A stretch of 64,000 nucleotides of DNA from Candidatus Bathyarchaeota archaeon. Its GTDB lineage: Archaea > Thermoproteota > Bathyarchaeia > Bathyarchaeales > Bathycorpusculaceae. Positions 1 to 64,000 of the stretch are shown here, piece by piece. Positions within the stretch are counted from its first letter, which is position 1, and each line of letters starts with the position of its first letter. The stretch covers positions 512,001 through 576,000 of the forward strand of contig CAWHVC010000001.1 of the NCBI GenBank assembly GCA_963832745.1. Reading direction: 5' to 3'. Made by a program: the position numbers and the translations under genes. Below the pieces are notes generated by a model. That model did not search any database. It was not told where the DNA came from and saw only the letters and a list, made by a program, of their open reading frames with translations.

Positions 1-326
1 GTTAATGCGATGTAGGCATAGGTTTTGGCGTCTTTAAGGTTAATGTTGTATTTTGGCGTGTGCTGTTTGATTAGTTTGTTTTCTAAAAGTAGGGCTTCGA
101 CTTCGTTGTTGACAAGGATGAAGTCAATGTTGCGGATTTTTGAAACCAACTGACGTGTTTTAGGCGGCTGGTCAATGCTTGCAAAATAATTTTTGACCCG
201 TGAACGCAGATTCTTAGCTTTGCCAACATAGAGTATTTCTCCTTCGTCGTTTTTGAAGAGGTAGACTCCGGGGTTGACTGGAACATCTGCGCCTTTGAAT
301 TCTGACGGGTCATTTATGTGGATCAT
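1..326 (-). CDS. uvrC: Excinuclease ABC subunit C, N-terminal part (runs off window)
   Basis: Manual translation from ATG at 326 (ATGA overlap with uvrA stop): MIHINDPSEFKGADVPVNPGVYLFKNDEGEILYVGKAKNLRSRVKNYF, a GIY-YIG domain; follows uvrB-uvrA. Confidence 0.95.
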   Translation of the reverse strand, partial: MIHINDPSEFKGADVPVNPGVYLFKNDEGEILYVGKAKNLRSRVKNYFASIDQPPKTRQLVSKIRNIDFILVNNEVEALLLENKLIKQHTPKYNINLKDAKTYAYIAL

Positions 327-3214
327 GCAGTTTGCTTCTCTGACGAATCTACATGTTGATGGTTAAGTATTTTTTCCAAAAACTGTCCCGTGTAAGAGTC
401 CTTAACTTTGGAGACGTTTTCTGGTGTACCTTCTGCAAGTAGGCGTCCGCCTGCCGCTCCGCCTTCAGGACCGAGGTCAACGAGGTAGTCGCAGCTTTTG
501 ATGACGTCAAGGTTGTGTTCGATGATGAAAACTGTGTTGCCGTTGTCTACAAGGCGGTTTAGGACTGTAATGAGACGTTTGGTATCGTCAAAGTGCAGGC
601 CAGTGGTGGGTTCGTCAAGCATGTAAACTACGTGCCCCTGCTTGTTTTTGCTAAGTTCTCTAGTGATTTTGATGCGTTGGCTTTCTCCACCCGACAATGT
701 CGTAGAACTTTGCCCCAACTTAATGTAGCCAAGCCCGACGTCCTCTAAGGTTTTGAGTTTGCGAGCTATGCGTGGCGTATTCTCAAAAAACTTCACTGCT
801 TCTTCAACGGTCATGTCAAGGATTTCAGCAATATTTTTGCCTTTGTAGAGTACAGCAAGGGTTTCTTTGTTGTAACGTTTGCCTTTGCATTCACTGCATT
901 GAACATAAACGTCGGGTAGAAAGTTCATTTCTATGCGGATTACTCCGTCGCCTTGACAGTTTTCGCATCTGCCACCTTTAACGTTGAAGCTGAAGCGTCC
1001 TTCTTTGTAGCCGCGTGCTTTGGCTTCTTTTGTGGAAGCAAAGATTTTGCGGATTTCGTCAAAAAGTTTGGTATAAGTAGCCGGGTTGCTACGTGGTGTT
1101 CTGCCGATTGGGTCTTGATCGATAACTATGACATTGCGTACAACCTCTGGGACTAATATGTTGTCGTGTTTGCCGATTTTGTCGACGCGCTCGCCGAAGA
1201 TTTGACGCAGCCGTGGAATAACAGTGAGGTTCATTAGCGTGCTTTTGCCTGACCCAGAGACGCCTGTGATGCCACACAAAACGCCCAATGGCAATTGGAC
1301 GTTTAGGTTTTTGAGATTGTTTTCTTGTGCACCTTTAACGGTGATGTAGCCAATGGGTTGGCGGCGTTCCTGTGGAACCTCAATTTTTAATTCCCCGCTA
1401 AGGTATTTGCCTGTTAAGCTGCGTTTGTTCGCCATAACCTCCTTGGGCGAGCCTTCTGCAACGATGAAGCCACCATGGACTCCTGCGCCGGGTCCCATGT
1501 CTACAATGTAGTCTGCACTACGCATGGTTTCTTCGTCATGTTCCACCACGATTAGGGTGTTACCGAGGTCACGAAGCCGATGCAGGGTGCTGATTAACTT
1601 CGTGTTGTCTCGTTGGTGCAAGCCGATGCTGGGTTCGTCAAGAATGTACAGAACGCCCATGAGATTGCTGCCGATTTGGGTGGCTAGGCGGATTCTTTGT
1701 GCTTCTCCGCCTGACAAGGTTTTGGCTGCACGTGAAAGGGAAAGATAACCTAAGCCCACATTGGTTAAGAAGCCGAGGCGCGCGTTGATTTCTTTTAGCA
1801 CCTGTTTGGCGATTGCTGTTTCTTTCTCGTTAAGCTTCGCGGGGAGGTCAAGGAAGAATTCGCCTGCTTTCTCGATGGACAAGTCGGTCACGTCGATGAT
1901 GCTTTTGCCCTGAATTTGAACCGCCAAAACGACTGGTTGCAAACGTTTGCCGTGGCAGCTGCCGCAGGGTCGGCTTTTCATGAATTTCTCAATATCCTGT
2001 TTACGCCATTCGCTTTCAGTTTGGCGGTAAAGCCGCATGGTTTGAGGTATTACGCCTTCCCAGCCTTCACGCATCCACATGCTGGCGCCGTTTGACCAAC
2101 TACCGTTGATAGGTTCATGGTCACCATGGAGCAGTACATGAAGCTGTTTTTCGGTGAATTCGCTTATGGGTGTAAATACGTCAAACCCATGCTTTTTGCC
2201 TACCATTGCTAATTGCTGTGCTCGCCATGACAGATCCATTTTGCCGTAAACTTCCAAGGCACCATCCATTATAGATTTGGATTTATCTGGAATAACAAGT
2301 TCTTCGGAAACTTCGGTGATTTCGCCGAGGCCATGGCAGGTTGAACATGCGCCAAACGGTGAGTTGAAGCTGAACATGCGGGGTTCAAGACTTTCAAAAA
2401 CGATTTCAGGATGATTGGGGCAGGCTCCAAAAGTGCTGAACATTGTTTCGCCTTCGAAGCGTTCGAGCTCCCGTTTTTCGCCGACCTCTTTTTCAGCGTC
2501 GATAACTATGATTGTTCCTTTGCCCGTTTGCAGTGCCTGCTCGACGGCTTCTGCAATTCTTTGCCGTTCCTCATCACTGATTTTTACGGTATCGATGACT
2601 GCTTCGATCCAGTGCTTTTCATACCGCACCAGCTTGACTTCCTCTTTGATGCTGTCTGATTCGTAAATTTTTTGGTCGACACGGATTTTGGTGAAGCCCT
2701 GCTTTTTTAGTTCTTCGAAGATTTGTTCGTGGGTGCCTTTCATGCCTCGGATGATTGGGGCAAGGAACACGAGCGTTTTGCCTTTTTCTTGCATGATTAG
2801 GCTGGTGATGTTTTCTGGGCTTTGTGGATGGATGCTGCTTCCACATTTGGGGCAGTGGTGTGTGCCGATGCGTGCAAAGAGTAGTCTTAAGTAATCGTAG
2901 ATTTCGGTGACTGTGCCTACGGTGCTGCGTGGGTTTTTGCTTGTGCTCTTCTGTTCAATGCTGATGGCTGGCGATAAGCCATCGATTGAGTCCACGTCTG
3001 GTTTATCCATTAAACCCAAAAATTGTCGTGCGTAAGCGCTGAGGCTTTCAACATAGCGTCTTTGGCCTTCAGCGTAGATAGTGTCAAACGCAAGAGTTGA
3101 CTTGCCGCTGCCTGACAACCCAGTAACCACTATCAACTTGTTTCTGGGCAATTCCAAATCAATGTTCTTCAGGTTATGCTCTCTTGCGCCTTTAACAGAA
3201 ATAGAGTCTCTCAT
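323..3214 (-). CDS. uvrA: Excinuclease ABC subunit A
   Basis: GAREHNLKNIDL start, two Walker A motifs (GLSGSGKS, GVSGSGKS), LSGGEAQR/LSGGESQR signatures, Zn fingers. Confidence 0.99.
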   Translation of the reverse strand: MRDSISVKGAREHNLKNIDLELPRNKLIVVTGLSGSGKSTLAFDTIYAEGQRRYVESLSAYARQFLGLMDKPDVDSIDGLSPAISIEQKSTSKNPRSTVGTVTEIYDYLRLLFARIGTHHCPKCGSSIHPQSPENITSLIMQEKGKTLVFLAPIIRGMKGTHEQIFEELKKQGFTKIRVDQKIYESDSIKEEVKLVRYEKHWIEAVIDTVKISDEERQRIAEAVEQALQTGKGTIIVIDAEKEVGEKRELERFEGETMFSTFGACPNHPEIVFESLEPRMFSFNSPFGACSTCHGLGEITEVSEELVIPDKSKSIMDGALEVYGKMDLSWRAQQLAMVGKKHGFDVFTPISEFTEKQLHVLLHGDHEPINGSWSNGASMWMREGWEGVIPQTMRLYRQTESEWRKQDIEKFMKSRPCGSCHGKRLQPVVLAVQIQGKSIIDVTDLSIEKAGEFFLDLPAKLNEKETAIAKQVLKEINARLGFLTNVGLGYLSLSRAAKTLSGGEAQRIRLATQIGSNLMGVLYILDEPSIGLHQRDNTKLISTLHRLRDLGNTLIVVEHDEETMRSADYIVDMGPGAGVHGGFIVAEGSPKEVMANKRSLTGKYLSGELKIEVPQERRQPIGYITVKGAQENNLKNLNVQLPLGVLCGITGVSGSGKSTLMNLTVIPRLRQIFGERVDKIGKHDNILVPEVVRNVIVIDQDPIGRTPRSNPATYTKLFDEIRKIFASTKEAKARGYKEGRFSFNVKGGRCENCQGDGVIRIEMNFLPDVYVQCSECKGKRYNKETLAVLYKGKNIAEILDMTVEEAVKFFENTPRIARKLKTLEDVGLGYIKLGQSSTTLSGGESQRIKITRELSKNKQGHVVYMLDEPTTGLHFDDTKRLITVLNRLVDNGNTVFIIEHNLDVIKSCDYLVDLGPEGGAAGGRLLAEGTPENVSKVKDSYTGQFLEKILNHQHVDSSEKQTA

Positions 3215-3258
3215 AACTCCCTACCCTAAATCCTAAGCCCAAATCCGCCTCTCCCTTT

Positions 3259-5238
3259 TCAACTTTGTTGCGTCGAACCTGCAAAATTCTCTGCTTTCTG
3301 CTCATGTTTCTGCTTCTCAGCCAAATCCCGAGTCAACCCGTTCATGGCATCACGCAATTCAATAGCTTTCTCGAAATCCAGCTTCTCAGCGGCTTCACGC
3401 ATCTTCGCATCCAACTCAATAATTTGGCGTTGAATGTCCGATTTGGCCAGATGCTTGGTGCCTTTGATGACGCCTTCTTTCTCTGAAACTTTCTTGACGA
3501 TTGTCTGCGGGGTTATGCCGTGGACTTGGTTGTAACGTTGCTGGAATTTACGGCGGTAACTGGTGATTTCCATTGCTCGTTTGATGGATTGAGTTTTGAC
3601 GTCCGCGTAAAGGATGACTCTACCGTTTTCGTTTCTGGCTGCTCTGCCGATTGTTTGGATTAAGCTGCGTTCGTCACGCAGGAAACCTTCTTTGTCAGCA
3701 TCAAGAATGAATATGGTTGCGACTTCAGGAATATCTAAGCCTTCCCTTAGCAGGTTAATCCCAACAAGAATGTCAAAATCGCCGATACGTAATTGCCTTA
3801 CAAGTTCAATGCGGTCAAGGCTGTCGATTTCGCTATGCATGTAACGTACTCGGAAGCCTTCTTTGACAAGGTAGTCGGCGAGGTCTTCAGCCATACGTTT
3901 CGTCAAAGTTGTAACCAAGACTCGGTTGCCCTGCTCAATGGTTTTTTTTGCTTCCTGCATGAGATGCTTCATTTGTCCCTCGATTGGGTGCAACTCTATT
4001 TCAGGGTCCAAAAGCCCTGTGGGTCTTGTGATTAATTCAACTGCTGGGCCGCTCTTTTGCAGTTCGTACTGGGCGGGGGTTGCGGAGACAAACAGGGTTT
4101 TGCCCATTTTCTTTTCAAACTCGTCAAACTTAAGCGGGCGATTATCGAGTGCACTTGGGAGACGGAAACCGAAGTCTACAAGGTTCTTTTTACGTGAATA
4201 GTCGCCGTTATACATTGCGTGTGCTTGAGGGATTGTTTGGTGGCTTTCATCAATAATTAAGAGGTAGTCTTTGGGGAAGTAATCCATCAAAGTGAATGGT
4301 GGTTCGCCTTCTTCTCTTCCATCAAAATGGCGGCTGTAATTTTCGATTCCCGCGCAAAAGCCCAACTCCTTTATCATTTCAAGGTCATAGTTTACGCGTT
4401 GCTTAAGCCGCTGTGCTTCCAACGGTGGCAGAACTTCAAGGCGTTCTTCGAGTTCTTGACGGATTTGGGCGATGGCTCGTTCATGCTTCTCTTGAGGCAC
4501 CACGTACTGCCTTGCAGGGTAAATGGTGACTCGATCAATCGAAACTTTAACGTCGCCTGTTACTGCATTAACTTCCTTAATCTTCTTAACTTTGCTGCCT
4601 TCAAATTCGACACGAATAATGTCTTTCTCGTAAGCTGGAACAATATCAACCGTATCGCCGCGGACACGAAAACGTCCTGGCTCCAAAAAAGTGTCGTCCC
4701 GTTCGTACTGCATGTCAACGAGGCTGCCGATTAAACCTTGGCGGCTCAGTTCTCTGCCGACTTGCAGGTCAACTGCGAGGCTTTTGAAGTCTTCAGGGTT
4801 GCCTAAGCTGTAAATGCAGCTGATGCTGGCAACGATGATGGTGTCGTTTCGGCTTACAATGCTTGATACGGCGTGCATGCGCATTTTTTCTATTTGCTCA
4901 TTAACGGTTGAGTCTTTTTCTATGTACATGTCCTGAGCTGGCAAGTAAGACTCGGGCTGGTAATAATCATAAAAGCTGATGAAGTATTCTACGCGGTTGT
5001 TTGGGAAGAACTGTTTCAGTTCGGCGTAAAGTTGGGCCGCCAAGATTTTGTTATGGGCAATTATGAGCGTGGGTTTTTGGAGGCGGTTAATCACATTTGC
5101 CATTACATATGTTTTGCCGCTTCCAGTGATGCCCAACAGGGTTTGTTTTTCTTTTTTCTTGTAATTTTCTATTAGTTGGTTTACTGCGTTTTCTTGACCT
5201 GGCGAAATTTTGAAGGGTGAAACTAGCTCAAACTGCAT
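3259..5238 (-). CDS. uvrB: Excinuclease ABC subunit B
   Basis: LLGITGSGKT, YDYYQPESY, DESH, GINLLREGLDIPEV, C-terminal UVR domain. Confidence 0.99.
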   Translation of the reverse strand: MQFELVSPFKISPGQENAVNQLIENYKKKEKQTLLGITGSGKTYVMANVINRLQKPTLIIAHNKILAAQLYAELKQFFPNNRVEYFISFYDYYQPESYLPAQDMYIEKDSTVNEQIEKMRMHAVSSIVSRNDTIIVASISCIYSLGNPEDFKSLAVDLQVGRELSRQGLIGSLVDMQYERDDTFLEPGRFRVRGDTVDIVPAYEKDIIRVEFEGSKVKKIKEVNAVTGDVKVSIDRVTIYPARQYVVPQEKHERAIAQIRQELEERLEVLPPLEAQRLKQRVNYDLEMIKELGFCAGIENYSRHFDGREEGEPPFTLMDYFPKDYLLIIDESHQTIPQAHAMYNGDYSRKKNLVDFGFRLPSALDNRPLKFDEFEKKMGKTLFVSATPAQYELQKSGPAVELITRPTGLLDPEIELHPIEGQMKHLMQEAKKTIEQGNRVLVTTLTKRMAEDLADYLVKEGFRVRYMHSEIDSLDRIELVRQLRIGDFDILVGINLLREGLDIPEVATIFILDADKEGFLRDERSLIQTIGRAARNENGRVILYADVKTQSIKRAMEITSYRRKFQQRYNQVHGITPQTIVKKVSEKEGVIKGTKHLAKSDIQRQIIELDAKMREAAEKLDFEKAIELRDAMNGLTRDLAEKQKHEQKAENFAGSTQQS

Positions 5239-5416
5239 GCTTTACGCCTAAACTACAAGTAGAAATCGTTAACAAAACGCGTTTAAGAACTTATTATACA
5301 TTGTTTTGTAAAATCCACATTTGAAACATACAGTTAACAAGAAGTCAACATGATTTTTTTGGGTTAAAACGATAAAAAACTAAATAAGTTGTAACGGGGC
5401 ACAGTATAGTTAGGAG

Positions 5417-5749
5417 TTGCCTGTTTTGGAAGAACCCTTTATCGCAGTTTTAAACGAATCTGAACTTAACGAAGGCACAATGAAAGGAGTAGTTGCTGAC
5501 GGAACACCCGTACTATTAATTAAAAAAGATGGAAAAATCTACGCTTACGATGACCGTTGCCCGCATCAGCAATGCCAACTTTCTGGCGGTGAACTCCTGA
5601 AATCAACTGTAGTTTGCCCCTGTCACGAATGGGCATTCAAAATAGAAACAGGCGAATTCACCGTCGAACCAGCAATTACATTAACCGTTTTTGAATGCAA
5701 AGTTATAGACGGCAAAATCTACGTTAAACCGGAGATAAATCCTCAATGA
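5417..5749 (+). CDS. Rieske [2Fe-2S] ferredoxin
   Basis: CPH...CPCH Rieske ligand motifs; GGAG upstream of the TTG start. Confidence 0.9.
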   Translation: MPVLEEPFIAVLNESELNEGTMKGVVADGTPVLLIKKDGKIYAYDDRCPHQQCQLSGGELLKSTVVCPCHEWAFKIETGEFTVEPAITLTVFECKVIDGKIYVKPEINPQ

Positions 5750-6282
5750 AAAATGCACTACTAATTTTCCATTCAAACACAGGAAACACCCAGAAAGTAG
5801 CCAATGCCATAAAAGAGGGCTTAGAAGCTGGCGGCGTCACAGTTGAAATGAAAACGCCCAAAGAAGCAGTTGATCTTGATTTTTACGCTTACGACCTTGT
5901 CTGTGTAGGTTCCCCATCGATTTCTTGGCAACCAGCCAAATCCATTACTGATTTGATGACTGCTAAAATGAACAAGTACCGTGATGAAGGCAAAATCAAG
6001 CCATCCGCACCCAAAGTGCCGGGGAAAAACGCCATGATTTTTGTTACTTATTCGGGGCCTCATACTGGCGCTGATGAGGCAACACCAGTCGGCAAAGTGT
6101 TGGGGCAATATTTTGAGCATTGGGGCTTTGCGGTGCTTGAAGAAATGTATGTGTTATGCGAGTTTGTTGGAAGGGAAGATTTGAGCACGCAGGGCAGAAT
6201 GGGCGACATCAGAGGCAAACCAACCGCTGAAGAATTGGAAAAAGTGAAAAGTGACGCTCAAAAACTGGCACAGCGGTTATAG
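5746..6282 (+). CDS. Flavodoxin family protein
   Basis: FHSNTGNTQKVA FMN phosphate loop, DLVCVGSP; ATGA overlap with the Rieske gene. Confidence 0.9.
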   Translation: MKNALLIFHSNTGNTQKVANAIKEGLEAGGVTVEMKTPKEAVDLDFYAYDLVCVGSPSISWQPAKSITDLMTAKMNKYRDEGKIKPSAPKVPGKNAMIFVTYSGPHTGADEATPVGKVLGQYFEHWGFAVLEEMYVLCEFVGREDLSTQGRMGDIRGKPTAEELEKVKSDAQKLAQRL

Positions 6283-6293
6283 AGGCTTTTTGT

Positions 6294-6569
6294 ATGACTA
6301 AAAGTTTAGAGTTGCCTTTGCAGGTTTACGAGGAACTTGTCAGAACCTCTGAAGAATTGTCTTTGATGGCTAAAAAAACAGTCTCCACGGCTATGGCAAT
6401 TGAAATGCTTATCGAAGTATACCGAGCACACATGAGTGACCCCTGCGCCTTGGACAAATTCAGTATGCAATTAAAAATTGCAAACTTGATGACTCCAAAA
6501 GAGTTCGAGCAGTACTGGGACGAACCAGAAAAACCCCAAACAGCCAAACCTAAGGCAAACAAAAAATAA
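6294..6569 (+). CDS. Hypothetical protein
   Basis: Co-oriented 91-aa ORF in an apparent operon; RHH-like N-terminus possible. Confidence 0.65.
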   Translation: MTKSLELPLQVYEELVRTSEELSLMAKKTVSTAMAIEMLIEVYRAHMSDPCALDKFSMQLKIANLMTPKEFEQYWDEPEKPQTAKPKANKK

Positions 6570-6656
6570 CTTCTTTTTGTGGGCTCAATTTGTGACAACA
6601 CATCTTTAACAGGTGTTTAGTTGTCTTTATTGTTTTAAAAAAATAGGTGAACAGAA

Positions 6657-6887
6657 ATATTTTCAGCTTTAATTTTAGTAAATACTGATATCGGTCAAGA
6701 AAAAAGTGTGTTTGAAAAAGTTAAGAATGTTTCAGGGGTTGAAGAGGCTCATGTTTTGTCAGGCGTGTATGACCTTTTGGTTAAAATTAGCGCCGCTTCA
6801 ATTGAACATTTAAAGGACATTATCCAGCTAAAAATCGGTAACCTGCCCGGTATTGCCAAATTTTCTACTATGATTATTAATGACTAA
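6657..6887 (+). CDS. Stand-alone Lrp/AsnC ligand-binding (RAM) domain protein; apparent ATA start
   Basis: Manual translation ..FSALILVNTDIGQEKSVFEKVKNVSGVEEAHVLSGVYDLLVKISAASIEHLKDII..; GxYD motif; AGGTGA SD-like at 6645-6650; not in ORF track. Confidence 0.8.
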   Translation: MFSALILVNTDIGQEKSVFEKVKNVSGVEEAHVLSGVYDLLVKISAASIEHLKDIIQLKIGNLPGIAKFSTMIIND

Positions 6888-6960
6888 AATTTTGAGATAG
6901 TTTTGACAATTACTTTTCAATTGTTAACATATTCAATTCTTCAGTTACTATTTTGAAAAC

Positions 6961-7368
6961 ATGTCCTTATACGTGCTTGTTCCAACACAATTTACAAATT
7001 TTAGCTCATTTGTTCCTTTATGGGCTGATGTTACATACGCTAATGGGACTAAAACAAAAGAAGTATCATCTGTTCGTTCATATTACTCAATTTCAGGATA
7101 AGTTGAGCTTAAAGAATCGTAGCAGGACAGCACAATTTAACTGTTTTTGCCCGAAATGACGTGCATTCAATGCAAAAGGTTGCCTTCTACAACAAGACTG
7201 TATTTTATCATAAATGATGGAAGCTTACCAGGTGCATCTAACATTGAAGATAGCCCACCTGAGTCTGAACCGTCTAATAATATTACTTATGCAACTGTAG
7301 GCGCTTTTTCACTTATAATTGTAGTATCCTACGTTTTGGTTATCAAAATCAAGCCTAAGAGACCGTAA
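6961..7368 (+). pseudogene. Decayed fragment of a membrane-anchored surface protein
   Basis: One frame from ATG 6961 with in-frame stops at 7099, 7120 and 7138, ending in a P/S/E linker, TM helix and basic tail. Confidence 0.4.
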
Positions 7369-7443
7369 ATTTTCCTGTTTTTCTTCTTTTAGATAAAATT
7401 TTTAAATCATTATAGTTTAATTCTCCATTATGAGGTTGCTAAG

Positions 7444-8001
7444 TTGGCTGTTCCTTTAACGTTTTTGTTAGTAGGGGCAGGCTTCTTTTTGCTTATGGCG
7501 GCAGTAGGCATTATTAGAGGTACTAAACTTAAAGAGAAAGCCTACTGTGTAACCGGGTTAGTTTGCATATTGCTTTCAGTTTGGTTATTGCTAATGTATT
7601 TTAACCAGATTCTTTTCGGAATCTGCTTCTTTTTTGCAGGCGTTTTAATTGCATTTTTTAACTATAGAAAATCAATGGATGCAACTTACCGAGAAGCAAC
7701 TGCATACGCATCCAAAACAGATTTGTCTAAACCTTTAAAGTTAATAGAGGTTTTTAGCTGGGTTGGCTGGTTCAAGATTGCCACACATTGGGGGACACGT
7801 AAGGCAACGGTTTTTTATGCCCTTTTCAATTTAGCTTTTATCATGATATTTCTTGCTTTACTGGTGTTGTTAAACGTTGGCGGTATATCTTTTATTGCTG
7901 TGGTGTCTGCTGTTGCCGTGCCAGGTGTTCTTGTTTCTTCCATCGCAATTTTCAATCAGCAAGTAATCAGAAACATAAAACAACCCCAAAATAACCACTA
8001 A
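7444..8001 (+). CDS. Hypothetical membrane protein
   Basis: 185 aa, several hydrophobic segments, GAGGT upstream. Confidence 0.7.
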   Translation: MAVPLTFLLVGAGFFLLMAAVGIIRGTKLKEKAYCVTGLVCILLSVWLLLMYFNQILFGICFFFAGVLIAFFNYRKSMDATYREATAYASKTDLSKPLKLIEVFSWVGWFKIATHWGTRKATVFYALFNLAFIMIFLALLVLLNVGGISFIAVVSAVAVPGVLVSSIAIFNQQVIRNIKQPQNNH

Positions 8002-8253
8002 AACAACTCAGCAGGTTGCGGCAGCTTGCACAACTAATAAACAAACAACAGCATGGAACAAACCAAAAAACCAGTCGCCAACTCAAATGTTTAGTTGTTG
8101 TTGCGTAAAGTGAAATTATCCTCAACAACTTTTAAAAAAGCAATCACGCACCAATCTAACCTATAATTAGGCCTTTAAACCCATATTTCACGCTTTTTTG
8201 GAGTTTATACTTTTATTAGTCTCTTTTGCGTAATTTGCGGTACGGGATATAAC

Positions 8254-11200
8254 GTGACATCTTCAACCGAGCAAGCTGATTCTAACCAAAGTTTACCTAC
8301 TAATTATACTCCGCTTGAACTAGAAAAACAAATACGCGAATACTGGACAAAAAACCTTATCCGCGAAAAACTCGAGCAACTACGAGATTCACCAGCCATT
8401 AAGGGCAACCTTGGCTACGTAGAAGGCCCACCCACCTTAAATGGCATACCTCACATTGGGCACGCGCGTGGACGCATCATGAAAGACATCCGTTACCGCT
8501 GGAAAACCATGGAAGGTTACTACATGCCTTTCTGGGCAGGATGGGACTGCCAAGGCTTACCTGTCGAACTTGAAGTTGAAAAACTTCTCGGCGTCCGTAA
8601 TAAACGTGAAATGCTTGAACGTGTCGGTATGGAACGCTTCATAGCTGAATGCAAAAAAGCCATCATGCGTTACCACGAAATGTGGCTAAACGCCGATAGC
8701 CTCCTCGGCATCGCCATTAATCAAGACAAAGCTTACTGGACCTACAAAGACGAGTATATAGAACGTGAATGGCAAATTCTCAAATGCGCCTGGGACCAAG
8801 GCTTGTTAGAAGAAGGACACTACGTTGTCGCTTACTGTCCAGGATGCCAAACAAGCCTTAGCAGCGCTGAAGTCGGCTATGAAGGCAGCTACAAAGAAGT
8901 TGAAGACCCCTCATTCTACTTCAAATTCAAAGTCACAGGCACCGAAAACGAGTACTTCCTCGTCTGGACAACTATGCCGTTCACCATAATCACCGACACC
9001 ATGCTTGCTGTTCAGCCAAACGCTGAATACGTTAAAGTCCAAGTTAACTCTGAAACGTGGATTATGGTTAAGCAACGCGTAGAACCTGTCATGACTGAAC
9101 TGGAAATCAAAAATTACCAAATCCTTGAAACCGTTACAGGTAGAAGCCTCGAAGGCACCGCATACGATTACCCCTTAAAAGACATAATTCCCAAGCAAGC
9201 GGAAAATGAAACCAAACACCCATTAGTTCACAAAGTTATCGGTGAAGATTTTGTTGACGTAGACACAGCCACCGGTGTAGTTCACCTTTCACCTGGCAAC
9301 GGTGAAGATGATTTCTGGGCAGCAAACCGCCGAGGCGTCCCCATCTATGCACCTTACGATGACGATGTCAAATTTACTAAAGATGCTGGCTTATTTGTAG
9401 GCATTTTCGCTCGGGACGCTGACATGCCCGTCGTGGAAGAACTCCGTAACCGCAACGCTTTCGTCGCCCTCAAAAAGACAAAACACGAGTATCCAACCTG
9501 CTGGCGGTCTCACCACAAAATCGTTTGGCTTGCCCGCAAAGAATACTTCCTACGCACCGACAAAATCAACGCCAAAGTCCTTGAAGCAGCCCAAAAAGTC
9601 AGCTACTTCTATGAAGAACCCAAAAACCGTTTCTTCGCATTTCTGCGTGAAGGTAAACCATGGTGTATCAGCCGTGAACGCATCTGGGGTACACCATTGC
9701 CCATGTGGACCTGCCAAGCATGCGGCAACAAACGTTTAGTTGCAAGCAAAAAAGAATTAATTGAACTCTCTCAGGAGCCGATTCCAGATGATTTTGAACT
9801 GCACAAGCCATGGGTTGACCGTGTTACAATAAAATGCAGCAACTGTGGCGGCGTGATGAAACGGGAAGACTTCGTTTTGGATACTTGGCACAACAGCGGT
9901 GCTTCACCATACGCGCGTTTTACGGATGAGGAAATCGAAAAGTTTATCCCTGCAGACTTTTTGACCGAAGGTATTGATCAAACAAGGGGTTGGGCAAACT
10001 CTTTGTTGCTTGAAAACGTTATTCGTACAGGTAAAGCTGAAGCTCCTTACAAGTCTTTCTTGTTCCAAGGCTTAACTCAGGATGCTAAAGGCCGTAAGAT
10101 GAGTAAAAGCTTAGGAAACACGGTTGAAACGGCGAAAATGCTTGAAAAAACCAGTGCGGATTTGTGCCGTTTTTACATGATGCGCAAATGCAGTCCGATT
10201 GATTTCATGAATTTTGACTTGCAAGAACTTAGCCGCCGCAGTTACCAAGTCCTATCCACACTGTACCATTTAAGCAGATTCTTTTTGCAAAACGCAGAAT
10301 TTGACGAATTCAACCCTGCAACTTACAGCATGGATTGGGCAATTAAAAACGGTAAACTCCAGCCAGCCGACAAATGGATGCTCAGTAAAATGCAGGAGAA
10401 AATTCAGCAATATACAGAGAACCTTGGAAAATGTGAGTTCAATGCGGCTGTAGCTTTACTTGATGACTTCGTTATTGAAACGCTTAGCCGCTTGTATGTG
10501 CCGATGATTCGCAAAGAACTTTGGACTGATGAACCTGAAACTTTGGAACGCCGCCAAACCATCTATGCTCTTTTGCACCATACACTCAAAACCGTTACGT
10601 TGCTGTTTAACCCTGTTACGCCCTACTTAACTGAGGCATTGTACCAGAAAGTTTACCGTAAACTCGAACCAAACCTACCTGAATCGGTAAACTTTGAAAA
10701 ATGGCCACTTGTAAACGAAGCACTTCGAGACAAAACGTTGGAAGAAGAATTTGACACTATGCTTAAAGCCGTCTCAATCTCGTACGCTGCACGTCAACAA
10801 GGCAAACTGAAACGTCGCTGGCCACTTGCTAAAGCCATTGCAGTTGCTCCACAAAAAACCCTTGACGCGCTTAAACACCTTGAACCAATCCTTCTTGACT
10901 TAACCAACGTTAAAAGCGCCGAATACTCCATAGCCGTTCCAGAATATGTTGGAGGGGAAAATTGGGTGTCAGCACAAGAAAACGACTTGACGATCTTTAT
11001 TAGTGGACAACGTGACGAAACCTTGCTGGGTGAGGGCATCATGCGTGATTTAGCACGCCGCGTCCAAGCATTGCGAAAAGAAATAGGTTTCACCCCAACT
11101 GACGTACTTGTATCCGCACACATCGCTGAACTCGACGCTGAATCCATGCAACTGCTAAAACCGTATCTTGAAGAAATGGCAGGCTTAATCCGTACAAGAA

Positions 11201-11295
11201 AAGTTTACCTGCACAGCAACCGCAGCGAAGTTGAAGATACTGAATGGCATGAATCTGAGTTAGATGGCAAAAAAATCTACATCAACATCCACTAA
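8254..11295 (+). CDS. ileS: Isoleucyl-tRNA synthetase
   Basis: EGPPTLNG..HIGH, GWDCQGLPVE, WTTMPFT, WCISRERIWG, EGIDQTRGW, KMSKS. Confidence 0.98.
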   Translation: MTSSTEQADSNQSLPTNYTPLELEKQIREYWTKNLIREKLEQLRDSPAIKGNLGYVEGPPTLNGIPHIGHARGRIMKDIRYRWKTMEGYYMPFWAGWDCQGLPVELEVEKLLGVRNKREMLERVGMERFIAECKKAIMRYHEMWLNADSLLGIAINQDKAYWTYKDEYIEREWQILKCAWDQGLLEEGHYVVAYCPGCQTSLSSAEVGYEGSYKEVEDPSFYFKFKVTGTENEYFLVWTTMPFTIITDTMLAVQPNAEYVKVQVNSETWIMVKQRVEPVMTELEIKNYQILETVTGRSLEGTAYDYPLKDIIPKQAENETKHPLVHKVIGEDFVDVDTATGVVHLSPGNGEDDFWAANRRGVPIYAPYDDDVKFTKDAGLFVGIFARDADMPVVEELRNRNAFVALKKTKHEYPTCWRSHHKIVWLARKEYFLRTDKINAKVLEAAQKVSYFYEEPKNRFFAFLREGKPWCISRERIWGTPLPMWTCQACGNKRLVASKKELIELSQEPIPDDFELHKPWVDRVTIKCSNCGGVMKREDFVLDTWHNSGASPYARFTDEEIEKFIPADFLTEGIDQTRGWANSLLLENVIRTGKAEAPYKSFLFQGLTQDAKGRKMSKSLGNTVETAKMLEKTSADLCRFYMMRKCSPIDFMNFDLQELSRRSYQVLSTLYHLSRFFLQNAEFDEFNPATYSMDWAIKNGKLQPADKWMLSKMQEKIQQYTENLGKCEFNAAVALLDDFVIETLSRLYVPMIRKELWTDEPETLERRQTIYALLHHTLKTVTLLFNPVTPYLTEALYQKVYRKLEPNLPESVNFEKWPLVNEALRDKTLEEEFDTMLKAVSISYAARQQGKLKRRWPLAKAIAVAPQKTLDALKHLEPILLDLTNVKSAEYSIAVPEYVGGENWVSAQENDLTIFISGQRDETLLGEGIMRDLARRVQALRKEIGFTPTDVLVSAHIAELDAESMQLLKPYLEEMAGLIRTRKVYLHSNRSEVEDTEWHESELDGKKIYINIH

Positions 11296-11324
11296 TTTTT
11301 GTGTGGATGTTTTCTATTCTTTTA

Positions 11325-11447
11325 TTATTCAAAACTGTCTTTTTGAGGTAATGGTGATCTAATTACATCTTCTGGCTCCTGCTTTGGTGGGGTTGCCACT
11401 TTATTTTTCTTTTTCTCCTCCTCCCTTAAATTTATCCTATTGCTCAT
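11325..11447 (-). CDS. Small hypothetical protein (40 aa)
   Basis: MSNRINLREEEKKKNKVATPPKQEPEDVIRSPLPQKDSFE preceded by a strong GGAGGTGA Shine-Dalgarno. Confidence 0.5.
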   Translation of the reverse strand: MSNRINLREEEKKKNKVATPPKQEPEDVIRSPLPQKDSFE

Positions 11448-11628
11448 TTTTTCACCTCCAAACTTAGAATTGCGATGGTGAAACCTGTAAGATTGAATCG
11501 TGGACCTTCTGCTTGTTCATTTAAGACTGTTGTTAAAATTTACATTTTTGTTGTAGCGCCTTAACTACTACACCAGACGTGAAAGTTGATAGAAAAACTA
11601 ATAGCCTACAGCCTAAAGTAAACATGAT

Positions 11629-11808
11629 ATGAACACCGACGAAAATAACTTGCCATACCTCAAATGCCCCCATTGTGCATGCATATTTTTCACGCAAGCT
11701 GACCTTGATGTGCATCTCAAACGTTTCGGCGACAATGCAGCCCAGCATTTGGATGATTACAAGAGAACTCACGCCCGAATCGAGCACGGGTACGGCAGCG
11801 ACGAATAA
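11629..11808 (+). CDS. Small C2H2-like zinc-finger protein (59 aa)
   Basis: MNTDENNLPYLKCPHCACIFFTQADLDVHLKRF..: CxxC-x3-F-x5-L-x2-H pattern; below the ORF-track cutoff. Confidence 0.7.
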   Translation: MNTDENNLPYLKCPHCACIFFTQADLDVHLKRFGDNAAQHLDDYKRTHARIEHGYGSDE

Positions 11809-11814
11809 GCACTG

Positions 11815-11878
11815 TTTTCAACATGTTAATGATTGGCTTTAAGCTAATATGGACTTACCCTCCTATATGGGGTAGGTC
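11815..11878 (+). repeat. Dispersed intergenic repeat, copy A
   Basis: TTTTCAACATGTTAATG end motif plus GACTTACCC/GGGTAGGTC hairpin; similar to the copies at 25632, 36111, 52259 and 53981. Confidence 0.6.
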
Positions 11879-12007
11879 TTAAGGGCACTTTCTTAATTCA
11901 TAAACATCCTGAAATTCAGGTTTTAACGGGTTGAAGCGGCATTCTGTGTTTCAAAGCTTAAATTTGGGGACACTTATTTTGGTTGCAGATTAAAGAGGAA
12001 AACATCT

Positions 12008-12922
12008 TTGGCTAACGAAAAAATTCAAGCAGGCGACTTCGCATTAATTTACCTTGACGCCCGCAGAACTTACATGTTAAAAGTTGAAGCAGGACAAACC
12101 TTCCACACTCATAAGGGATTTATAAAGTTTGATGAGCTTATCGGTAAAGAGTTTGGCGAACCAATCAAAAGCAGCCTAGGCGTAATTTTTACGACCCTTA
12201 AGCCGCAGTTAACCGATTATATTATGAAGAGCAGCCGCAACACACAAATTGTGTATCCTAAAGACGCAGCGGCAATAGTAATGTTTAGCGGAATCGGTCC
12301 AGGCAGTCGCGTTGTCGAATCTGGCACAGGAACCGCCAGCTTAACCACCGCTCTTGCCCATTATGTAGGTCCAACAGGAAAAGTTTACACTTACGAATTG
12401 CGAAACGAGTTCCAGAAGAACGCTGCTAAAAACCTGCAACGCTCAAAACTCATTGACCGTGTAGAAATGAAAAGCGGCGACGTAACTCTTGGCATCGAAG
12501 AACGCGATGTCGACGCAGTCATATTGGACTTGGCAACACCGTGGCTTGTTGTACCACACGCTTATGAAGCTTTGAAGCCGTCGGGAACGCTGGTTTCTTT
12601 TAGCCCAACAATTGACCAAGTCGTAAAAACCACCGAAGCACTAAGAGACAACAATTTCGTTTTCATAGAAACCATTGAACTCATGATGCGCGCAATGCAG
12701 GTTGAACGAGGAAAAACACGACCGCAAACTCTAATGACAGGGCACACAGGCTACATTACACATGCAAGAAAAATTTTAAAACCGAATTTCCCAGAGCCAT
12801 CACAAGTGTCATCGTTGATTCAGGAAACTATGCCTGAAGTCACCGTTGAAGAAACAGATTTTGCAGCGCAAGAAAATTCAGAGCAAGGAAATAATGAAGA
12901 AATGACAGAAGAGTCTGTCTAA
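12008..12922 (+). CDS. trmI: tRNA (adenine-N1)-methyltransferase
   Basis: FHTHKG, TQIVYPKDAA, VVESGTGTASLT, ILDLATPW, TRP..MTGHTGY. Confidence 0.95.
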   Translation: MANEKIQAGDFALIYLDARRTYMLKVEAGQTFHTHKGFIKFDELIGKEFGEPIKSSLGVIFTTLKPQLTDYIMKSSRNTQIVYPKDAAAIVMFSGIGPGSRVVESGTGTASLTTALAHYVGPTGKVYTYELRNEFQKNAAKNLQRSKLIDRVEMKSGDVTLGIEERDVDAVILDLATPWLVVPHAYEALKPSGTLVSFSPTIDQVVKTTEALRDNNFVFIETIELMMRAMQVERGKTRPQTLMTGHTGYITHARKILKPNFPEPSQVSSLIQETMPEVTVEETDFAAQENSEQGNNEEMTEESV

Positions 12923-14580
12923 TCTTCCGCTTTTATTTTTCCTTTTACTTTTCGACCATTATCGGGCATTGGCATGCTTAACTGGTAAACTGCTTGCTTG
13001 AATTGCTCACCGTTTTCGCGTCTTGTTAACCCGTAATAGGCACCCAATATTCTGCCGAAATAGGGGATAAGCACGCGGTCGAAGGTTCTGTACAGGAATG
13101 GGTTTGGAATTCTGTTTTCAAGGAAAGTTGATTTCCAGATTTTAATGTTGTACTCCCAGCATTTGATGAAGAAGTCCCAGCGCGCTTTAGAAAGCGAATC
13201 CATTTCGGCACCCTTCTTGTTCATCAACACACAGTTTTCCAGTGGCACAAAGAAGAGTGGCACATAAAAAGCGTTGTAGTCTTTAAGGTCATCCATCAAC
13301 TCGAGCGTTTGCAGTATGTCTTCCTCTTTCTCATCAGGTAAACCAATAATGAGCGTTGCAAGCGGGTACCAGTCATTATCGTTTAGGATACCAAAAGCGT
13401 TGGTGACTACTTCTGGCCATTGTTCAGGTTGGAAAGGTAACATTTTGCCACCCATGTACTTTTTCATGAGACGTGGACTACCGGTTTCGACGCCTGTTTC
13501 AGCGGTGATTATTGGTTTACCGCCGAAAGAGTACCAGCTTTTCTCAATCAGGATTTCTGCCAGTTCGCTAATCATTTGTGGGTCATGATAAACGGGAGCT
13601 AGGGACATGTGGGCGGCTTGGATACTTTTTACGCCGGGATGGTCTGCGACGCTTTTGCAAAGTTTTACTATCGCTTCCCGGTTAGGAATGAACCGGGGGT
13701 CCTTTTGACCGTAAAGAAACAGATCTTCAGTGATTAACGTGATGTGATCGCTACCCTGCTGGGTACTTAATGCGACTTCTCTCATGATTTTTTCAAGCGG
13801 CACATCGATTTTGTGCTGCATTGTGGGTGTGCAGAATTGGCAGTTTCTTCCACAGCCTTTGGAGATTTCAACCGCTCCATGAATGGCAACATGTTCAGTG
13901 ATTGGCATTTCTTTGTTATAATTCCAGTTATCTAATGACTCATCAGCTTTAGCGATACGGGGAATCGGTTCATCGTTCACAGCTTTCTTGAAAAGCTCAA
14001 CAATAGGTGCAGGCCTTCCACCCATAAGCACGCAATCTACACCATAACTTTCAGAGACTTTTTGGCGTTCAAGCTGCCATGAACCGTAGCCGCCAACGAT
14101 GATTTTTGGCTTATACTTTTTAATGGCTGGGTGCATGACGAGTTTACGAAATTCAATGCGGTTCATCGGTTCGCCGCCGCCTACAATTGAACTGTATGTT
14201 TTGCTGACATAACCCATGCCTGTGGGGTCCATGGATGAAATTCCAAGAACTTTCGTGTTAGGGCCAACAAATAAATCTAGGTCTTCAGGGTAAACGACGG
14301 CTATGTCTTCTCTGGCGAATCCGCCTTCAAGTAGAATAGATTCTACTTTACGTAACCCGTATGGAGCATAGCTTGCTTGACCATCGGCTTTTTTGGGTTT
14401 ATGTGGGTAAAGTGTTTTTCGTACGTATGAAAGGGGGATGGGGCCTTTTCCGAAGCCACCTACGAAGGCTATGAAAGGGTTGTTAAAGAAGTCGCTCATT
14501 TCGGTTGCTGATGCTGTGAGTACTATTTTGGTTCCTGAAACTGCTGCCAATCTCTCTCTTCCTTGAACAAAGGTACTCAT
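12919..14580 (-). CDS. B12-binding domain radical SAM protein
   Basis: EISKGCGRNCQFC (CxxxCxxC), GVETGSPRL, N-terminal APYGLRKVE/ISSMDP region. Confidence 0.9.
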   Translation of the reverse strand: MSTFVQGRERLAAVSGTKIVLTASATEMSDFFNNPFIAFVGGFGKGPIPLSYVRKTLYPHKPKKADGQASYAPYGLRKVESILLEGGFAREDIAVVYPEDLDLFVGPNTKVLGISSMDPTGMGYVSKTYSSIVGGGEPMNRIEFRKLVMHPAIKKYKPKIIVGGYGSWQLERQKVSESYGVDCVLMGGRPAPIVELFKKAVNDEPIPRIAKADESLDNWNYNKEMPITEHVAIHGAVEISKGCGRNCQFCTPTMQHKIDVPLEKIMREVALSTQQGSDHITLITEDLFLYGQKDPRFIPNREAIVKLCKSVADHPGVKSIQAAHMSLAPVYHDPQMISELAEILIEKSWYSFGGKPIITAETGVETGSPRLMKKYMGGKMLPFQPEQWPEVVTNAFGILNDNDWYPLATLIIGLPDEKEEDILQTLELMDDLKDYNAFYVPLFFVPLENCVLMNKKGAEMDSLSKARWDFFIKCWEYNIKIWKSTFLENRIPNPFLYRTFDRVLIPYFGRILGAYYGLTRRENGEQFKQAVYQLSMPMPDNGRKVKGKIKAED

Positions 14581-14706
14581 TTGTTTATAGCAGTATTAAA
14601 AATTACCGTTGGATGCACAATCCAATGTTGAAGGGAATTAATAGCTGAAGAAAAAATTTACATGTACAACTTGGCAACAAAAAAATTGACAAATGCAAAA
14701 GGCTGC

Positions 14707-15831
14707 TCAATTGGACTGCGGTTGGGTCGCAACGGGAAACTGGCCAACAGTTTGGCCTGTAACAGCTGGTTTAATCATGGGTAACTTCAGCAATGATTGA
14801 TTTTTAAGAAAAGATTTTGCGCCCATCCACTGTACAAGCGGATAACCCACAATTATTTGGCTCCAAAAAGTCAGCAATCTTGACAATGTTGTAACTGCTC
14901 CTGCAACCGCCAAAGGAACACCATACATGGAAAACATGCTTACCATAGTTACTTCTACGGCGCCAACAGGGAACCCGGCAGTCACAGTTTCAACCGTAGT
15001 AATAATGCAGTACACTGTGGCTAAATCAAGAAGCGAAATCGCTGTAAAGTCTAAAGCGTAGAAAATCATTAAGTAAACAGTCAAGTTAAACAGCCACGCT
15101 GCAACCGCAAAAATGGCTGGTTTAATGAGGCTCCGTGGGTAAGCTTTGAAAGTTTTGAAAGACTCACTAAAAGACGATAAACCACCGTAGAGTTTTTCTT
15201 GCAAGCTTCGTTGCTTTTCAGGTTTTTTGATAACCCATTTTACAATCCACATAATTCCATTAACGACTTTGTTCACGGCGCCATCTTTTAAAGCAACAAA
15301 TAAAACCACGCCAACCATAGCAGCCGTGCCCAGCATAACCAAAACGATAGGCGTAATTAAGTAAACAGGCAACTGATGGGATACAAGCAGAATAACGCAG
15401 CCTACAAGCAAGCCGCCGGAGTACACAAAAGTGCTGATTAACCGTGAACCAATTACGCTGGCAGCCGATTTACCTGTATCGTTTTTCGTTTCTTTTTGAG
15501 CTAAAGCTATGCGTGCGACTTCTCCGCCAACAGTGGCGCCTGGAAGGATTAGTTCTACAAAGTTGCCTATCCAATTGTATAGTACTATTTTTCTTGCTTT
15601 AACTTTGACTTTTAGTGAGTCAAGTAAGCTATGCCAAATCATGGAGTCAAAAAAGATGCCTAAGAATAGGGCGACGATTGCTAAACCAAAGAATAGTGTG
15701 TATTGGTAAACGTTTAGTCTGCTTAGCAGTGTGAATAGGCCGTCGAAGCCGACAAAGAACCATAAGTATAGGATGAATGCGGCTAAGCCTAATGTCATGA
15801 ATATGAGGGTTTTGCGTCCGCCTAAAAGCAT
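14707..15831 (-). CDS. Lysylphosphatidylglycerol synthase TM / flippase-like membrane protein
   Basis: GNFVELILPGATVGGEVAR, GAVE, SRLLTFW motifs; multiple TM helices. Confidence 0.85.
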   Translation of the reverse strand: MLLGGRKTLIFMTLGLAAFILYLWFFVGFDGLFTLLSRLNVYQYTLFFGLAIVALFLGIFFDSMIWHSLLDSLKVKVKARKIVLYNWIGNFVELILPGATVGGEVARIALAQKETKNDTGKSAASVIGSRLISTFVYSGGLLVGCVILLVSHQLPVYLITPIVLVMLGTAAMVGVVLFVALKDGAVNKVVNGIMWIVKWVIKKPEKQRSLQEKLYGGLSSFSESFKTFKAYPRSLIKPAIFAVAAWLFNLTVYLMIFYALDFTAISLLDLATVYCIITTVETVTAGFPVGAVEVTMVSMFSMYGVPLAVAGAVTTLSRLLTFWSQIIVGYPLVQWMGAKSFLKNQSLLKLPMIKPAVTGQTVGQFPVATQPQSN

Positions 15832-16071
15832 ACAATGTCTCCGTTGGTAAAGTTGTTTTTACGCATTAAACAATTAAACGTTTCAAGCATGCAGTTGATT
15901 GCACATTTAGATGTAGATTTAGCAATTAAATGCTTAAACGAGCTGTAAATGGCCTTTTTTACCGTTTTCATTACTGATTTTGGGGTTTCATCAAATATTA
16001 ATTAAACGGTTCAAAAAAACTAAAAACACCTGAATAACGATAAACAAACAGGGACACAGAAAGAGTTTTTG

Positions 16072-16317
16072 TCAAATTTTAGCTATCAACGACAAAGCTG
16101 CAATAACCAGAAAAGCTACACCCGTCCAGAATAGATCGCCACCTGTCAAGAAATATACAATAACTGCGATAATCACTGCGGGAAGAAACACAATAAAAAG
16201 TCGGATAGCCGCAATTATGATTATGCCGATAATGACTAAAACTATAAGCAATGCTAAATCAAAAGCAAAAGCGCCCAGAAGGTAGGGCAAAAAACCAAGA
16301 AAACTGACAGCGTTCAA
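16072..16317 (-). CDS. Small hydrophobic membrane protein
   Basis: 81 aa, about 3 TM segments, GAGG upstream. Confidence 0.65.
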   Translation of the reverse strand: MNAVSFLGFLPYLLGAFAFDLALLIVLVIIGIIIIAAIRLFIVFLPAVIIAVIVYFLTGGDLFWTGVAFLVIAALSLIAKI

Positions 16318-16375
16318 TTAAAAGAGCCTCTATAAAAAGGGGGGCAAACGAAGTAAAAAACGTTACTAAAAAGGG

Positions 16376-16885
16376 TTAAACGTTAATTTTACCCCTAACC
16401 CTTGGAATAACATCTCGCTGAGTAACCAAAACTCCAAAAGTGGTAACCTTGAAACGGTCATCACCCGTTTTTGCTGCGCATTCATTTTTGATTAATTCGC
16501 CTAGGCGAGTACTCGTTATTTTGCCAGTTTTGCCCAGTTTAGTTTGCAATTCTTCTTTTGACAAGGACTCGGTCTTGAGTAAACCAAGTTTGCTGCCAAG
16601 ATACTGAGCAGAAAGCCACAGCGAAAGCGCCTCGTTGTCAGTAAGCTTAGTTTTGGGCACCAACAGGTTTGCGCCTTCAGGCGAAAAAGCGATTATACCT
16701 TCTAAGTCTTTGGCAAGCTGCTGCAAATCAACGTTTAAGGTGAGTCTTTGGGCAATCTCAAACGCCGGCAAATATTCACGGAAGAATTGGTCAAGCAGTT
16801 CCCAAGTTTCCTGAAGAGTTGCCGTGAAATCCTTTTCCAACTCTTTATATTTCAGGTGAACGTCAACCTTGTCGGGCGTGTTCAA
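16376..16885 (-). CDS. Hypothetical protein with probable C-terminal winged helix
   Basis: LSKEELQTKLG..STRLGELIK..FKVTTFG; overlaps upstream ORF. Confidence 0.75.
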   Translation of the reverse strand: MNTPDKVDVHLKYKELEKDFTATLQETWELLDQFFREYLPAFEIAQRLTLNVDLQQLAKDLEGIIAFSPEGANLLVPKTKLTDNEALSLWLSAQYLGSKLGLLKTESLSKEELQTKLGKTGKITSTRLGELIKNECAAKTGDDRFKVTTFGVLVTQRDVIPRVRGKINV

Positions 16886-17352
16886 CTCATTTTTCCTCTA
16901 ATCTTCGTTAAAACCTCATCCTCAACCCATTTCTCCCCCTGAATAGTCAACTTAAACTCAGGTTTACTTGGGTCAGGCTTGAAAACTTGGCCACGTTTTG
17001 TCATTTCATTTAGACGTGCAGGAACCATGCTTTTGATGCCGCTGGATTCAAGCAGTTTCTGTATTTGTGCTGCCGTGTTTTTGCGTTCATCTGAAGCATA
17101 AAGAACCAAGCCGACGGCTTCATAATGGGTTAGGTTTTCGCGGGTCACGATGACTGGGCCTTCAGTGGTAGGTTCAACGATGCCTTTTAGTTGGGCTCCT
17201 GAAGGTGTTAAACGGTTAGAAACGAAATCGGACAGTTTCTCCACAAAGTTTTCTGGGACAGACTCCAGCATGTTCAAGATTTCCTGTGGACTATCAGCTT
17301 CAATGACTACTTCGCCAAAAGGCGTTTTTATTCGTGCTTCAATACGCTTCAT
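16882..17352 (-). CDS. Hypothetical protein with probable C-terminal winged helix
   Basis: TAAQIQKLL..ARLNEMTKRGQV..FKLTIQGEKWVE. Confidence 0.75.
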   Translation of the reverse strand: MKRIEARIKTPFGEVVIEADSPQEILNMLESVPENFVEKLSDFVSNRLTPSGAQLKGIVEPTTEGPVIVTRENLTHYEAVGLVLYASDERKNTAAQIQKLLESSGIKSMVPARLNEMTKRGQVFKPDPSKPEFKLTIQGEKWVEDEVLTKIRGKMS

Positions 17353-17677
17353 ATGGATTCCTCAAATTAGCGGTAAAGGCAAAAGGTGCCTACACTATAA
17401 ACTTGTTAACGTATGCCTATATGCAACGATTAACCTTTTTAGGATTTGTGGCTCCTATCACTACTTAACTGTCAATTTTTGCTTCGGTTTGGGCTTGATT
17501 ATATGCTTTAGGATGCACGTTCGTTATGAGAAGGCTGCTTGATAGCAGTAAGATTATGAAAAATGAAGGATTTTAATCTGCAAATCGAGATACCTAAAAA
17601 AGAAAGGGAGTGGACAGGGTTAAAACGTTTACGCCTGTGCCTACTTAGATTACAATAATTGGGGGTGGGAGCAGTTT

Positions 17678-19579
17678 TTATGAAAGATGCCTCTTTAAGA
17701 TAACAGAAACCATGTCAGGGTTGGCTTTTCCACGGACTTCCTTCATTACAACCCCCATCAACATGCCAAATGCGCCTTTGCCATTCTTTTCAATGACGGG
17801 CTTATTGGCTGCGATTATGCGCTCAATGATTGCTTCAAGTTCCGCTTCCGTAAACATCTTCAAACCCAAAGCCGTAGACGCATCCTGAACGGTTTTACCT
17901 TCATTCATTGACAGCCAACTGAACACTTCCGCCGTCGCCTCTTTGGCAAGCGTTCCTGAACCTACAGCAACAAACAAGCCTTTGATTTGGGCTTCGCTGA
18001 CGTTTTCCACCGCGATACCTTCACGTTTGAGGGATTTGACGGTTTCAGTAAGAAACGCTGCAACAGTGGAGGCAGCAACACCAGTTTCTTTGACAATATC
18101 CTCAAACAGCATTGCATATTCGGAGTCAGAGATTTGTTTTGCAAGTTTCTCGTTTAACGTGTATTGCTTCATTAGGCGTGATAGTTTCTTTTCTGCGGGT
18201 TCGGGCAGGTTAGCACGGACATCTTCGACAAGTTGGGCAGTGATGGCTTGGGCTGGAATGTCGGTTTCGGGATACATTCTTGCTGCACCTGGACGTGGAC
18301 GCATGAAACGGCTTGTGCCATCATCTTTGGCGGTTCGAGTTTCTTGAGGAATACCTACGCAGGCTTGTTGTACTCGTTCTACTACTGCTTTGAGAGCATC
18401 TTGCGTGTTCTCTGCAGTATCAGCAACAAAAACAACTGCATCTGCTTCGTCAGCTTCAACTGCTTTGCGTAGTGCAGCAACTTCTTCAAGTGTTATTCCA
18501 TAGTTAGTGAGGACTTCGTCAGTGTGGAATATGCCACCGACTCTACCCCAGAATTTCGCGTAGTCAGATAATTCGCTGCCTAAACGGAAGTTAGGCATCA
18601 ACTCACGACCAGTCAAACCATTGAAATCTTGAAGTTTCACGGCTAAAACTTTATGGTGCTTATCGACTGCTTTGCGGATAACCTTACTTTTGCTGTTCTT
18701 GAAGATTTCAGTAACATCGACAAATTCTGCTTTTAACATTGCAGGTGTTATACCACGTTTGGCAAGTTCGTTTTTGATAGCAAGTAAGTTTTGTTGGCGC
18801 TGAACTTCGTAATCGATTACGGTAGCGATTAGTTCGAGTTCCTGAACACCTTTGATTTCGATTAACGCTCCGTTAGGGATTGAAACGTTTAGGTCTTGAC
18901 GGATAGTGCCTAAGCCGCGCATGACTTTGCCTGTGTCACGAAGGATTCTACCGATTGCAAATGCAACCTGTTGAGCCTCAAGGGGCGAATAGATCACTGG
19001 TGCAGTTGCAACTTCAATTAAGGGGATGCCGAGGCGGTCAACACGGTAACGGATGGTTTTGCCCTCGTCTTCCGTGCCTGTTTTACGTGCGGCATCTTCT
19101 TCCAAATAAGCGGCAAGCATAGGAATAGTTTTTTCGCCAACCTTGATCCAGCCGTCTAAAGCAATTAGGCTGGTCCGCTGGAAACCAGTTGTGTTTGATC
19201 CGTCGATAACGGTTTTACGCATAACTTGAATTTCATCAACTGGTTGCATATTCATCATCAAAGACGCGGTTAACACGACTTTAACGGCATCCAAATTCAG
19301 CGGATGGGGCGGTTCCTCATCCATTTCGACAAGACAAGCGCTTTTGTGGTTGGCTTCATAAAGAATTTTTACGCCTTTTTGGAATTCAAAGAATGCTGCG
19401 GGGTCTACCTGTCCAAGTTCGCTTTGGGTTGGGCGTAGACGGCGTAGGAAGGTGATTTCTGGTTCTTCTTTGAAAAGTTCAGGTGGACAACTACAGAACA
19501 GTTTTGAGCCAACGTTAAGTTGCTGGTGGATTTCTAACCCGACTTTTAAGCCGATTTTAGCGTAGTCTATGGTTGTCAT
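17678..19579 (-). CDS. gatE: Glu-tRNA(Gln) amidotransferase subunit E
   Basis: GLKVGLEIHQQL, RRLRPTQSELG, MRKTVIDGSNTTGFQRT, PRPGAARMYPETD; start trimmed to MTTIDY. Confidence 0.98.
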   Translation of the reverse strand: MTTIDYAKIGLKVGLEIHQQLNVGSKLFCSCPPELFKEEPEITFLRRLRPTQSELGQVDPAAFFEFQKGVKILYEANHKSACLVEMDEEPPHPLNLDAVKVVLTASLMMNMQPVDEIQVMRKTVIDGSNTTGFQRTSLIALDGWIKVGEKTIPMLAAYLEEDAARKTGTEDEGKTIRYRVDRLGIPLIEVATAPVIYSPLEAQQVAFAIGRILRDTGKVMRGLGTIRQDLNVSIPNGALIEIKGVQELELIATVIDYEVQRQQNLLAIKNELAKRGITPAMLKAEFVDVTEIFKNSKSKVIRKAVDKHHKVLAVKLQDFNGLTGRELMPNFRLGSELSDYAKFWGRVGGIFHTDEVLTNYGITLEEVAALRKAVEADEADAVVFVADTAENTQDALKAVVERVQQACVGIPQETRTAKDDGTSRFMRPRPGAARMYPETDIPAQAITAQLVEDVRANLPEPAEKKLSRLMKQYTLNEKLAKQISDSEYAMLFEDIVKETGVAASTVAAFLTETVKSLKREGIAVENVSEAQIKGLFVAVGSGTLAKEATAEVFSWLSMNEGKTVQDASTALGLKMFTEAELEAIIERIIAANKPVIEKNGKGAFGMLMGVVMKEVRGKANPDMVSVILKRHLS

Positions 19580-19580
19580 T

Positions 19581-20927
19581 TTATTGTGCTCCGTAAACGG
19601 TTTTTTCTTGAGGAAGTGTACGTGGCGCAAATTCGCCTGTAATGTTGGTTTTAAGTAGTCGTTTTGCTTCCTGGGGGTCGCTGGTTTGCCCTAAAACCCA
19701 CATTAATTTAACAAGCCCGGTTTCAGGGAACATGTCATCAAGTGGGATTACGCCGAAACTTTGTAGGTCGCGTCCTGTATCGTAAACGTTCATGTTAACC
19801 CTGCCCCAGATACATTGTGAGGCGAGGGCCACTACGACGCCTTTTGCAGTTGCATTTTTGATTACGTCAAAGCAAAACTTGCTAACGTGCCCTAGACCTG
19901 AGCCTTCAAGCAAAATACCTTTGAAGCCTTGTTTAACATAAAAGTCAATGACTGCTGGATCCATCCCTGGATAAAACTTTACGAGAGCCACTTTTTCGCA
20001 GAAATTTGGCTTCACAATCAACTGTTTTGTGGCGTCGCGGTGTTGGTATTCGCCGTTTTGCATTGTGACTTGTAGGTTTTGGATTTTTGCGATTGGGAAT
20101 CCGTTGATGGATTTGAATGTGTCTCGGCGGCTTGTGTGGCATTTGCGTACTTTAACGCCTCGGTGAACTACGATTGCGGCGTCTGAGATGGTTTCGTGCA
20201 TTGCTAAGGCTACTTCGGCAAAGGGTGCTTCACCTGCAGCTTTGACTGCGCCGATTAGGTTGGTTGCGGCGTCGCTGCTTGGGCGGTCAGATGAACGCTG
20301 GGCCCCGACAAGGATTACTGGAACAGGCAGATTCTGCAGGGCAAAACTGAGGGCTGCGGAAGTATACGCCATCGTGTCTGTGCCATGCGCGATGACTATG
20401 CCATCTACACCCTGCTTTATGCGTTCAGCAACCTTTTCCGCTAACTGAGTCCAATTTTTTGGTGTCAAGTTTTCGCTGTAAATGCTAAAAACGATTTCTG
20501 TGTCTACACGGGCGATTTCTGAAAGTTCAGGAACAACGCCATAGAGGTCGCTTGCGGACATGGCTGAACGGACTGCGCCTGTTCGGTAGTCCACTCGACT
20601 GGCGATGGTTCCACCGGTGCTCATGATGACCACGTGGGGCAAAGCGGGGTTTTGTTTGGGCAGCTGTGGAGCCGCAAACGTTGGTTTGGTGCCTACGCCA
20701 ACTTTTTCCAGTTTTACGTCTATTGTGGCGGTTATACCGATGTTGTAACCGCTTTTCATTTTTATGATAATGTTCGTGGCTTCTCCCAATTCGGAGCGTG
20801 GGATTAGTATGCCTTCGTAGGTTTTGCCTTTGCTGGTTATGCGGATGATGTCGCCAACTTCGCAGTCGGCGGCTTGAAGCAGGCTAAGTGCCATGCCTTT
20901 GTAACCTGAATTTTCCAGTTCACTCAT
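19581..20927 (-). CDS. gatD: Glu-tRNA(Gln) amidotransferase subunit D
   Basis: KMKSGYNIG, STGGTIASRVDYRTGAV, HGTDTM, QRSSDRPSSD; start trimmed to MSELE. Confidence 0.98.
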   Translation of the reverse strand: MSELENSGYKGMALSLLQAADCEVGDIIRITSKGKTYEGILIPRSELGEATNIIIKMKSGYNIGITATIDVKLEKVGVGTKPTFAAPQLPKQNPALPHVVIMSTGGTIASRVDYRTGAVRSAMSASDLYGVVPELSEIARVDTEIVFSIYSENLTPKNWTQLAEKVAERIKQGVDGIVIAHGTDTMAYTSAALSFALQNLPVPVILVGAQRSSDRPSSDAATNLIGAVKAAGEAPFAEVALAMHETISDAAIVVHRGVKVRKCHTSRRDTFKSINGFPIAKIQNLQVTMQNGEYQHRDATKQLIVKPNFCEKVALVKFYPGMDPAVIDFYVKQGFKGILLEGSGLGHVSKFCFDVIKNATAKGVVVALASQCIWGRVNMNVYDTGRDLQSFGVIPLDDMFPETGLVKLMWVLGQTSDPQEAKRLLKTNITGEFAPRTLPQEKTVYGAQ

Positions 20928-21063
20928 GCCTAAATCTCTTCTATCAAACAGTAAATTTCCCAACCGTCTTGAATCTAAAACGCGGGATTCTTGTGTTACC
21001 TAACACATTCAACAGTAAAAGCTTTTTTAAGCCAACCTAAGCAAAAAATTGGGTAAGTGAGAG

Positions 21064-21522
21064 CTATTTTGTTTGGTTTTCAAGATAAACCCGTTGCCCA
21101 TACAGCATATATCCAATCCCCACAAAGATTAGAATGAATTCGCCGATCGTAACGGCAAACGGGGGAGGAACCGTAAAGAAAACCGTTAACTGGTCAAACT
21201 GTGCAGTAACAAAAAGCAGTACCGCATCAATCACCGCCAAAACACCTGCAACTTTAGGTTTTTTATACAGCAAAACCAATCCAGCAATTGGAAGCACCAA
21301 ACCTACAGTTATAAAAAATACTGCAATCCCCCAACTCCTAAGTTCACTTATACGTGTTTCAAAGCCTAACGGAGTTAACAAGAAACCCAAAACTATTCCG
21401 ACCACAAACAAAGCAGCCAAAAAAGTTTTTGTATCGCTGAAAATCGTTTTTGAACTAGATAATGATAACACATTCGTTACCTCAATGGCATAGAAACAGG
21501 TTCTACTAAGACTAATTTGCAA
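21064..21522 (-). CDS. Hypothetical membrane protein
   Basis: Four TM-like segments; start uncertain. Confidence 0.65.
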   Translation of the reverse strand: MQISLSRTCFYAIEVTNVLSLSSSKTIFSDTKTFLAALFVVGIVLGFLLTPLGFETRISELRSWGIAVFFITVGLVLPIAGLVLLYKKPKVAGVLAVIDAVLLFVTAQFDQLTVFFTVPPPFAVTIGEFILIFVGIGYMLYGQRVYLENQTK

Positions 21523-21595
21523 AATGCATTATAAGCATGACCTTGCCATAGAATGAGACAAAAATAAGTTCTATGGAAACTTTTTGACGCTGAAT

Positions 21596-21708
21596 GGTTG
21601 CGTAATCATTAACTATTAGGTGGGCAACTGTTTCCGTTATGAAGCAGGTTATACTTATTACGGGCATGCCATGTGTCGGCAAAACTACCCTTGCCAAACA
21701 TCTTGCAA
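21596..21708 (+). repeat. Duplicate of the adenylate kinase upstream region and 5' end (partner at 25943-26055)
   Basis: 52 bp identical (21604-21655 = 25951-26002), then mostly synonymous differences; encodes MKQVILITGMPCVGKTTLAKHLA. Confidence 0.95.
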
Positions 21709-22013
21709 GCCGTAATCGCCTGCGGAACCTTTTCTGGACGAAGTTTTGACAAATTCAAAAAAGCAGGACTAAACCCCGTGCCCGGCAAAAAAGTCCAAGC
21801 CCCCGCTATCCAAAAATGCTAGCCCACATTGAATGCACCGTAGAAGACAAATTCACAACAGGCTACCACACCGTCTTTGTCGGCAAAGTTGTAGAAGCCT
21901 ACGCAGACATGGGCATCTTCACAGAAAGCTACGACATAAAACGCGCACACAGGGTATACCACGGCGGCGGAAACAACTTTTACACACTAGACCCCAAACA
22001 ATACAAACCCTAA
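21709..22013 (+). pseudogene. Flavin reductase family, 5'-truncated and frameshifted
   Basis: ACGTFSGRSFDKFKKAGLNPVPGKKVQAPAIQKC, frameshift near 21820, then AHIECTVEDKFTTGYHTVFVGKVVEA. Confidence 0.8.
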
Positions 22014-22084
22014 ACTTTTTTCCTGTAGCGTGCTTTAACCCTCCGAGGGTAGGAAATTCACCTATTAAGTGGCGGGTGCTTTTT

Positions 22085-22912
22085 TCAAATCTTGTTGTTA
22101 CTAAAGTAATCAATCAACTGATACATTTTCTTGCAGTATATTCTAAAGGACAAAAGATATGCAAACGCCAAATCTCTCTCAAGTTTTCGACCTGATGGAT
22201 GACCTGCTTCATTTCTGGCGAGCCTTATTATATTGAAAATGCCATCGAATTGGAATTCTAATTCGTTGGTTAACTCTGGGGGGAGATTCTTTAAACTCAT
22301 TAATTTTGTTTTTGTTTGGTTAAATTTGTTTTTTGTCCTTATTGAATCCTGTAATTTTAGGAAATGATTTTTTTCGGACAAATTAGTCATGGCTTCAGTA
22401 AACTTTTCCAAGAATATCTCAAATACCTTTTCGGATGCTCCCCCCAACATCACAGCGCACGAAAGCATGAGCCCTTTTTGAAATGCATGAAGAGCCTCAA
22501 ACGCATAATCTTCAATTAATTGGTCTAAATTTGGGATTTCAGCCTTGAGTCTTCGTAAATAACCTGTAGGGTCGTAAGGAAGCAAATCGCCAGATTCTAA
22601 GACTTGTTTGCCATATGCAGTAATTGTAACTGATTTAAAATCGCCATTAAACTCATCTTTTCCAATAAGCAACATTCCTTGAAGAATAAATTCCCAGATA
22701 ATTTGGCGCACTTTTTCTCTATCTTTTGTAGGCATGTATTTCTTGTTTCCAGTGCCACAAGTATATTGGAATGGTTTGGAGTCGCTATAGAATCCCTTTG
22801 AACGTGCAATCATGTCAGTTTCATCTATTACCTCTTCTAACCACCAAGTTTGTTTCTTCGACAGCAATTTTAATGCCTCAAGTGCAAGAGGTCTTAGCTC
22901 TTCATATTCCAC
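22085..22912 (-). CDS. Hypothetical protein with C-terminal HEPN-like RNxxxH motif (candidate defence nuclease)
   Basis: EALHAF..SCAVMLGGASE..IRLARNEAGHP; lies in AT-rich island. Confidence 0.7.
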   Translation of the reverse strand: MEYEELRPLALEALKLLSKKQTWWLEEVIDETDMIARSKGFYSDSKPFQYTCGTGNKKYMPTKDREKVRQIIWEFILQGMLLIGKDEFNGDFKSVTITAYGKQVLESGDLLPYDPTGYLRRLKAEIPNLDQLIEDYAFEALHAFQKGLMLSCAVMLGGASEKVFEIFLEKFTEAMTNLSEKNHFLKLQDSIRTKNKFNQTKTKLMSLKNLPPELTNELEFQFDGIFNIIRLARNEAGHPSGRKLERDLAFAYLLSFRIYCKKMYQLIDYFSNNKI

Positions 22913-23056
22913 TAATTTTCCTCACACAGTTATTTACCAAAATTTTGCTTTTAGTTTTTGCCCTTCTTACTTTTAGGTCTATTATAGGAATGTTAGGGGA
23001 TTATTATTGGGAAGGTCATCAAATGGTTTGGAAAAATTGCAAATTTTGATTTTTGC

Positions 23057-23767
23057 CTACAATAAATTACCTGTTATGACTAATGTCAATGCCACTAACC
23101 CCGTAACCGCAAAGCAAACTGTAGCATAATCAAACATTGCTAATCCTTTAGTAATGTTAATTGATTTTAACGCTATTTTAGTAAACTGAAAAAGAATCAC
23201 TGATGAAACCGTAAAGAAAATGTCATAAAAACCCTTGACAGCAACAGGGGAACTTTGAAAAACGCTGTTAGCAAACTGAAAAAGCGATGTCACCATTATA
23301 CTTGCAATAATAGCCACCATTATGCCCCAAAAAAATATTCTTCCGTCTTTATTTTCTTCGAGACAATCCATTGTTTTTGGCATATTGCTATTTCCTAACG
23401 AGTTAAATTCTGTTTTTGCATTGCTTGTTTTTGATTTAGAATTTACTTTATGTTTTTTTCTTAACTCCATAATTGATTCGAGTTTCTCGCCTAACTCAAC
23501 CCTCTTTACCAAATCATCAATGAATTTAATATGCTTGTCATGCGTTTTGCTCATATCATACGCCATATAAAATGCAAGACCGTAAATCAACGCATTAGCG
23601 ACGATTAGGACAGTTAAATCAATCGTACCTTCAAAATATACAGTAGCGAATAAAATAACGAAGCCAACAACACCACCTGTGGCTATCGAAGCTTTAAAAT
23701 TAAACCATCCTTGGTAACTGCTTTCGAGGGTTTGAATTTTTTGAAGGTCAATTTCTTGTTGAGTCAT
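23057..23767 (-). CDS. Hypothetical membrane protein
   Basis: 236-aa ORF with two hydrophobic blocks. Confidence 0.6.
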   Translation of the reverse strand: MTQQEIDLQKIQTLESSYQGWFNFKASIATGGVVGFVILFATVYFEGTIDLTVLIVANALIYGLAFYMAYDMSKTHDKHIKFIDDLVKRVELGEKLESIMELRKKHKVNSKSKTSNAKTEFNSLGNSNMPKTMDCLEENKDGRIFFWGIMVAIIASIMVTSLFQFANSVFQSSPVAVKGFYDIFFTVSSVILFQFTKIALKSINITKGLAMFDYATVCFAVTGLVALTLVITGNLL

Positions 23768-23917
23768 TCACAAAATGTTATGCCTGTGTGCTTTTAGTCT
23801 TTGCGCTAACTAACTACAACAGTGTTTCAAATTTTTAGTCATAATTTTAACAATAAAATGGTAAATTATTGTTATAATTACATTTATATACGAGAATGAC
23901 AATTAAAATAATCAGCA

Positions 23918-24343
23918 ATGCCAGCCATTAAAGAACCAATTAACCCGTTTTTTAGCTCAAATACAGGGGGCAGAGAACTTTACTGTGGATGGGAAATTAC
24001 CACCTATACAGGAAAATTGAATCCCGATTTAATTTTGAAAAAGTTAAAAAATAATTTGGCTGAATGGGTCCTCCATACTGAATACGAAAATAATTATTTT
24101 CAGAACGACTTTGGCGACAAAGTTCATTTAATTTTTCCAGAAAAAACATGCAATGAAACAACGTATAAAATAATTCTCAAATCATATGTTTTCGGTCCTA
24201 AAAATGAGGTAAAACACAAATCATTATTCAATGAGGTTTATTCCCACATACCTTGGAAAAAAGAGGGCTATTGGCTAAAAGATAACAATCTACATATCCC
24301 AATAGCAATACGAAAAAGACTTAGAAGGAAAAGTAAAAAATGA
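23918..24343 (+). CDS. Hypothetical protein
   Basis: 141-aa ORF with TTTATATA box about 30 bp upstream. Confidence 0.6.
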   Translation: MPAIKEPINPFFSSNTGGRELYCGWEITTYTGKLNPDLILKKLKNNLAEWVLHTEYENNYFQNDFGDKVHLIFPEKTCNETTYKIILKSYVFGPKNEVKHKSLFNEVYSHIPWKKEGYWLKDNNLHIPIAIRKRLRRKSKK

Positions 24344-24680
24344 TTTAGGGTTTACGAAAAGTTTAACCTCAAACACGTAAGAGTTTTGTGCTTGTAAACT
24401 CTTTAGGGAAAAAACACTACCCCCACTCACCTTTTAGCCTAAACCATACAAAAGTCGTAATCTTTTGGTCTCTTCTTGATTTAATGTGGATTTCAACTTT
24501 TGCTTTTTTGTCTTTTAAACTTTGAAATCTGTTCTTGTTTGTCTTTTCACTGATATTCTGTGTCATAGTATGATACAAATGGGGATTTGGTCGGTTATTT
24601 CGAATGTTTATTTTAGTACATTTTTTTGTCAAGCTTTTTTTGGTTGTTTTTTGTTTTGGCTGTGGGGGTGCCGTTGGCGG

Positions 24681-25175
24681 TTATTCTTTTCCTAAAAATG
24701 AATTAAACATCATCTGGTTAATGGTGCATTTTTTGCCTGTTATCCAGACTTCATCTGCCATGTTGACTGCTTCATCGGCTTTCTCGCTGGCTGTCTCAGG
24801 GAAAACCGCAACCACGTAACTGTCTCGGGGCAAACACGTCTGCAACACCGCAAGCCGCTTCCTAAGCCAACCCAACTTAACCTCTGAGGCACACTCAACC
24901 CCAAACACCGTGCCCTCTGCATGTTTGGCAAGAACTTTAACAAAAACTGTTTTATTGCCAAAAACTATGGGAACATCAAACTTTATGTCTCTAACGCCTC
25001 GGTCATTCCAAAACTTCAAGACTGCCGCAACCTTTAGCTGCTCGATTATGGCTGAATTTTTGTGTGAATATATTTTGTATTTTTCTCTGAGTTCTTCGGG
25101 TAATTTGTTGGTTAGGTTTTTTATTTCGTTGTGGAGTGCTAAATTTTTGTCTTTTTTCTCCATTTGTGCAGTCAC
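24681..25175 (-). CDS. Hypothetical protein, possible degenerate PD-(D/E)XK fold
   Basis: ..FVKVLAK..VFGVECAS.. alpha/beta pattern; fold call is tentative. Confidence 0.6.
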   Translation of the reverse strand: MTAQMEKKDKNLALHNEIKNLTNKLPEELREKYKIYSHKNSAIIEQLKVAAVLKFWNDRGVRDIKFDVPIVFGNKTVFVKVLAKHAEGTVFGVECASEVKLGWLRKRLAVLQTCLPRDSYVVAVFPETASEKADEAVNMADEVWITGKKCTINQMMFNSFLGKE

Positions 25176-25367
25176 CTATTACAGGCATTCACAGACAATG
25201 CCGTGTGTTTCTTATTCTGCGCTCTTTTTATTTAAGGCTTACACACAAATCTTTTACAATTAAATACATTGTTTGGCATTGTTTTGATGCACTTAGATAT
25301 ATATGAATATACAAGCTAATGATAAAAAACAACGCACCTAGCGCTTTAAACAGGAAAGAAGCGTAAA

Positions 25368-25547
25368 TTGAAGAAAATAGTTAAGCTAAGAAAACAAGGC
25401 AACTGCTTGGTCATCACTATTCCACGAGACCTGCTTGAAGACTTAAAATGGACAGAAAATGACCAAATCTTAATCGAAAGCCAACCTCAAAATGCCGATT
25501 CGATGTTTAAGGGTCCAAAGTTCATTAAAGCAGGCAAGATAGATTAA
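25368..25547 (+). CDS. AbrB/MazE/SpoVT family DNA-binding protein (59 aa)
   Basis: MKKIVKLRKQGNCLVITIPRDLLEDLKWTENDQILIE; not in ORF track. Confidence 0.85.
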   Translation: MKKIVKLRKQGNCLVITIPRDLLEDLKWTENDQILIESQPQNADSMFKGPKFIKAGKID

Positions 25548-25631
25548 CGCTTATTGCGATTCCTTGCTGCCCATTTAGTCGATTGTTTAGTTTCTTTATT
25601 TTAGGGCTTTTTTAAGCGCAAAATTGTTTTT

Positions 25632-25920
25632 AGGGTTGGTTTGTGTTGTTTGGTTTTTTGGGCGGGATGTTTCCTGTTTTAGGGGTCATGCTAGTGCCCC
25701 CATGTATTGTGCTGTTCACTGCTTTTCGCTGCCATCGCTGCTTTATTTTTCATATCAACCTATTAGGATCCAAATAGCAGATGTATGCAGAAACCTATAG
25801 AGGGTCTACCTTTCTTGATAGGGGTAGACTCTACCTGCACTTTTCCAAGCCCAAAACTGCAAAACACTAAGGGGGGTAGGTGCTAATGACTGAAAAATAC
25901 GCCATTAACATGTTGAAAAA
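25632..25920 (-). repeat. Dispersed intergenic repeat, long copy B
   Basis: Reverse complement aligns in colinear blocks with 53981-54236. Confidence 0.8.
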
Positions 25921-25985
25921 CGGTACTTTGAAAAACTAAACAGGTTACGGAATCATTAACTATTAGGTGGGCAACTGTTTCCGTT

Positions 25986-26564
25986 ATGAAGCAGGTTATA
26001 CTCATCACAGGCACGCCGTGTGTCGGCAAAACCACCCTTGCCAAACAACTCGCCAACAGCTTAAGCGCGCTTTACGTTAACTTGACCGATTACGCCAAAC
26101 AAAACAATTTGACCTTAGGCGAAGACACCCAGCGCAACACAACCATTGTGGATGAAGAAAAAATGCGGCAAGCCCTCACCACAACCATAAACATGTCAGA
26201 AACATCCGTAGTAATCGATGGACATTTCGCCGCTTCCGTTGTACCCAAAAGCTTGTCCACACACGTTTTCGTACTCCGCCGAAACCCAATAGAACTGAAA
26301 AAATTCATGCAAAAAACTGGTTTCTCAGAAGCCAAAATGTATGAGAACCTTTCGGCAGAAATTTTGGATATATGCCTTGTGGAAGCAATGGAAAATCAAG
26401 AAGGCAAAGTCTGCGAATTAGACGTTACCGCAAAAACTGTTGAGCAAACCGTTGATGAGGTTCTTGCGGTCATTCGAGGAGAAAAAGTGTGTTCTTGCAG
26501 CGTTGTTGATTGGCTGGGAATGCTCGAAAATGAAGGCTTAACCGACCAATACCTCAAAGAATAA
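25986..26564 (+). CDS. Adenylate kinase, AK6/Fap7-type
   Basis: ITGTPCVGKTT P-loop, VIDGHF, VLRRNP, ENLSAEILD. Confidence 0.92.
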   Translation: MKQVILITGTPCVGKTTLAKQLANSLSALYVNLTDYAKQNNLTLGEDTQRNTTIVDEEKMRQALTTTINMSETSVVIDGHFAASVVPKSLSTHVFVLRRNPIELKKFMQKTGFSEAKMYENLSAEILDICLVEAMENQEGKVCELDVTAKTVEQTVDEVLAVIRGEKVCSCSVVDWLGMLENEGLTDQYLKE

Positions 26565-26574
26565 AACAGTTTTT

Positions 26575-26937
26575 TTATCTGAAACTTTCTATTTTCTGTT
26601 TTGTCAGCAACATGATTTTTCTGCGGTTTGAATACGATTTTGCGTGATCGCTAAATTTTTCGCCAACCATAATCGGACTTGACAAGCCAACATCTTCCGA
26701 GGCAGTATCCAATGTTATTATGACGTTAACGCCGATTGTACGATTCCAATCCCGTATCCAGACCCCCTGCTCGTTGCGGCCTTTCTGCACAATTAAGTCA
26801 AAATGACGTGGCATGCCGCTGTTGCCCTCCATAGTAGCGTTTTCGCAGTTAACTTTGAAACCTTCTTTTTTGAAGTAGGCTAACGCCATTTCCACTAACC
26901 GTGACCGAACTTTCGGTTGTTCCTCCCCAAGACTCAC
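26575..26937 (-). CDS. Mrr-like restriction endonuclease-fold protein (catalytic motif degenerate)
   Basis: YFKKEGFKV..GNSG..HFDL..FSDHAKSYSNRRKIMLL. Confidence 0.7.
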   Translation of the reverse strand: MSLGEEQPKVRSRLVEMALAYFKKEGFKVNCENATMEGNSGMPRHFDLIVQKGRNEQGVWIRDWNRTIGVNVIITLDTASEDVGLSSPIMVGEKFSDHAKSYSNRRKIMLLTKQKIESFR

Positions 26938-27011
26938 GCTGTTTATGCTCCCTTTATTCCCTAACTGTTATCTGCTTGTGTGTGGAAAAGGCTTTCGGAA
27001 GATTAACTAAA

Positions 27012-27233
27012 ATGGCGACAACATCAATCATGAAATGCCCCAGTTGCAGCGGCTTAGTCCTCGCGGGGATTCGGCAAAAAACCAAAATCTGCCCCTACTG
27101 CGGCAAAACCATTAATCTCCAAAAAGCGATGCTCGTTGCCCAAGCAGCAAACTCTATGGAAGCCTCAGAAATGCTCAAACAGCTTAAAGCCAAACAAGCC
27201 CAAAACCCAAGCCCCAAAACTAAACGTGCCTAA
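27012..27233 (+). CDS. Zn-ribbon protein (DUF1922-like)
   Basis: KCPSC..KTKICPYCGK. Confidence 0.75.
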   Translation: MATTSIMKCPSCSGLVLAGIRQKTKICPYCGKTINLQKAMLVAQAANSMEASEMLKQLKAKQAQNPSPKTKRA

Positions 27234-28171
27234 CGTACTTGACGTAGCATTTCACAGGCTTTGCACAATTCCTGCGCTGAAGGTTCTCCGCATTCACAAC
27301 AAGTTTTAAAGTTCTCCTTCACGGTAGTTTGCTCAAGAGCAGGACGTAGCCGTTCCATGGCTCGAGAAACAGTAAATTTTGTTCCCGCATGCTTTTCCTC
27401 CATTCGGTTAAGCATTGCACGAACATCATTTCGCAAGGCTTCGGAAGCGTAAGGGCACGGAGTGTCTTGGAAAGGAATCTTTTTAACGTAAGCATACAAT
27501 GCGCTTTCGTTTTCAGGGATTTCACAGAAAGGCTTGATTTTGCGGACCAGCTTTGGGTGTGCTTCACTTGTTACCGGTTTTTCTTTTGCTAAACGTGAAA
27601 TGTCACCCCGAAGAATATTCATAAGAACTGTTTGGGCTTCATCATCAAGCGTATGAGCTGTAGCAATTTTTGTGGCGCCTACTTCCCTTGCGGCAACATT
27701 CATGGCTCTACGCCGCAGAACACCACAATAAGCACAAGCAGTCAACTCTGTTTGCCCATTTACTCTGGCTTTGGTAAGTAACTCGTCAAGGGTTAACCCG
27801 AAAAGCTCTTTAAAAGATACAATATGATACGGAATCTCTAAACTTTTACAGTTTTCCACCGCAATATTCAACGCCTCATCACGGTAACCTTTGATGCCTT
27901 CATCCACTGTTACTGCGACAAGCGATGTTTTCGGTCTAAACCGCTTCAGTTTAGCTAAAATGTGCAGTAAGCTTAAACTGTCTTTTCCGCCTGAAACCGC
28001 AACTGCTAAACGGTCATCATACTCGAGCATGTGATGTTTAGTTATGGTTGCTCTGACTTTTGCTTCAATGGATTCTCCGAAGCATTTTCGGCAGAGTTTT
28101 TCGCCAGAGTATTTTCTGCTGAAGAATGGCTCTTTGCGTTTGCATGCAGTACAAACTGTTGATGTCGTCAC
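27230..28171 (-). CDS. tRNA 2-thiolation protein NcsA/TtuA (TIGR00269 family)
   Basis: AVSGGKDS PP-loop, CAYCGVLRR, TAHTLDDEAQT, CPY, terminal Zn fingers. Confidence 0.93.
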   Translation of the reverse strand: MTTSTVCTACKRKEPFFSRKYSGEKLCRKCFGESIEAKVRATITKHHMLEYDDRLAVAVSGGKDSLSLLHILAKLKRFRPKTSLVAVTVDEGIKGYRDEALNIAVENCKSLEIPYHIVSFKELFGLTLDELLTKARVNGQTELTACAYCGVLRRRAMNVAAREVGATKIATAHTLDDEAQTVLMNILRGDISRLAKEKPVTSEAHPKLVRKIKPFCEIPENESALYAYVKKIPFQDTPCPYASEALRNDVRAMLNRMEEKHAGTKFTVSRAMERLRPALEQTTVKENFKTCCECGEPSAQELCKACEMLRQVR

Positions 28172-28306
28172 TTGAACTCATTCATTTTGATTCTGACATT
28201 AGTTAAAAGGGTTTTTGGCAATTTTTTGCAGCTTTCTCTGTATCTTTACCCCTGTTTTGCGTAATGCTTAAAAAAATAGTGCACCCTTTATCTTTTAGGA
28301 CCATTT

Positions 28307-29056
28307 ATGTCTGAATTGGTTCACCCCTCCCTGTTAGTAAAATATTTGACCGATAAACTACATTTACACAATGCCCGCTCGAGAGTTGCCGCATCAATCC
28401 TTAGCAAAAGAGCCAGCAAATGCAAAACGCTGCAGGATTACATTTCATTAAGTAACAAAATTTTCAGCTGTTTTCCATTAAAATATGTCGGTTGGTCTCT
28501 TCAACCAGCACAAGTTACTCAAGAACTCGAGGCATTACTTTTAGAGTTTAAAAAAATGGGCGTAAGCAGAATGCTTGAGATAGGCACCTACAACGGAGGC
28601 ACGCTTTTTCTTTTCGCTAAAATGGCAAATCCAAACGCCAAACTTTTAAGTTTAGATTTGCCTGGCGGCGAATTTGGCGGTGGCTATGAACAGTTTAAGG
28701 TATCCTTTTTTACAAATTTTGCGCACGATGCCCAAAAAATTTTTTTAATTCGTGACGATTCTCATTTGCAGCGTAGCTTGTTTAAGGTTAAGTCAATTTT
28801 GAATGAGGACCTGTTGGATTTCATGCTTATTGATGGTGACCATACTTATGAGGGCGTGAAGAAGGATTTTGAAATGTACAGTCCGCTTGTTCGTAAGGGC
28901 GGCATTATTGCGTTTCATGATATTTGCGAGCATCCAACGTATCTTTGTTGTGGCGTTGATAAGTTCTGGAATGAAGTTAAACAGTGTTACAAATATCAGG
29001 AATTTATTAATAATCCGCATCAAAATTGGGCAGGCATAGGCCTCATCTACACCTAA
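28307..29056 (+). CDS. Class I SAM-dependent methyltransferase (Methyltransf_24-like)
   Basis: LEIGTYNGGT, IDGDHTYEGVKKDF, GGIIAFHD. Confidence 0.9.
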   Translation: MSELVHPSLLVKYLTDKLHLHNARSRVAASILSKRASKCKTLQDYISLSNKIFSCFPLKYVGWSLQPAQVTQELEALLLEFKKMGVSRMLEIGTYNGGTLFLFAKMANPNAKLLSLDLPGGEFGGGYEQFKVSFFTNFAHDAQKIFLIRDDSHLQRSLFKVKSILNEDLLDFMLIDGDHTYEGVKKDFEMYSPLVRKGGIIAFHDICEHPTYLCCGVDKFWNEVKQCYKYQEFINNPHQNWAGIGLIYT

Positions 29057-29120
29057 TAAAACATTGCTTGTTTCTTTGAGGCGTATTTAATAGCCGTATT
29101 TTGCTGTTAACTATTAAACG

Positions 29121-29840
29121 GTGTATTGTGTGGCTGTAAAACCAACGAAAAACTCCACTATCAAAAGCGTAAACTATACTGCGGAACATTGGCAAATGTT
29201 ATTACAGTTCAGAGAAAAAGCCAAACAGATACTTAACGCATTACAAAATAATCATTTACATGCAGTAACTCACGGAAGCATTGCACGAGGAGACACCAAC
29301 AAAAAAAGTGACGTTGACGTTTTCATCCCTGAAATCCAAAACAGTTTCCTTGTTGAAACAGCGCTAGAAAAAAGCGGCATACGAATTAACAACCGATTTA
29401 TTGTGCAAGCAACCCCAACTTATGCGATGAAAGCCTACATTGAAATTGATGAGCAAACAAGCGTTTCTTTTCCGCTTATGCAAATGCGAAAAGTTGAACA
29501 GGAATTTTACCGGTTTGGTGGAGAAGTTAATCTTGTTCAGCTTGAACAAAACCTGCGTGTACCTGGCGTAAATAAACGTTTAATGCTTATTGAGCCAACA
29601 GAAAATGGTCATGTAGAAAGCAGCATAATTGGAAAAGAAGAGTACGTGGCAAAAATGTTAGGGATTACAACGCAAACGGTTCTTGACCGTGTTCATGCCC
29701 TTCTAAGGCGGGATGAAGTTGGCAGAACAGGCGTTTTTGTTAAGAAAGAATTATGTCCAGATGAAACGTTTGAGTTGGCGCTTAAACGGCTAGCAGATTT
29801 GAACCCTGCCGTGCGCCGAAGACTTAAAAAAGAGTTTTAG
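29121..29840 (+). CDS. Archaeal predicted nucleotidyltransferase
   Basis: HGSIARGD...SDVDVF, EFYRFGG, RVPGVNKRL, RRDEVGRTGVF. Confidence 0.88.
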   Translation: MYCVAVKPTKNSTIKSVNYTAEHWQMLLQFREKAKQILNALQNNHLHAVTHGSIARGDTNKKSDVDVFIPEIQNSFLVETALEKSGIRINNRFIVQATPTYAMKAYIEIDEQTSVSFPLMQMRKVEQEFYRFGGEVNLVQLEQNLRVPGVNKRLMLIEPTENGHVESSIIGKEEYVAKMLGITTQTVLDRVHALLRRDEVGRTGVFVKKELCPDETFELALKRLADLNPAVRRRLKKEF

Positions 29841-30406
29841 GATGGGGCTGGATAGTAGATTAATTCTTTTTCTTCCAGTAACGCTTGGATTTTATCTACT
29901 GCCTCATACACTTGTTCTTCTTTCTTTGCACCTACACAGACAAGTTTGCCTGCGCTGAAGATTAAGAAGACCACTTTTGGCTCATCCATTCTGAAAACTG
30001 CACCTGGGAACTGTTCAGGTTCATACATGACGCGGCTTAACTTGTAAACTAAGCTTTCAAGGTCAATTTCGCCGCCTAGTTCTGCAGAGGCAACAATGTT
30101 TTGAATGTTAACGATTGGTTTCTCTGTGATTTGGATGCCTTCGCCGCGTAGTTCTTTAACAACTTTTTCTACTGCGCTGCGTGATTCTTTTTCTGATTTG
30201 GCACCAGTGCAAACCATTTTTCCTGTACCGAAGATTAAAGTGGCGGTTTTAGGCTTTTTTAGTCTGAAAACTAAGCCTGGGAACACGCTTGGGTTGTACT
30301 CAGTTTGGGGGAACTTTTCAACTATCTTTTGTAAGTCTATTTTTTGGTTAAGTGAAACTGATGCTACAATGTTCTGGATGTTAATGATTGGTTTTCGTTT
30401 ACTCAT
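29837..30406 (-). CDS. tbp: TATA-box-binding protein
   Basis: Two repeats of IQNIVAS..Y(N/E)P..FPG..LIF..GK.VC.GAK. Confidence 0.99.
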   Translation of the reverse strand: MSKRKPIINIQNIVASVSLNQKIDLQKIVEKFPQTEYNPSVFPGLVFRLKKPKTATLIFGTGKMVCTGAKSEKESRSAVEKVVKELRGEGIQITEKPIVNIQNIVASAELGGEIDLESLVYKLSRVMYEPEQFPGAVFRMDEPKVVFLIFSAGKLVCVGAKKEEQVYEAVDKIQALLEEKELIYYPAPS

Positions 30407-30618
30407 GTCAACTCACGTGTCTTAGTCTATTTAAATAGTACACACGGGGTATATAAAGCATCTATTTATAAAGGGTTTTGAGCTAAGATTTTTGTTTAAA
30501 AAAAGCATTTTCTTTGTTGCTTCAGGGGTAAAAACATGTTTTTATTCAAGTTTATACATGTAAACGTTTTAATTTAGACACCTAACAGGCGCGCCTTAAA
30601 GTGTCAAATATTAGTGGA

Positions 30619-30627
30619 TTTTTTGAG
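30619..30627 (+). repeat. Target-site duplication, left (TTTTTTGAG)
   Basis: Identical 9-mer at 34187-34195 directly abutting the right TIR. Confidence 0.92.
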
Positions 30628-30650
30628 GATACTGTTAAGTTAAGTTACCT
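30628..30650 (+). repeat. Left terminal inverted repeat
   Basis: GATACTGTTAAGTTAAGTTACCT is the exact reverse complement of 34164-34186. Confidence 0.97.
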
Positions 30651-30729
30651 AATCAAAAAATTCTTCTACCTAAGAAACAATGGAGTATTTGGATGTTGTC
30701 AGTTTTTTATTGGAGGTATTTGCTAGCAA

Positions 30730-31810
30730 ATGAGCGGTAGCAAAAAAATTTATATGACTTCTGATAATGCAAATCGTGCAAAAAATATGATTTACGCAGT
30801 TTGGAACAATAAGGGCGGTACTGGAAAAACTTTTCTCACTTTTATGATGGCTGGTGAGTACGCCGCAGATAACCCTGAACAGAAAGTGGTTGTCATTGAC
30901 CTTTGCCCTCAAGCTAATGTAAGCGAGATAGTATTGGGTGGAAACGGGCGTGGCTCAACTGTTACTAGATACTCTTTTAAATAAAAAACCTAAACGATTA
31001 ACCATCGGCGGTTATCTGGATGACAGAATTTCATCACCTTACAAGATTACAGGAACAGAAGCAGATTATCTCGTAAATCCTTTATCAATGGGCTATAATG
31101 TTAACATGCCTGCAAACTTATACATCATTGCTGGAGACCCATCTCTGGAACTGCAAGCTCAAGTTATAAATCAATTGAGCATTTTGCAGCAACCAGAAGA
31201 CGCTTGGAAAAAAGTGCATTCATGGATAATCGATCTAATATCAGAGATTAAAAAATACCTTGGAGAAGATACTATGTTCTTCATAGATTGCAATCCAAGT
31301 TTTGCATCTTATACTGAATTGGCAATCCTCGCTTCAGAACGATTAGCAGTGCCGTGTAGCGCCGATGGGTCATCTGCAAGAGCAATTGACAACATGGGTA
31401 GATTAGTTTATGGCGTTAATGTCCCTTCACAATACCAGAAAACGAACTTTTTCAGTAATGTAAAGGCGTTTAATATGAAATTACCTGAAATACATCTAGT
31501 TATACTTAACAGAAGCACTCAATATGGTAGTAAGGCATCTAAAGGATTTAGCGCTATGTTTGGTGAAATAAAAAGAAGGACAGATGCACTCGCCGCAACA
31601 AAGATTATTCCCTTCTCAAAGAACTCAGGTCTTTACGTAGATATTCCAGATAATCACACGTTATCGATAGTTTGTTCACATCTAGGGTTGCCAATTTCTT
31701 CTCTAAAATCAGGTACACCATACAATGTTCATGGAAAGACCACAGTTATTCCGAAGAGTTCTTACGATACATATCTTGCTGCTGTTCACAACTTAATTGA
31801 CGCATTATAG
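30730..31810 (+). pseudogene. ParA/MinD-family ATPase split by one frameshift near 30960
   Basis: NNKGGTGKT and IDLCPQAN in ORF 30730-30984; FFIDCNPSF and VPCSADGSS in ORF 30938-31810. Confidence 0.85.
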
Positions 31811-31818
31811 GAATTTTC

Positions 31819-31971
31819 CTAAGTAATCTTCACTTTCTGTTTTATTTTACTTTCATACTCGTCCTCGGTTATGATTCCTTTTTCGATAAGCAAGTCAACT
31901 AAGGCTGAGTGCATGTTATCTAAGAGGTCTAGTTCTTCTAATGGTTCTCTTTCAACTTTATTCTTTTTCAT
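31819..31971 (-). CDS. Small SHOCT-like protein (50 aa)
   Basis: MKKNKVEREPLEELDLLDNMHSALVDLLIEKGIITEDEYESKIK; AGGTGG SD; overlaps the RHH gene end. Confidence 0.75.
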   Translation of the reverse strand: MKKNKVEREPLEELDLLDNMHSALVDLLIEKGIITEDEYESKIKQKVKIT

Positions 31972-32125
31972 GTTTTCCACCTTTTGCTAAGTAACCTTGT
32001 TCTGATAGCCAATTAATGATTATATTACGAAGAGTGTCACTATGACCTTCTCCAAGCGTGCCAACAAGTTCTTTGTCTAATATTTCGACTACGCCATCAG
32101 GTAATGAAACTAAGATTTTCTTCAT
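31958..32125 (-). CDS. Ribbon-helix-helix (CopG/Arc-like) regulator (55 aa)
   Basis: MKKILVSLPDGVVEILDKELVGTLGEGHSDTLRNIIINWLSEQGYL; ATGA overlap with the transposase stop. Confidence 0.8.
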   Translation of the reverse strand: MKKILVSLPDGVVEILDKELVGTLGEGHSDTLRNIIINWLSEQGYLAKGGKHEKE

Positions 32126-33030
32126 TTACTTACTACCTTTAACCCTTCTTTCTCTTCCGCCTTTTCTGTTAAGGCGTTTACTAGCGTTGTAGCTTCTTTT
32201 TTGGTAGCTTCATCAATCAAGCCTTTCCAGTTATTAGGAATGTTCATTCTTGCGGCTTGAGCGGGAGTTTTTCCGCCGAGACTTTGGTGTGGTCTTACGC
32301 AGTTGTAGTGAACTGACCAGCCTTCGAGTAAGAGTTTTGTTGAGTCATAGCTGTGTAGCCCTCTCATGCATCGAGTTCTATCTTTTAATGTACAGTGTAA
32401 TCGTTCGACTATGTTGTTGGTTTCTCTTGCTTTTATGCCGACTCTTTGCACTAACTCAACTCTTGTGTCCTTGCGCATTGTGTAGAATACTTTGTTAAAC
32501 GCACTCTTGTAAACATGGCTGCCGTCAACAAATACCGCTCTTGGTCTAACCTTGCTCTGTTGAACACCTTTCTTAAAGATACTAACTGTATCCTCAAAAG
32601 TTCGAGTATTGGAAAGATGTGAAGCAACCATAAATCGTGTGTCCTCATCAATCATTTCCCAGAACCAAATACTGCGCCCCTCACAACTCAGCATAGTTTC
32701 ATCTTCATGCCATAAACCTGAAAGCTGTGGAACTTCTGCAATCATGTATTCTTTGACTAATTGTGAGTATTTTTTAATCCAGTTTAGAATTGTAACTTGT
32801 GAAACTTTTTCGCCAAAAACTTGCTCTAAGTTGCGTTGGGTTTTTCTTAGGGACATGCCGTCGTAGTAGAAGTTTAGGGCTGCGACAATTATGTTTTTGT
32901 CGTTTCGCATTCTTGAGAATTTTGTGTTTGGTACAAAGATGTGACCGCAGTCTTTGCATTTGTAGGTTTGCTTGTTGTGGCGTATGCCTTTTTTGGTGAC
33001 GTTTGCTGAGTTGCAGTATTTACAGTTCAT
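32122..33030 (-). CDS. DDE transposase, IS6-related, with N-terminal Zn ribbon and HTH
   Basis: CKYC..CKDC, MSLRKTQ..VSQVTILNWI HTH, catalytic WHEDET / FVDG / NNIVERLH, HYNCVRPHQSLGGKTPA. Confidence 0.95.
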   Translation of the reverse strand: MNCKYCNSANVTKKGIRHNKQTYKCKDCGHIFVPNTKFSRMRNDKNIIVAALNFYYDGMSLRKTQRNLEQVFGEKVSQVTILNWIKKYSQLVKEYMIAEVPQLSGLWHEDETMLSCEGRSIWFWEMIDEDTRFMVASHLSNTRTFEDTVSIFKKGVQQSKVRPRAVFVDGSHVYKSAFNKVFYTMRKDTRVELVQRVGIKARETNNIVERLHCTLKDRTRCMRGLHSYDSTKLLLEGWSVHYNCVRPHQSLGGKTPAQAARMNIPNNWKGLIDEATKKEATTLVNALTEKAEEKEGLKVVSK

Positions 33031-33041
33031 GGCTTTTCACT

Positions 33042-33059
33042 GGTATCTTATAAGATACC
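33042..33059. promoter_or_regulatory. Perfect 18-bp palindrome (candidate operator) just upstream of the transposase start
   Basis: GGTATCTTATAAGATACC, between a TATATA box (~33065-33071) and the ATG at 33030. Confidence 0.65.
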
Positions 33060-33171
33060 TACAGTATATATGTTTTGTGTTAGTTTTTAAACACTTAACA
33101 AAATGTCATTCAAGTTTTTGTAACTTAACAAAAAGTATATCTTGTCGTACTTCACCATAAAAAGTAGGGAG

Positions 33172-33246
33172 CACCCCAAGGGGGATTTGAACCCCCGACC
33201 TAGCCCTTAGTAGGAGCCTGCAATTTCCTGACTATGCTATTGGGGC
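33172..33246 (-). tRNA. tRNA or tRNA-like gene, anticodon ACT, short variable arm, Arg-like body
   Basis: GCCCCAA TA GCAT AGTCAGGAAA TTGC A GGCTC CT-ACT-AA GGGCT AGGTC GGGGG TTCAAAT CCCCC TTGGGGT G; U8, A14, G15:C48, G18G19, U33, TTC and A58 all present. Confidence 0.85.
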
Positions 33247-33252
33247 GCTTAA

Positions 33253-33310
33253 CGTTGGGATAACATCATGGGTCGAAAGGCATTCTTTTGGACATGATGT
33301 TATCCTAACG
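33253..33310 (-). other. Long hairpin immediately 5' of the tRNA-like gene
   Basis: CGTTGGGATAACATCATG (33253-33270) / CATGATGTTATCCTAACG (33293-33310), 17 of 18 positions complementary. Confidence 0.8.
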
Positions 33311-33340
33311 GTCACTCCATTAGAGAATGACTTTGATTTT

Positions 33341-33850
33341 CTAGAACGCATTGTTTAGTCCTGTGCTTAATGGTTTAGCGCCGTCACCCTGTAACTGACC
33401 ACTTTTTATTATGCCCATACTTTCTTCCAGAGATTTTGTCAAAGGTTTGAAAACATATTTTTTAAGATTCTTTTCGCATGTAGGTAATGCTTCGAATCTG
33501 CCTTGCTTTTGGTGTTCAATTATCTTCCTTGCGTTTTGAAGTAATAATGATAATTTGCGGTATTCACGGGGATTTTGGCGAGAAGTTATTTTTTCTTTTA
33601 AAAAGTAACTCGCTATCGTCAAAATGTCATGTTCGTATTTTGGTGGTATAGATAATATAAAAGTTAGCAGTTGGTCAACATCAGGCATTCTTTGCATAAG
33701 AGTTGACTTGTATGTGCTAGATGTTTTTTCGTATGTAGCAGGGCGGTCAGTTGGTCTTTTTGTCATACGCTGTATAATTTCTAAGATTTCTTCTTGCGAA
33801 CCTTCAATTTCAAATGTTTGGTTGTCTATAGCAAACTTTAGTTTTGGCAT
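33341..33850 (-). CDS. Transposon passenger, hypothetical protein
   Basis: 169-aa ORF with TTTATATAA box about 20 bp upstream; lies inside the TIRs. Confidence 0.75.
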   Translation of the reverse strand: MPKLKFAIDNQTFEIEGSQEEILEIIQRMTKRPTDRPATYEKTSSTYKSTLMQRMPDVDQLLTFILSIPPKYEHDILTIASYFLKEKITSRQNPREYRKLSLLLQNARKIIEHQKQGRFEALPTCEKNLKKYVFKPLTKSLEESMGIIKSGQLQGDGAKPLSTGLNNAF

Positions 33851-33922
33851 TAGATACCATCAACTCGTTATATAAAGTAGGAATAGCCTAGAATTTAAGC
33901 GTTTACACATTACTTCACGCAA

Positions 33923-33941
33923 GTGATTCACGGTGAATCAC
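33923..33941. promoter_or_regulatory. Perfect 9-1-9 palindrome (candidate operator)
   Basis: GTGATTCAC-G-GTGAATCAC upstream of the 33850 promoter. Confidence 0.55.
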
Positions 33942-34163
33942 GTTTTAACACATACACGGTTTCAATAAAAGTGCTAGAATTATATGTTACGTTATTAATC
34001 GTATCATGGACTGCTTGCCGTGTTTATATATAAATATTAAAATCGCACTCGTAAATTTAAGATAGCACAATTTCCACTGGAACTTAGATAAAAAAGCTGT
34101 GAAAAATTATTCAACCATATGGTCAATTTACCGCCCCCGCAATAACCCTCTTATTTTTAGCAC

Positions 34164-34186
34164 AGGTAACTTAACTTAACAGTATC
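34164..34186 (-). repeat. Right terminal inverted repeat
   Basis: AGGTAACTTAACTTAACAGTATC. Confidence 0.97.
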
Positions 34187-34195
34187 TTTTTTGAG
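34187..34195 (+). repeat. Target-site duplication, right (TTTTTTGAG)
   Basis: Matches 30619-30627. Confidence 0.92.
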
Positions 34196-34242
34196 CAATG
34201 TTTAAGAGTACCTTTTTGAATTTACTTGCGAAGGTGTAAAAT

Positions 34243-34404
34243 ATGCCAACTCACGGTTCGTTATCTAAAGCAGGAAAAGTCCGCTCTCAGACACCGAAAA
34301 TCGCGGCTCAAGAGAGAACAGCGCCAAGCCCAAAAGCAAGAACCAGACGCAACTATGAAAAGCGTGTGATTCTGCAAAGGAAAGCCGGACAAAACTGGAT
34401 GTAA
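34243..34404 (+). CDS. rps30e: 30S ribosomal protein S30e
   Basis: MPTHGSLSKAGKVRSQTPKI...RRNYEKRV; not in ORF track. Confidence 0.97.
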   Translation: MPTHGSLSKAGKVRSQTPKIAAQERTAPSPKARTRRNYEKRVILQRKAGQNWM

Positions 34405-34507
34405 AAGTCCAACTCATTAATAGCTTGTTTTTTCAAGCTTAAACCAACTGTTTTATTAGTGCAGTTTATTTATTTGATGTTTAAACAATATTTCTGGTTA
34501 TTTTAAT

Positions 34508-36094
34508 TTGGATAGCAAAAATGCTCTTCGAGAAATCATCGACATGCTACTTTCTATGCAGTCGCCTACTCATGAGGATGCAAACCGCCTAAAACTTAAA
34601 GCAGCTGCCAAATATCACATGCAATCCATGCCGTCTAACGCAGACTTAATCGCCGTTTTAACTCCCGAGGAAACTAAATTGCTACTGCCCATTTTAAGAC
34701 GCAAAACAACGCGAACTATAAGCGGAGTAACTGTCGTTGCAACCATGACTGAACCTTACCCCTGCCCGCAGCCTGAACCCTGCGCTTACTGCCCGGGCGG
34801 ACCAACACAAGGCAGTCCTCAAAGCTACACAGGTCACGAACCAGCAGCCATGCGTGGCAGCCAAAACAATTTTGACTCCTACCTACAGGTGCAAAGCCGC
34901 ATAGAGCAACTCACAGCGATTGGACATAAAGTAGACAAAATCGAGTTAATCATAATGGGCGGAACGTTCCCCGCAACACCTGTTGAATACCAAACAAGGT
35001 TCATCCAAAGGTGCCTTGACGCAATAACAGGTAAAGAGTCTGCAAGTCTTGAAGAGGCAAAAGCCAACGCAGAAGTAAGCAAAACCCGTAACGTTGGCAT
35101 CACAGTTGAGACGCGTCCGGACTGGTGTAAGCAACCTCACATTGACGCAATGCTTGGAATGGGTGTAACACGCATAGAACTTGGGGTACAAAATCCCAAC
35201 GACGAAATCTATCGGAAAGTCGGCAGAACCCACACGGTTGCAGATGTAACGGAAGCTACCCAAATCGCTAAGGATTCGGGATTAAAGATTGTTTATCACA
35301 TGATGCCCGGCATGCCTGGTTCAAGCCCCAAAAAAGACGTTCAAGCTTTCAGAGAAATTTTCACTAACCCACTGTTTAAACCTGACATGTTAAAAATTTA
35401 CCCTTGCCTTGCGATTGCCGGCACAAAGGCGTATCAGTGGCTGCAGGAAGGCACTTATAAGCCTTACAGCACCGAAGAAGCCGCCGACGTCATTGCTGAA
35501 GTTAAAAAGTTCATCCCTAAATGGGTCCGAGTAATGCGGGTCCAACGCGACATTCCAGCAAGGCTAATTTTGGATGGCGTAAAAAAGAGTAACCTACGCC
35601 AAATCGTAACTGAAAAACTCAAAAACCAAGGCGCAAAATGCCAATGCATCCGTTGCCGCGAGGTTGGGCACCGCATGGAAGCAGACCACGTAAAACCCGA
35701 CTTAAAAAACATCAAAATCCTAACCGAACAGTACATGGCTTCAGACGGCAAAGAATACTTCATTTCGACAGAAGACCCAATCAACAATGTACTTTTAGGC
35801 TATTTACGGCTGCGTGTGCCTTCACCGAAAGCCCACCGCACCGAAATAACGGAGGTGCCTTCAGCGATTGTTCGGGAACTGCACGTTTATGGCCCTTTGG
35901 TGCCTGTTGGGCGGCATGTAGATGAGGCTTGGCAGCACAAAGGCTACGGGTTACGGCTACTTGAGGAAGCGGAACAAATTACAAAAGAGAATGCCTTAGA
36001 AAAGCTGCTGGTTATCAGCGCTCTTGGCACGAAACGGTATTACATGCGATCAGGTTTCAAGCATGATGGACCGTACGTTTCAAAACGCCTCTAA
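34508..36094 (+). CDS. elp3: tRNA uridine(34) acetyltransferase Elp3
   Basis: RTISGVTVVA, CAYCPGGP..PQSYTGHEPA, ETRPD, CIRCREVG, VRELHVYG, QHKGYG. Confidence 0.97.
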   Translation: MDSKNALREIIDMLLSMQSPTHEDANRLKLKAAAKYHMQSMPSNADLIAVLTPEETKLLLPILRRKTTRTISGVTVVATMTEPYPCPQPEPCAYCPGGPTQGSPQSYTGHEPAAMRGSQNNFDSYLQVQSRIEQLTAIGHKVDKIELIIMGGTFPATPVEYQTRFIQRCLDAITGKESASLEEAKANAEVSKTRNVGITVETRPDWCKQPHIDAMLGMGVTRIELGVQNPNDEIYRKVGRTHTVADVTEATQIAKDSGLKIVYHMMPGMPGSSPKKDVQAFREIFTNPLFKPDMLKIYPCLAIAGTKAYQWLQEGTYKPYSTEEAADVIAEVKKFIPKWVRVMRVQRDIPARLILDGVKKSNLRQIVTEKLKNQGAKCQCIRCREVGHRMEADHVKPDLKNIKILTEQYMASDGKEYFISTEDPINNVLLGYLRLRVPSPKAHRTEITEVPSAIVRELHVYGPLVPVGRHVDEAWQHKGYGLRLLEEAEQITKENALEKLLVISALGTKRYYMRSGFKHDGPYVSKRL

Positions 36095-36110
36095 AACACC
36101 GTTTTTTAAA

Positions 36111-36241
36111 ATACTAATGGGCTAATTTTCAACCAATCGTGCCTATTCTTTTTAGTGTTTACGAAAAATGCCAATTTCACCCTACCCCCTATTAGGGGTA
36201 GGTCGCTAATAACACAAAAGCAGCCCAAAACATGTTGAAAA
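36111..36241. repeat. Dispersed intergenic repeat, copy C (two inverted half-units)
   Basis: ATACTAATGG..TTTTCAACCAAT on the left, CCTACCCC-CTATTA-GGGGTAGG hairpin at 36181-36202, CATGTTGAAAA on the right. Confidence 0.7.
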
Positions 36242-36249
36242 TTGTGGGT

Positions 36250-37542
36250 TTATTGAGTTATTGGTTCAATGGGTTCTTCCTGTTTTTGTTTGCGCAGTTT
36301 GAAGTGGAGTACGCGGGTTATTTCTTCAGTATGAGAAACAGCCATTGAACCAACGGTGGCAATGATAGCTGTAGTTACGATGACTACTACGGCGATGTTG
36401 ATGAATAGGTCTGAATATAGCAAGTTGAACTGTGCAGGCAATGTTGCCAGTACGGCAGCAGCTAAGCCTCTTGTTAACACGTAAGTCATTACTTGTCTTT
36501 CCTTTTTAAGTGGACTGTTAGATGTTGCTATGAATACTGCTCCATAACGTGTGATAAACAGTATCAGTGAAACTATTACTCCTGCAAATAGCAAGGTTAT
36601 GCTTGAGATTGACGCGATGATACCTAAGAACACAAAGAAGAATGTTCGAATAAGGAATGCTATTTCAGATTCAAATCGTTTAAGACCCTTGCTTACTGAG
36701 CACTCAATTTTTCCATCAATGCTGCCGCCTATGTTAAACTTGAAAACGTTTGTTAGTGCACGCAAAATGTCTTTTTCGTTTCCAAGAATTAACCCAAAAA
36801 TAAGGGCGCTCAATGCTCCACTGCCGCCTATGCTTTCAGAAACTGCGTAACCGAGAAGTATGATTCCAAGGGTCAGTATATAAGAGAAATCCAAGTCGGC
36901 TAATCGTCTAAGTGCAAATAGCCAAGCAAAACCGATTGAGACACCGACAAGTATGCCGATAAGGAATTTTGTTGCCACACCAAAACCGATACTTGCCACG
37001 TTTGCTTGCCCTGTAAGAATAACCTCTATCAAGGCTAAACTGATAACGATACATAAGATGTCGGTTAATGCTGACTCCAAAATGAGAATTGTTGAACCTT
37101 TATCACTTATTTTAATTCGGTTTGCAAGCGAAATTACAACAACAGAACTGCTTCCTCCGACAATGCTTCCGAAAAGCAAACCGTAAGGTAGGGGCACATT
37201 AAACACTGCCATCATGAATGCAGTTACGCCTAGAATACTAAAAGTGAAGCTTAAAAGGGCTAGCAGAACTGCTTTAGGACTGTTTTTGAATACTTGACGT
37301 AAGTTTAAGCCCATACCGCCGTCAAACAGTATGTAAGCTAACGCTAAAGCTGCAATATACGGTGAAAGACCCTTAATGATGTCGATGTCAAAAACGCCAA
37401 GTACAGGCCCAAAAAGAGCGCCTAACGCGATTAAAATGAGCATATCAGGCAAGCCAGTTTTTTTGAACAGGTAGTTAGCTAGAAATCCTATTAGTATAAT
37501 GACTGCGGCGATGACTAGCGCTATTGAGACTGAAACCAGCAA
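36250..37542 (-). CDS. Cation:proton antiporter (CPA1/NhaP-like)
   Basis: LPDMLILI, ILFDGG, LESALTD, FFFVFLG, RGLAAAVLA. Confidence 0.92.
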   Translation of the reverse strand: MLVSVSIALVIAAVIILIGFLANYLFKKTGLPDMLILIALGALFGPVLGVFDIDIIKGLSPYIAALALAYILFDGGMGLNLRQVFKNSPKAVLLALLSFTFSILGVTAFMMAVFNVPLPYGLLFGSIVGGSSSVVVISLANRIKISDKGSTILILESALTDILCIVISLALIEVILTGQANVASIGFGVATKFLIGILVGVSIGFAWLFALRRLADLDFSYILTLGIILLGYAVSESIGGSGALSALIFGLILGNEKDILRALTNVFKFNIGGSIDGKIECSVSKGLKRFESEIAFLIRTFFFVFLGIIASISSITLLFAGVIVSLILFITRYGAVFIATSNSPLKKERQVMTYVLTRGLAAAVLATLPAQFNLLYSDLFINIAVVVIVTTAIIATVGSMAVSHTEEITRVLHFKLRKQKQEEPIEPITQ

Positions 37543-37623
37543 GAGATATCAGTAAAGGTAGTGGTGTGCGGATTTTTAAAACTTGTTAATATTACACTTA
37601 ACAACTGTCAGTTAACATTGAGT

Positions 37624-38661
37624 TTACATGATTCCGATGGTTGTAATTACGAAAAGAATGTAAATAAACAGGAAAATTAAGCCCTCCTTATGTCCTATTT
37701 GACCTCTTGAAAGGAAATACCAGAAAAGCAAGTTAGTTACTATTGAAAACAGCACCAAATTTTGGAATACGTTTATTGTTAACTCTACGGGGGAACCTAA
37801 AAGGGCGGGAACAAAAAGGGCTATTCCAAGAATCAATGTTATGTTAACAAAACAGCTTCCGATGATGTCTCCAAATGCTAGTCCCGCGTGACCTTTAAGG
37901 ATAGCTTTAATGTCAAGAGTTAACTCTGGTAGACTTGTACCAATCGCAATTACAGTTGCGCCAATCACCTGTTGAGACAAACCCGCTGCCTCTGCAATAG
38001 TAACTGCGGATTCAACTAGAAAATACGCGCTTAATACGACACCGATAGCGCCTGCAAGGGTATAAATAACGTATCTTTTGAGACGGCGTTTTTCTTGTAC
38101 AGTTACAGGTTCGCTTTCTTCTTCAGGAATTCTTACTTTCGAAAGTTGATACATGTAACCGATAAATATTGTAATCAAAACAAGACCCACAAGCCAAGCG
38201 GCAGTTGAAATAAAAATTAAAACAACAGGTATAACTGAAGAAACAAACAAGCCAAAATATATGCTGCCTAAATCGGATTTCGCCAAAGATTTAACAATGT
38301 TGCTTTTAACAATGTTGTCTTTGTCGTCTTTGTTTCGTTTGAATCGTCGTCGAGTTCTAAGGTACACTATTATTGATGCCGCGCCTACAATAACGCTTAT
38401 GTTCACTATGTTTGAACCTAAAACGTTGCCAATTGAAAGAGCTGCACCGCCAGAGAAAGCGGCGATAACTGCCACAGTTAACTCAGGCAGCGACGTGGAG
38501 AAAGCGATAAGTGTAAAGCCGATAGCGGTTTTGCCCAATCGTGTTATGTTCGAAACTTTAACGGCATTGTTAATGGTTAAGTTGCTTGCCCAATTCATGA
38601 TAACAAAAGCTACAACTATAATTATGATGTTAAGAATAATGGAGCTAAAAAAATCAACCAT
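37624..38661 (-). CDS. Na+/Ca2+ antiporter (CaCA family)
   Basis: Two alpha repeats: STSLPEL..GNVLGSN and GTSLPEL..GDIIGSC. Confidence 0.93.
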   Translation of the reverse strand: MVDFFSSIILNIIIIVVAFVIMNWASNLTINNAVKVSNITRLGKTAIGFTLIAFSTSLPELTVAVIAAFSGGAALSIGNVLGSNIVNISVIVGAASIIVYLRTRRRFKRNKDDKDNIVKSNIVKSLAKSDLGSIYFGLFVSSVIPVVLIFISTAAWLVGLVLITIFIGYMYQLSKVRIPEEESEPVTVQEKRRLKRYVIYTLAGAIGVVLSAYFLVESAVTIAEAAGLSQQVIGATVIAIGTSLPELTLDIKAILKGHAGLAFGDIIGSCFVNITLILGIALFVPALLGSPVELTINVFQNLVLFSIVTNLLFWYFLSRGQIGHKEGLIFLFIYILFVITTIGIM

Positions 38662-38801
38662 TAAAAGTTTATCCTATTAAATTTCTGTGTTTCTTAAAAT
38701 TAAACGGTTCGGTTTTTGTATCAGTTACAGCTTAAAACGTAAATAAAGGTTAACTAAACAATCATTGGGCTAAAAAGGTAAACCTCTAATCTTTTTAGAG
38801 A

Positions 38802-39713
38802 TTATAGTGTTTTTTGCGGTTGTATCTCGTAGAGGCTGGACCAATTTTTTCCTGTAACAAAAAGCTGGTTTGTCTCAGGGTTGTAGGCAATTCCGTTTAG
38901 CACCGCATTTACGTTATTTGAAATATATGGCCTCGCTAAGTCAGCCAAATCTATGTAAGCTTCAATTTGACCTGAAGTTTGGTTTATCACCGCAATTTTT
39001 GAGCTAAACCAAATGTTAGCGTAAATTGTGCCGTTAACGTATTCTAACTCGTTAAGTTTGTCAACTGCCCCGTTAGCGTCATGCACGTTTATGCTGCCGA
39101 TTGTTTGGTAAGTGTTGGGGTCCAAGAAATACAGGTTTGAGGTGCCATCGCTCATAATCAGCCGGTTTCCATCATAAGTTATCCCCCAACCTTCAGTGTT
39201 AAGGCTAAAATTGCCCAACAACTCAAAAGTTGACTTGTCATAAACAAACCCAACCCCGTTTTGCCATGTTAACTGCACAATCTTATCGCCTACAACTGTT
39301 ATGCCCTCCCCAAAATAGTCATACGGCAAATCATACTCCAACAAAATTTGGCCATTATCTAAGTTTACCCGCCGAAGAGATGAATCAGCTTTTAACCCTG
39401 TACTTTCAAGCAGGGTACCATCAGCTTGTATAGCTAGACCTTCCGTGAAGGCTGACGAGTCATGAGGGTAAGTATGAACAATACGGTAACTGTACAATGG
39501 AACACCATGATATGTTATTTGGGTGGGATTGGGTGAAGGCGTCGGAAGTTGTGTTGATGCAATCCCTGTTGGTGTTTGATTGGACGATTGCGTTGGAGAA
39601 GTTGTCACTTGAGAAGCATTCGGCAGGGGTAAGTTTAGCAAAATAATTGATGCTATGCCAACAAATAGGGTTATAATGGCTAAAACAGCAATTACGCCGT
39701 ATGCCTTTCTCAT
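38802..39713 (-). CDS. Glutaminyl-peptide cyclotransferase (bacterial/plant type), membrane-anchored
   Basis: YPHDSSAFTEGL, ESTG, FGEG, QLTW, EGWG, MSDG, LNELEY, VLNGIAY, VTGKNW. Confidence 0.93.
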   Translation of the reverse strand: MRKAYGVIAVLAIITLFVGIASIILLNLPLPNASQVTTSPTQSSNQTPTGIASTQLPTPSPNPTQITYHGVPLYSYRIVHTYPHDSSAFTEGLAIQADGTLLESTGLKADSSLRRVNLDNGQILLEYDLPYDYFGEGITVVGDKIVQLTWQNGVGFVYDKSTFELLGNFSLNTEGWGITYDGNRLIMSDGTSNLYFLDPNTYQTIGSINVHDANGAVDKLNELEYVNGTIYANIWFSSKIAVINQTSGQIEAYIDLADLARPYISNNVNAVLNGIAYNPETNQLFVTGKNWSSLYEIQPQKTL

Positions 39714-39841
39714 AAATCGAAATAATACAGTTGCAGGTTAATATGGTAACCGCAAAAATGGGCTAAACAGAATAGCGAAACACTTAAGTGTACAAAAAAT
39801 GTATTTTGTCTTTAGATTACCAAAATAGGATGTAGAACCAA

Positions 39842-40417
39842 TTGGCTGTTGAAGGTTTTTTCGAAAACAAAAAAGAACCAGTAGAAGCAAAAGTCGGAGA
39901 GTTAACCCCACAATCACGCGCGGTTAACATTACGGCCAAAGTAGTATCCAAAACTGAAATACGCGAAATTCCAATGGGCAGAGACGGATCAGCACATAAA
40001 GTCAGCGACGCATTAGTCGGGGACGAAACAGGTGTTGTATATCTGACACTTTGGGATGACAACATTGAAAAAGTAAACGACGGCGACACCATCCGCATCG
40101 AAAACGGATACGTAACACTCTTCAAAGGCAACATACGCTTAAACATCGGCAAATACGGCAAACTCGAACCAGCAGCTGAACCACTAGCAGTTGAAGTAAA
40201 CTCAGAAAACAATGTTTCCAGCAAGACATACGAGCAAGAGCGCAGACCATACAGAAGCGGCGGCAGAGGCGGCGGAGATAGACGCGGAGGATACGGCGGT
40301 GGCGGCGGCTACGGCGGACGAGACAGACGCGGCGGCGGAGGATATGGCGGTAGCCGAGATAGAGGCGATCGTCGCGGTGGCGGCGGTAGCGGCGGCGGTT
40401 ACAGACCAAGATACTAA
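39842..40417 (+). CDS. ssb: Single-stranded DNA-binding protein (single OB fold, RG-rich tail)
   Basis: VNITAKVV..VGDETG..LTLWD..IENGYV..LNIGKYG followed by GGR/GGY repeats. Confidence 0.93.
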   Translation: MAVEGFFENKKEPVEAKVGELTPQSRAVNITAKVVSKTEIREIPMGRDGSAHKVSDALVGDETGVVYLTLWDDNIEKVNDGDTIRIENGYVTLFKGNIRLNIGKYGKLEPAAEPLAVEVNSENNVSSKTYEQERRPYRSGGRGGGDRRGGYGGGGGYGGRDRRGGGGYGGSRDRGDRRGGGGSGGGYRPRY

Positions 40418-40544
40418 GCGCCCAAAGTGTTGAATGGATATAGAAAGATTTTTTTCTTTTTTTATACTTATTTTAGAAGAATTTTTGACCCAGATGCTCT
40501 TAAGTTAACGCGTTAACAGATGAAAATCAAATGCCATTTATCAA

Positions 40545-40973
40545 TCATAATTCAATTGGGTTAAAAGAGAAAAAAATTGAAAGTTGATTATTGCTGTTTT
40601 TTGATTTAAAGACCGTTAAGCCAACTACCATTACAAATGCTATGCCTGCTGTGCCTAATAATGGAACTTCTGGAACAACGTTAAAAGAAGTTGCCTTTGT
40701 TGCCAACCGTGTATCGCATGAGGAACAACAGCCGTTATTGTCGTAGAATTTTGCTTGAACACCCCATTCACTTAGTGAGTCAGGGGTATGGGTTGAGATT
40801 GCGTATCTGACAAGTTTTCCATCGTATTTTGTTCCGTTAGTAAACACCTGGACAGTTTCCTGATACTTTAATTGCCCTGTAGCGTTTTTCCAAATGAAAA
40901 CAACGTAGTCAACATGGCTATTTGTTGACAGGGCAGTAACTTTAACTGGCCTCCCCATAGAAACATCTTGCAA
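40545..40973 (-). pseudogene. Probable 5'-truncated surface protein with VPE-TM C-terminal sorting signal
   Basis: Ends SFNVVPEVPLLGTAGIAFVMVVGLTVFKSK; no signal peptide; in-frame TGA just upstream. Confidence 0.55.
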
Positions 40974-41053
40974 CTTTGTTGTTGGATGCTTTGTTCAAAT
41001 AACCAAGATTTATAATCATGCACCGCTTTTTCAAAGTAATTAGGGCGACATTA

Positions 41054-42433
41054 ATGGTTACTGACAAGTCACAAACTAAACCAACAGTAGAGGAATTACT
41101 TGCTAAGGCAAAAAAACCTGCCCAGTTATCACTACCCATGCATAGGTTTTACGAAGGAAAAATGCAGGTTATACCCAAATGCACTATCAGAAGCGTGGAT
41201 GACTTTGCAATATGGTACACTCCAGGTGTCGCCGCTGCATGCCGAGAAATCCAAGCAGACCCTGACAAATCCTTTGAGTTAACAAACAGGTGGAACTACG
41301 TTGCAATAGTCAGCGACGGCACACGTGTCTTAGGCTTAGGTGACATTGGACCTGAAGCCGCAATGCCCGTTATGGAAGGAAAAGCTCTTTTGTTCAAATA
41401 TCTTGGTGGTGTAGACGCGTTTCCAATCTGTTTAAGAACAAAAGACCCAAACGAAATAATACAAATCTGTAAAGCTCTTGAACCCACTTTTGGAGGCATA
41501 AACCTTGAAGATATCGAGAAGCCCAAATGCTTCCAAGTGCTTGAAAACGCTAGGGCAGAAATGAACATTCCAGTTTGGCATGATGATCAGCAGGGGACAG
41601 CAACCGTAATTTTGGCAGGATTAATGAATGCCTTTAAGCTGGTAGGTAAGAATCCAAAAGACAGCCTCATCACGTTGGTCGGTTCAGGCGCTGCAAACAT
41701 CAGAACCGCTTACGTGCTCATGCGTTGGGGCGTAAAACCTGGAAACATCATCTTGGCAGACACTAAAGGCGTCATTTATAAGGGCAGGCCAGACATCACT
41801 GAACAAGAAGACCCATGGAAGTATGATGTTACCCAAAAAACAAACGCGGAAGGCAGAACTGGCAGCATAGAAGAAGCCTTCAAAGGTGTTGATGCAGTTG
41901 TAGCTGCCTCTAAACCCGGACCAGGTACAATAAAGCCTGAGTGGGTAAAAAGCATGGCAAACGACGCTATTGTTTTTGCTTGTGCTAATCCGATTCCAGA
42001 AATTTGGCCATGGGAAGCAGAAGAAGCAGGTGCACGAGTAGTAGCAACTGGACGCAGTGACTTCCCCAACCAAGTTAACAACAGCATGGGCTTCCCAGCC
42101 ATCTTTAGAGGCGTCCTTGACGTTAAAGCAAAAACCATCACTGATGACATGTGTATTGCCGCAGCTAGCGAACTCGCAAATTACGCTGAAGAACGCGGAA
42201 TGGATGAGAAAAACCTGCTACCTCGAATGGATGAGTGGGAAGTTTTTCCCAGAGAAGCGGTAGCATGTGCGTTAAAATCTATTGAGCAGGGCGTAGCAAG
42301 AGTAAAACCAAGCAGGCAAGAACTTTACGAGCGTGCGTCAGCCATTATTAAAAATGCGAGGGAATCAACCGAGTTGTTGATGAAACATGGCTTGATAAAG
42401 CAAGCGCCTTCTGATGCTGAGCTTCTAAAATAA
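41054..42433 (+). CDS. NAD(P)-dependent malic enzyme
   Basis: YTPGVA, DGTRVLGLGDIG, VMEGKALLFK, INLEDI, HDDQQGTA, ATGRSDFPNQVNN. Confidence 0.97.
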   Translation: MVTDKSQTKPTVEELLAKAKKPAQLSLPMHRFYEGKMQVIPKCTIRSVDDFAIWYTPGVAAACREIQADPDKSFELTNRWNYVAIVSDGTRVLGLGDIGPEAAMPVMEGKALLFKYLGGVDAFPICLRTKDPNEIIQICKALEPTFGGINLEDIEKPKCFQVLENARAEMNIPVWHDDQQGTATVILAGLMNAFKLVGKNPKDSLITLVGSGAANIRTAYVLMRWGVKPGNIILADTKGVIYKGRPDITEQEDPWKYDVTQKTNAEGRTGSIEEAFKGVDAVVAASKPGPGTIKPEWVKSMANDAIVFACANPIPEIWPWEAEEAGARVVATGRSDFPNQVNNSMGFPAIFRGVLDVKAKTITDDMCIAAASELANYAEERGMDEKNLLPRMDEWEVFPREAVACALKSIEQGVARVKPSRQELYERASAIIKNARESTELLMKHGLIKQAPSDAELLK

Positions 42434-42511
42434 TTTTTTTTTAAAAAATCTTTTTTTCGGGGAAAGTTATTTAAGCCGAAAATTGTGACATAGCCTTCTC
42501 AGGGAACAAAA

Positions 42512-43096
42512 ATGCGTTCAGATGTTACATTGTATGTTGTTGCAGTATTCTTTTTTGCACTTACTATTGCTTCAGCTTTCATATTTAATGAAGCAGAAAG
42601 AAGTTTATGGATAGTTTCCACTGCGGTTCTGGGCATCCTTTCAGTCGGCTTAGGGTACTACCAGAGGCCAAAAGCAAAGGTCAGTATCCAAAAAATGCAG
42701 AAAGCCCCTGTTGCAACAGTCCCTGCAGAATCAATTGTACAACCAGTGTCAGTTCAAGTAGAAACTCAAAGTGAACAAGCAGCAATCATCGAAACAGTTC
42801 CTGTTGGAACCGCCGAAATAGAAGCAGCGAGACCTACTGTTGAACCTCTTGCGTCAGAAGAACAGGCATCCATAGAAATAACACAAGCAGAGGCAGCCGC
42901 TGCCCCGGTTGAGAAACAAGTTGAAACGGCGTTAACAAATGTTAAGGGTATCGGGGAGAAAAGAGCCGCGCAGCTTAATTCTTTGGGGATAAACACGGTT
43001 GAAGAGTTAGCTAATGCATCAGTTGCTGATGTTGCAGAAAGTTTGAAGGTTTCGGCGAAGATTGTGGCTAAATGGGTTGAAGCTGCAAAACAATAA
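42512..43096 (+). CDS. Membrane-anchored helix-hairpin-helix domain protein
   Basis: Two N-terminal TMs, A/E/P linker, LTNVKGIGEKRAAQLNSLGINTVEELA. Confidence 0.85.
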   Translation: MRSDVTLYVVAVFFFALTIASAFIFNEAERSLWIVSTAVLGILSVGLGYYQRPKAKVSIQKMQKAPVATVPAESIVQPVSVQVETQSEQAAIIETVPVGTAEIEAARPTVEPLASEEQASIEITQAEAAAAPVEKQVETALTNVKGIGEKRAAQLNSLGINTVEELANASVADVAESLKVSAKIVAKWVEAAKQ

Positions 43097-43109
43097 TAAA
43101 AAAAGAAAT

Positions 43110-43412
43110 TTATGGGAAAGTATGCATGTAGGTTGCGTGGGCTTCCAGCGGCATCATTTTCACAATGTTTCTTTTTTCTAATCTTTTAAGTGCGTCAAGG
43201 CATTCGTCTTTTTTTTCGCCAGTAATGTTCAGGTTTATCATTATTTCTTTTACTGACACTGCTGGGTTTCCAAAGTTTTCGTGACGCTTATAGAGGTGTC
43301 GGACAATGGATTTCTCAAGTTTGCCGCATCGCCAAGTGGTGTTTCTTATTAGGACAACAATTGTTTGGACAAGTGTCTGTTCGTTGGCTTTTCTTCCTCG
43401 GGAATCCCCCAT
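43110..43412 (-). CDS. Hypothetical protein, possible winged helix
   Basis: Start trimmed to MGDSRG (GGTGGGG upstream); ..VKEIM..DALKRLEKRNIV. Confidence 0.65.
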   Translation of the reverse strand: MGDSRGRKANEQTLVQTIVVLIRNTTWRCGKLEKSIVRHLYKRHENFGNPAVSVKEIMINLNITGEKKDECLDALKRLEKRNIVKMMPLEAHATYMHTFP

Positions 43413-43493
43413 TTCTCCCCACCATCCAGAACAACTGGTGTCTGAGTTTTTAAACGTTTGTTTCAAAAAAGTATGGTGCAACTGAACAGTTAA

Positions 43494-43943
43494 CTATAAA
43501 TTTTTTTTAAGGTATAATCCATGCTTTTTTCCATAATACCCTTCGAGCAAACCAATCTCTTCATAACCCAACCGTCGATACAATCTTAAAGCGGAGCTGT
43601 TATCCTGACGAACCTCTAAACGGCATTCAGTGACACCGCGCGATTTTAAAATAGCCTCGCAATCAAAAAGCAATTTCTGTGCCACGCCTTTTCTACGAAA
43701 AATGACAGCTACATTGAGTGTAATAATATGTCCAAAGATGATGTCTTCTTGATTTTCGAGTTGCAAAATAATGAAACCGGCAATTTTACCGTTAGTTTTT
43801 GCAATTAAACTTATCGAGTTATAATCCGTTAACAGGTAAGAGATTTGTTGCCTGCTAAATGCTTCAGAGGTAAAACATTGTTTTTCGATTTCCACCAGTT
43901 GCTCTAGATCTTTAAGCGATGCGTCTTCGATTCTTATGTCCAT
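43494..43943 (-). CDS. rimI: RimI/Ard1-like N-acetyltransferase
   Basis: IEKQCF, GHIITLNV..FRRKGVA, LEVRQDN..ALRLY..GY...YY. Confidence 0.9.
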   Translation of the reverse strand: MDIRIEDASLKDLEQLVEIEKQCFTSEAFSRQQISYLLTDYNSISLIAKTNGKIAGFIILQLENQEDIIFGHIITLNVAVIFRRKGVAQKLLFDCEAILKSRGVTECRLEVRQDNSSALRLYRRLGYEEIGLLEGYYGKKHGLYLKKNL

Positions 43944-43996
43944 GAGTTTGATTCCTTACTTGTGTGATTGAAGCTTTTGATTTTTAAGTTTTGCAG

Positions 43997-45079
43997 TTAA
44001 ATGGCAGGTTTGTTAGGGGCTGAATTGATTATTGGTTTTAGTGTTAACCATTGCTGTGCGCCAAAACCTATGAAAAATCTGAGCCAAAGGGTGAGCAGTC
44101 TTGATAAAATTGTGGCTGTAGCTGCGATTGCTGGGTCAATGCTAAAAGCCATGTACAATGTCGTCATGGTTGCTTCGGGGAGGCCTACTTCAAAGGGGAT
44201 TCCGATTGGAATTGATTTTACTGCTAAAACAATCGCAGCTGTGATAGTAATCATACTCCAAGTAACTGAGACTCCAAGTGATAAGAAAACTAGGTACTGT
44301 ATTCCAAGGCTGGAAGCCCAAGTTATAATTAAGTAGAAGAATGAAATAATTACCGGTTTAGGCTTGTTTTTGAATTCTCTCATTGATAGGTGGAAGCCTT
44401 GGGTGATTTGATGTGCGTTCTTTTTGAGTTGGTTTAGGTCCCAATGGCCCATGCTTATGAATTTGGCGGCTTTTATTGTCCAGTTAATCAGTTTTGTTGT
44501 CCATTTCTCCTTGAAAGATAAAATAATTAACGCGATCAAAGAGGTTGAAATTGCGATGGCAACAAAAAGTATAGAGTCAAAAATTAGCGCGCTAATCTGT
44601 GTTTGGCCGCCTGTAATTAAAAGCACTATACCTACAACGAGGACGGCTACGTTCATGCCCATTCCTAAGAATCTGTGTGTAACAAGGGATGCCATTGCTG
44701 GTCCGCATTTGTTGTTGCCTTGTTCTTTTGTGATAAGATATACACGTATGAGTTCGCCGCTAACTGATTCAGCTGGGACAATTGTGTCGACAAAGATTCC
44801 GTACCAAACAAATAGGTAGGAGCGTAAAATGGATAATTTGATGTAGAGGAAATTTGTTAGTACTCGCCAGCTGATTGAGAAAAATAGTATTTCAAGGATG
44901 CTAAGGGTTGCAGCCAGTAGGTATGGCAGGGGGTTAATGGTTTGCAGGGTGGTTATGATGCCGTTTATGTCGACTTGGAATAGGTATATGTAGATGAAGA
45001 AAGCTGCAATACCAATTGTTGGAAAAAGTACGGTTTTCCAGGTTATTTTGGTTTGCGGTATCTCTTCCACCCTTTGCAC
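43997..45079 (-). CDS. Lysylphosphatidylglycerol synthase TM / flippase-like protein (paralog of 14707-15831)
   Basis: GIFVDTIVPAESVSGELIR, EVGLPE, SRLLTLW. Confidence 0.85.
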   Translation of the reverse strand: MQRVEEIPQTKITWKTVLFPTIGIAAFFIYIYLFQVDINGIITTLQTINPLPYLLAATLSILEILFFSISWRVLTNFLYIKLSILRSYLFVWYGIFVDTIVPAESVSGELIRVYLITKEQGNNKCGPAMASLVTHRFLGMGMNVAVLVVGIVLLITGGQTQISALIFDSILFVAIAISTSLIALIILSFKEKWTTKLINWTIKAAKFISMGHWDLNQLKKNAHQITQGFHLSMREFKNKPKPVIISFFYLIITWASSLGIQYLVFLSLGVSVTWSMITITAAIVLAVKSIPIGIPFEVGLPEATMTTLYMAFSIDPAIAATATILSRLLTLWLRFFIGFGAQQWLTLKPIINSAPNKPAI

Positions 45080-45379
45080 CCCATATTTAATTGGTGTGGC
45101 AGAATGGACAATATGTGATTATATATGTTGTCCTGTTATAACCAAAAATAGGTTATTATTTGTATTTAGGATGGTTTATTTTTTATTTTGGGTTTGAAGT
45201 TTATTCTGTTTTTTTGATGTGTATTTTTTAAGGTTCGGGTAGTTTATTGTTATTTTGTTTTTGTGCTTAAGCTGCAGTTGATGCATTGTTTTTGGTTGCA
45301 AATTTTATCAGTGAAGGGGCAAATGAGAAATATTTTTGGTAGGTAGGGGTTTAGTGCTTTATTTACTGCAGTGTGGAAG

Positions 45380-45600
45380 TCTATGTTTGTTTTTTTAACA
45401 GTTTTTTATTTTGTTTATGTCTAATTTGTTGGGGTTTTTTGTTTTTTGTGGGGGTGGGTGTTTTGGGGTTTTCTTGTCCCGGTTTTTGGTTGTGGGGGGG
45501 TTTGGTTTTTTGTTTTGGGGTGTTTTTTGGGTTGGTTTGGGATGGGTGGGGTGGATTTTTGTTGTTGGGGGTATGTTGGTTGGGTGGGGTGAGGATGGGC
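45380..45600. repeat. G/T-rich low-complexity tract
   Basis: Runs of G and T with very few A or C on the + strand. Confidence 0.8.
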
Positions 45601-46477
45601 TGCTGCATTGGTGTCTTATAGCAGGAACCTTCAGACTATTCACACCTGCCTGCTCAATAGAAAACACTCACGCTTCCAAGAAAGAAACTAAAATATTCAA
45701 AATCCATTAAGACAAGGTTTGATAGTTTGCAATATTTATAATTTTTTAAATATTGCATGTTTTGAATGGGTTTAACGAGGTTAACTCTGCTTCCCTCCTG
45801 GAATTTTGGGGAATGGCGAAGGAAACAGAGTTAATCTCAAAAATTGTTAAACAAATCAGAGTTAAAAAGCTTGTTTCGAAAATAAAATATTTAGAAAATT
45901 TTTAAAATTTATATTCTCAAACTTGCCAATTTTTTCCATTGATTACTAAAATTTTTCCATATTTATAATTTTGACCACTTTTCAGTTCAATTAAAGACAA
46001 TACAGCAATACAACGCTTGTGAGCCATCATGCAAAAAAGCTCTGTGTTAACCATCAACAAAAGGGCTATAAACAACTTGTCAAGTTAGAAGTAGTAGGGC
46101 AAACAATTTTTTACTGTTCAACTACTTTTAAAGCAAGTGACTGCATTATTGGCGAAACTGGCAACAACTTTGTATTACATTAAAGGTAGTAGAACGGTCT
46201 TTTTTGTTTTTGCAGTGGCTTTGTTGTGGTTGCTTTTCAAAAGTAAAGCATAAATCTGTTGCAATTTTGGTTTCTAAAAGTCATTTAAGGTCTTTTCATG
46301 ATTAACCAAATAAATTTAAAAAATTTTAAGAATAACAGCCTTATCTTTTAAAGAAAAGATAAAAATTTTCACTCTTATTCTACCAAAACCTAAAACACCA
46401 AACAAAAACAAAACAAGCAAACAATCAAGGATAAAAAAATTAAACAAGCAGGTGATAGGTTAAAAATCAGCAGTATA

Positions 46478-48062
46478 CTAATCCAAGTTAAATCTAATCA
46501 TAAGCTTTTCAAAAATATCCAGAGCAAAGGTTACTATCTTGCTTATTGGTCCAAGCCCTGCTGTCATTGCACGCAAACTGTTTAAATCAGTTATTGAAAG
46601 CGTTTTAGTTAGCATTATAGCTGCAATCAAAACAATTACATAAAATATTGCGCCGATAAACAATTCAATCACGCTTGAAAAACTTGTGAAACCTACAAAA
46701 AGATATGTAAATATAGCAGTTATTGCGGAGCAAGCAAGAATTTTAGCTGAAGAAACCCAGTCAACCGTTAAGTCATAGTGTTTTTTAATCCAAATTAATG
46801 ATAGAATTAAACTTGGAACCCCAGCCGCTATGGTAGTGAAGATCAAGCCAAAGACGCCATAGGTCATAATTAAAATGTAACCCATTGGAAAACCTATCAC
46901 AGCGGTAAGCAGTGTAAATTTTAAGTTTAATTTTGTTTGCCCTTGACTGTTTATTATGTTGCCGATGCTCAAGTTCCCTGTTGCAGTAAATAAGTAACTT
47001 ATAGATAATAGTGAAAGAAAAAGTGGCGCTGAACTGTACGAATCCCCAAAAAGTGTGGCAACCGCTGGACCAGACAAGCACATCACCAAAGCAGCAACTG
47101 GAACAACAATTAACGCAGAATATTTAACCGAGAATTGAAACACATCTTTCAGTGCAGCCCTATCCTTTTTAATGTCTAGTTTTGAGAAAGCTGGAAAAAG
47201 CATGGCGGTTATTGGCATAGAAAAGAAGCTAATTAAAACTACAAAGTTCAAGGCGGCATAATAGTTTCCGATTAGTGAATTATCTGCGTAAAATATTGGA
47301 AGAAGCATGACGTAAAATTGAGCAACAAAACCAGAAATTATCGTTAGCAACGAAATTGGCAGGCCATACTTGAGCATTTCTTTTGTGTATTCTCTTAGTT
47401 CCAGTTTGTGAGAGAACGGTTTAGGTATTTTCCGGTAAAGAAGCAAAATAAATCCAATTCCAACAAACCCTGCAACCACGGAAGACATCGTAAAACCTAT
47501 AACTGCACCTGAAGTCCCTAAACCAGCAATTACCAGACCAATTATTAGACAAGGTTTTGATAACTGATTGACAAACCAGCATAACACTATTGTAAGTTGT
47601 TTCTTCAGTTCCTGTAAACACGGCTGTTGCAGCACTAATTAACCCACCCGCCAATATTGAAATCGAAGCTATCTGAATTAGCGAAGCAATTTCCGGGCGA
47701 CTATAAATATCGCTTGCAAGATAACCTGAAATAAGAAAAGAAACTAAAGCTAAAATAATCCCCAAAGCTAATTCGAAAACTATGCCAGAGATAAATATGC
47801 TTCTTATTTCTGAAGTACGATTTTCTGCTCGATATTGAGCCGTGTAACGCACCATTGCAGAATTAATACCCCAATCCCGAAAAATCATTATCAAATTAGG
47901 AACCGCAAGGGCAATTGCATACAGACCATAGGCGTCTGAACCTAGCAAGTTTGCGATAAAAATAGTACCTACTGATGAAATGACTGTTGAGATTACCAAC
48001 CCCCAAAGGTAGTGAAAACTAGCCTTTGTCGAAGTTTTGGCCAATTCTGCTGCTTTACTCAT
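46478..48062 (-). pseudogene. Oligosaccharide flippase (Wzx/MOP family) split by a frameshift near 47550
   Basis: N-half (IANLLGSDAYGLY, DWGINSAMVRY) in 47421-48071; C-half (GNYYAA, LFPAFSK) in 46478-47635. Confidence 0.85.
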
Positions 48063-48421
48063 TTTACTCAACGCGTTGGATTTATTACGTTACGTTTATT
48101 GATTGCGGTAAATTTAGAATCGTATTCTAATATAGTTGACGTATTAGCAATTTTTATTGGAATATCTGCGATTGTTACAGCTACGCCATCTCTACCAATC
48201 AGTAACTTTCCCGAATAACATTAAATGATAAGGTTCTTGTGGCTACGGTCTTACACCAAGTAAAAACAGGGGCATTCTTGTTTGTCTAAAAAGTCTGCTT
48301 TTACTGCCCAATTTCCTTAGCGTATCTACTCAATGAACAGTTTCCGACCTAGCTATACTATAAGAGTTTCAGTAAATTTTCGTCATTAATTTGAAAATAT
48401 TATTTGAAGGAAAAAGGAGTT

Positions 48422-48736
48422 TCAGTTTGAAACTAGTTGTTCTTCTTCAGGAAGCGGCAGGTTAGCTTGAAAATGGATGCTTGATGCTTGGTAGTTTTTG
48501 TAGAATTGTTTCATTTTGTGTGTTCGTCTTCTTGCGGAGAATGCTAAGTAAAGAATTGATGTGATAAGGAAGGCGGAGTCAAGCACGTTTGGGAATGTTG
48601 GGAAGTAAACCCAATTGTTGAAGAATGTTATGAATTTTAATGCTATGCCGATTGTTCCGCAGACAAGGACAATCTGGATGCAATCGTTTGCAAGTTCACT
48701 CCAATTCTGATGCATTGCTTTCATGTGGCGTTTCAT
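48422..48736 (-). CDS. Hypothetical membrane protein
   Basis: 104 aa, two TM segments. Confidence 0.55.
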   Translation of the reverse strand: MKRHMKAMHQNWSELANDCIQIVLVCGTIGIALKFITFFNNWVYFPTFPNVLDSAFLITSILYLAFSARRRTHKMKQFYKNYQASSIHFQANLPLPEEEQLVSN

Positions 48737-49080
48737 CCTTTTGTGTTCTCAATTGGTTTTTGTTAATAAAGTATGTTATGAAACTAGGGTACTGATTCAA
48801 AATAAGTAACAAAATGTTTAGGGCTAATGCAGGATTAAACCGTTTTGGCATGTTAACAGTAAAGGGAAAAGCAGCAGAGTGGCCGCTGAAATGTGCTAAC
48901 AGGCAGGTTTAAGGTTTTTAGCATGATTTCGGCTTTAGAAAACAGTGTTAACTGCCTACCCCTGATTCTGCAGAGTTTCTAATAGAACCAAAAAAGTTCA
49001 GAAACAAACCAGAGCTTGTTAACAATTTTGGCAAAACATAGCTAAAGAAAAAATTACAAAAGTAGAGAAGAAAAAAGAAG

Positions 49081-49827
49081 TTAAAGTTTTAACTGCTTTT
49101 TTGCGTGCTTACTTAGCAGTAACACGGCAGATGCTGTAGCAAGTATCAATGGAACAACCACAAAAGAAATCTCTGGAACACTAGGAGTTGGCTGATTGAC
49201 AGCCCAAACATCAGAATTAGTGTTAGTCAATGTTTCCTTGGTTGTTGTTGTCTGACCATTGAGAGTTGTGTTTGTTTGATAGGAATAGTCAACAGCGATA
49301 CCTTTGATTTTGTCGAAGTATATTGTGATTGTTTCATCGGGTTCTTGACTTAAAATTATGTTTGTTTCTCTTTGGCCAGTTGCATAGGACCGAGTTACAG
49401 TGTCAGTTATTGTTTGGTGTCCACCATTTGGGTAAACGAGTTGATTTTTCTCAATGTTTGCCCTGACTATCAGGAAGCCATATGGAATATTGATTGCACC
49501 TGAATCAATGTTTATTGTTCCTGACTGAACGGTGCTTGTGCCGTTTTTAAAGGATTTAATGCAGTCTAAAGTAATGTTTGATCCGTCAACTTGAGTTATT
49601 TTGAATTGAATCTTTTGTGTATTGTTCAAATCTGTTATGTAACTGGGAGGGATTGCTGACGGGTTAGTGGAAGTCCAAGTAACGTTATAGCTGTAATCAA
49701 ACGTTTCACCCTTTGATATCCCAGCAGTGGTTGTTTGGGCAAATGCAGAAAAAGCTATTGAAGATGTCAAGCAACATAATGTTAACAGTAATACTGTAAA
49801 TATTGATCTTTTCATTTTCTTGTCCAA
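49081..49827 (-). CDS. Secreted surface protein with C-terminal VPE-TM-basic (PEF-CTERM-like) anchor
   Basis: Signal peptide, Thr-rich beta domain, PTPSVPEISFVVVPLILATASAVLLLSKHAKK. Confidence 0.8.
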   Translation of the reverse strand: MDKKMKRSIFTVLLLTLCCLTSSIAFSAFAQTTTAGISKGETFDYSYNVTWTSTNPSAIPPSYITDLNNTQKIQFKITQVDGSNITLDCIKSFKNGTSTVQSGTINIDSGAINIPYGFLIVRANIEKNQLVYPNGGHQTITDTVTRSYATGQRETNIILSQEPDETITIYFDKIKGIAVDYSYQTNTTLNGQTTTTKETLTNTNSDVWAVNQPTPSVPEISFVVVPLILATASAVLLLSKHAKKQLKL

Positions 49828-49880
49828 CCTTAATTTTTTAAAAATAAAAAAGGATTAAGAGTGATTTTGGTGACTTTGAA

Positions 49881-52088
49881 TTAAGCCACTGATATCACTA
49901 CGTTATCAACCCAAACTGATTCAACAGCGCCACCAAGACCGAATTCTAGGTCTGTTTGGAAGCGGAACCAGAAGGTTGGGTCGAACATGTCGGGATTGGC
50001 AGCTTTGGTGAATGTGTGCGTGTATGTTTGCCATCCACTGTTTGCAGATATGCTAAAGGCTATCGGTGTGAAGTCTGGGCTATCTTGGTTTAAGTTTGGA
50101 TTTGTCTTCACTGAGTAGAATATTTGGAAATCGTCTGCTTCGTTAGTGTTTTCCGTTTTGTACATGAAGGATATTGTTATCGTGTTTGCGTGCGAGGTGT
50201 CTAATGAGTTTGCTGTGAATGCGCCGCTGTTTATTCCGTATGGGTCAGATTTTGCGCAGTTTGTTCCGTCTACGCCTTCACCTGTTGCAACGTACCATGG
50301 TGGTTGACTTCCGACAGTAAAGCCGTATAGCCAGTTGTCACCGTCAAAGCCAGTGGAGCGAGTGTTAATGTTGAATGTTGTTTGAACTGATGCAAAGTGT
50401 GTTGCAGATACAGTTATGGTTGGTGTTCCTGTGCTTGAATCTTTATAGTAGAATGAAACTTTGTCGCTGGTTATGGTTAATGGTGATGTTTCGGTTATTT
50501 GTTGTGTGCATGCAGAGTCCTTGTAGAATTTGCCGCCGCTGGATGTTGATGCTAAGTTAAGTGTTGTTGTCCCAGTTGTGATTGGGGTTCCTGAGGAGGT
50601 TTGGCGTTGGACTGTTATTTTTGTTGATGCTCTGTTTAGTTCTATATATTGGTTTGTGCCTTCTGTGAAGACTAGTTTGTCTGTTGGTTGTGCTTGGAAG
50701 TTTGCGGTTATGGTTCCGTCGCCAAGTATTGTTGCTGTCGTTTGGGTTGCTGATGTGTCAACTATGTTGATGTCGCCGCTATGTGTCCAAGAAGTGAATA
50801 CGTAGCCAGTTTTTGGTGTAGCTGTTATGGTGACTTTGTCGCCGTAACCGTAGTTAATGGTTCCAGACGGGTTTATTGTTCCGTATGCTGGATTGTTTAC
50901 TGTGTAAGTTACTGTGTATGACGTGGGGTTTGCAGGTGTTATGGTGAATGTTGTTGTTGCTGTTTGATAGTCTGTTGCTTGTGCGGTTAGGGTTTGAGTG
51001 CCAAATATTGAAGACTTGTAATAGAAGTCAGCCCCGTTTAAATTGGAGTTGATTGTGATTGTAGTAATCGCGTTAGTGCATGCTGAGTCAGAGTAGAATG
51101 TTCCGGCTGTTGCACTTAGAGTGACTGTTGTTGTACCTGTTGTGATTGGGGTACCTGTTGAATCTTGGCGTTGTATGGTTATCTTTTCTGATGCAGTGCC
51201 TGTTTGCAGACTTTGTGGTGTACCGGCTACGAAAGCAAGCTTGTTGTTATTTGTTGGTTCATCTGTTGGGGTTGGTGTGTTGGTTGGTGGAGTTTCTGTC
51301 GGGGTGGCTGTTGGGGTTGGGTTGTCCGTTGGGTTTGGATTGTCGGTTGGTGTGGTTGTTGGAGTTGGTGTTGGAGTTGGGCTTGGTGGCGTGGTGGCGA
51401 AGGTTGCTGTAACGGTGCCGTCAACGTTTACTTTTACATATGTTGTTGAATCTGAAGTGCCGTAAATTGTGTTAGTTGTTGGATTGCTGCTCCAGTATTG
51501 GAAGTAGTATTCGGATCCTGCTATTGCAGTGATTGGTATTACTGAGCCCTTGAAGTATGAGTGTGCACCTACTGATGGCGTTATTGATGATGAGCCGGCG
51601 TCAACCATTTGGAAGGTTATAGTTGCGTTGGTAGCTGATTGTTGTCCTGCATCGCCTGAGCCTTCAATGAATGTTCCCTCAATAGTTACAATTTTGATGT
51701 GAAGTTCCTCGTTTGGCAATGGTATGTAGTCGATTACAAGTTTTAGGGTTTGACCTTCAGTGATAGGTATAGGATCAAGTGGAATAGCGGGTTGGTCATC
51801 CACTAAAAGGATGTTTTTAAGTACGTCGTTAACGTAAACTGCGCCGTCATACTTGAGATGCACAGTTCCTTGGCCCGTGTTTTGCACGTAAACTACCAAG
51901 TTTCCCTGAGTGGTAAAGCTTTGAAGCTGTATGCTGTTGTCTGCCTTTCCAGTTTGGTTGCCCATGTAGCCCATAACCCAAGCGTAAGCAACAAGCCCCG
52001 CTATCACGGCTATAGCAATCATAAGCAACGCTGAAATAACCGGCGAAATAGCACGAATTGACCGTTTAAACTTTGTAATATTTCTCAT
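49881..52088 (-). CDS. Type IV pilin-like protein fused to repeated extracellular domains (735 aa)
   Basis: Class III signal KRSIRA|ISPVIS, PT-rich linker, repeated KLxF..KITxQRQ..GTPITTGTT domains and B-repeat-like domains. Confidence 0.9.
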   Translation of the reverse strand: MRNITKFKRSIRAISPVISALLMIAIAVIAGLVAYAWVMGYMGNQTGKADNSIQLQSFTTQGNLVVYVQNTGQGTVHLKYDGAVYVNDVLKNILLVDDQPAIPLDPIPITEGQTLKLVIDYIPLPNEELHIKIVTIEGTFIEGSGDAGQQSATNATITFQMVDAGSSSITPSVGAHSYFKGSVIPITAIAGSEYYFQYWSSNPTTNTIYGTSDSTTYVKVNVDGTVTATFATTPPSPTPTPTPTTTPTDNPNPTDNPTPTATPTETPPTNTPTPTDEPTNNNKLAFVAGTPQSLQTGTASEKITIQRQDSTGTPITTGTTTVTLSATAGTFYSDSACTNAITTITINSNLNGADFYYKSSIFGTQTLTAQATDYQTATTTFTITPANPTSYTVTYTVNNPAYGTINPSGTINYGYGDKVTITATPKTGYVFTSWTHSGDINIVDTSATQTTATILGDGTITANFQAQPTDKLVFTEGTNQYIELNRASTKITVQRQTSSGTPITTGTTTLNLASTSSGGKFYKDSACTQQITETSPLTITSDKVSFYYKDSSTGTPTITVSATHFASVQTTFNINTRSTGFDGDNWLYGFTVGSQPPWYVATGEGVDGTNCAKSDPYGINSGAFTANSLDTSHANTITISFMYKTENTNEADDFQIFYSVKTNPNLNQDSPDFTPIAFSISANSGWQTYTHTFTKAANPDMFDPTFWFRFQTDLEFGLGGAVESVWVDNVVISVA

Positions 52089-52258
52089 TTGTTATTCTCC
52101 TTTCCTCAAACTATAGTTTACTCTAAATCGTTAAATCAAATATCCGCTAAGTCGATATTTAAAGGAATCTTAAGAAACCACAACGTATCAAGAACAAGAA
52201 TAAGTACAAAAACAGACACAACCAAAACCGCACAACCAACCCAAAAAACAAAGAAACA

Positions 52259-52334
52259 ACATGCTAATGGCTTGTTTTCCAACCATTAGCACCCTACCCC
52301 CTTATAGGTATCTGCATACAACCACTAATAGAGC
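52259..52334 (+). repeat. Dispersed intergenic repeat, copy D
   Basis: ACATGCTAATGGCTTG..CCAACCATTAGCACCCTACCCCCTTATAGGTATCTGCATAC. Confidence 0.75.
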
Positions 52335-52603
52335 AAATAGACAACCACCTATAGAATAACAAATGACAACAAACAGTTAGGGCAACAATCAACAAACGAC
52401 AACTAAAAAACCAGACTACCAACTTTTGTTACTCACTTACTTCAACACATAGAACGATTTGGCATAAATTGCCCATCATCAGAGAATCAATGACTCCACA
52501 TAAATCAAAACAGGCTTGGTTATATTAAAAAGAAAAAGGAAACGGGGTTTATTTCCCCTATATCTCTATCATGCTTTCGATCTGACAGTAATAGTGTTTG
52601 ATG

Positions 52604-53857
52604 TTACGGTTGGTTTACAGTAACGATAGTTTGTGCTTGTGTTAAGCCCGTGGAAGTAGCGGTGAATGTCAAAGTTGCAGGAAGAGGATTTTCAGTCCAG
52701 TAGCCATAGTAGACATTGACAGAGCTAGAATCTGCAGGCAGAGTAATACTGTTTATGACGTTAGGGTAGGTATCGCCTTGATGTGCGTAGAAGTTGGCAT
52801 TGTTGACTCCCCCATCATCCAGATTTATCGTGATAGCGCCGCCAATTGTTGTGGGATTGCCAGATGCGGTCTGTCGCTCAATAGTGAACAGTGTATTAAC
52901 GCCAGCTATGATCGGTGAGGGATGAACAGAAAAGACCAATTTTGTTGCAACTTCAGAAGTGAATGTTGCACTGATTGTTGTGTCGCCAGTGATTGTTATT
53001 GTTGCTGGGTTTGTTGAGCCTGTTAAGTCGCCAGTCCATTCTGCGAAGCTTGAGTCGCCAGATGGAGTTGCAGTCAATTCAACAACATCACCGTAATGGT
53101 ATTTTTGTTGATCTGGGCTTTTAGCTACTGAACCTGAGCCTGTGCCGGCTGTGTTTACTGTTAATGTGTATTCGTTTTGTGTGAATACTGCTGTGATAGT
53201 TTTGGCTGAGTCCATTACAATTGGTAGTGGGTTAGTATTGCCGGTGTAGGAACCGCTCCAGTGGTTAAAAGTCCAACCGTTGTCTGCGACTGCTTCAATT
53301 TCAACTTGAGCGTTTGCATCGTAAGCTGAGGCATCAGGGGTTCTATCAACATGACCACCTTCATTATTTTCAATATTTGTTGTTAGTGTATATTGTTGCT
53401 GACCAGGGTTTGCTGTGGGTGAACTTGAGCCTGTGCCTTTGACTTCCATGAATGTGCCGCCTGTGGAGGTAACTTTAATTTGAATTTCTTCGCCAGCATT
53501 CCAGTCAGCAAGCAGATTAAGGTAGAATGCAGCAGTGTTACCTTCAGGAATATCCACTGAATCACTTCTAGCTGTGTCAATTGATACTAACTGGTCATTA
53601 ATGTAGATGCTACCGACTGTTACGGGTCCTTGACCAACATTCTGGACATAAACCCACATGTGACCTGCATCGTCACCTTTAACATAGCTAGGGATTTCTA
53701 TTGCTTGACCTGTTTTAGCGGTTTGGAAGTTCATATACCCCATAACCCAGGCGTAAGCAACCAGTGACGCTACGACTGCAATTGCAATCATAAGCAGCAC
53801 TGAAATTACAGGTGATATAGCTCTTATAGATCTCTTAAATTTTGTTACATATCTCAA
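52604..53857 (-). CDS. Type IV pilin-like protein with two B-repeat-like domains (417 aa)
   Basis: KRSIRA|ISPVISVLLMIA; YTLT..G..V..P...Y....V.L.A....W.G repeats. Confidence 0.9.
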   Translation of the reverse strand: MRYVTKFKRSIRAISPVISVLLMIAIAVVASLVAYAWVMGYMNFQTAKTGQAIEIPSYVKGDDAGHMWVYVQNVGQGPVTVGSIYINDQLVSIDTARSDSVDIPEGNTAAFYLNLLADWNAGEEIQIKVTSTGGTFMEVKGTGSSSPTANPGQQQYTLTTNIENNEGGHVDRTPDASAYDANAQVEIEAVADNGWTFNHWSGSYTGNTNPLPIVMDSAKTITAVFTQNEYTLTVNTAGTGSGSVAKSPDQQKYHYGDVVELTATPSGDSSFAEWTGDLTGSTNPATITITGDTTISATFTSEVATKLVFSVHPSPIIAGVNTLFTIERQTASGNPTTIGGAITINLDDGGVNNANFYAHQGDTYPNVINSITLPADSSSVNVYYGYWTENPLPATLTFTATSTGLTQAQTIVTVNQP

Positions 53858-53980
53858 TTCTTTCTCTTCTCCCTTCTCCTAAAAAGAAAAGCTAAACAAG
53901 TTACCAATAACATCTTATATAAAACTACATAGAACAAAACTTCAGACAAAAAAAGAACAACCATAACCACAAAAAATCAG

Positions 53981-54236
53981 CATATTAATGGCTTGGCTTT
54001 CAACCAATAGCAACCTACCCCCCCTTAGAGATTTGCGGCGGTGGCAATTTCACAGCGGGTTTTGACCTACCCCCTATAGGTTTCAACATAGAACTACTAG
54101 TAGGGTCCTAATAGGATGGTATGAAAAGTAAAGCGGTTGAACCACAACAGAAAGCAGCGAACAGCAAAATGCAGGTTGGGCAACTAGGCAGGGCCCATTA
54201 AACGGTTACCCCGCCCTAAACAAGCCACAACCCACC
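53981..54236 (+). repeat. Dispersed intergenic repeat, long copy E
   Basis: Colinear similarity to the reverse complement of 25632-25920. Confidence 0.8.
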
Positions 54237-54799
54237 CCACACACATAAGCAATTGTGGCAAACAAAAAACCAATTTAGAAAATCATTTTTCCAAAATCTT
54301 CTGAATTTCCTCTAAATGTTCAGCAACCCTTTCGCCCGTGAAAAGTTGCAAAGTTGCTTGCCATTATACACCTACATCATCGCAGTTTTCCCCGAACCCC
54401 TTAAAACAAGCCAAAAAACAACCCAATTCACCGATGAAGCAGGGTAACAGGCAAAAACGGCACAGTCAACAAAATGATGTTCAACTCATACTTAGGAAAG
54501 AATAAACAACCCACCACCTGCAAGTTTCAACATAGAGCCATTAATAGGACTCAATTGTCCTTTGAAAGTTTAGGCCACAGGTTTTGTTCAGATATGATAA
54601 TATGATCCAAAAAAACAGTTTAATAATTAAAAAATTAATTCGCACATTTTCAAGCCCTAATTCGATTCTTTAAATCAAGCATTCGCAAAGCTGCTATTCA
54701 AAAAAATACCCAGAACATATTAAAATTAAGTAAAAAAAACAGAATACCTTAAGAAGCTCGATTAAATTAACAAAAATCTTTTTTAAAAAAAAGAAAAAA

Positions 54800-56677
54800 T
54801 TAGGGGATTGTATAGCTACAGTAAATACTGTACTTAATGGTGTTGCTTCCTTCCCAACTTCCAACATTTGATGGGAATGTTCCTGTGTATGATGAACTCT
54901 CTGTTCTTCCTAGGCCGCCAGTATTTGAACTACCGTAGAGATATGCGTATTGTGAACCGCCATAACCACCTTGGTTGTTTGTCCAGACCACTATTACATA
55001 TTGAGTGCTTGCTGAAAGTGTTGGTTTATCCGCGCTAGCGAAATTGAAGACTACAAATTGATCGTCTGTAGAAGTTGAAACTGCCACTTGTTGAGTACTT
55101 GCTACAAGACTTCCACCTGTAGTGTATATTGCGGCTTTAACATTATAGTCTGTTGTAACATGGACATACGCAGATATACTATCAACTTTAACGGTGTATG
55201 CTGGAGATGTAAAGACTGAACCGACAATGCTATTTTCAATGCTTGTAGAATAGCTGCTTGATCCTGCTTGTGTGTTACCGAATGTTCCTGTGTTAGGGTT
55301 TACTGTTAAAGATGTTGCTTGACTTGTTGCATCGTAGTAGTTGTTGTCACCGCTGTAAATTGCTTGGAATTGATAAGTATCAACTGTTGTTGGAGTGTAA
55401 GTTGTTGATGCGGAACCGCTTGATAGACTTACTGCAGAGTTAAAGTCATTCCATGAACCTGATCCAATTTTTACTTGGAATTGTACGGTACTTGTTGGGT
55501 CGGAAACGCCTGAAACGCCGGTAACTGTCACGGATACTTGGACTTCGTTGTTAACGACAACTGGATTTGGAGTTACTGTTGGTGTTGAAACGGTTGCGGT
55601 TGCTTTGTTTACGGTTAAGGTTTCTGTGTTTCCTGTTGCAGTGTTATAGACACTATCGCCGCTGTATACTGCTCTTATTAGGTAGGATCCTTCTGCATTT
55701 GGTTGGACTGATGCTGAGCTGGCTGTGCCGCTTGATAATGGTCGGTTAGCGTCGCCAAATGTATTCCAGTTTGCTCCGCTGTCTGTTGAGTATTGGAATG
55801 TTACTGATCCTGTGGGAGTGCCTGCGGACCCTGAAACGGTTACTGAAGCTGTGATTGAATTACCCATTGTAATTGTGGTTGCGCTGAGGGTTGGAGCTGG
55901 AACATTTGCATTTTCTAGATCAGGTTCTTGAACTGATAGATTTCTTGATGTGCTTGCAGATGCATAAGTGCCGTCAGAAGCAAAGTTTACTGAAACTGTC
56001 CAAGCGCCAGTTACGTCAGGTGTGTATGAGTCACTGTATTGACCAGAAGAATCTGTTGTTTGTGTGTGAACAACATCGGTGTGTCCGCTTGATTGATAGG
56101 TAATTGTTACAGTTTTGTCTGGAATGCCTACACTGCTGGCTGTTAATGAACCAGAAGCAGTTACGCCTTCACCAAAAGTAATAGTGCTTGAGCTTAAATC
56201 GCAAGTTAGAACTGCGAAAGTTAAGCCTGGCTGGTTTGAATTGCTGCTGCCTGTGCCTTGGACTTCCATGAATGTGCCGCCTGTGGTTGTAACTTTGATC
56301 TTAACTTGGTCGCCAGCATGCCATGGAGCATTTAATTGGACAGTTAATTCTTTAGTTTCGCCAGCGTCAATTTTTAAGTCTGCGGGTGAAAGAATCTGCA
56401 CTTGTGCATCGTTAATGTATACGTTGCCCACTGTTACGGAACCTTGGCCGGTGTTCTGTACGTAAATTCGCATCTGCAAGTTATCAGCAGTTACACCCTC
56501 TGCATAGCTGGGGATTTGTATTGCTTCGCCCACCTTGTCAGTTTGGAAGTTCATGTATCCCATGACCCAGGCGTAGGCTACTAGTGAGGCTACGACTGCG
56601 ATTGCAATCATGAGCAGCACTGATATTACGGGTGATATACCTTTTATTGATCTTTTAAATTTGGTTATATTTCTCAA
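54800..56677 (-). CDS. Type IV pilin-like protein with Ig-like domains (625 aa)
   Basis: KRSIKG|ISPVISVLLMIA; PTGSVTFQ..LSSG.AS..A.YSGD..Y Ig-like repeats. Confidence 0.9.
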   Translation of the reverse strand: MRNITKFKRSIKGISPVISVLLMIAIAVVASLVAYAWVMGYMNFQTDKVGEAIQIPSYAEGVTADNLQMRIYVQNTGQGSVTVGNVYINDAQVQILSPADLKIDAGETKELTVQLNAPWHAGDQVKIKVTTTGGTFMEVQGTGSSNSNQPGLTFAVLTCDLSSSTITFGEGVTASGSLTASSVGIPDKTVTITYQSSGHTDVVHTQTTDSSGQYSDSYTPDVTGAWTVSVNFASDGTYASASTSRNLSVQEPDLENANVPAPTLSATTITMGNSITASVTVSGSAGTPTGSVTFQYSTDSGANWNTFGDANRPLSSGTASSASVQPNAEGSYLIRAVYSGDSVYNTATGNTETLTVNKATATVSTPTVTPNPVVVNNEVQVSVTVTGVSGVSDPTSTVQFQVKIGSGSWNDFNSAVSLSSGSASTTYTPTTVDTYQFQAIYSGDNNYYDATSQATSLTVNPNTGTFGNTQAGSSSYSTSIENSIVGSVFTSPAYTVKVDSISAYVHVTTDYNVKAAIYTTGGSLVASTQQVAVSTSTDDQFVVFNFASADKPTLSASTQYVIVVWTNNQGGYGGSQYAYLYGSSNTGGLGRTESSSYTGTFPSNVGSWEGSNTIKYSIYCSYTIP

Positions 56678-56882
56678 TTTGTTTTCTTCTCCCTTCTCAC
56701 GTTTTTTAGAAATTTTCCTCTTTATTGTTGTTTGAAAATCAAGTAAGCGGTTAAACTATTTAAAAGGTAATGTAGTAAGCGTCTATTGAAACATGGAATA
56801 TGTCCAAAACTGGAATATGGGCATATAACCACCAAAACAAATAAGGACGCAAACAAGTTAACAGTTATACAGGTGGCAAAAG

Positions 56883-58031
56883 GTGGATACTTCAAAAATT
56901 CGGGTAAGAGAACATTTTGGTATAGCAACAAACGAAACCAGCACTAAACAAGTCAGTTTCCTTATCAGTCCACCCAAAGGCCGACAAAGCATACAGCAAC
57001 AAGACATCGTGCTACTTGACCATCCAATCTATGGCGAGACCTGCCAAATCATCGCGCAAGTTAAAGAAATCGCAAGTTATGAAGAATTTGCCGGCAGCAG
57101 CCATAACGACCGCTTAGGAAAAATGCTTGCAAACGCAGACATCATTGGATACGTCAATTTGGAAAAAGAAGACAAACCCTTGCAAAAACTTCTCGCGCCA
57201 CCTAACCCGGGAAGCCGCATCTACATGCCTTACACCGAATTTATAGAAGACGTCTTTGCAAGAGACCGCGCAGGCAAACCGTTTGAGCAGCCGCTTCAGT
57301 TTGGAAACAGTGAAACATGCGCTTTAACTCCAGACGGAGCAAGCAAGCAGGTCAGCATTTTCCTTAACGGCAAAGACATCATGGGCATGCATACATTGGT
57401 CTCGGCAGTTGGTGGGGCAGGAAAAACCAATGTCGTCAAAGTAATGGTTGAAGAGTTCACTCAAAAAGGCGATATGCCAATTGTAGTTGTGGACCCAAAC
57501 GGCGAATACCCAAACGTAGCTTCAGAAAAATATACAGCCGTAACTGTTACTCCGCAAATGAAAACTTTACCAAAAATCGCGGCAAACCAACTAACAATCC
57601 TTAAAGGGCAAACTTTAAGCTTGGAAGAAAAAGGCAAATTCTTTACAAGCCAAATCGCAGCACTGGTTAAAGCAAAAATGGATAAAACAGTTCCAAGTTT
57701 CCTGCTGGTAATTGAGGACCCAGAAAACATCCACGCCGACACGCTTAAGGAAATAATTAATGCAAAAATAGGCATAACCGCGGTTCTGGTTACATCACAC
57801 CCAACTGGCCTACAGGCGCCAATTCTTTTGCAGATGGGTAATCAAATCGTGGGAAAAACCGTTGACCCACAGGACATAGCGTACCTTAGAGGAATGTTAA
57901 ACTGCACAGAAAACGAATTCACAGGCCTTTGTCAGGGCGAGTTTTTTGTTAACGGTTTAAACATGGCGCGTCCAGCAAAAGTGCAAATAAAATTGGCACA
58001 AGCAGAGCTTTTGCTGAAACCTGGGGCATAA
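56883..58031 (+). CDS. HerA/DUF87-like protein (HAS-barrel plus shortened ATPase)
   Basis: PPNPGSRIY, HTLVSAVGGAGKTN, VVVDPNGEY; Walker B region altered (LLVIEDPEN). Confidence 0.8.
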   Translation: MDTSKIRVREHFGIATNETSTKQVSFLISPPKGRQSIQQQDIVLLDHPIYGETCQIIAQVKEIASYEEFAGSSHNDRLGKMLANADIIGYVNLEKEDKPLQKLLAPPNPGSRIYMPYTEFIEDVFARDRAGKPFEQPLQFGNSETCALTPDGASKQVSIFLNGKDIMGMHTLVSAVGGAGKTNVVKVMVEEFTQKGDMPIVVVDPNGEYPNVASEKYTAVTVTPQMKTLPKIAANQLTILKGQTLSLEEKGKFFTSQIAALVKAKMDKTVPSFLLVIEDPENIHADTLKEIINAKIGITAVLVTSHPTGLQAPILLQMGNQIVGKTVDPQDIAYLRGMLNCTENEFTGLCQGEFFVNGLNMARPAKVQIKLAQAELLLKPGA

Positions 58032-58258
58032 AAGTTAAAGGCACACTTTATGTGGTAATTGCATCTCTTAGAAAGGGATTGTTAGGTAAGCAGGAAGCTA
58101 AAGACACGGTTTATGCGTTAGTGTTTAAGGGTTTTAGAATTGAACCTAAGCTTTTGGCAAGAATAATCGAAACAATCGAAAAAGAAAACGCAGAATAACT
58201 CGACCCAAACCTGCTGGTTCCTTAAAAAAGGCTTGATCCAGTTTTCAAAAAGTAGGGG

Positions 58259-58675
58259 TTATGGGTTGTATTGGTAGGTAGCTATGTTACCTGTTGTAGT
58301 CACTACTTTGTACAATACTGACCCAGCAGGTACTGACAAAGTTATAGGAATTGCAACCTGTTTGCCAGCAGGAACTAACCAGTCAGGATCATAGTAATCA
58401 TGACTTTTTGCGGGACCACTGCCACTAATCACCCAGACTCTGGAAATAGTTGTATCCATACCACCAGTGTTTGTAACAGTTAATTGGCTATCACTGTAAC
58501 CATCAATGCGAACGGGAGTCTGTATCTTGTCAACATAAAGCTGATTCATCTCACGGGTTGCCGCGTCATGCCAAAGATAAACGTTAGTAAAGAAGAAAAG
58601 TAAGATTACAATGAACATTACTGACCCAATCACTTCAGCGGTTCCTTTGCGATTTTTTATTAATTTTTTAAACAC
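58259..58675 (-). CDS. Minor type IV pilin-like protein
   Basis: KNRKG|TAEVIGS hydrophobic helix; VTNTGG; KVVTTTGN. Confidence 0.85.
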   Translation of the reverse strand: MFKKLIKNRKGTAEVIGSVMFIVILLFFFTNVYLWHDAATREMNQLYVDKIQTPVRIDGYSDSQLTVTNTGGMDTTISRVWVISGSGPAKSHDYYDPDWLVPAGKQVAIPITLSVPAGSVLYKVVTTTGNIATYQYNP

Positions 58676-58690
58676 ATTCTCAACTCCATG

Positions 58691-59143
58691 TTATGGTGCT
58701 ACAATTATTGACTCGAAGGTCGAGCCCCTGTTTGTTGAAACCTTGAAAGTATATTCATTATTTGAAACCCATGATATCAATGTTTGAGCGGGAATGAGGA
58801 CGTGCTCCCCCATAGGCACCTTAAGGTCAGTGCCCGGATTAATTGTAAGTGATAAACCATTAACGTATATGGCGTTAATATCAACATCAATCTTCCCAGC
58901 ATTATAAACCCATATCTCTGCTTGAGTTCCATAACTGCTACCGGATGGGTTCAGATTTATGTCTTCTATTGTTAGTGATTCCATTACTGCTCCACCTACA
59001 CCTTCTTTGTAGGTTTGTGCATACACTGTAACATAAGCAAAAAGAAGTGTCATTCCAATCATTACCACCATTATCATTAAGATGGTTGAGATGACTGTTG
59101 ACAGCGCACGATTGTTTTTTCTGGTTCTAAAGAGTTTTTTCAT
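58691..59143 (-). CDS. Minor type IV pilin-like protein
   Basis: Start MKKLFRTRKNNRA|LSTVIST; VYNAGKI; KVSTNRGS. Confidence 0.85.
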   Translation of the reverse strand: MKKLFRTRKNNRALSTVISTILMIMVVMIGMTLLFAYVTVYAQTYKEGVGGAVMESLTIEDINLNPSGSSYGTQAEIWVYNAGKIDVDINAIYVNGLSLTINPGTDLKVPMGEHVLIPAQTLISWVSNNEYTFKVSTNRGSTFESIIVAP

Positions 59144-59148
59144 GTTTG

Positions 59149-59997
59149 TTACACCCAGTTTGGCGGAATCGTAAACAGAAATATCACGTAACCAATAACA
59201 CACAGAATAATGGCATGTTTTAGACCACCTGCAACCCGGCGTTCGCCAAGTTTGCCAGCCATTAAACCGCCGGTAACCCCGGAAATTATCATGTCTTGAT
59301 AGAAGAAATCTTTAAACCCAGCTATACTGCCGATGGAGACTTGACCGCCGATTTGTGCCGAACCCTGCATTGGCGCAAAAAAAGATTGCACCAGCAAAAC
59401 AGCAGTTACAACAAAAACCATGAATGCCGCGTAAACGATGATTATGTAGGGTTTCATTTGCTGGTTGGTTTCGCGGTCCATTTCCCGCATTTCTTCCATG
59501 AAACCGGAGGTGGCGGTGAAGACTTTTTTGATTGTTCCGCCTGAACGGCTGGCTTCAAGAACCAAAGCGCAGAAACGGTTTACGACTGGCGAGTTAATGT
59601 TGTTTTTAAAGTTGGTTAATGCATCCTCAAATGAGGTGCCCCAGGACATTTGTACCGTGATTTTGCGCACTTCATCAGCTAAGGGGGCTGGTACCATACG
59701 GTTTTCTACAACTTTTTCAAACGCTTTTACAAGGGTTAAACCTGTCTCTTGGGATTCAGCTACACCTCGAACGAGAATGGGCAACTGGTTTTCGATTGCT
59801 TCCATCCATCGTTGGTTCTCGTAGTCCAAGATGGCGGATGGTATAAGAATTATCAGTATTGCAGCAAGGAAGATTTCGTTAAGATAAATGACAAACGTGG
59901 ATGATGAAAGTACTAGCAGCATAATAATGGGTATGACGACTGCAAGGACTGATGCGCCGGCTACTATTTGTCGTGTCTTTAATGAAATTTTTCGCAT
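59149..59997 (-). CDS. Type IV pilus membrane platform protein (T2SS F/TadC-like)
   Basis: ENQLPILVRGVAE..G, WGTSFEDAL, ASRSGG, GLMAGKL. Confidence 0.9.
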   Translation of the reverse strand: MRKISLKTRQIVAGASVLAVVIPIIMLLVLSSSTFVIYLNEIFLAAILIILIPSAILDYENQRWMEAIENQLPILVRGVAESQETGLTLVKAFEKVVENRMVPAPLADEVRKITVQMSWGTSFEDALTNFKNNINSPVVNRFCALVLEASRSGGTIKKVFTATSGFMEEMREMDRETNQQMKPYIIIVYAAFMVFVVTAVLLVQSFFAPMQGSAQIGGQVSIGSIAGFKDFFYQDMIISGVTGGLMAGKLGERRVAGGLKHAIILCVIGYVIFLFTIPPNWV

Positions 59998-60002
59998 TTT
60001 GT

Positions 60003-60884
60003 TTACCTCGGTGGAGTCATTGAGTCAACAAGCAACAGCATGATGCCTACACCCGCTGGCGTAACAAGGAAAGTTAATAATGTCAAAGCAACTTGGGGAT
60101 CAATGCCGCCCATCATATCTGCGCCGCCGCCTAAGAAGGACATGATTGAAAGCATAACAACCAAGGCAAGTGGCAATGCAATCATGAAGCTAACGTAAAC
60201 TTCAGCCATACCGCCTAAGCTTTCAAGAAAACTTTTCATGCTGGCCATACGAGCTTTCTTAAACTTATCAGATTCATCACGCAGGTAGCTTGCTAAGTCG
60301 CCACCCATGTGTGAAGTTGTTACTACTCCGTCAAGTAAAGCACCGAATTTTTTTGAAGCAGAACGTTTTGCGCTGGCTTTTAGGGCTCCGTCAAGGTCAA
60401 GACCCATTAATTCAATGTCAGCGATTGTGCGTCTCATTTCCTGGCCTACACCGAATTCGTCACCCACGTTTGCCAGGGAGCGGAAGATGCGTTCGGGGGG
60501 CATGCCGGAACTTGCTAGGACTGCTAAGAAGTTTGCGGTTAATGGCAGGTTGGCGTCGATTTTTCTTGCGTTTGTTGAGATTGCAAAGTATGGGTAAACA
60601 TAGCAGGTTGCACCTGCAATCAAAGCTGAGACTACTCCCAGCAAAATTGCAAAACCCAAAGCCGAAAGAACAGGCATTATCAATGATGAAATTAGGAAAA
60701 TTACTATAAAACAGGCTATTCCTGTAATGCCTGAAGCAAAAACGGATAAGCCCATGTAGGCTTCAAAAGTCATTTTTAAGCTGGCTTTTGAGAGGTTTTC
60801 TTGCAGTGGCCCTATCTTGGCAGTTAAAGTTTTAGGAACATAACTGCTGATCTTTAAGAAAAGGGAGAGCAACTGCTTATTCAT
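60003..60884 (-). CDS. Type IV pilus membrane platform protein (T2SS F/TadB-like)
   Basis: IDANLP..LASSGM, IELMGLD..AL..SAS, MGGDLASYL. Confidence 0.9.
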   Translation of the reverse strand: MNKQLLSLFLKISSYVPKTLTAKIGPLQENLSKASLKMTFEAYMGLSVFASGITGIACFIVIFLISSLIMPVLSALGFAILLGVVSALIAGATCYVYPYFAISTNARKIDANLPLTANFLAVLASSGMPPERIFRSLANVGDEFGVGQEMRRTIADIELMGLDLDGALKASAKRSASKKFGALLDGVVTTSHMGGDLASYLRDESDKFKKARMASMKSFLESLGGMAEVYVSFMIALPLALVVMLSIMSFLGGGADMMGGIDPQVALTLLTFLVTPAGVGIMLLLVDSMTPPR

Positions 60885-62551
60885 GCTTTTAATGCCTCTT
60901 TAAGGACCAAGTCTGGTTTTTCAACGTATGAACGGATAATGTTTGATACTTCTTTGTAGTTGCGCAATTTCTTGTTTTGCATCCACTCTACAATTTTGGT
61001 TCTGCGTTGTATTTCTTCTAAGGCTTCCTCGGTGCTTATGCCCTTTTTCTCTGCAATCTTTTCAAGGATGTAACTGCGTCCGGTAAAGTCGAAGGTATCC
61101 TGTGCAGGGTTCCACCTGTAAACCTCGTTGGTTAAGATTTCTCCTGAGCGGGGGTCTAAACCTACGATTTCTGAGGTTGCAACGGTTTTGCGTACCGGTT
61201 TACCGTTTAATTCAACTCTTTTCTGGACAAGGATAATATCTATGCCGGCGATGAGCGTTCTTGGAATGTTCATTGGCGCGGATTCTAAACGGTAAACGGT
61301 GGATTCAACTGATTCAGCGTGAACAGTGGACATGCCCAAGTGGCCAGTGCTAACTGCCTGAAACAGCGTGTAAGCTTCTTCACCTCTGATTTCACCCACA
61401 ATGATATAGTCGGGTCTTTGACGCAAAGACGCCTTTAGTAAGTCAAACAAGGTGACGTCGGCTGATTCTGTTGCGAGCCCAAAGTGGGTTCTTGTTGTTG
61501 CAGGAATCCAGTTTTCATGTGGCAAATTCAACTCGGGTGTGTCTTCGATAGAAACAACTTTAAGGTCAGGCTTGATGAACATGCTTAAGCAGTTAAGCAA
61601 AGTGGTTTTTCCAGCCGCGATACCTCCAGCGACCAAAATTGAAACCCTGTTTTCAACTGCGTACCAGAAAAACGCCGCCATTTCCGGTGAAAGACTACGG
61701 TAAGTTACAAGGTCAGTTATTGTGAAGGGGTCAATTTTGAATTTTCGGATAGTGAAAGTGGAGCCTTTGCGGGTGACTTCGCTGCCGTAGGTAAGGTTGA
61801 TTCTGCTGCCGTCTGGCAGGGTAGCGTCAAGCAGGGGTTGAGCGATTGAAACGTGGCTGCCACACATGTAAGCTAAACGAAGCGCGAAAGAGTCAAGCTC
61901 TCTGGCAGTGTCAAACTTTATGTTAGTTGAAATCGATTCAAACTTGCGGTGCCAAATATACAAGGGCACATCAATGCCGTCGCAGGACACATCTTCAATT
62001 AGTTGATCATGCATTAAGGCGTCAATTTTGCCAAAACCCAAATTATCCCGCACAATATAGTAAAGCAGTTTGTTGCGGTCCTCTTGAGATAGCTTAAAGT
62101 TGTATGAGTCCATGATTTCCTGGCAAGCCTTAAGCAGGTACTGTGAAGCTGCCTTCTTGGACTGCATATCTTTAGGTTTTAGCACCAGAACTTGGTTTAG
62201 GATTTCTCGTAACCGTTGAAGATTAACTACGTCAGATGCTGTAAGTTTTGGCTCGTCAATAACGTAGTAAACGTTGCCTCTTCTGCGGTCACGAACAATG
62301 TTAATGTAACAGAACGGAGGGTTAATCGGGTAAGTTTCAAGAATCTCAGCGTCAATCGGGACAGAAACAGGCTTAACAATGTCATCATCGACGGGTTCAG
62401 GTTGGGGGGTAAACTTTGGTTTTCTAAAACCTGTTTTTAGTTTGAGCTCTTTCTTTAGAGGCTCAGTTGTTTTCTGTTCAACGTCTTCTGTGACGGTGGC
62501 CTGTTTTTTCTTGTCGAATCGTTTTTTTATGTTGCCCCATTGAGTTCCCAT
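60881..62551 (-). CDS. Type IV pilus assembly ATPase (VirB11/ArlI-like)
   Basis: IEDVSCDG, DATLPDGSRI, GGIAAGKTT, SIEDTPEL, LRQRPDYIIVGEIRG, TGH. Confidence 0.96.
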   Translation of the reverse strand: MGTQWGNIKKRFDKKKQATVTEDVEQKTTEPLKKELKLKTGFRKPKFTPQPEPVDDDIVKPVSVPIDAEILETYPINPPFCYINIVRDRRRGNVYYVIDEPKLTASDVVNLQRLREILNQVLVLKPKDMQSKKAASQYLLKACQEIMDSYNFKLSQEDRNKLLYYIVRDNLGFGKIDALMHDQLIEDVSCDGIDVPLYIWHRKFESISTNIKFDTARELDSFALRLAYMCGSHVSIAQPLLDATLPDGSRINLTYGSEVTRKGSTFTIRKFKIDPFTITDLVTYRSLSPEMAAFFWYAVENRVSILVAGGIAAGKTTLLNCLSMFIKPDLKVVSIEDTPELNLPHENWIPATTRTHFGLATESADVTLFDLLKASLRQRPDYIIVGEIRGEEAYTLFQAVSTGHLGMSTVHAESVESTVYRLESAPMNIPRTLIAGIDIILVQKRVELNGKPVRKTVATSEIVGLDPRSGEILTNEVYRWNPAQDTFDFTGRSYILEKIAEKKGISTEEALEEIQRRTKIVEWMQNKKLRNYKEVSNIIRSYVEKPDLVLKEALKA

Positions 62552-62647
62552 GTTAGTCCCCTCTCGTGAGATAGATGATAATGATAACTTGATATTTAAA
62601 AATTAAAAAAAGGAAAGATAGACTTGTTTTGCTTAGCAATTCCTGTT

Positions 62648-63112
62648 TTATGGGAATATCTTTGTTACTTCGCTGAATGTTCCGCCTGCGGTAGCGACTT
62701 TAATGTTGAAGACATCGCCTGAGTGAACGCTTGTAACACCTGCATCAATTTGCGTAGTTGAACCCTGACCGAGATTACCATTACTATCTAAACCGCCAAC
62801 AGGACCTGCAGCAGCAATCAAAGTGCCGTTAATGTATAAGCATTGACCAGTCGTTAGTTTTATTGATCCTTCACCTACGTTTTGCACATAAACTGAAATC
62901 TGTGGGCTACCAACAGTTGAATTTGAGACGCTTTGAATTTGTATAGCTTGGCCTGTCTTAGCGGTTTGGAAGTTCATGTATCCCATAACCCAAGCGTATG
63001 CTACTAGTGAAGCTACGACTGCGACTGCAATCATGAGCAGCACTGAAATTACTGGCGAAATTGCCTTTACATTTTTACGGATTTTTCTAAAGTTTTTATT
63101 AAAGTTAAACAT
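62648..63112 (-). CDS. Probable major type IV pilin (154 aa)
   Basis: KNVKA|ISPVISVLLMIAVAVVASLVAYAW; short single domain, first gene of the operon. Confidence 0.9.
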   Translation of the reverse strand: MFNFNKNFRKIRKNVKAISPVISVLLMIAVAVVASLVAYAWVMGYMNFQTAKTGQAIQIQSVSNSTVGSPQISVYVQNVGEGSIKLTTGQCLYINGTLIAAAGPVGGLDSNGNLGQGSTTQIDAGVTSVHSGDVFNIKVATAGGTFSEVTKIFP

Positions 63113-63359
63113 TTTTTTGTGTTCCCTTCTCCTTTGTTTTTCCTTGTTAGGAAGTTAACGCCAATTATGCCGTAGGTCATTTATTAGGCTAGCTGGTGAA
63201 CATATACATAATAATCATCTACCGAAAACCGACATATTCAAAAGTAAAAAGTAACCAAAATAAATCCTCCCAGAGGTTAAAACACTGATATAACAGGTGG
63301 CTAAGCACTAAAGGTTTAACAAAGGGCTTAACACATAAAAAAAGGAGAACGATCACAAC

Positions 63360-64000
63360 ATGAAGTTCCTGAAAACAGGCATAGCCGGCTTTGACGAATT
63401 CCTACAAGGTGGATTACCACCACGCGTCCTACTGCTTTTGGGATCGCCTGGTTCAGGAAACGAGATTTTTGCAAGACAAATCATTTACAACAAAGCCAAA
63501 CAGAGCAAAATCACATACTTCACCTTTAACACAGCCTTTGACACCGTAAAAGAAGACATGGCAGCCTACGGATGGGACATAACACCGCTTCAGGAAAACG
63601 GCAACTGGAAATTCGTAAACCTCAAAGCCTCAAAAAAACCAGTAGACGACATCATAAATGAAATAAAAGAAAACCGTTCAATCATTCTAGACTCACTCTC
63701 AGAACTGCTGTTCACACAAAAAACTGCTGACGAAGCCATCCGCCTAATTATAGAATTGACCAGCCAAAATAGGCAAACACAGGAATGTCAAATGCTACTC
63801 TTAACAGAAGGAATGCAAGACCTAAAAACTGAAACAACAATGCAGCATTTCGCTGAAGGAGTAATTGATTTTGCCGTAACTTGGACTGCGGATTCTACAG
63901 TGCGGCATGTGGCTGTTAAAAAGTTGAGCGGTATGCTGGTTCCAAATAGACGACTGCTTTATTCAATTGGCAAGAAGGGTTTTGTGATAGAAACAGCAAC
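63360..64000 (+). CDS. KaiC/RAD55-like ATPase-fold protein (runs off window)
   Basis: MKFLKTGIAGFDEFLQGGLP..GSPGSGNE, ILDSLSEL, HFAEGVIDF; not in ORF track. Confidence 0.88.
   Translation, partial: MKFLKTGIAGFDEFLQGGLPPRVLLLLGSPGSGNEIFARQIIYNKAKQSKITYFTFNTAFDTVKEDMAAYGWDITPLQENGNWKFVNLKASKKPVDDIINEIKENRSIILDSLSELLFTQKTADEAIRLIIELTSQNRQTQECQMLLLTEGMQDLKTETTMQHFAEGVIDFAVTWTADSTVRHVAVKKLSGMLVPNRRLLYSIGKKGFVIETA

Follow-up and report, generated by a model that had tools for sequence, protein, structure and literature searches.

Between the gene for the TATA-binding protein (TBP) and rps30e, a 64,000-nt stretch of a Candidatus Bathyarchaeota genome (the whole of the DNA analysed here, hereafter the window) holds a segment bounded by inverted repeats, with a transposase gene, further protein-coding genes and an RNA between them. 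The locus raises three questions: what kind of mobile unit this segment is, how far it belongs with the IS6 insertion sequences, and what a tRNA gene is doing among its passengers. We conclude that the feature is very probably a single-copy, non-composite DDE transposon with a tRNA module, from an IS6-related family that is built in three layers and lives mainly in Bathyarchaeia. The transposon varies a type already known, and the unexpected part is its tRNA. The features on which the argument rests are collected in Table 1.

Table 1. Features of the transposon and its borders (positions in the window)
Feature	Position	Strand	Remarks
Left 9-bp target-site duplication TTTTTTGAG	30619..30627		abuts left end directly; scripted check
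Left terminal inverted repeat GATACTGTTAAGTTAAGTTACCT	30628..30650	+	23 bp perfect; 34 nt at 88%
ParA-like P-loop ATPase gene, frameshifted	30730..31810	+	Pfam AAA_31 and CbiA match the N-terminal piece
SHOCT-like ORF, 53 aa, third core-operon gene	31819..31980	-	Pfam SHOCT E 0.0057, below cut-off
RHH-like ORF, 55 aa	31958..32125	-	start overlaps transposase stop as ATGA (32122-32125)
Transposase, 302 aa	32122..33030	-	N-terminal four-Cys zinc ribbon, then IS6-type DDE domain
18-bp perfect palindrome GGTATCTTATAAGATACC, putative operator	33042..33059		29 nt upstream of transposase ATG
tRNA gene, short variable arm, anticodon ACU	33171..33246	-	ARAGORN (ACT); T5 run follows
tRNA leader: hairpin 1 (33311-33331), long hairpin 2 (33253-33310)	33253..33331	-	directly upstream of tRNA
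Orphan cargo ORF, 169 aa	33341..33850	-	no match in Pfam and NCBIfam searches
Right terminal inverted repeat, GATACTGTTAAGTTAAGTTACCT reverse-complemented	34164..34186	-	23 bp perfect
Right 9-bp target-site duplication TTTTTTGAG	34187..34195		abuts right end directly; scripted check

Ends, target duplication and empty site

The initial annotation of this DNA had claimed 23-bp perfect terminal inverted repeats (TIRs) and a 9-bp target-site duplication enclosing 3,559 bp, all of which a TIR scan and a scripted check confirmed. With three mismatches or fewer, the TIR is matched twice in the window and not once in 100 shuffles; in the search of the whole 3.02-Mb genome that the annotation had proposed, the only two copies are the element's own ends, so the element is single-copy. 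It had also been called non-composite, and its layout is indeed that of a unit transposon: a single TIR pair surrounds one transposase and its passengers, the TIRs occur at the two ends only, and the duplication lies outside the whole unit. The GC content of the element is 37.5%, versus 41.5% for the window.

An empty site was expected in relatives, and it is present in two genomes of the same genus, G008 and G017, where the spacer between the TBP gene and rps30e measures 267 and 268 bp and holds a single 9-mer at the insertion point. The flanks in the window, minus one copy of the duplication, add up to 268 bp, the length expected of the empty spacer. The site is visible in these 2 of 29 relatives, the remaining 27 being uninformative since their gene order differs there. 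Judged from its sequence context, the 3,559-bp element is a real and recent insertion in a Bathyarchaeia genome.

Related elements

The family set comprises 59 related loci; 28 elements are delimited by TIR pairs, namely 27 of these loci and the window element. Most of the family is found in Bathyarchaeia; metagenome-assembled genomes (MAGs) of Nitrososphaeria contain more remote relatives, and distant transposase relatives of 35-38% identity are found in Dehalococcoidia and Chloroflexi MAGs. Delimited elements span 2,224-7,988 bp and hold 3 to 8 genes; their inverted ends are 21-31 bp long and start with GATACTG, and GATACTGT, the tip of the left TIR, is common to the 27 related elements. The flanking duplication is an exact 9 bp in 24 of the 28, 8 of 9 bp in one, and absent from three (L055, L060 and L083), a lack for which intramolecular events or recombination between copies could account, though it proves nothing.

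The transposase and the IS6 family

As the initial annotation had it, a transposase gene of about 0.9 kb occupies the centre of the element, with 1.47 kb between it and the left end and 1.13 kb on the right-hand side. Its product passes NF033587, the NCBI model of the IS6 family (133.7 bits, cut-off 125, model positions 1-202 of 202), finds its best Pfam match in DDE_Tnp_IS240 (E 2.5e-19), and has the IS6 arrangement of a DDE triad followed by K/R. All 43 homologues have C3, C25, C28, D110, D169 and E209, and 42 of the 43 also have C6, K216 and R218. The earlier description of the element as intact thus holds for its ends and for its transposase, with D110, D169 and E209 invariant; it fails for the ParA-like gene, which is frameshifted.

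The reading of the element as IS6-related yet atypical was borne out as well. PMC7986276 describes IS6 members as about 0.7-0.9 kb long, or 1.76 kb at most, with no gene besides the transposase and with 8-bp duplications; the present element measures 3,559 bp, contains two accessory ORFs besides its cargo, and generates 9 bp. IS6 ends start with GG and have G at position 7, whereas the ends here, GATACTG, retain G1 and G7 with A at position 2; note that the long and archaeal IS6 clades also depart from GG ends (Harmer and Hall). The IS6 label is therefore only partly earned, as duplication length, second end base, size and gene content all deviate.

A possibility that we take seriously without favouring it is that these elements make up a separate family of zinc-ribbon DDE transposons, to which IS1 and the long ISCpe7-type clade would be about equally close; the classification would then change and the mechanism would not. 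The 9-bp duplication of 24 of the 28 elements would agree with such a placement, as IS1 also produces 9-bp duplications. The zinc ribbon, likewise, matches the IS1/IS1595 zinc domain NF050000 (34.3 bits, cut-off 28); the transposase as a whole, however, fails the IS1 model (63.7 bits, cut-off 100) and passes the IS6 model over its full length, with an IS240-type domain as best Pfam match. Identity to the closest named relatives, ISCpe7-type transposases on Clostridium plasmids, is only 27-30% over residues 3-268, and Harmer and Hall argue that the long zinc-finger and archaeal clades be removed from IS6/IS26, yet the ACTGT core and the G7 of the ends resemble the IS26-type consensus in PMC6807381. 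We retain the placement as an IS6-related element.

The core operon and its putative operator

Translational coupling had been claimed for the transposase, RHH and SHOCT-like ORFs, and their reading frames do overlap in the window: besides the ATGA overlap between the first two, the SHOCT-like ORF overlaps the RHH-like ORF by 23 nt. When the window proteins were used as tblastn queries, 50 of the 59 related loci proved to have the RHH-like ORF after the transposase, and 38 of the 59 the SHOCT-like ORF. The proposal of a fixed core stands for these three genes; it does not extend to the tRNA, which is limited to one subclade. Both domain assignments are weak, since Pfam RHH_1 is matched by 3 of 27 RHH-like homologues (best E 1e-6) and Pfam SHOCT by 6 of 20 SHOCT-like homologues (best E 0.0025).

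In 34 of 43 loci, the 90 nt preceding the transposase contain a palindrome with arms of at least 6 bp; among control windows taken from within the gene, 5 of 44 do. The usual positions of these palindromes are -27 to -37 or around -60 to -70, their sequence covaries between clades, and a TATA-like box stands beside them in most elements. The form seen here is GGTATC-N6-GATACC, whose half-site resembles the TIR tip. Because the RHH and SHOCT assignments are weak, the RHH-like protein is regarded here as a candidate repressor.

Cargo of the arms

In the window element, the ParA-like gene occupies one arm, and the other holds the 169-aa ORF followed by the leader and tRNA module of about 170 nt. 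A frameshift near 30961-30966, outside any homopolymer, divides the ParA-like gene into two pieces in different frames (30730-30984 and 30938-31810); it was mapped against a metagenomic homologue in L122, which is 77% identical and consists of one open frame of 357 codons. The match to the NCBIfam ParA_partition model scores below cut-off. Other delimited elements lack ParA, except for an unrelated ParA in L053. The 169-aa ORF has three relatives among 5.8 billion clusters, and in L060 a homologue (38% identical) adjoins a different tRNA.

Across the family, the arm genes vary from element to element, as expected from the exchangeable cargo that had been proposed, and the cargo is mostly of the restriction/defence kind. 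Of the 104 arm ORFs, 29 gave a Pfam match, and most of these fall among DNA methylases (some accompanied by Mrr), GmrSD, a SacI restriction-modification pair, NYN, PIN, HicB and ParA/ParB. This family of IS6-like, cargo-swapping transposons is apparently undescribed.

The tRNA passenger and its leader

The RNA of the element had been described as tRNA-like. An RNA gene does exist, but it is more than tRNA-like, since ARAGORN, Rfam and covariation show a genuine tRNA, scoring 54.1 bits on Rfam RF00005 (threshold 29). Across 61 copies (52 distinct), compensatory changes affect 15 of 20 base pairs and all four helices, and pairing is kept in 96.1% of cells over the 61 copies, an outcome matched by none of 500 shuffles; this pattern indicates that the tRNA is under purifying selection for its cloverleaf. 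Conservation extends to G18, G19, the T loop and an anticodon loop of seven bases, C-Y-A-C-U-A-A. All 50 full-length copies have A20, and C35 and U36 never vary. Most copies have CC after the discriminator, a position occupied by G in 28 copies and by A in 24 (G73 in the window copy). The anticodon ACU was preset by the search pattern in 53 metagenomic copies; the unbiased sample of nine copies found through the transposase contains eight ACU and one GCU. The ACU tRNA is present in the 8 closest elements and is confined to a subclade whose transposases are at least about 80% identical to that of the window, its position and strand varying.

The leader upstream of the tRNA is kept in 9 aligned elements, with compensatory changes in 6 of 23 pairs, and leader and tRNA together (176 nt) fold with z = -5.15. 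In 22 of the 53 metagenomic loci, the gene directly upstream of the tRNA encodes a protein with the fold of tRNA-guanine transglycosylase (TGT). The ORF in question, of 450 aa, belongs to related elements and is absent from the window. Its AF2 model (pLDDT 86.5) returned TGT or ArcTGT structures for all of the best 50 Foldseek PDB matches listed (probability 1.00), and a profile match to 1iq8 (E 6e-4) aligns the CxCxxC...H zinc motif. On this predicted model, the protein is assigned to the tRNA-guanine transglycosylase superfamily fold, its catalysis being putative.

Could the tRNA be a decaying hitchhiker, or a mere processing or terminator signal without tRNA function? We find this improbable. 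Position 33 is C instead of the usual U in 13 of the 52 distinct copies and the D stem of the window copy is weak, which favours this reading, yet compensatory change keeps all four helices, and the conserved G18, G19, A20, T loop, anticodon loop and CC after the discriminator speak for a tRNA in use. In many loci, the tRNA starts 11-28 nt past the stop codon of an ORF, a spacing that suits an RNase P/Z processing site; for such a site, however, an invariant anticodon and A20 would be needless. The anticodon itself argues for the hitchhiker, in that ACU is essentially never used in archaea; PMC6000648 finds tRNA-ANNs nearly absent from 167 genomes. We retain the view that the subclade maintains a tRNA that probably functions as one.

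As to the identity of this tRNA, its label by ARAGORN, tRNA-Ser, was rejected: its variable region has only 5 nt, and the whole gene has 76 nt, versus 87 nt for the host tRNA-Ser genes. SerRS requires the long variable arm of a class II tRNA. Among host tRNAs scored on the tRNA model, Arg(UCU) is best (77.4 bits), with Lys(UUU) at 72.3 and Ile(GAU) at 70.8 close behind, and tRNA-Ser(GCU) reaches only 40.6 bits. All five host arginine tRNA genes have A after G18-G19, a feature otherwise found in an initiator-like Met tRNA, an intron-containing call typed Pro and a 1,769-nt call that was treated as spurious. The arginine identity rules (A20, C35, and U36 or G36) stem from work on bacterial and yeast ArgRS. 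The window tRNA carries A20, C35, U36 and G73, the combination that marks host arginine tRNAs, so that charging by ArgRS, not SerRS, is judged most likely on the basis of these rules and of this resemblance.

We suggest, as a speculation that is unlikely on present evidence, that the subclade spreads a dedicated ACU tRNA with an arginine body, which would either place arginine at AGU serine codons or serve a partner enzyme outside the ribosome. In the first case, the transposon would spread a tRNA that mistranslates or recodes, and the element might use it, next to its defence cargo, as a weapon or in response to stress; no sign of recoding was found in the element's genes. In the second case, the tRNA would be kept off the ribosome as an aminoacyl donor, substrate or decoy for a partner, the obvious one being the TGT-fold protein, whose gene ends 11-28 nt before the tRNA in many copies. 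Like the tRNAs of phages and mobile elements and the anticodon-variant tRNAs, it is a tRNA gene of sound structure with which the host could dispense in standard decoding; unlike them, it travels on a DDE transposon, pairs an A-starting anticodon with an archaeal host and a serine-codon anticodon with an arginine-type body, and comes with a conserved two-hairpin leader and, frequently, a TGT-fold neighbour. Our literature searches found no description of such a DDE-transposon-borne ACU tRNA with leader and TGT-fold neighbour; if either proposal is true, this would be the first RNA-plus-enzyme cargo module of its kind on a DDE transposon.

Discussion

We propose that the family unit is organised in three layers: the inverted ends, a central operon in which the reading frames of the zinc-ribbon DDE transposase, the RHH-like protein and the SHOCT-like protein overlap, and two arms of exchangeable cargo. 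The transposase would bind the GATAC-tipped ends and cut the target with a 9-bp stagger, and an RHH-like dimer, perhaps oligomerised via the SHOCT-like protein, would repress the operon at GGTATC-N6-GATACC. The element might move conservatively, or else replicatively by way of cointegrates like IS26. That the 3.6 kb are instead a plasmid or virus remnant, captured or mobilised once, is highly improbable: plasmids typically carry genes of the ParA-like and RHH-like kinds and the GC content of the element is below that of its host, but the duplication and the empty site fit the 3,559-bp unit exactly, elements with other cargo at other sites carry their own 9-bp duplications (24 of 28 exact), and ParA is missing from the other delimited elements, save the unrelated one in L053.

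Among known systems, unit transposons with defence or restriction cargo, such as the Tn3 family, and transporter ISs (tIS) share a single transposase with an adjoining regulator and inverted ends around variable cargo; unlike the Tn3 family, which makes 5-bp duplications, the present element makes 9 bp, has neither resolvase nor res site, and its transposase belongs to a different superfamily branch. The ISCpe7 clade (VII in Harmer and Hall 2019; h in Varani et al. 2021) likewise encodes a zinc-finger DDE transposase that passes the IS6 model and has inverted ends with the ACTGT core and G at position 7; its members, however, measure 1.2-1.3 kb and give 8-bp duplications, whereas the present family reaches 2.2-8 kb, gives 9 bp, adds two accessory ORFs and multi-gene cargo, has A as second end base and resides in archaea. 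A 2021 review singles out ISDsp3 of Dehalococcoides as the one IS6 member that bears a passenger gene; as described there, it resembles our element in that an IS6-type unit holds a non-transposition gene inside its ends. ISDsp3 measures 1,456 bp and has one hypothetical passenger and no intact zinc finger, whereas the present elements count between 3 and 8 genes and include a conserved RHH/SHOCT module as well as an RNA gene.

What the family means is best seen in its setting. IS6/IS26 elements are the textbook minimal insertion sequences, which mobilise other genes only when two copies act together as a pseudo-compound transposon; a large archaeal branch that packs restriction/defence genes, a regulator module and a tRNA within one pair of ends represents a different route of cargo mobility. 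Bathyarchaeia are an abundant, uncultured lineage of sediments and soils, and the family helps explain how defence genes circulate among them. The conserved tRNA, whose body and anticodon are apparently mismatched, poses the question of whether archaeal mobile elements manipulate decoding or tRNA-dependent chemistry.

An element with intact ends and transposase, recently inserted between the TBP gene and rps30e

The terminal inverted repeats and target duplication reported in the initial annotation are borne out by the sequence: GATACTGTTAAGTTAAGTTACCT stands at both ends of a 3,559-bp unit, abutted on either side by the duplication TTTTTTGAG. The end sequence has two matches in the window at up to three mismatches, versus none in 100 shuffles, and the inverted repeat matches at 88% over an extended length of 34 nt. 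The insertion site was compared with 29 same-genus TBP orthologue loci, two of which (genomes G008 and G017) have rps30e and ELP3 adjoining TBP as in the window. The TBP–rps30e spacer measures 267 and 268 bp there, while the window flanks, minus the element and with one duplication copy, give 268 bp; the alignment with both relatives is unbroken over the insertion point, where each has a single 9-mer, TTTGTTGGG or TTTTTTAAG. The empty site that had been predicted for this spacer is thus present in two genomes of the genus. The transposon is real, its ends and transposase are structurally intact, and the insertion is recent.

The remaining 27 loci differ in gene order and are uninformative on the empty site; in the eight of these that were checked, neither rps30e, ELP3 nor any other right-hand neighbour of the window lies within 12 kb of TBP. 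Since these relatives merely have another gene order, they give no indication of an insertion hot spot upstream of TBP, and we rejected that reading. Note that synteny breaks within the genus at window positions 30407-30627, the TBP–rps30e–ELP3 order being kept in only 2 of the 29 loci (L016-L044).

A search of the whole host genome (3.02 Mb, five contigs), as the initial annotation had proposed, revealed no further copies, the end sequence occurring only at the two ends of the element. The proteins of the element have no second genomic locus except for a transposase paralogue on another contig, an IS6-like gene whose product is 34% identical (G000:C3:616738-617559, in the window's own genome); many members of the genus have distant paralogues of this type, with open frames of about 380 aa. 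The GC content of the element is 37.5%, versus 41.5% for the window.

Gene content of the window copy

Features of the element (window positions) and of related elements (locus:positions)
Feature	Position	Strand	Remarks
Left terminal inverted repeat, GATACTGTTAAGTTAAGTTACCT	30628-30650		reverse complement at 34164-34186
ParA-like ATPase		plus	split over two frames
SHOCT-like ORF, 53 aa		minus	23-nt overlap with the 55-aa ORF
RHH-like ORF, 55 aa		minus	ATG overlaps transposase stop as ATGA
Transposase, 302 aa	33030-32122	minus	
Palindrome, GGTATCTTATAAGATACC	33042-33059		upstream of transposase
tRNA	33246-33171	minus	ARAGORN and Rfam
Structured spacer		minus	between orf169 and tRNA
Leader hairpins of this spacer	33311-33331 and 33253-33310		between orf169 and tRNA
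orf169, orphan ORF, 169 aa	33850-33341	minus	
TGT-like ORF, ~450 aa	L048:2973-4325	minus	
TGT-like ORF, ~450 aa	L053:2770-4203	minus	
TGT-like ORF, ~450 aa	L075:3471-4811	plus	
tRNA-Leu(UAA)	L060:6351-6439	minus	directly after orf169 homologue
Ala(UGC)-like tRNA	L062:4768-4846	minus	
Val(GAC) tRNA	L085:4765-4840		Methanolobus vulcani; 160 nt upstream of related transposase

The genes initially annotated, namely a transposase, coupled RHH- and SHOCT-like ORFs, ParA, an ORF of no assigned function and an RNA, are all present, with the correction that ParA is split over two frames. A metagenomic ParA homologue, 77% identical, has 357 codons in one uninterrupted frame, and comparison with it maps the frame change between GRGST and LLDTLL, near 30961-30966. 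Because the homologue is intact and the frame change could be placed, the cargo gene is probably broken, judging from these sequences; an assembly error may lie behind the frame change, which falls outside any homopolymer. The product of orf169 matches no Pfam or NCBIfam family, has just three relatives in a protein-cluster search, no usable match in an Atlas search, and an AF2 model with a pLDDT of 53. A protein cluster 99% identical to it (P0001) is recorded on a single contig of 3,566 nt, a length close to that of the element, which may thus have been assembled by itself somewhere, as a repeat or a circle. TIR-like TGTTAAGT repeats upstream of the transposase were dropped from consideration, being restricted to this copy and absent from 18 other elements.

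A family related to IS6 with a conserved core and exchangeable cargo

The transposase passes the NCBIfam IS6 model NF033587 (133.7 bits for a cut-off of 125, with the full model covered) and fails the IS1 model (63.7 bits, cut-off 100). Its top Pfam match is DDE_Tnp_IS240, and the zinc ribbon at its N terminus matches the zinc domain of IS1/IS1595. Residues C3, C25, C28, D110, D169 and E209 are invariant in 43 of 43 homologues, and C6, K216 and R218 are kept in 42. The closest named relatives, in a plasmid collection, are Clostridium transposases labelled 'IS6-like element ISCpe7 family' (27–30% identity over residues 3-268). IS6 elements are described as 700–890 bp long, a few reaching 1.76 kb, with 8-bp duplications, and in the same account only ISDsp3 is said to carry a passenger gene (PMC7986276); Harmer and Hall describe a zinc-finger clade of 1.2–1.3 kb, whose membership of IS6/IS26 they doubt (PMC6807381). 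The family to which the element belongs is related to IS6 but differs from it on four counts, namely the length of the duplication, element size, the accessory genes and the cargo, in agreement with the initial reading of the element as IS6-related but atypical. The IS-like transposons described in a survey of the thaumarchaeal mobilome have one or two genes only (PMC6563490), and our literature search found no paper describing the present architecture.

Scanning one genome per species yielded 59 related loci, mostly in Bathyarchaeia MAGs. The relatives found in Nitrososphaeria MAGs are 45–59% identical, and Methanolobus, Nitrosopumilus and Chloroflexi have more distant ones. Inverted ends starting with GATACTG delimit the element in 27 of these loci, which makes 28 elements with the window copy; they span 2,224–7,988 bp (median 4,402), and the duplication is an exact 9 bp in 24, 8 of 9 in one and absent in three. 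The latter (L055, L060 and L083) have good inverted ends, a pattern compatible with recombination between copies or with replicative events within one molecule.

With the window proteins as queries, the RHH-like ORF was found after the transposase in 50 of the 59 loci, the nine others being distant or truncated, and the SHOCT-like ORF in 38. The two names are reasonable but weak, going by profile matches: Pfam RHH_1 matches 3 of 27 RHH-like homologues (best E 1e-6) and Pfam SHOCT 6 of 20 SHOCT-like ones (best E 0.0025), and CopG and MazE6 appear only at E of about 1 when the RHH profile is compared with the PDB. The leucine-rich repeat proteins topping that search are spurious matches driven by an LxSLPxxV word.

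The arms vary by element. Of the 104 ORFs in the arms of 27 elements, 29 have a Pfam match (E ≤1e-5): seven N6_N4 methylases, three of them fused to Mrr, two N6_Mtase proteins, a D12 methylase with a SacI endonuclease, three GmrSD, two HATPase_c_3 and two NYN proteins, plus PIN, HicB-like, DUF3800, ParB_N, a ParA and a ClpP-like protease. From this content, the family is a carrier of restriction and defence genes, and the fixed core with exchangeable cargo proposed initially holds for the transposase and its two small ORFs. The RNA, tentatively placed in that core, is a genuine tRNA but is confined to the subclade of this element.

A putative operator upstream of the transposase

In 34 of 43 loci, the 90 nt upstream of the transposase contain a perfect palindrome whose arms are 6 bp or longer, versus 5 of 44 intragenic control windows. 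Counted from the start codon, the palindrome mostly lies at -27 to -37 or near -60 to -70, and it has a TATA-like box beside it in most elements. Its half-site resembles the GATAC tip of the element ends. The palindrome reads GGTATC...GATACC in Bathyarchaeia elements versus GCATATCC...GGATATGC, at the same place, in Nitrososphaeria relatives. It would be an operator, bound by a dimer of the RHH-like protein or by the transposase itself. Note that the palindrome covaries between clades, the Nitrososphaeria form being found some 30 nt before the start of the transposase in L077-L081 and L094, six loci whose ends could not be delimited with the GATACTG motif.

The ACU tRNA

The eight closest elements all carry the ACU tRNA, on either strand and at varying positions, and a ninth carrier (L073) has a GCU version; in the transposase tree, the carriers form a clade with one non-carrier (support 0.995). 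A pattern scan retrieved 53 metagenomic loci and no match in viral contigs. The transposon core or a tRNA-flanking ORF family is present in 40 of the 53, the other 13 being mostly short contigs. The pattern fixes ACU in the metagenomic copies; the sample free of this bias comprises eight ACU and one GCU.

Among 61 copies, of which 52 are distinct, standard pairs fill 96.1% of the pair cells and compensatory changes are seen at 15 of the 20 pairs, values reached by none of 500 shuffles; slid controls give 35–56% pairing. There is little or no variation at G18, G19 and A20, in the T loop and in the anticodon loop C-Y-A-C-U-A-A; 13 of the 52 distinct copies have C at position 33. As discriminator, 28 have G and 24 have A, with CC next in most copies.

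ArgRS reads A20, C35 and U36 or G36, and SerRS needs a long variable arm, which the ACU tRNA lacks. Applied to this tRNA, these rules would make arginine our best guess for its identity. In the host, an A follows G18-G19 in all five arginine tRNA genes and otherwise only in an initiator-like Met tRNA, an intron-containing call typed Pro and a 1,769-nt call, treated as spurious for its implausible length. A covariance model of the ACU tRNA scores host Arg(UCU) best (77.4 bits), ahead of Lys(UUU) (72.3), Ile(GAU) (70.8) and Ser(GCU) (40.6); plain identity to host tRNAs (0.65–0.73) does not distinguish between them. As to the call typed Pro (G000:C3:78185-78326, Pro(tgg) in ARAGORN), it displays an arginine-type D loop (CACGGAT) and discriminator G, and could be a tRNA-Arg(CCU) that was typed wrongly.

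Archaea are described as almost devoid of anticodons with A in first position (PMC6000648). We saw no sign in the sequences that element genes would need AGU to be read as arginine: AGT codons in the transposases of the eight carriers (52 sites) and in 13 TGT-like genes sit at variable columns and never at conserved arginine columns, and conserved serine columns use TCN. AGT makes up 15 of 943 codons in the element versus 9.9 per 1000 in long host ORFs, a sample too small to weigh.

The leader and neighbours of the tRNA

Both hairpins of the leader upstream of the tRNA are kept in nine aligned elements, with compensatory change in 6 of 23 pairs and conserved loop sequences, and three more divergent copies have another long hairpin at the same place. 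Leader and tRNA together (176 nt) fold with a z of -5.15; Rfam at a permissive threshold gave no match to the leader beyond the tRNA. An alternative reading is that the leader is a protein-binding site instead of an RNA structure, consistent with the hairpins also forming a DNA palindrome.

Immediately before the tRNA lies an ORF from one of three families that are unrelated to each other: that of orf169 (window element and L060), one of about 237 aa which, judged by eye, resembles a winged-helix protein, and one of about 450 aa. Other tRNAs also occur inside or beside family elements (L060, L062 and L085; see table); the Methanolobus vulcani transposase of L085 is without RHH and SHOCT ORFs.

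The ~450-aa family, absent from the window's element, ends 11–28 nt before the ACU tRNA and, in 22 of the 53 metagenomic loci (L107-L159), is its immediate upstream neighbour. Its profile matches ArcTGT 1iq8 (E 6e-4) with the CxCxxC...H zinc site aligned, and Pfam TGT is found in 4 of 13 members. For an AF2 model with a pLDDT of 86.5, the 50 best Foldseek PDB matches listed are all TGT or ArcTGT (probability 1.00). The modelled structure thus has a tRNA-guanine transglycosylase fold, and the proteins of this family may modify DNA, as DpdA does, or have the tRNA as their substrate. In one element, a tRNA with an apparent 8-nt anticodon loop (TTTGGTAA; L075:4818-4893), to which ARAGORN gives a two-base anticodon, comes after the TGT-like ORF. 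The tRNA module is the most unusual component of the element, and the TGT-like neighbour seen in related elements bears on the possible purpose of the ACU tRNA.

Follow-up and report, generated by a model that had tools for sequence, protein, structure and literature searches.

A tRNA with anticodon ACU and a putative arginine-type body carried by an IS6-family transposon of Bathyarchaeia

The window (the whole stretch of 64,000 nucleotides of Bathyarchaeia DNA that was analyzed) contains a 3,559-bp transposon, single-copy in the 3.0-Mb genome, in which a tRNA gene lies on the minus strand beside a transposase operon:

30619..30627, no strand: left copy of the target-site duplication TTTTTTGAG, read from the sequence, with the same nine bases after the right repeat
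30628..34186, no strand: whole IS6-family transposon, 3,559 bp, with perfect 23-bp inverted repeats and a flanking direct repeat
30628..30650, plus: left terminal inverted repeat GATACTGTTAAGTTAAGTTACCT, perfect, 23 bp
30730..31810, plus: frameshifted gene of a ParA-like ATPase, present as two ORFs of 84 and 290 aa
31819..31980, minus: ORF of 53 aa, third in the transposase operon, adjoining the transposase in loci L109-L123
31958..32125, minus: ORF of 55 aa, second in the transposase operon, kept beside the transposase even in the clade of 50% identity
32122..33030, minus: intact IS6/IS240-type DDE transposase of 302 aa (Pfam)
33119..33140, minus: putative, degenerate terminal-repeat copy inside the element, located between the tRNA and transposase genes
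33172..33246, minus: tRNA, anticodon ACU (A34, C35 and U36 at 33211-33209), with A20 and G73, CCA not encoded
34164..34186, minus: right terminal inverted repeat, perfect, 23 bp
34187..34195, no strand: right copy of the target-site duplication TTTTTTGAG, read from the sequence

With IS6 (IS26/IS240) elements the transposon has in common a DDE_Tnp_IS240 transposase (PF13610, E = 2.5e-19; rve_3, E = 1.9e-11), short inverted repeats and a target duplication; the transposase, the perfect repeats and the direct repeat together confirm the initial annotation, which had placed the tRNA inside a transposon. The target duplication typical of IS6 is 8 bp, whereas the direct repeat of the window element reads 9 bp, with one extra T that may be shared by chance. 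Unlike IS6 elements, the transposon has two conserved small ORFs following the transposase gene, and elements of this kind carry several kilobases of variable cargo (DNA methylases and TGT-fold, ParA-like and HTH-like proteins) plus the tRNA. Homologs of the transposase with 70-87% identity are encoded in nine other genomes of the host family, and the inverted repeats of the window element also bound homologous elements at other loci. The 55-aa ORF (31958-32125) has no Pfam match. The ParA-like gene has 77% identity, in two frames (tblastn), to an intact 356-aa homolog at locus L062, which matches AAA_31/CbiA of Pfam and a ParA-like family of PHROG. The sequence at 33119-33140, noticed by eye and as direct repeat D7, is a weak candidate for a degenerate copy of the terminal repeat. 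In five genomes of the same genus, S30e-Elp3 is kept and the element is absent; homology begins 45-57 nt to the right of the repeat, and the left neighbor (TBP) is not adjacent there. Use of the tRNA as an integrase-type attachment site was rejected, because the complete tRNA lies inside the repeats, the target duplication lies outside them and there is no integrase.

From 33246 to 33172 on the minus strand, a full cloverleaf can be read directly from the window sequence. The acceptor stem is GCCCCAA/TTGGGGT with a G1:U72 wobble, followed by U8 and A9; the D arm is GCAT-AGTCAGGAAA-TTGC, in which A14, G15, G18, G19 and A20 are present and U13/U22 are mismatched; the anticodon stem GGCTC/GGGCT includes two G:U pairs and encloses the loop CTACTAA (U33, then A34 C35 U36, then A37 A38); the variable loop is AGGTC (5 nt, with C48); the T arm is GGGGG-TTCAAAT-CCCCC, with T54, T55, C56 and A58; and the discriminator is G73, at 33172. 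ARAGORN called the same gene with anticodon act, and the Rfam tRNA model RF00005 matched it at 54.1 bits (gathering score 29 bits; E = 7.3e-09 for the 64-kb window) over model positions 1-71 of 71, the sole Rfam match within the window. The initial annotation had thus correctly described a complete minus-strand cloverleaf with anticodon ACT, with A20, C35, U36 and G73 present and the long variable arm of tRNA-Ser absent. On the opposite strand no tRNA was found by ARAGORN or Rfam, the single plus-strand Rfam match at the locus being sub-threshold (Plastid-ycf2, 26.4 bits versus 65.7). Without a long variable arm, the gene falls outside class II tRNA-Ser; the tRNA-Ser genes of the host are 86-87 nt long, or longer when intron-bearing. 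Annotation programs name the ACU tRNA as tRNA-Ser, and it is an annotation trap whichever function holds. The window copy could also form the pairs C-1:G73, G-2:C74 and A-3:U75, but these are treated as incidental because they are not kept in the flanks of homologs, and G1:U72 is found in 1 of 20 distinct sequences; the initial annotation had taken the wobble and the extended stem as a hint of a non-canonical role, which is not sustained since both are copy-specific.

The tRNA stands at the end of a putative transcription unit:

33869..33876, minus: box TTTATATA, likely promoter of the unit of ORF169, hairpins and tRNA, 19-26 nt before the start codon of ORF169
33341..33850, minus: ORF169, cargo gene directly upstream of the tRNA, from the ORF listing
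33311..33331, minus: leader hairpin 1, 7-bp stem GTCATTC/GAGTGAC, from comparison of homologs
33253..33310, minus: leader hairpin 2, with a stem of 18 bp and its end 6 nt upstream of the tRNA
33159..33163, minus: terminator-like T5 stretch located 9 nt beyond G73, where transcription likely stops

The box TTTATATA resembles the CTTTAAWA-like box that lies 35-48 nt upstream of host tRNA genes and is likely to be the promoter of the unit; no host-type promoter box was found upstream of the tRNA itself. The T5 run at 33159-33163 is presumed to be an archaeal oligo-T stop. ORF169 has no match in Pfam, PADLOC or PHROG, no usable match in the ESM Atlas, and only 3 relatives among 5.8 billion proteins. 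In hairpin 1, 100% of cells are paired, five of seven pairs are invariant and none has a compensatory change; in hairpin 2, eight of 18 pairs have compensatory changes (seven loci), and its G:U pairs fit the tRNA strand only. No known RNA family was found for the leader hairpins. Since a cargo ORF of variable type always precedes the tRNA and a host-type promoter box is missing, the tRNA is presumably co-transcribed with the cargo.

Homologous ACT tRNAs amount to 28 genes, 20 of them distinct. With the anticodon left free, BLAST located ACT tRNAs in three genomes (G198, G009 and G121) and a truncated copy in a fourth (G161), and an ACT tRNA with a much diverged body (locus L109, genome G017) was reached via its transposase; 24 further metagenome loci and four MAG contigs were collected with a pattern in which the anticodon was fixed. 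The anticodon is ACT in 28 of 28 genes, including those found without fixing it, and no member has TCT or CCT. An assembly error, against which the initial annotation had advised checking for TCT/CCT, or a lone mutation is rejected because ACT recurs in these genes from independent assemblies. At all loci long enough to show both ends, the tRNA lies within the same inverted repeats: in nine of 30 loci (window included) and also in L109 the tRNA is flanked by both terminal repeats, and a transposase match is near the tRNA in 20 of 30. By these sequence comparisons, the ACU tRNA is conserved cargo of one IS6-family transposon clade in Bathyarchaeia, in which the core genes of the tRNA-bearing elements are only the transposase and the two small ORFs. 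Five of ten elements whose transposases have at least 70% identity contain no tRNA, so the tRNA is dispensable for transposition. No copy of the ACU tRNA was found in the viral contigs scanned. A T-arm/acceptor pattern with the anticodon free gave 0 of 401 genomes of the class, a result that shows only rarity because the pattern misses the window copy and the known carriers lie outside the sample.

The cloverleaf of the family is maintained by covariation. Thirteen of 21 pairs have changed on both sides, including five of five anticodon-stem pairs and six of seven acceptor pairs, and 94.5% of cells are paired; none of 500 shuffles scored as high, and slid controls were 39-63% paired. In the anticodon loop C-Y-A-C-U-A-A, positions 32 and 34-38 are invariant in all 20 distinct sequences, and position 33 is U in 13 and C in seven. 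A20, C35 and U36 are likewise invariant (20/20); position 73 is G in 14 and A in six; CCA is encoded in 14 of the 20 and is absent from the window copy; and the variable loop is AGKTC (5 nt, or 7 nt in L036). The window copy has U8, A14, G18G19, T54-T55-C56 and A58, and so do 19 of 20 distinct homologs. The tRNA of L109 lacks G18G19 and T55, yet it keeps the loop CCACTAA; it is ~60% identical (own count) to the tRNA of L055, whereas the TGT-like proteins encoded beside these two tRNAs are 80% identical. Judged by such conservation, the window holds a genuine tRNA gene on which purifying selection acts. The alternative is a functionless hitch-hiker, a copy of tRNA-Arg with a U/C34-to-A mutation that was captured once by the transposon. 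A single substitution separates the anticodon from the parental CCT/TCT, a truncated copy is known (L054/L076), the window copy has G1:U72 and no CCA, and half of the close transposase relatives are without the tRNA, but neutral decay would break the stems and scatter the anticodon; with compensatory change in more than half of the pairs and an unvarying ACT, this explanation is extremely improbable. The refutations proposed in the initial annotation thus fail: related elements retain the RNA, its ACT anticodon and, through compensatory changes, the stems.

The closest relatives of the family among host tRNAs appear to be the AGA/AGG-reading tRNA-Arg. In the genome of the window element (G000), the best host tRNA under a covariance model of the family (R1) is tRNA-Arg(TCT), at 74.8 bits, and the best 20 loci from 150 genomes of the host family are 18 tRNA-Arg(CCT), one tRNA-Arg(TCT) and one family member. 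Similar loops (CUCCUAA versus CUACUAA) may contribute part of this ranking, and identity to G000 tRNAs with the loop masked is undiscriminating (Thr 0.62, Arg-TCT 0.60, Ala 0.60). In the ARAGORN listing of G000, A20 follows G18G19 in six normal-length tRNA-Arg genes (five distinct) and one tRNA-Met. The arginine identity set, from bacterial and yeast ArgRS, is A20, C35, U36 or G36, and a purine at position 73; the family has A20, C35, U36 and purine 73, and departs from the UCU/CCU anticodons of arginine in every gene. Shared with the tRNA-Arg(CCU/UCU) of Bathyarchaeia are the D arm AGTACGGAYAG with A20, the nucleotides C32, C35, U36, A37 and A38, the 5-nt variable loop and G73. In contrast to these tRNAs, the family has A34 in place of C or U, acceptor and anticodon stems that were wholly replaced through compensatory changes, a mobile rather than chromosomal location, no promoter box of its own, and C33 in seven of 20 sequences. 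The term "arginine-type body" is supported because R1 ranks AGR-reading tRNA-Arg first among host tRNAs, and descent of the family as an A34 derivative of such a tRNA-Arg is likewise supported. The origin from tRNA-Arg(TCT/CCT) suggested by the initial annotation is thus favored by the R1 ranking (all 19 host loci) and not by loop-masked identity.

The gene directly before the tRNA varies: it encodes a TGT-like protein of ~450 aa in 14 loci, a protein of ~230 aa in nine, one of 621 aa in three, and ORF169 in the window. The profile of the 450-aa cargo (A4) matches ArcTGT (1iq8) with E = 8.8e-12, and its AlphaFold2 model, built from 80 sequences, has pLDDT 93.8 (51.7 in a version with nine sequences), with TGT as all of the 50 Foldseek matches listed. 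One explanation of the tRNA that draws on this neighbor is that A34 is modified or exchanged by an enzyme of the host or the element, so that the tRNA would read AGA/AGG and add arginine decoding for the element, whose genes are AT-rich and AGA-rich. In favor, the body is that of an AGR-type tRNA-Arg, AGA makes up 50% of the Arg codons in transposon genes compared to 25% in the host (the element has 42 Arg codons only), and the TGT-fold gene is directly upstream in 14 of 30 loci. However, TGT enzymes exchange guanine, not adenine; a TGT-like gene is missing beside the tRNA in the window element and in 16 other loci; and a plain U34 would suffice, yet TCT and CCT are found in none of the 28 genes. 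Moreover, the accessible text of a recent survey (bioRxiv 10.64898/2026.05.15.725136) knows no A34-modifying enzyme in archaea. Supply of a sense tRNA is accordingly considered quite unlikely.

A sister element (L111) has in the same slot a homolog of ORF169 (ORF154), a hairpin and then a different, class-II tRNA, with a leucine anticodon (UAA), the acceptor stem of host tRNA-Leu and a serine-type G73 discriminator; no paralogs of this tRNA beyond T-arm matches were found in its host and four others. The filling of the slot by an unrelated tRNA is compatible with a function in RNA punctuation, in which the tRNA would be a cleavage module for RNase P and tRNase Z that sets and stabilizes the 3' end of the cargo mRNA, leaving that mRNA to end in the leader hairpins and releasing a tRNA that is an untranslating by-product. 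The invariable position of the tRNA directly after cargo ORFs of varying family, the missing host-type promoter box, the leader hairpins with RNA-type covariation that end 6 nt before the tRNA, and the T5 run behind it also fit such a function. RNase P and tRNase Z require only the acceptor/T-arm half of a tRNA, whereas here the anticodon stem keeps pairing through compensatory changes in all of its pairs, six of seven loop positions never vary even though the bodies around them differ in all acceptor pairs, and A20, purine 73 and the CCA encoded in most members are features of charging and decoding, not of cleavage. Of the three roles that the initial annotation had proposed (misreading with Arg for Ser, a decoy for nucleases, or a processing tag), the last in its pure RNase P/Z form is disfavored by the conserved anticodon arm, and punctuation is regarded as an unlikely, if respectable, explanation.

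If the anticodon arm is what selection preserves, it could serve without decoding, as bait for an anticodon nuclease directed at tRNA-Arg, as a sponge or sensor of ArgRS, or as the ligand of an element protein. The loop and the arginine identity nucleotides are the most conserved parts of a body that evolves fast (L109 versus L055), position 33 tolerates both U and C, and L109 keeps CCACTAA without the elbow contacts of G18G19 and T55. Against this, PADLOC found nothing convincing among eight element proteins, with no nuclease, toxin or defense gene consistently linked to the tRNA, and the core genes are just the transposase and the two small ORFs. A decoy or regulator is therefore given a low probability.

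The preferred explanation, held tentatively and with somewhat less than even confidence, is that the gene is expressed as an A34 tRNA that is charged by ArgRS and reads AGU as arginine. Transcription of the ACU tRNA, which has no promoter of its own, would start at the promoter of the cargo gene (here ORF169) and proceed through the two leader hairpins; RNase P and tRNase Z would excise the tRNA; the window copy would receive CCA from the CCA-adding enzyme; and the host ArgRS would charge it, as suggested by the retention of A20, C35, U36 and purine 73. Because unmodified A34 pairs most strongly with U (PMC11066159, accessible text), arginine would be inserted, at a low level, at AGU serine codons. 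The anticodon of a serine codon on an arginine-type body, with A34, is the combination found in a dual-identity tRNA. Several observations weigh against this explanation. AGT is not avoided in transposon genes (21% of Ser codons compared to 15% in the host), the element's own proteins would be mistranslated too, and a benefit to the transposon is not evident. Loop-masked identity does not favor arginine, the class-II tRNA of L111 fits a role for any tRNA equally well, C33 in seven of 20 sequences departs from the rules for elongator tRNAs, and half of the elements with close transposases do without the tRNA. Full recoding of AGU as arginine within the element was considered separately and is unsupported: in the transposase alignment, the columns with AGT are partnered by Ser-like residues (T, A, N and AGC), not Arg, and therefore do not suggest an Arg meaning of AGU in the element.

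A broader and more doubtful extension of the preferred explanation would make the clade of archaeal DDE transposons the vehicle of a "mistranslation cassette" that inserts arginine at AGU and is expressed from any upstream cargo, perhaps with L111 acting likewise. If so, mobile tRNAs would deliberately blur the genetic code of archaea, and a jumping gene would perturb the meaning of a codon. If the ACU tRNA is charged with arginine and used by the ribosome, archaea would have their first example of a natural missense tRNA, which would also be the first such mobile tRNA known, a natural test of tolerated codon ambiguity and a candidate scaffold for orthogonal tRNAs; if it serves instead in RNA processing or as a decoy, a transposon would be using the tRNA shape in a new way. 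The full-text literature, subscription journals and supplements aside, yielded no description of an ACU transposon tRNA. Anticodons of the ANN type number 3 among 10,517 archaeal tRNAs, all in four-fold boxes, in the accessible text of bioRxiv 10.64898/2026.05.15.725136; they are thus nearly absent from archaea, with none reported for a split box, whereas here an ACU family under selection is found on a transposon.

Three known systems invite comparison. The codon-matching tRNAs of phages and other mobile elements are likewise accessory cargo of elements with a more AT-rich codon choice than that of the host, but their anticodons are legitimate, whereas ACU matches no tRNA of any standard set. 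The mascRNA of MALAT1 (RF01684) resembles the ACU family in that a tRNA shape lies directly downstream of a longer transcript and is preceded by a stable structure, and in a module of this type cleavage by RNase P would create the 3' end of the upstream RNA; unlike mascRNA, the ACU family keeps a full cloverleaf, the anticodon arm and the determinants of charging, and the window tRNA scores 16.7 bits against RF01684 (cut-off 42.5). The closest parallel to the preferred explanation is tRNAProX (tRNAProA, tRNAProT and tRNAProN) of Streptomyces and relatives, described in the accessible text of PMC10404621 as natural mistranslating tRNAs with A34 and a nucleotide other than U at position 33. Both tRNAProX and the ACU family have an anticodon for one amino acid joined to the identity elements of a second, a conserved A34 that limits pairing mainly to the U-ending codon, and a non-canonical position 33 in part or all of the members, and both are misnamed from the anticodon by annotation programs and occur sporadically (PMC10404621, same text). 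The ACU family differs in being archaeal, in having an arginine-type rather than proline-type body combined with a serine codon in a split codon box, and in its mistranslation being predicted only; no synthetase paralog is nearby, and the window element contains no synthetase gene. It is also situated inside a DDE transposon behind cargo ORFs, so that the ACU tRNA, if the preferred explanation holds, would be a mobile and natural dual-identity (missense) tRNA of archaea that works like the tRNAProX of bacteria.

The window (C1:512001-576000 of a five-contig, 3.02-Mb archaeal genome) encodes on its minus strand, from 33246 to 33172, a complete 75-nt cloverleaf with the anticodon ACU, which belongs to a tRNA family that is firmly shown to be real, selected, mobile and of arginine ancestry. 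ARAGORN labels the gene "tRNA-Ser (act)", and the Rfam tRNA model gives it 54.1 bits (cut-off 29; E = 7.3e-09), with no other Rfam match in the 64-kb window. The nucleotides listed in the initial annotation were all present when the sequence was read directly; the extended stem proposed there exists in the window copy as three pairs beyond the acceptor stem but is absent in homologues. The parts of the tRNA, the transposon that carries it and a cargo gene of a related transposon are as follows.

30628-34186: transposon, 3,559 bp, with perfect 23-bp inverted repeats and direct repeat TTTTTTGAG
Acceptor stem, minus strand: GCCCCAA/TTGGGGT, containing G1:U72
U8 and then D arm, minus strand: GCAT/TTGC, loop AGTCAGGAAA, with A14, G15, G18, G19 and A20
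Anticodon stem and loop, minus strand: GGCTC/GGGCT and CTACTAA, anticodon ACT at 33211-33209
Variable loop, minus strand: AGGTC
T arm, minus strand: GGGGG-TTCAAAT-CCCCC
Discriminator, minus strand: G73; CCA is not encoded and CTCC comes next
L111:9295-9759, minus strand: ORF154, homologue of ORF169, the cargo gene directly upstream of the window tRNA

Along the tRNA strand of the transposon, a TTTATATA box precedes ORF169, two hairpins follow, and then come the tRNA and a T5 run; beyond a degenerate repeat-like sequence lie an IS240/IS6-type DDE transposase (Pfam E = 2.5e-19) and two ORFs, of 55 aa and then 53 aa. The transposase and the two small ORFs are a conserved core that is also kept by clades lacking the tRNA, which makes the tRNA cargo, outside the transposition machinery. 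The opposite strand encodes a frameshifted ParA-like gene (window 30730-31810, plus strand), which is broken around 30938-30984 into two overlapping frames of 84 aa and 290 aa; its homologue at locus L062 is intact (356 aa), and the break reflects either a frameshift mutation or an error in sequencing. The window also has, at 33923-33941 and ~50 nt upstream of the TATA-like box of ORF169, a near-perfect palindrome (GTGATTCAC-G-GTGAATCAC) that could be an operator.

The transposon is present as a single copy in the host genome, with TBP, ribosomal protein S30e and Elp3 as insertion-site neighbours, and was not found by DNA or transposase search in ten other same-genus genomes sampled. Five same-genus genomes keep S30e-Elp3 without the transposon, but with TBP not adjacent there, the comparison did not yield a clean empty site. 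The TBP gene beside the insertion site (window 29837-30406, minus strand) is one of two genome copies, 64% identical to the other (G000 C2:415226-415780); given the second copy, the non-adjacency in the five relatives and a lower G+C content (35-39%) across ~22000-32000 of the window, the transposon may lie on the margin of a larger accessory region. A related transposon in genome G156 (right repeat 10194-10216) lies ~50 nt from an intron-containing tRNA-Met (L113:10266-10365, plus strand), which is outside the element.

BLAST of 200 same-family genomes with the anticodon unconstrained gave matches longer than the T arm in four genomes, namely three complete ACT tRNAs and one 3'-truncated copy with the loop CTACTGA. 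A second search, with a pattern that held the loop and T arm constant, matched 4 genome contigs (all Bathyarchaeia) and 24 metagenome contigs, with 0 matches in viral contigs; contigs with the same tRNA family are labelled as Bathyarchaeia/Bathyarchaeota MAGs. The third route was through the transposase: among ten genomes with at least 70% identity (host included), four (G000, G009, G198, G017) carry the ACT tRNA within the element, one (G006) carries a different tRNA, and five have no element tRNA by ARAGORN or covariance model. In G017, the body of the copy (L109) is highly divergent, with acceptor GAGAGTG, T loop TGCAAAT and no G18G19, yet the loop is still CCACTAA. The three routes together gave 28 genes (20 distinct sequences), all with the anticodon ACT and no member bearing another, a uniformity qualified by the fact that 17 of the 20 distinct sequences derive from the anticodon-fixed pattern. 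The truncated copy (L054:6635-6703, minus strand, equal to L076:5498-5566, plus strand) ends after the T arm and is joined there to a sequence that resembles the reverse complement of GATTCTTAAGGTTTGTGAC, a conserved element that TGT-type (tRNA-guanine transglycosylase) transposons have 20-40 nt beyond the tRNA, which suggests inversion or recombination at that site.

Covariation among the 20 distinct sequences was compared with 500 shuffles and with slid partners. Standard pairs occupy 94.5% of cells, and both partners have changed in 13 of 21 pairs (6 of 7 in the acceptor stem, 5 of 5 in the anticodon stem); none of the 500 shuffles attains any of five measures, and pairing falls to 39-63% when partners are slid. 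G:U pairs are frequent (e.g., G49:U65 in 18 of 20) and compatible with the tRNA strand only, so the selected structure is RNA. Beside these figures, decay to a pseudogene is a lesser rival and very improbable. Among the invariant positions are U8, G10, C11, A14, G19, A20, C32, A34, C35, U36, A37, A38 and the greater part of the T arm. At position 33, 13 sequences have U and 7 have C; as discriminator, 14 have G and 6 have A; and 14 encode CCA. An RNA so conserved might instead act as a decoy or regulator, another lesser rival, which is quite unlikely.

With a variable loop of 5 nt, the tRNA cannot have the class-II shape of tRNA-Ser. The ACT tRNA is foreign to the host tRNA set: it matches compared host tRNAs at no more than 56 of 76 positions and is the sole A34 tRNA among 47 ARAGORN genes, and most host tRNAs encode CCA. 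A covariance model built from the ACT family (R1) scored the ACT tRNA at 81.9 bits in the host genome, followed by tRNA-Arg(TCT) at 74.8 bits and then Lys and Ile; in 150 family genomes it had a match at E <= 1e-18 in 62, and the best 20 loci fetched were 18 tRNA-Arg(CCT), one tRNA-Arg(TCT) and one ACT-family member. Part of the R1 score for tRNA-Arg is contributed by the anticodon loop, and with the loop masked Arg is not separated by identity to host tRNAs (Thr 0.62, Arg 0.60, Ala 0.60). The tRNA-Arg(CCT/TCT) matches share with the ACT family the D-arm sequence AGTACGGAYAG, which includes A20, as well as G73 and all of the loop but position 34; A20 following G18G19 occurs in the host only in Arg tRNAs and one tRNA-Met. 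The proposed origin in tRNA-Arg(TCT/CCT) is thus borne out by the R1 ranking, the loop-masked identity being non-discriminating, and the conclusion from these comparisons is that the family is an A34 derivative of an AGR-reading tRNA-Arg and keeps the classical ArgRS determinants. These determinants come from bacterial and yeast work and are applied to archaeal ArgRS by carry-over. An intron-containing host gene named tRNA-Pro(tgg) by ARAGORN (C3:78185-78326, minus strand) is probably the host's tRNA-Arg(CCU), misnamed; over bases 78185-78246 it shares 94% identity with positions 17-78 in the tRNA-Arg(CCT) of related genomes.

In all 30 loci, the tRNA follows an ORF on its own strand, at a few to ~95 nt from the stop codon, and the family of this ORF varies (~450 aa in 14 loci, ~230 aa in 9, 621 aa in 3, ORF169 in the window). 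Two leader hairpins are common to the ~230-aa group and the window, and the long one has 8 compensatory pairs of 18 and RNA-type G:U pairs. Upstream of most host tRNA genes, at a distance of 35-48 nt, is a CTTTAAWA-like box; the region upstream of the ACT tRNA has no such box, and the TTTATATA box is 19-26 nt before the ORF169 ATG, an arrangement suggesting that the ACT tRNA would be co-transcribed with the cargo gene and freed by RNase P/Z, with the transcript ending at the T5 run. The ~450-aa cargo gene (L055:362-1705, minus strand), also directly upstream of the tRNA, encodes a distant TGT-superfamily member with an invariant CxCxxC...H zinc motif, a profile match to ArcTGT 1iq8 (E = 8.8e-12) and an AlphaFold2 model (pLDDT 93.8) for which all 50 Foldseek PDB matches listed are TGT; Pfam fails to recognise it. 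The gene adjoins DNA methylases and an HTH-like protein, and a DpdA-like DNA-modifying role is therefore possible. In the related transposon of G006 (transposase 72% identical), the slot after ORF154 and a hairpin is filled by another tRNA (L111:9125-9214, minus strand), a class-II tRNA of 89 nt with the anticodon TAA (Leu), the acceptor stem GCAGGGG of host Leu tRNAs, a G73 that is serine-type in the host, CCG in place of CCA and no paralogue in the G006 genome, and thus possibly another tRNA with mismatched identity. The main rival to decoding, that the tRNA punctuates the cargo mRNA as an RNase P/Z module, draws on this generic slot with its different tenant, but the anticodon arm and charging determinants of the ACT family are conserved, and punctuation is a doubtful explanation.

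Nothing points to recoding of AGU by the transposon for its own use, to be read as Arg: in the transposase alignment, the other entries in AGT columns are serine-typical (T, A, N, AGC), not arginine, and AGT avoidance was not seen in the transposon genes. The codons favoured in these genes are AGA (50% of Arg codons, against the host's 25%), TTA and AGT, so an ordinary tRNA-Arg(UCU) would be useful to them, which leaves the conserved A34 unexplained. A supply of sense-decoding tRNA following A34 modification is a lesser rival and unlikely; archaea are reported to lack TadA/ADAT and ANN tRNAs, of which just 3, all in four-fold boxes, occurred among 10,517 archaeal tRNAs (bioRxiv 10.64898/2026.05.15.725136), although further ANN cases may be on record. 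The best mechanism, put forward tentatively, is that ArgRS would charge the ACU tRNA and AGU would then be decoded as Arg at a low level. Unmodified A34 is reported to favour U as its partner, with modest pairing to C and weak pairing to G or A (PMC11066159). The nearest precedent for the ACT family is the bacterial tRNAProX family, which has A34 and a non-U33, is misannotated by anticodon and was shown to mistranslate (PMC10404621).
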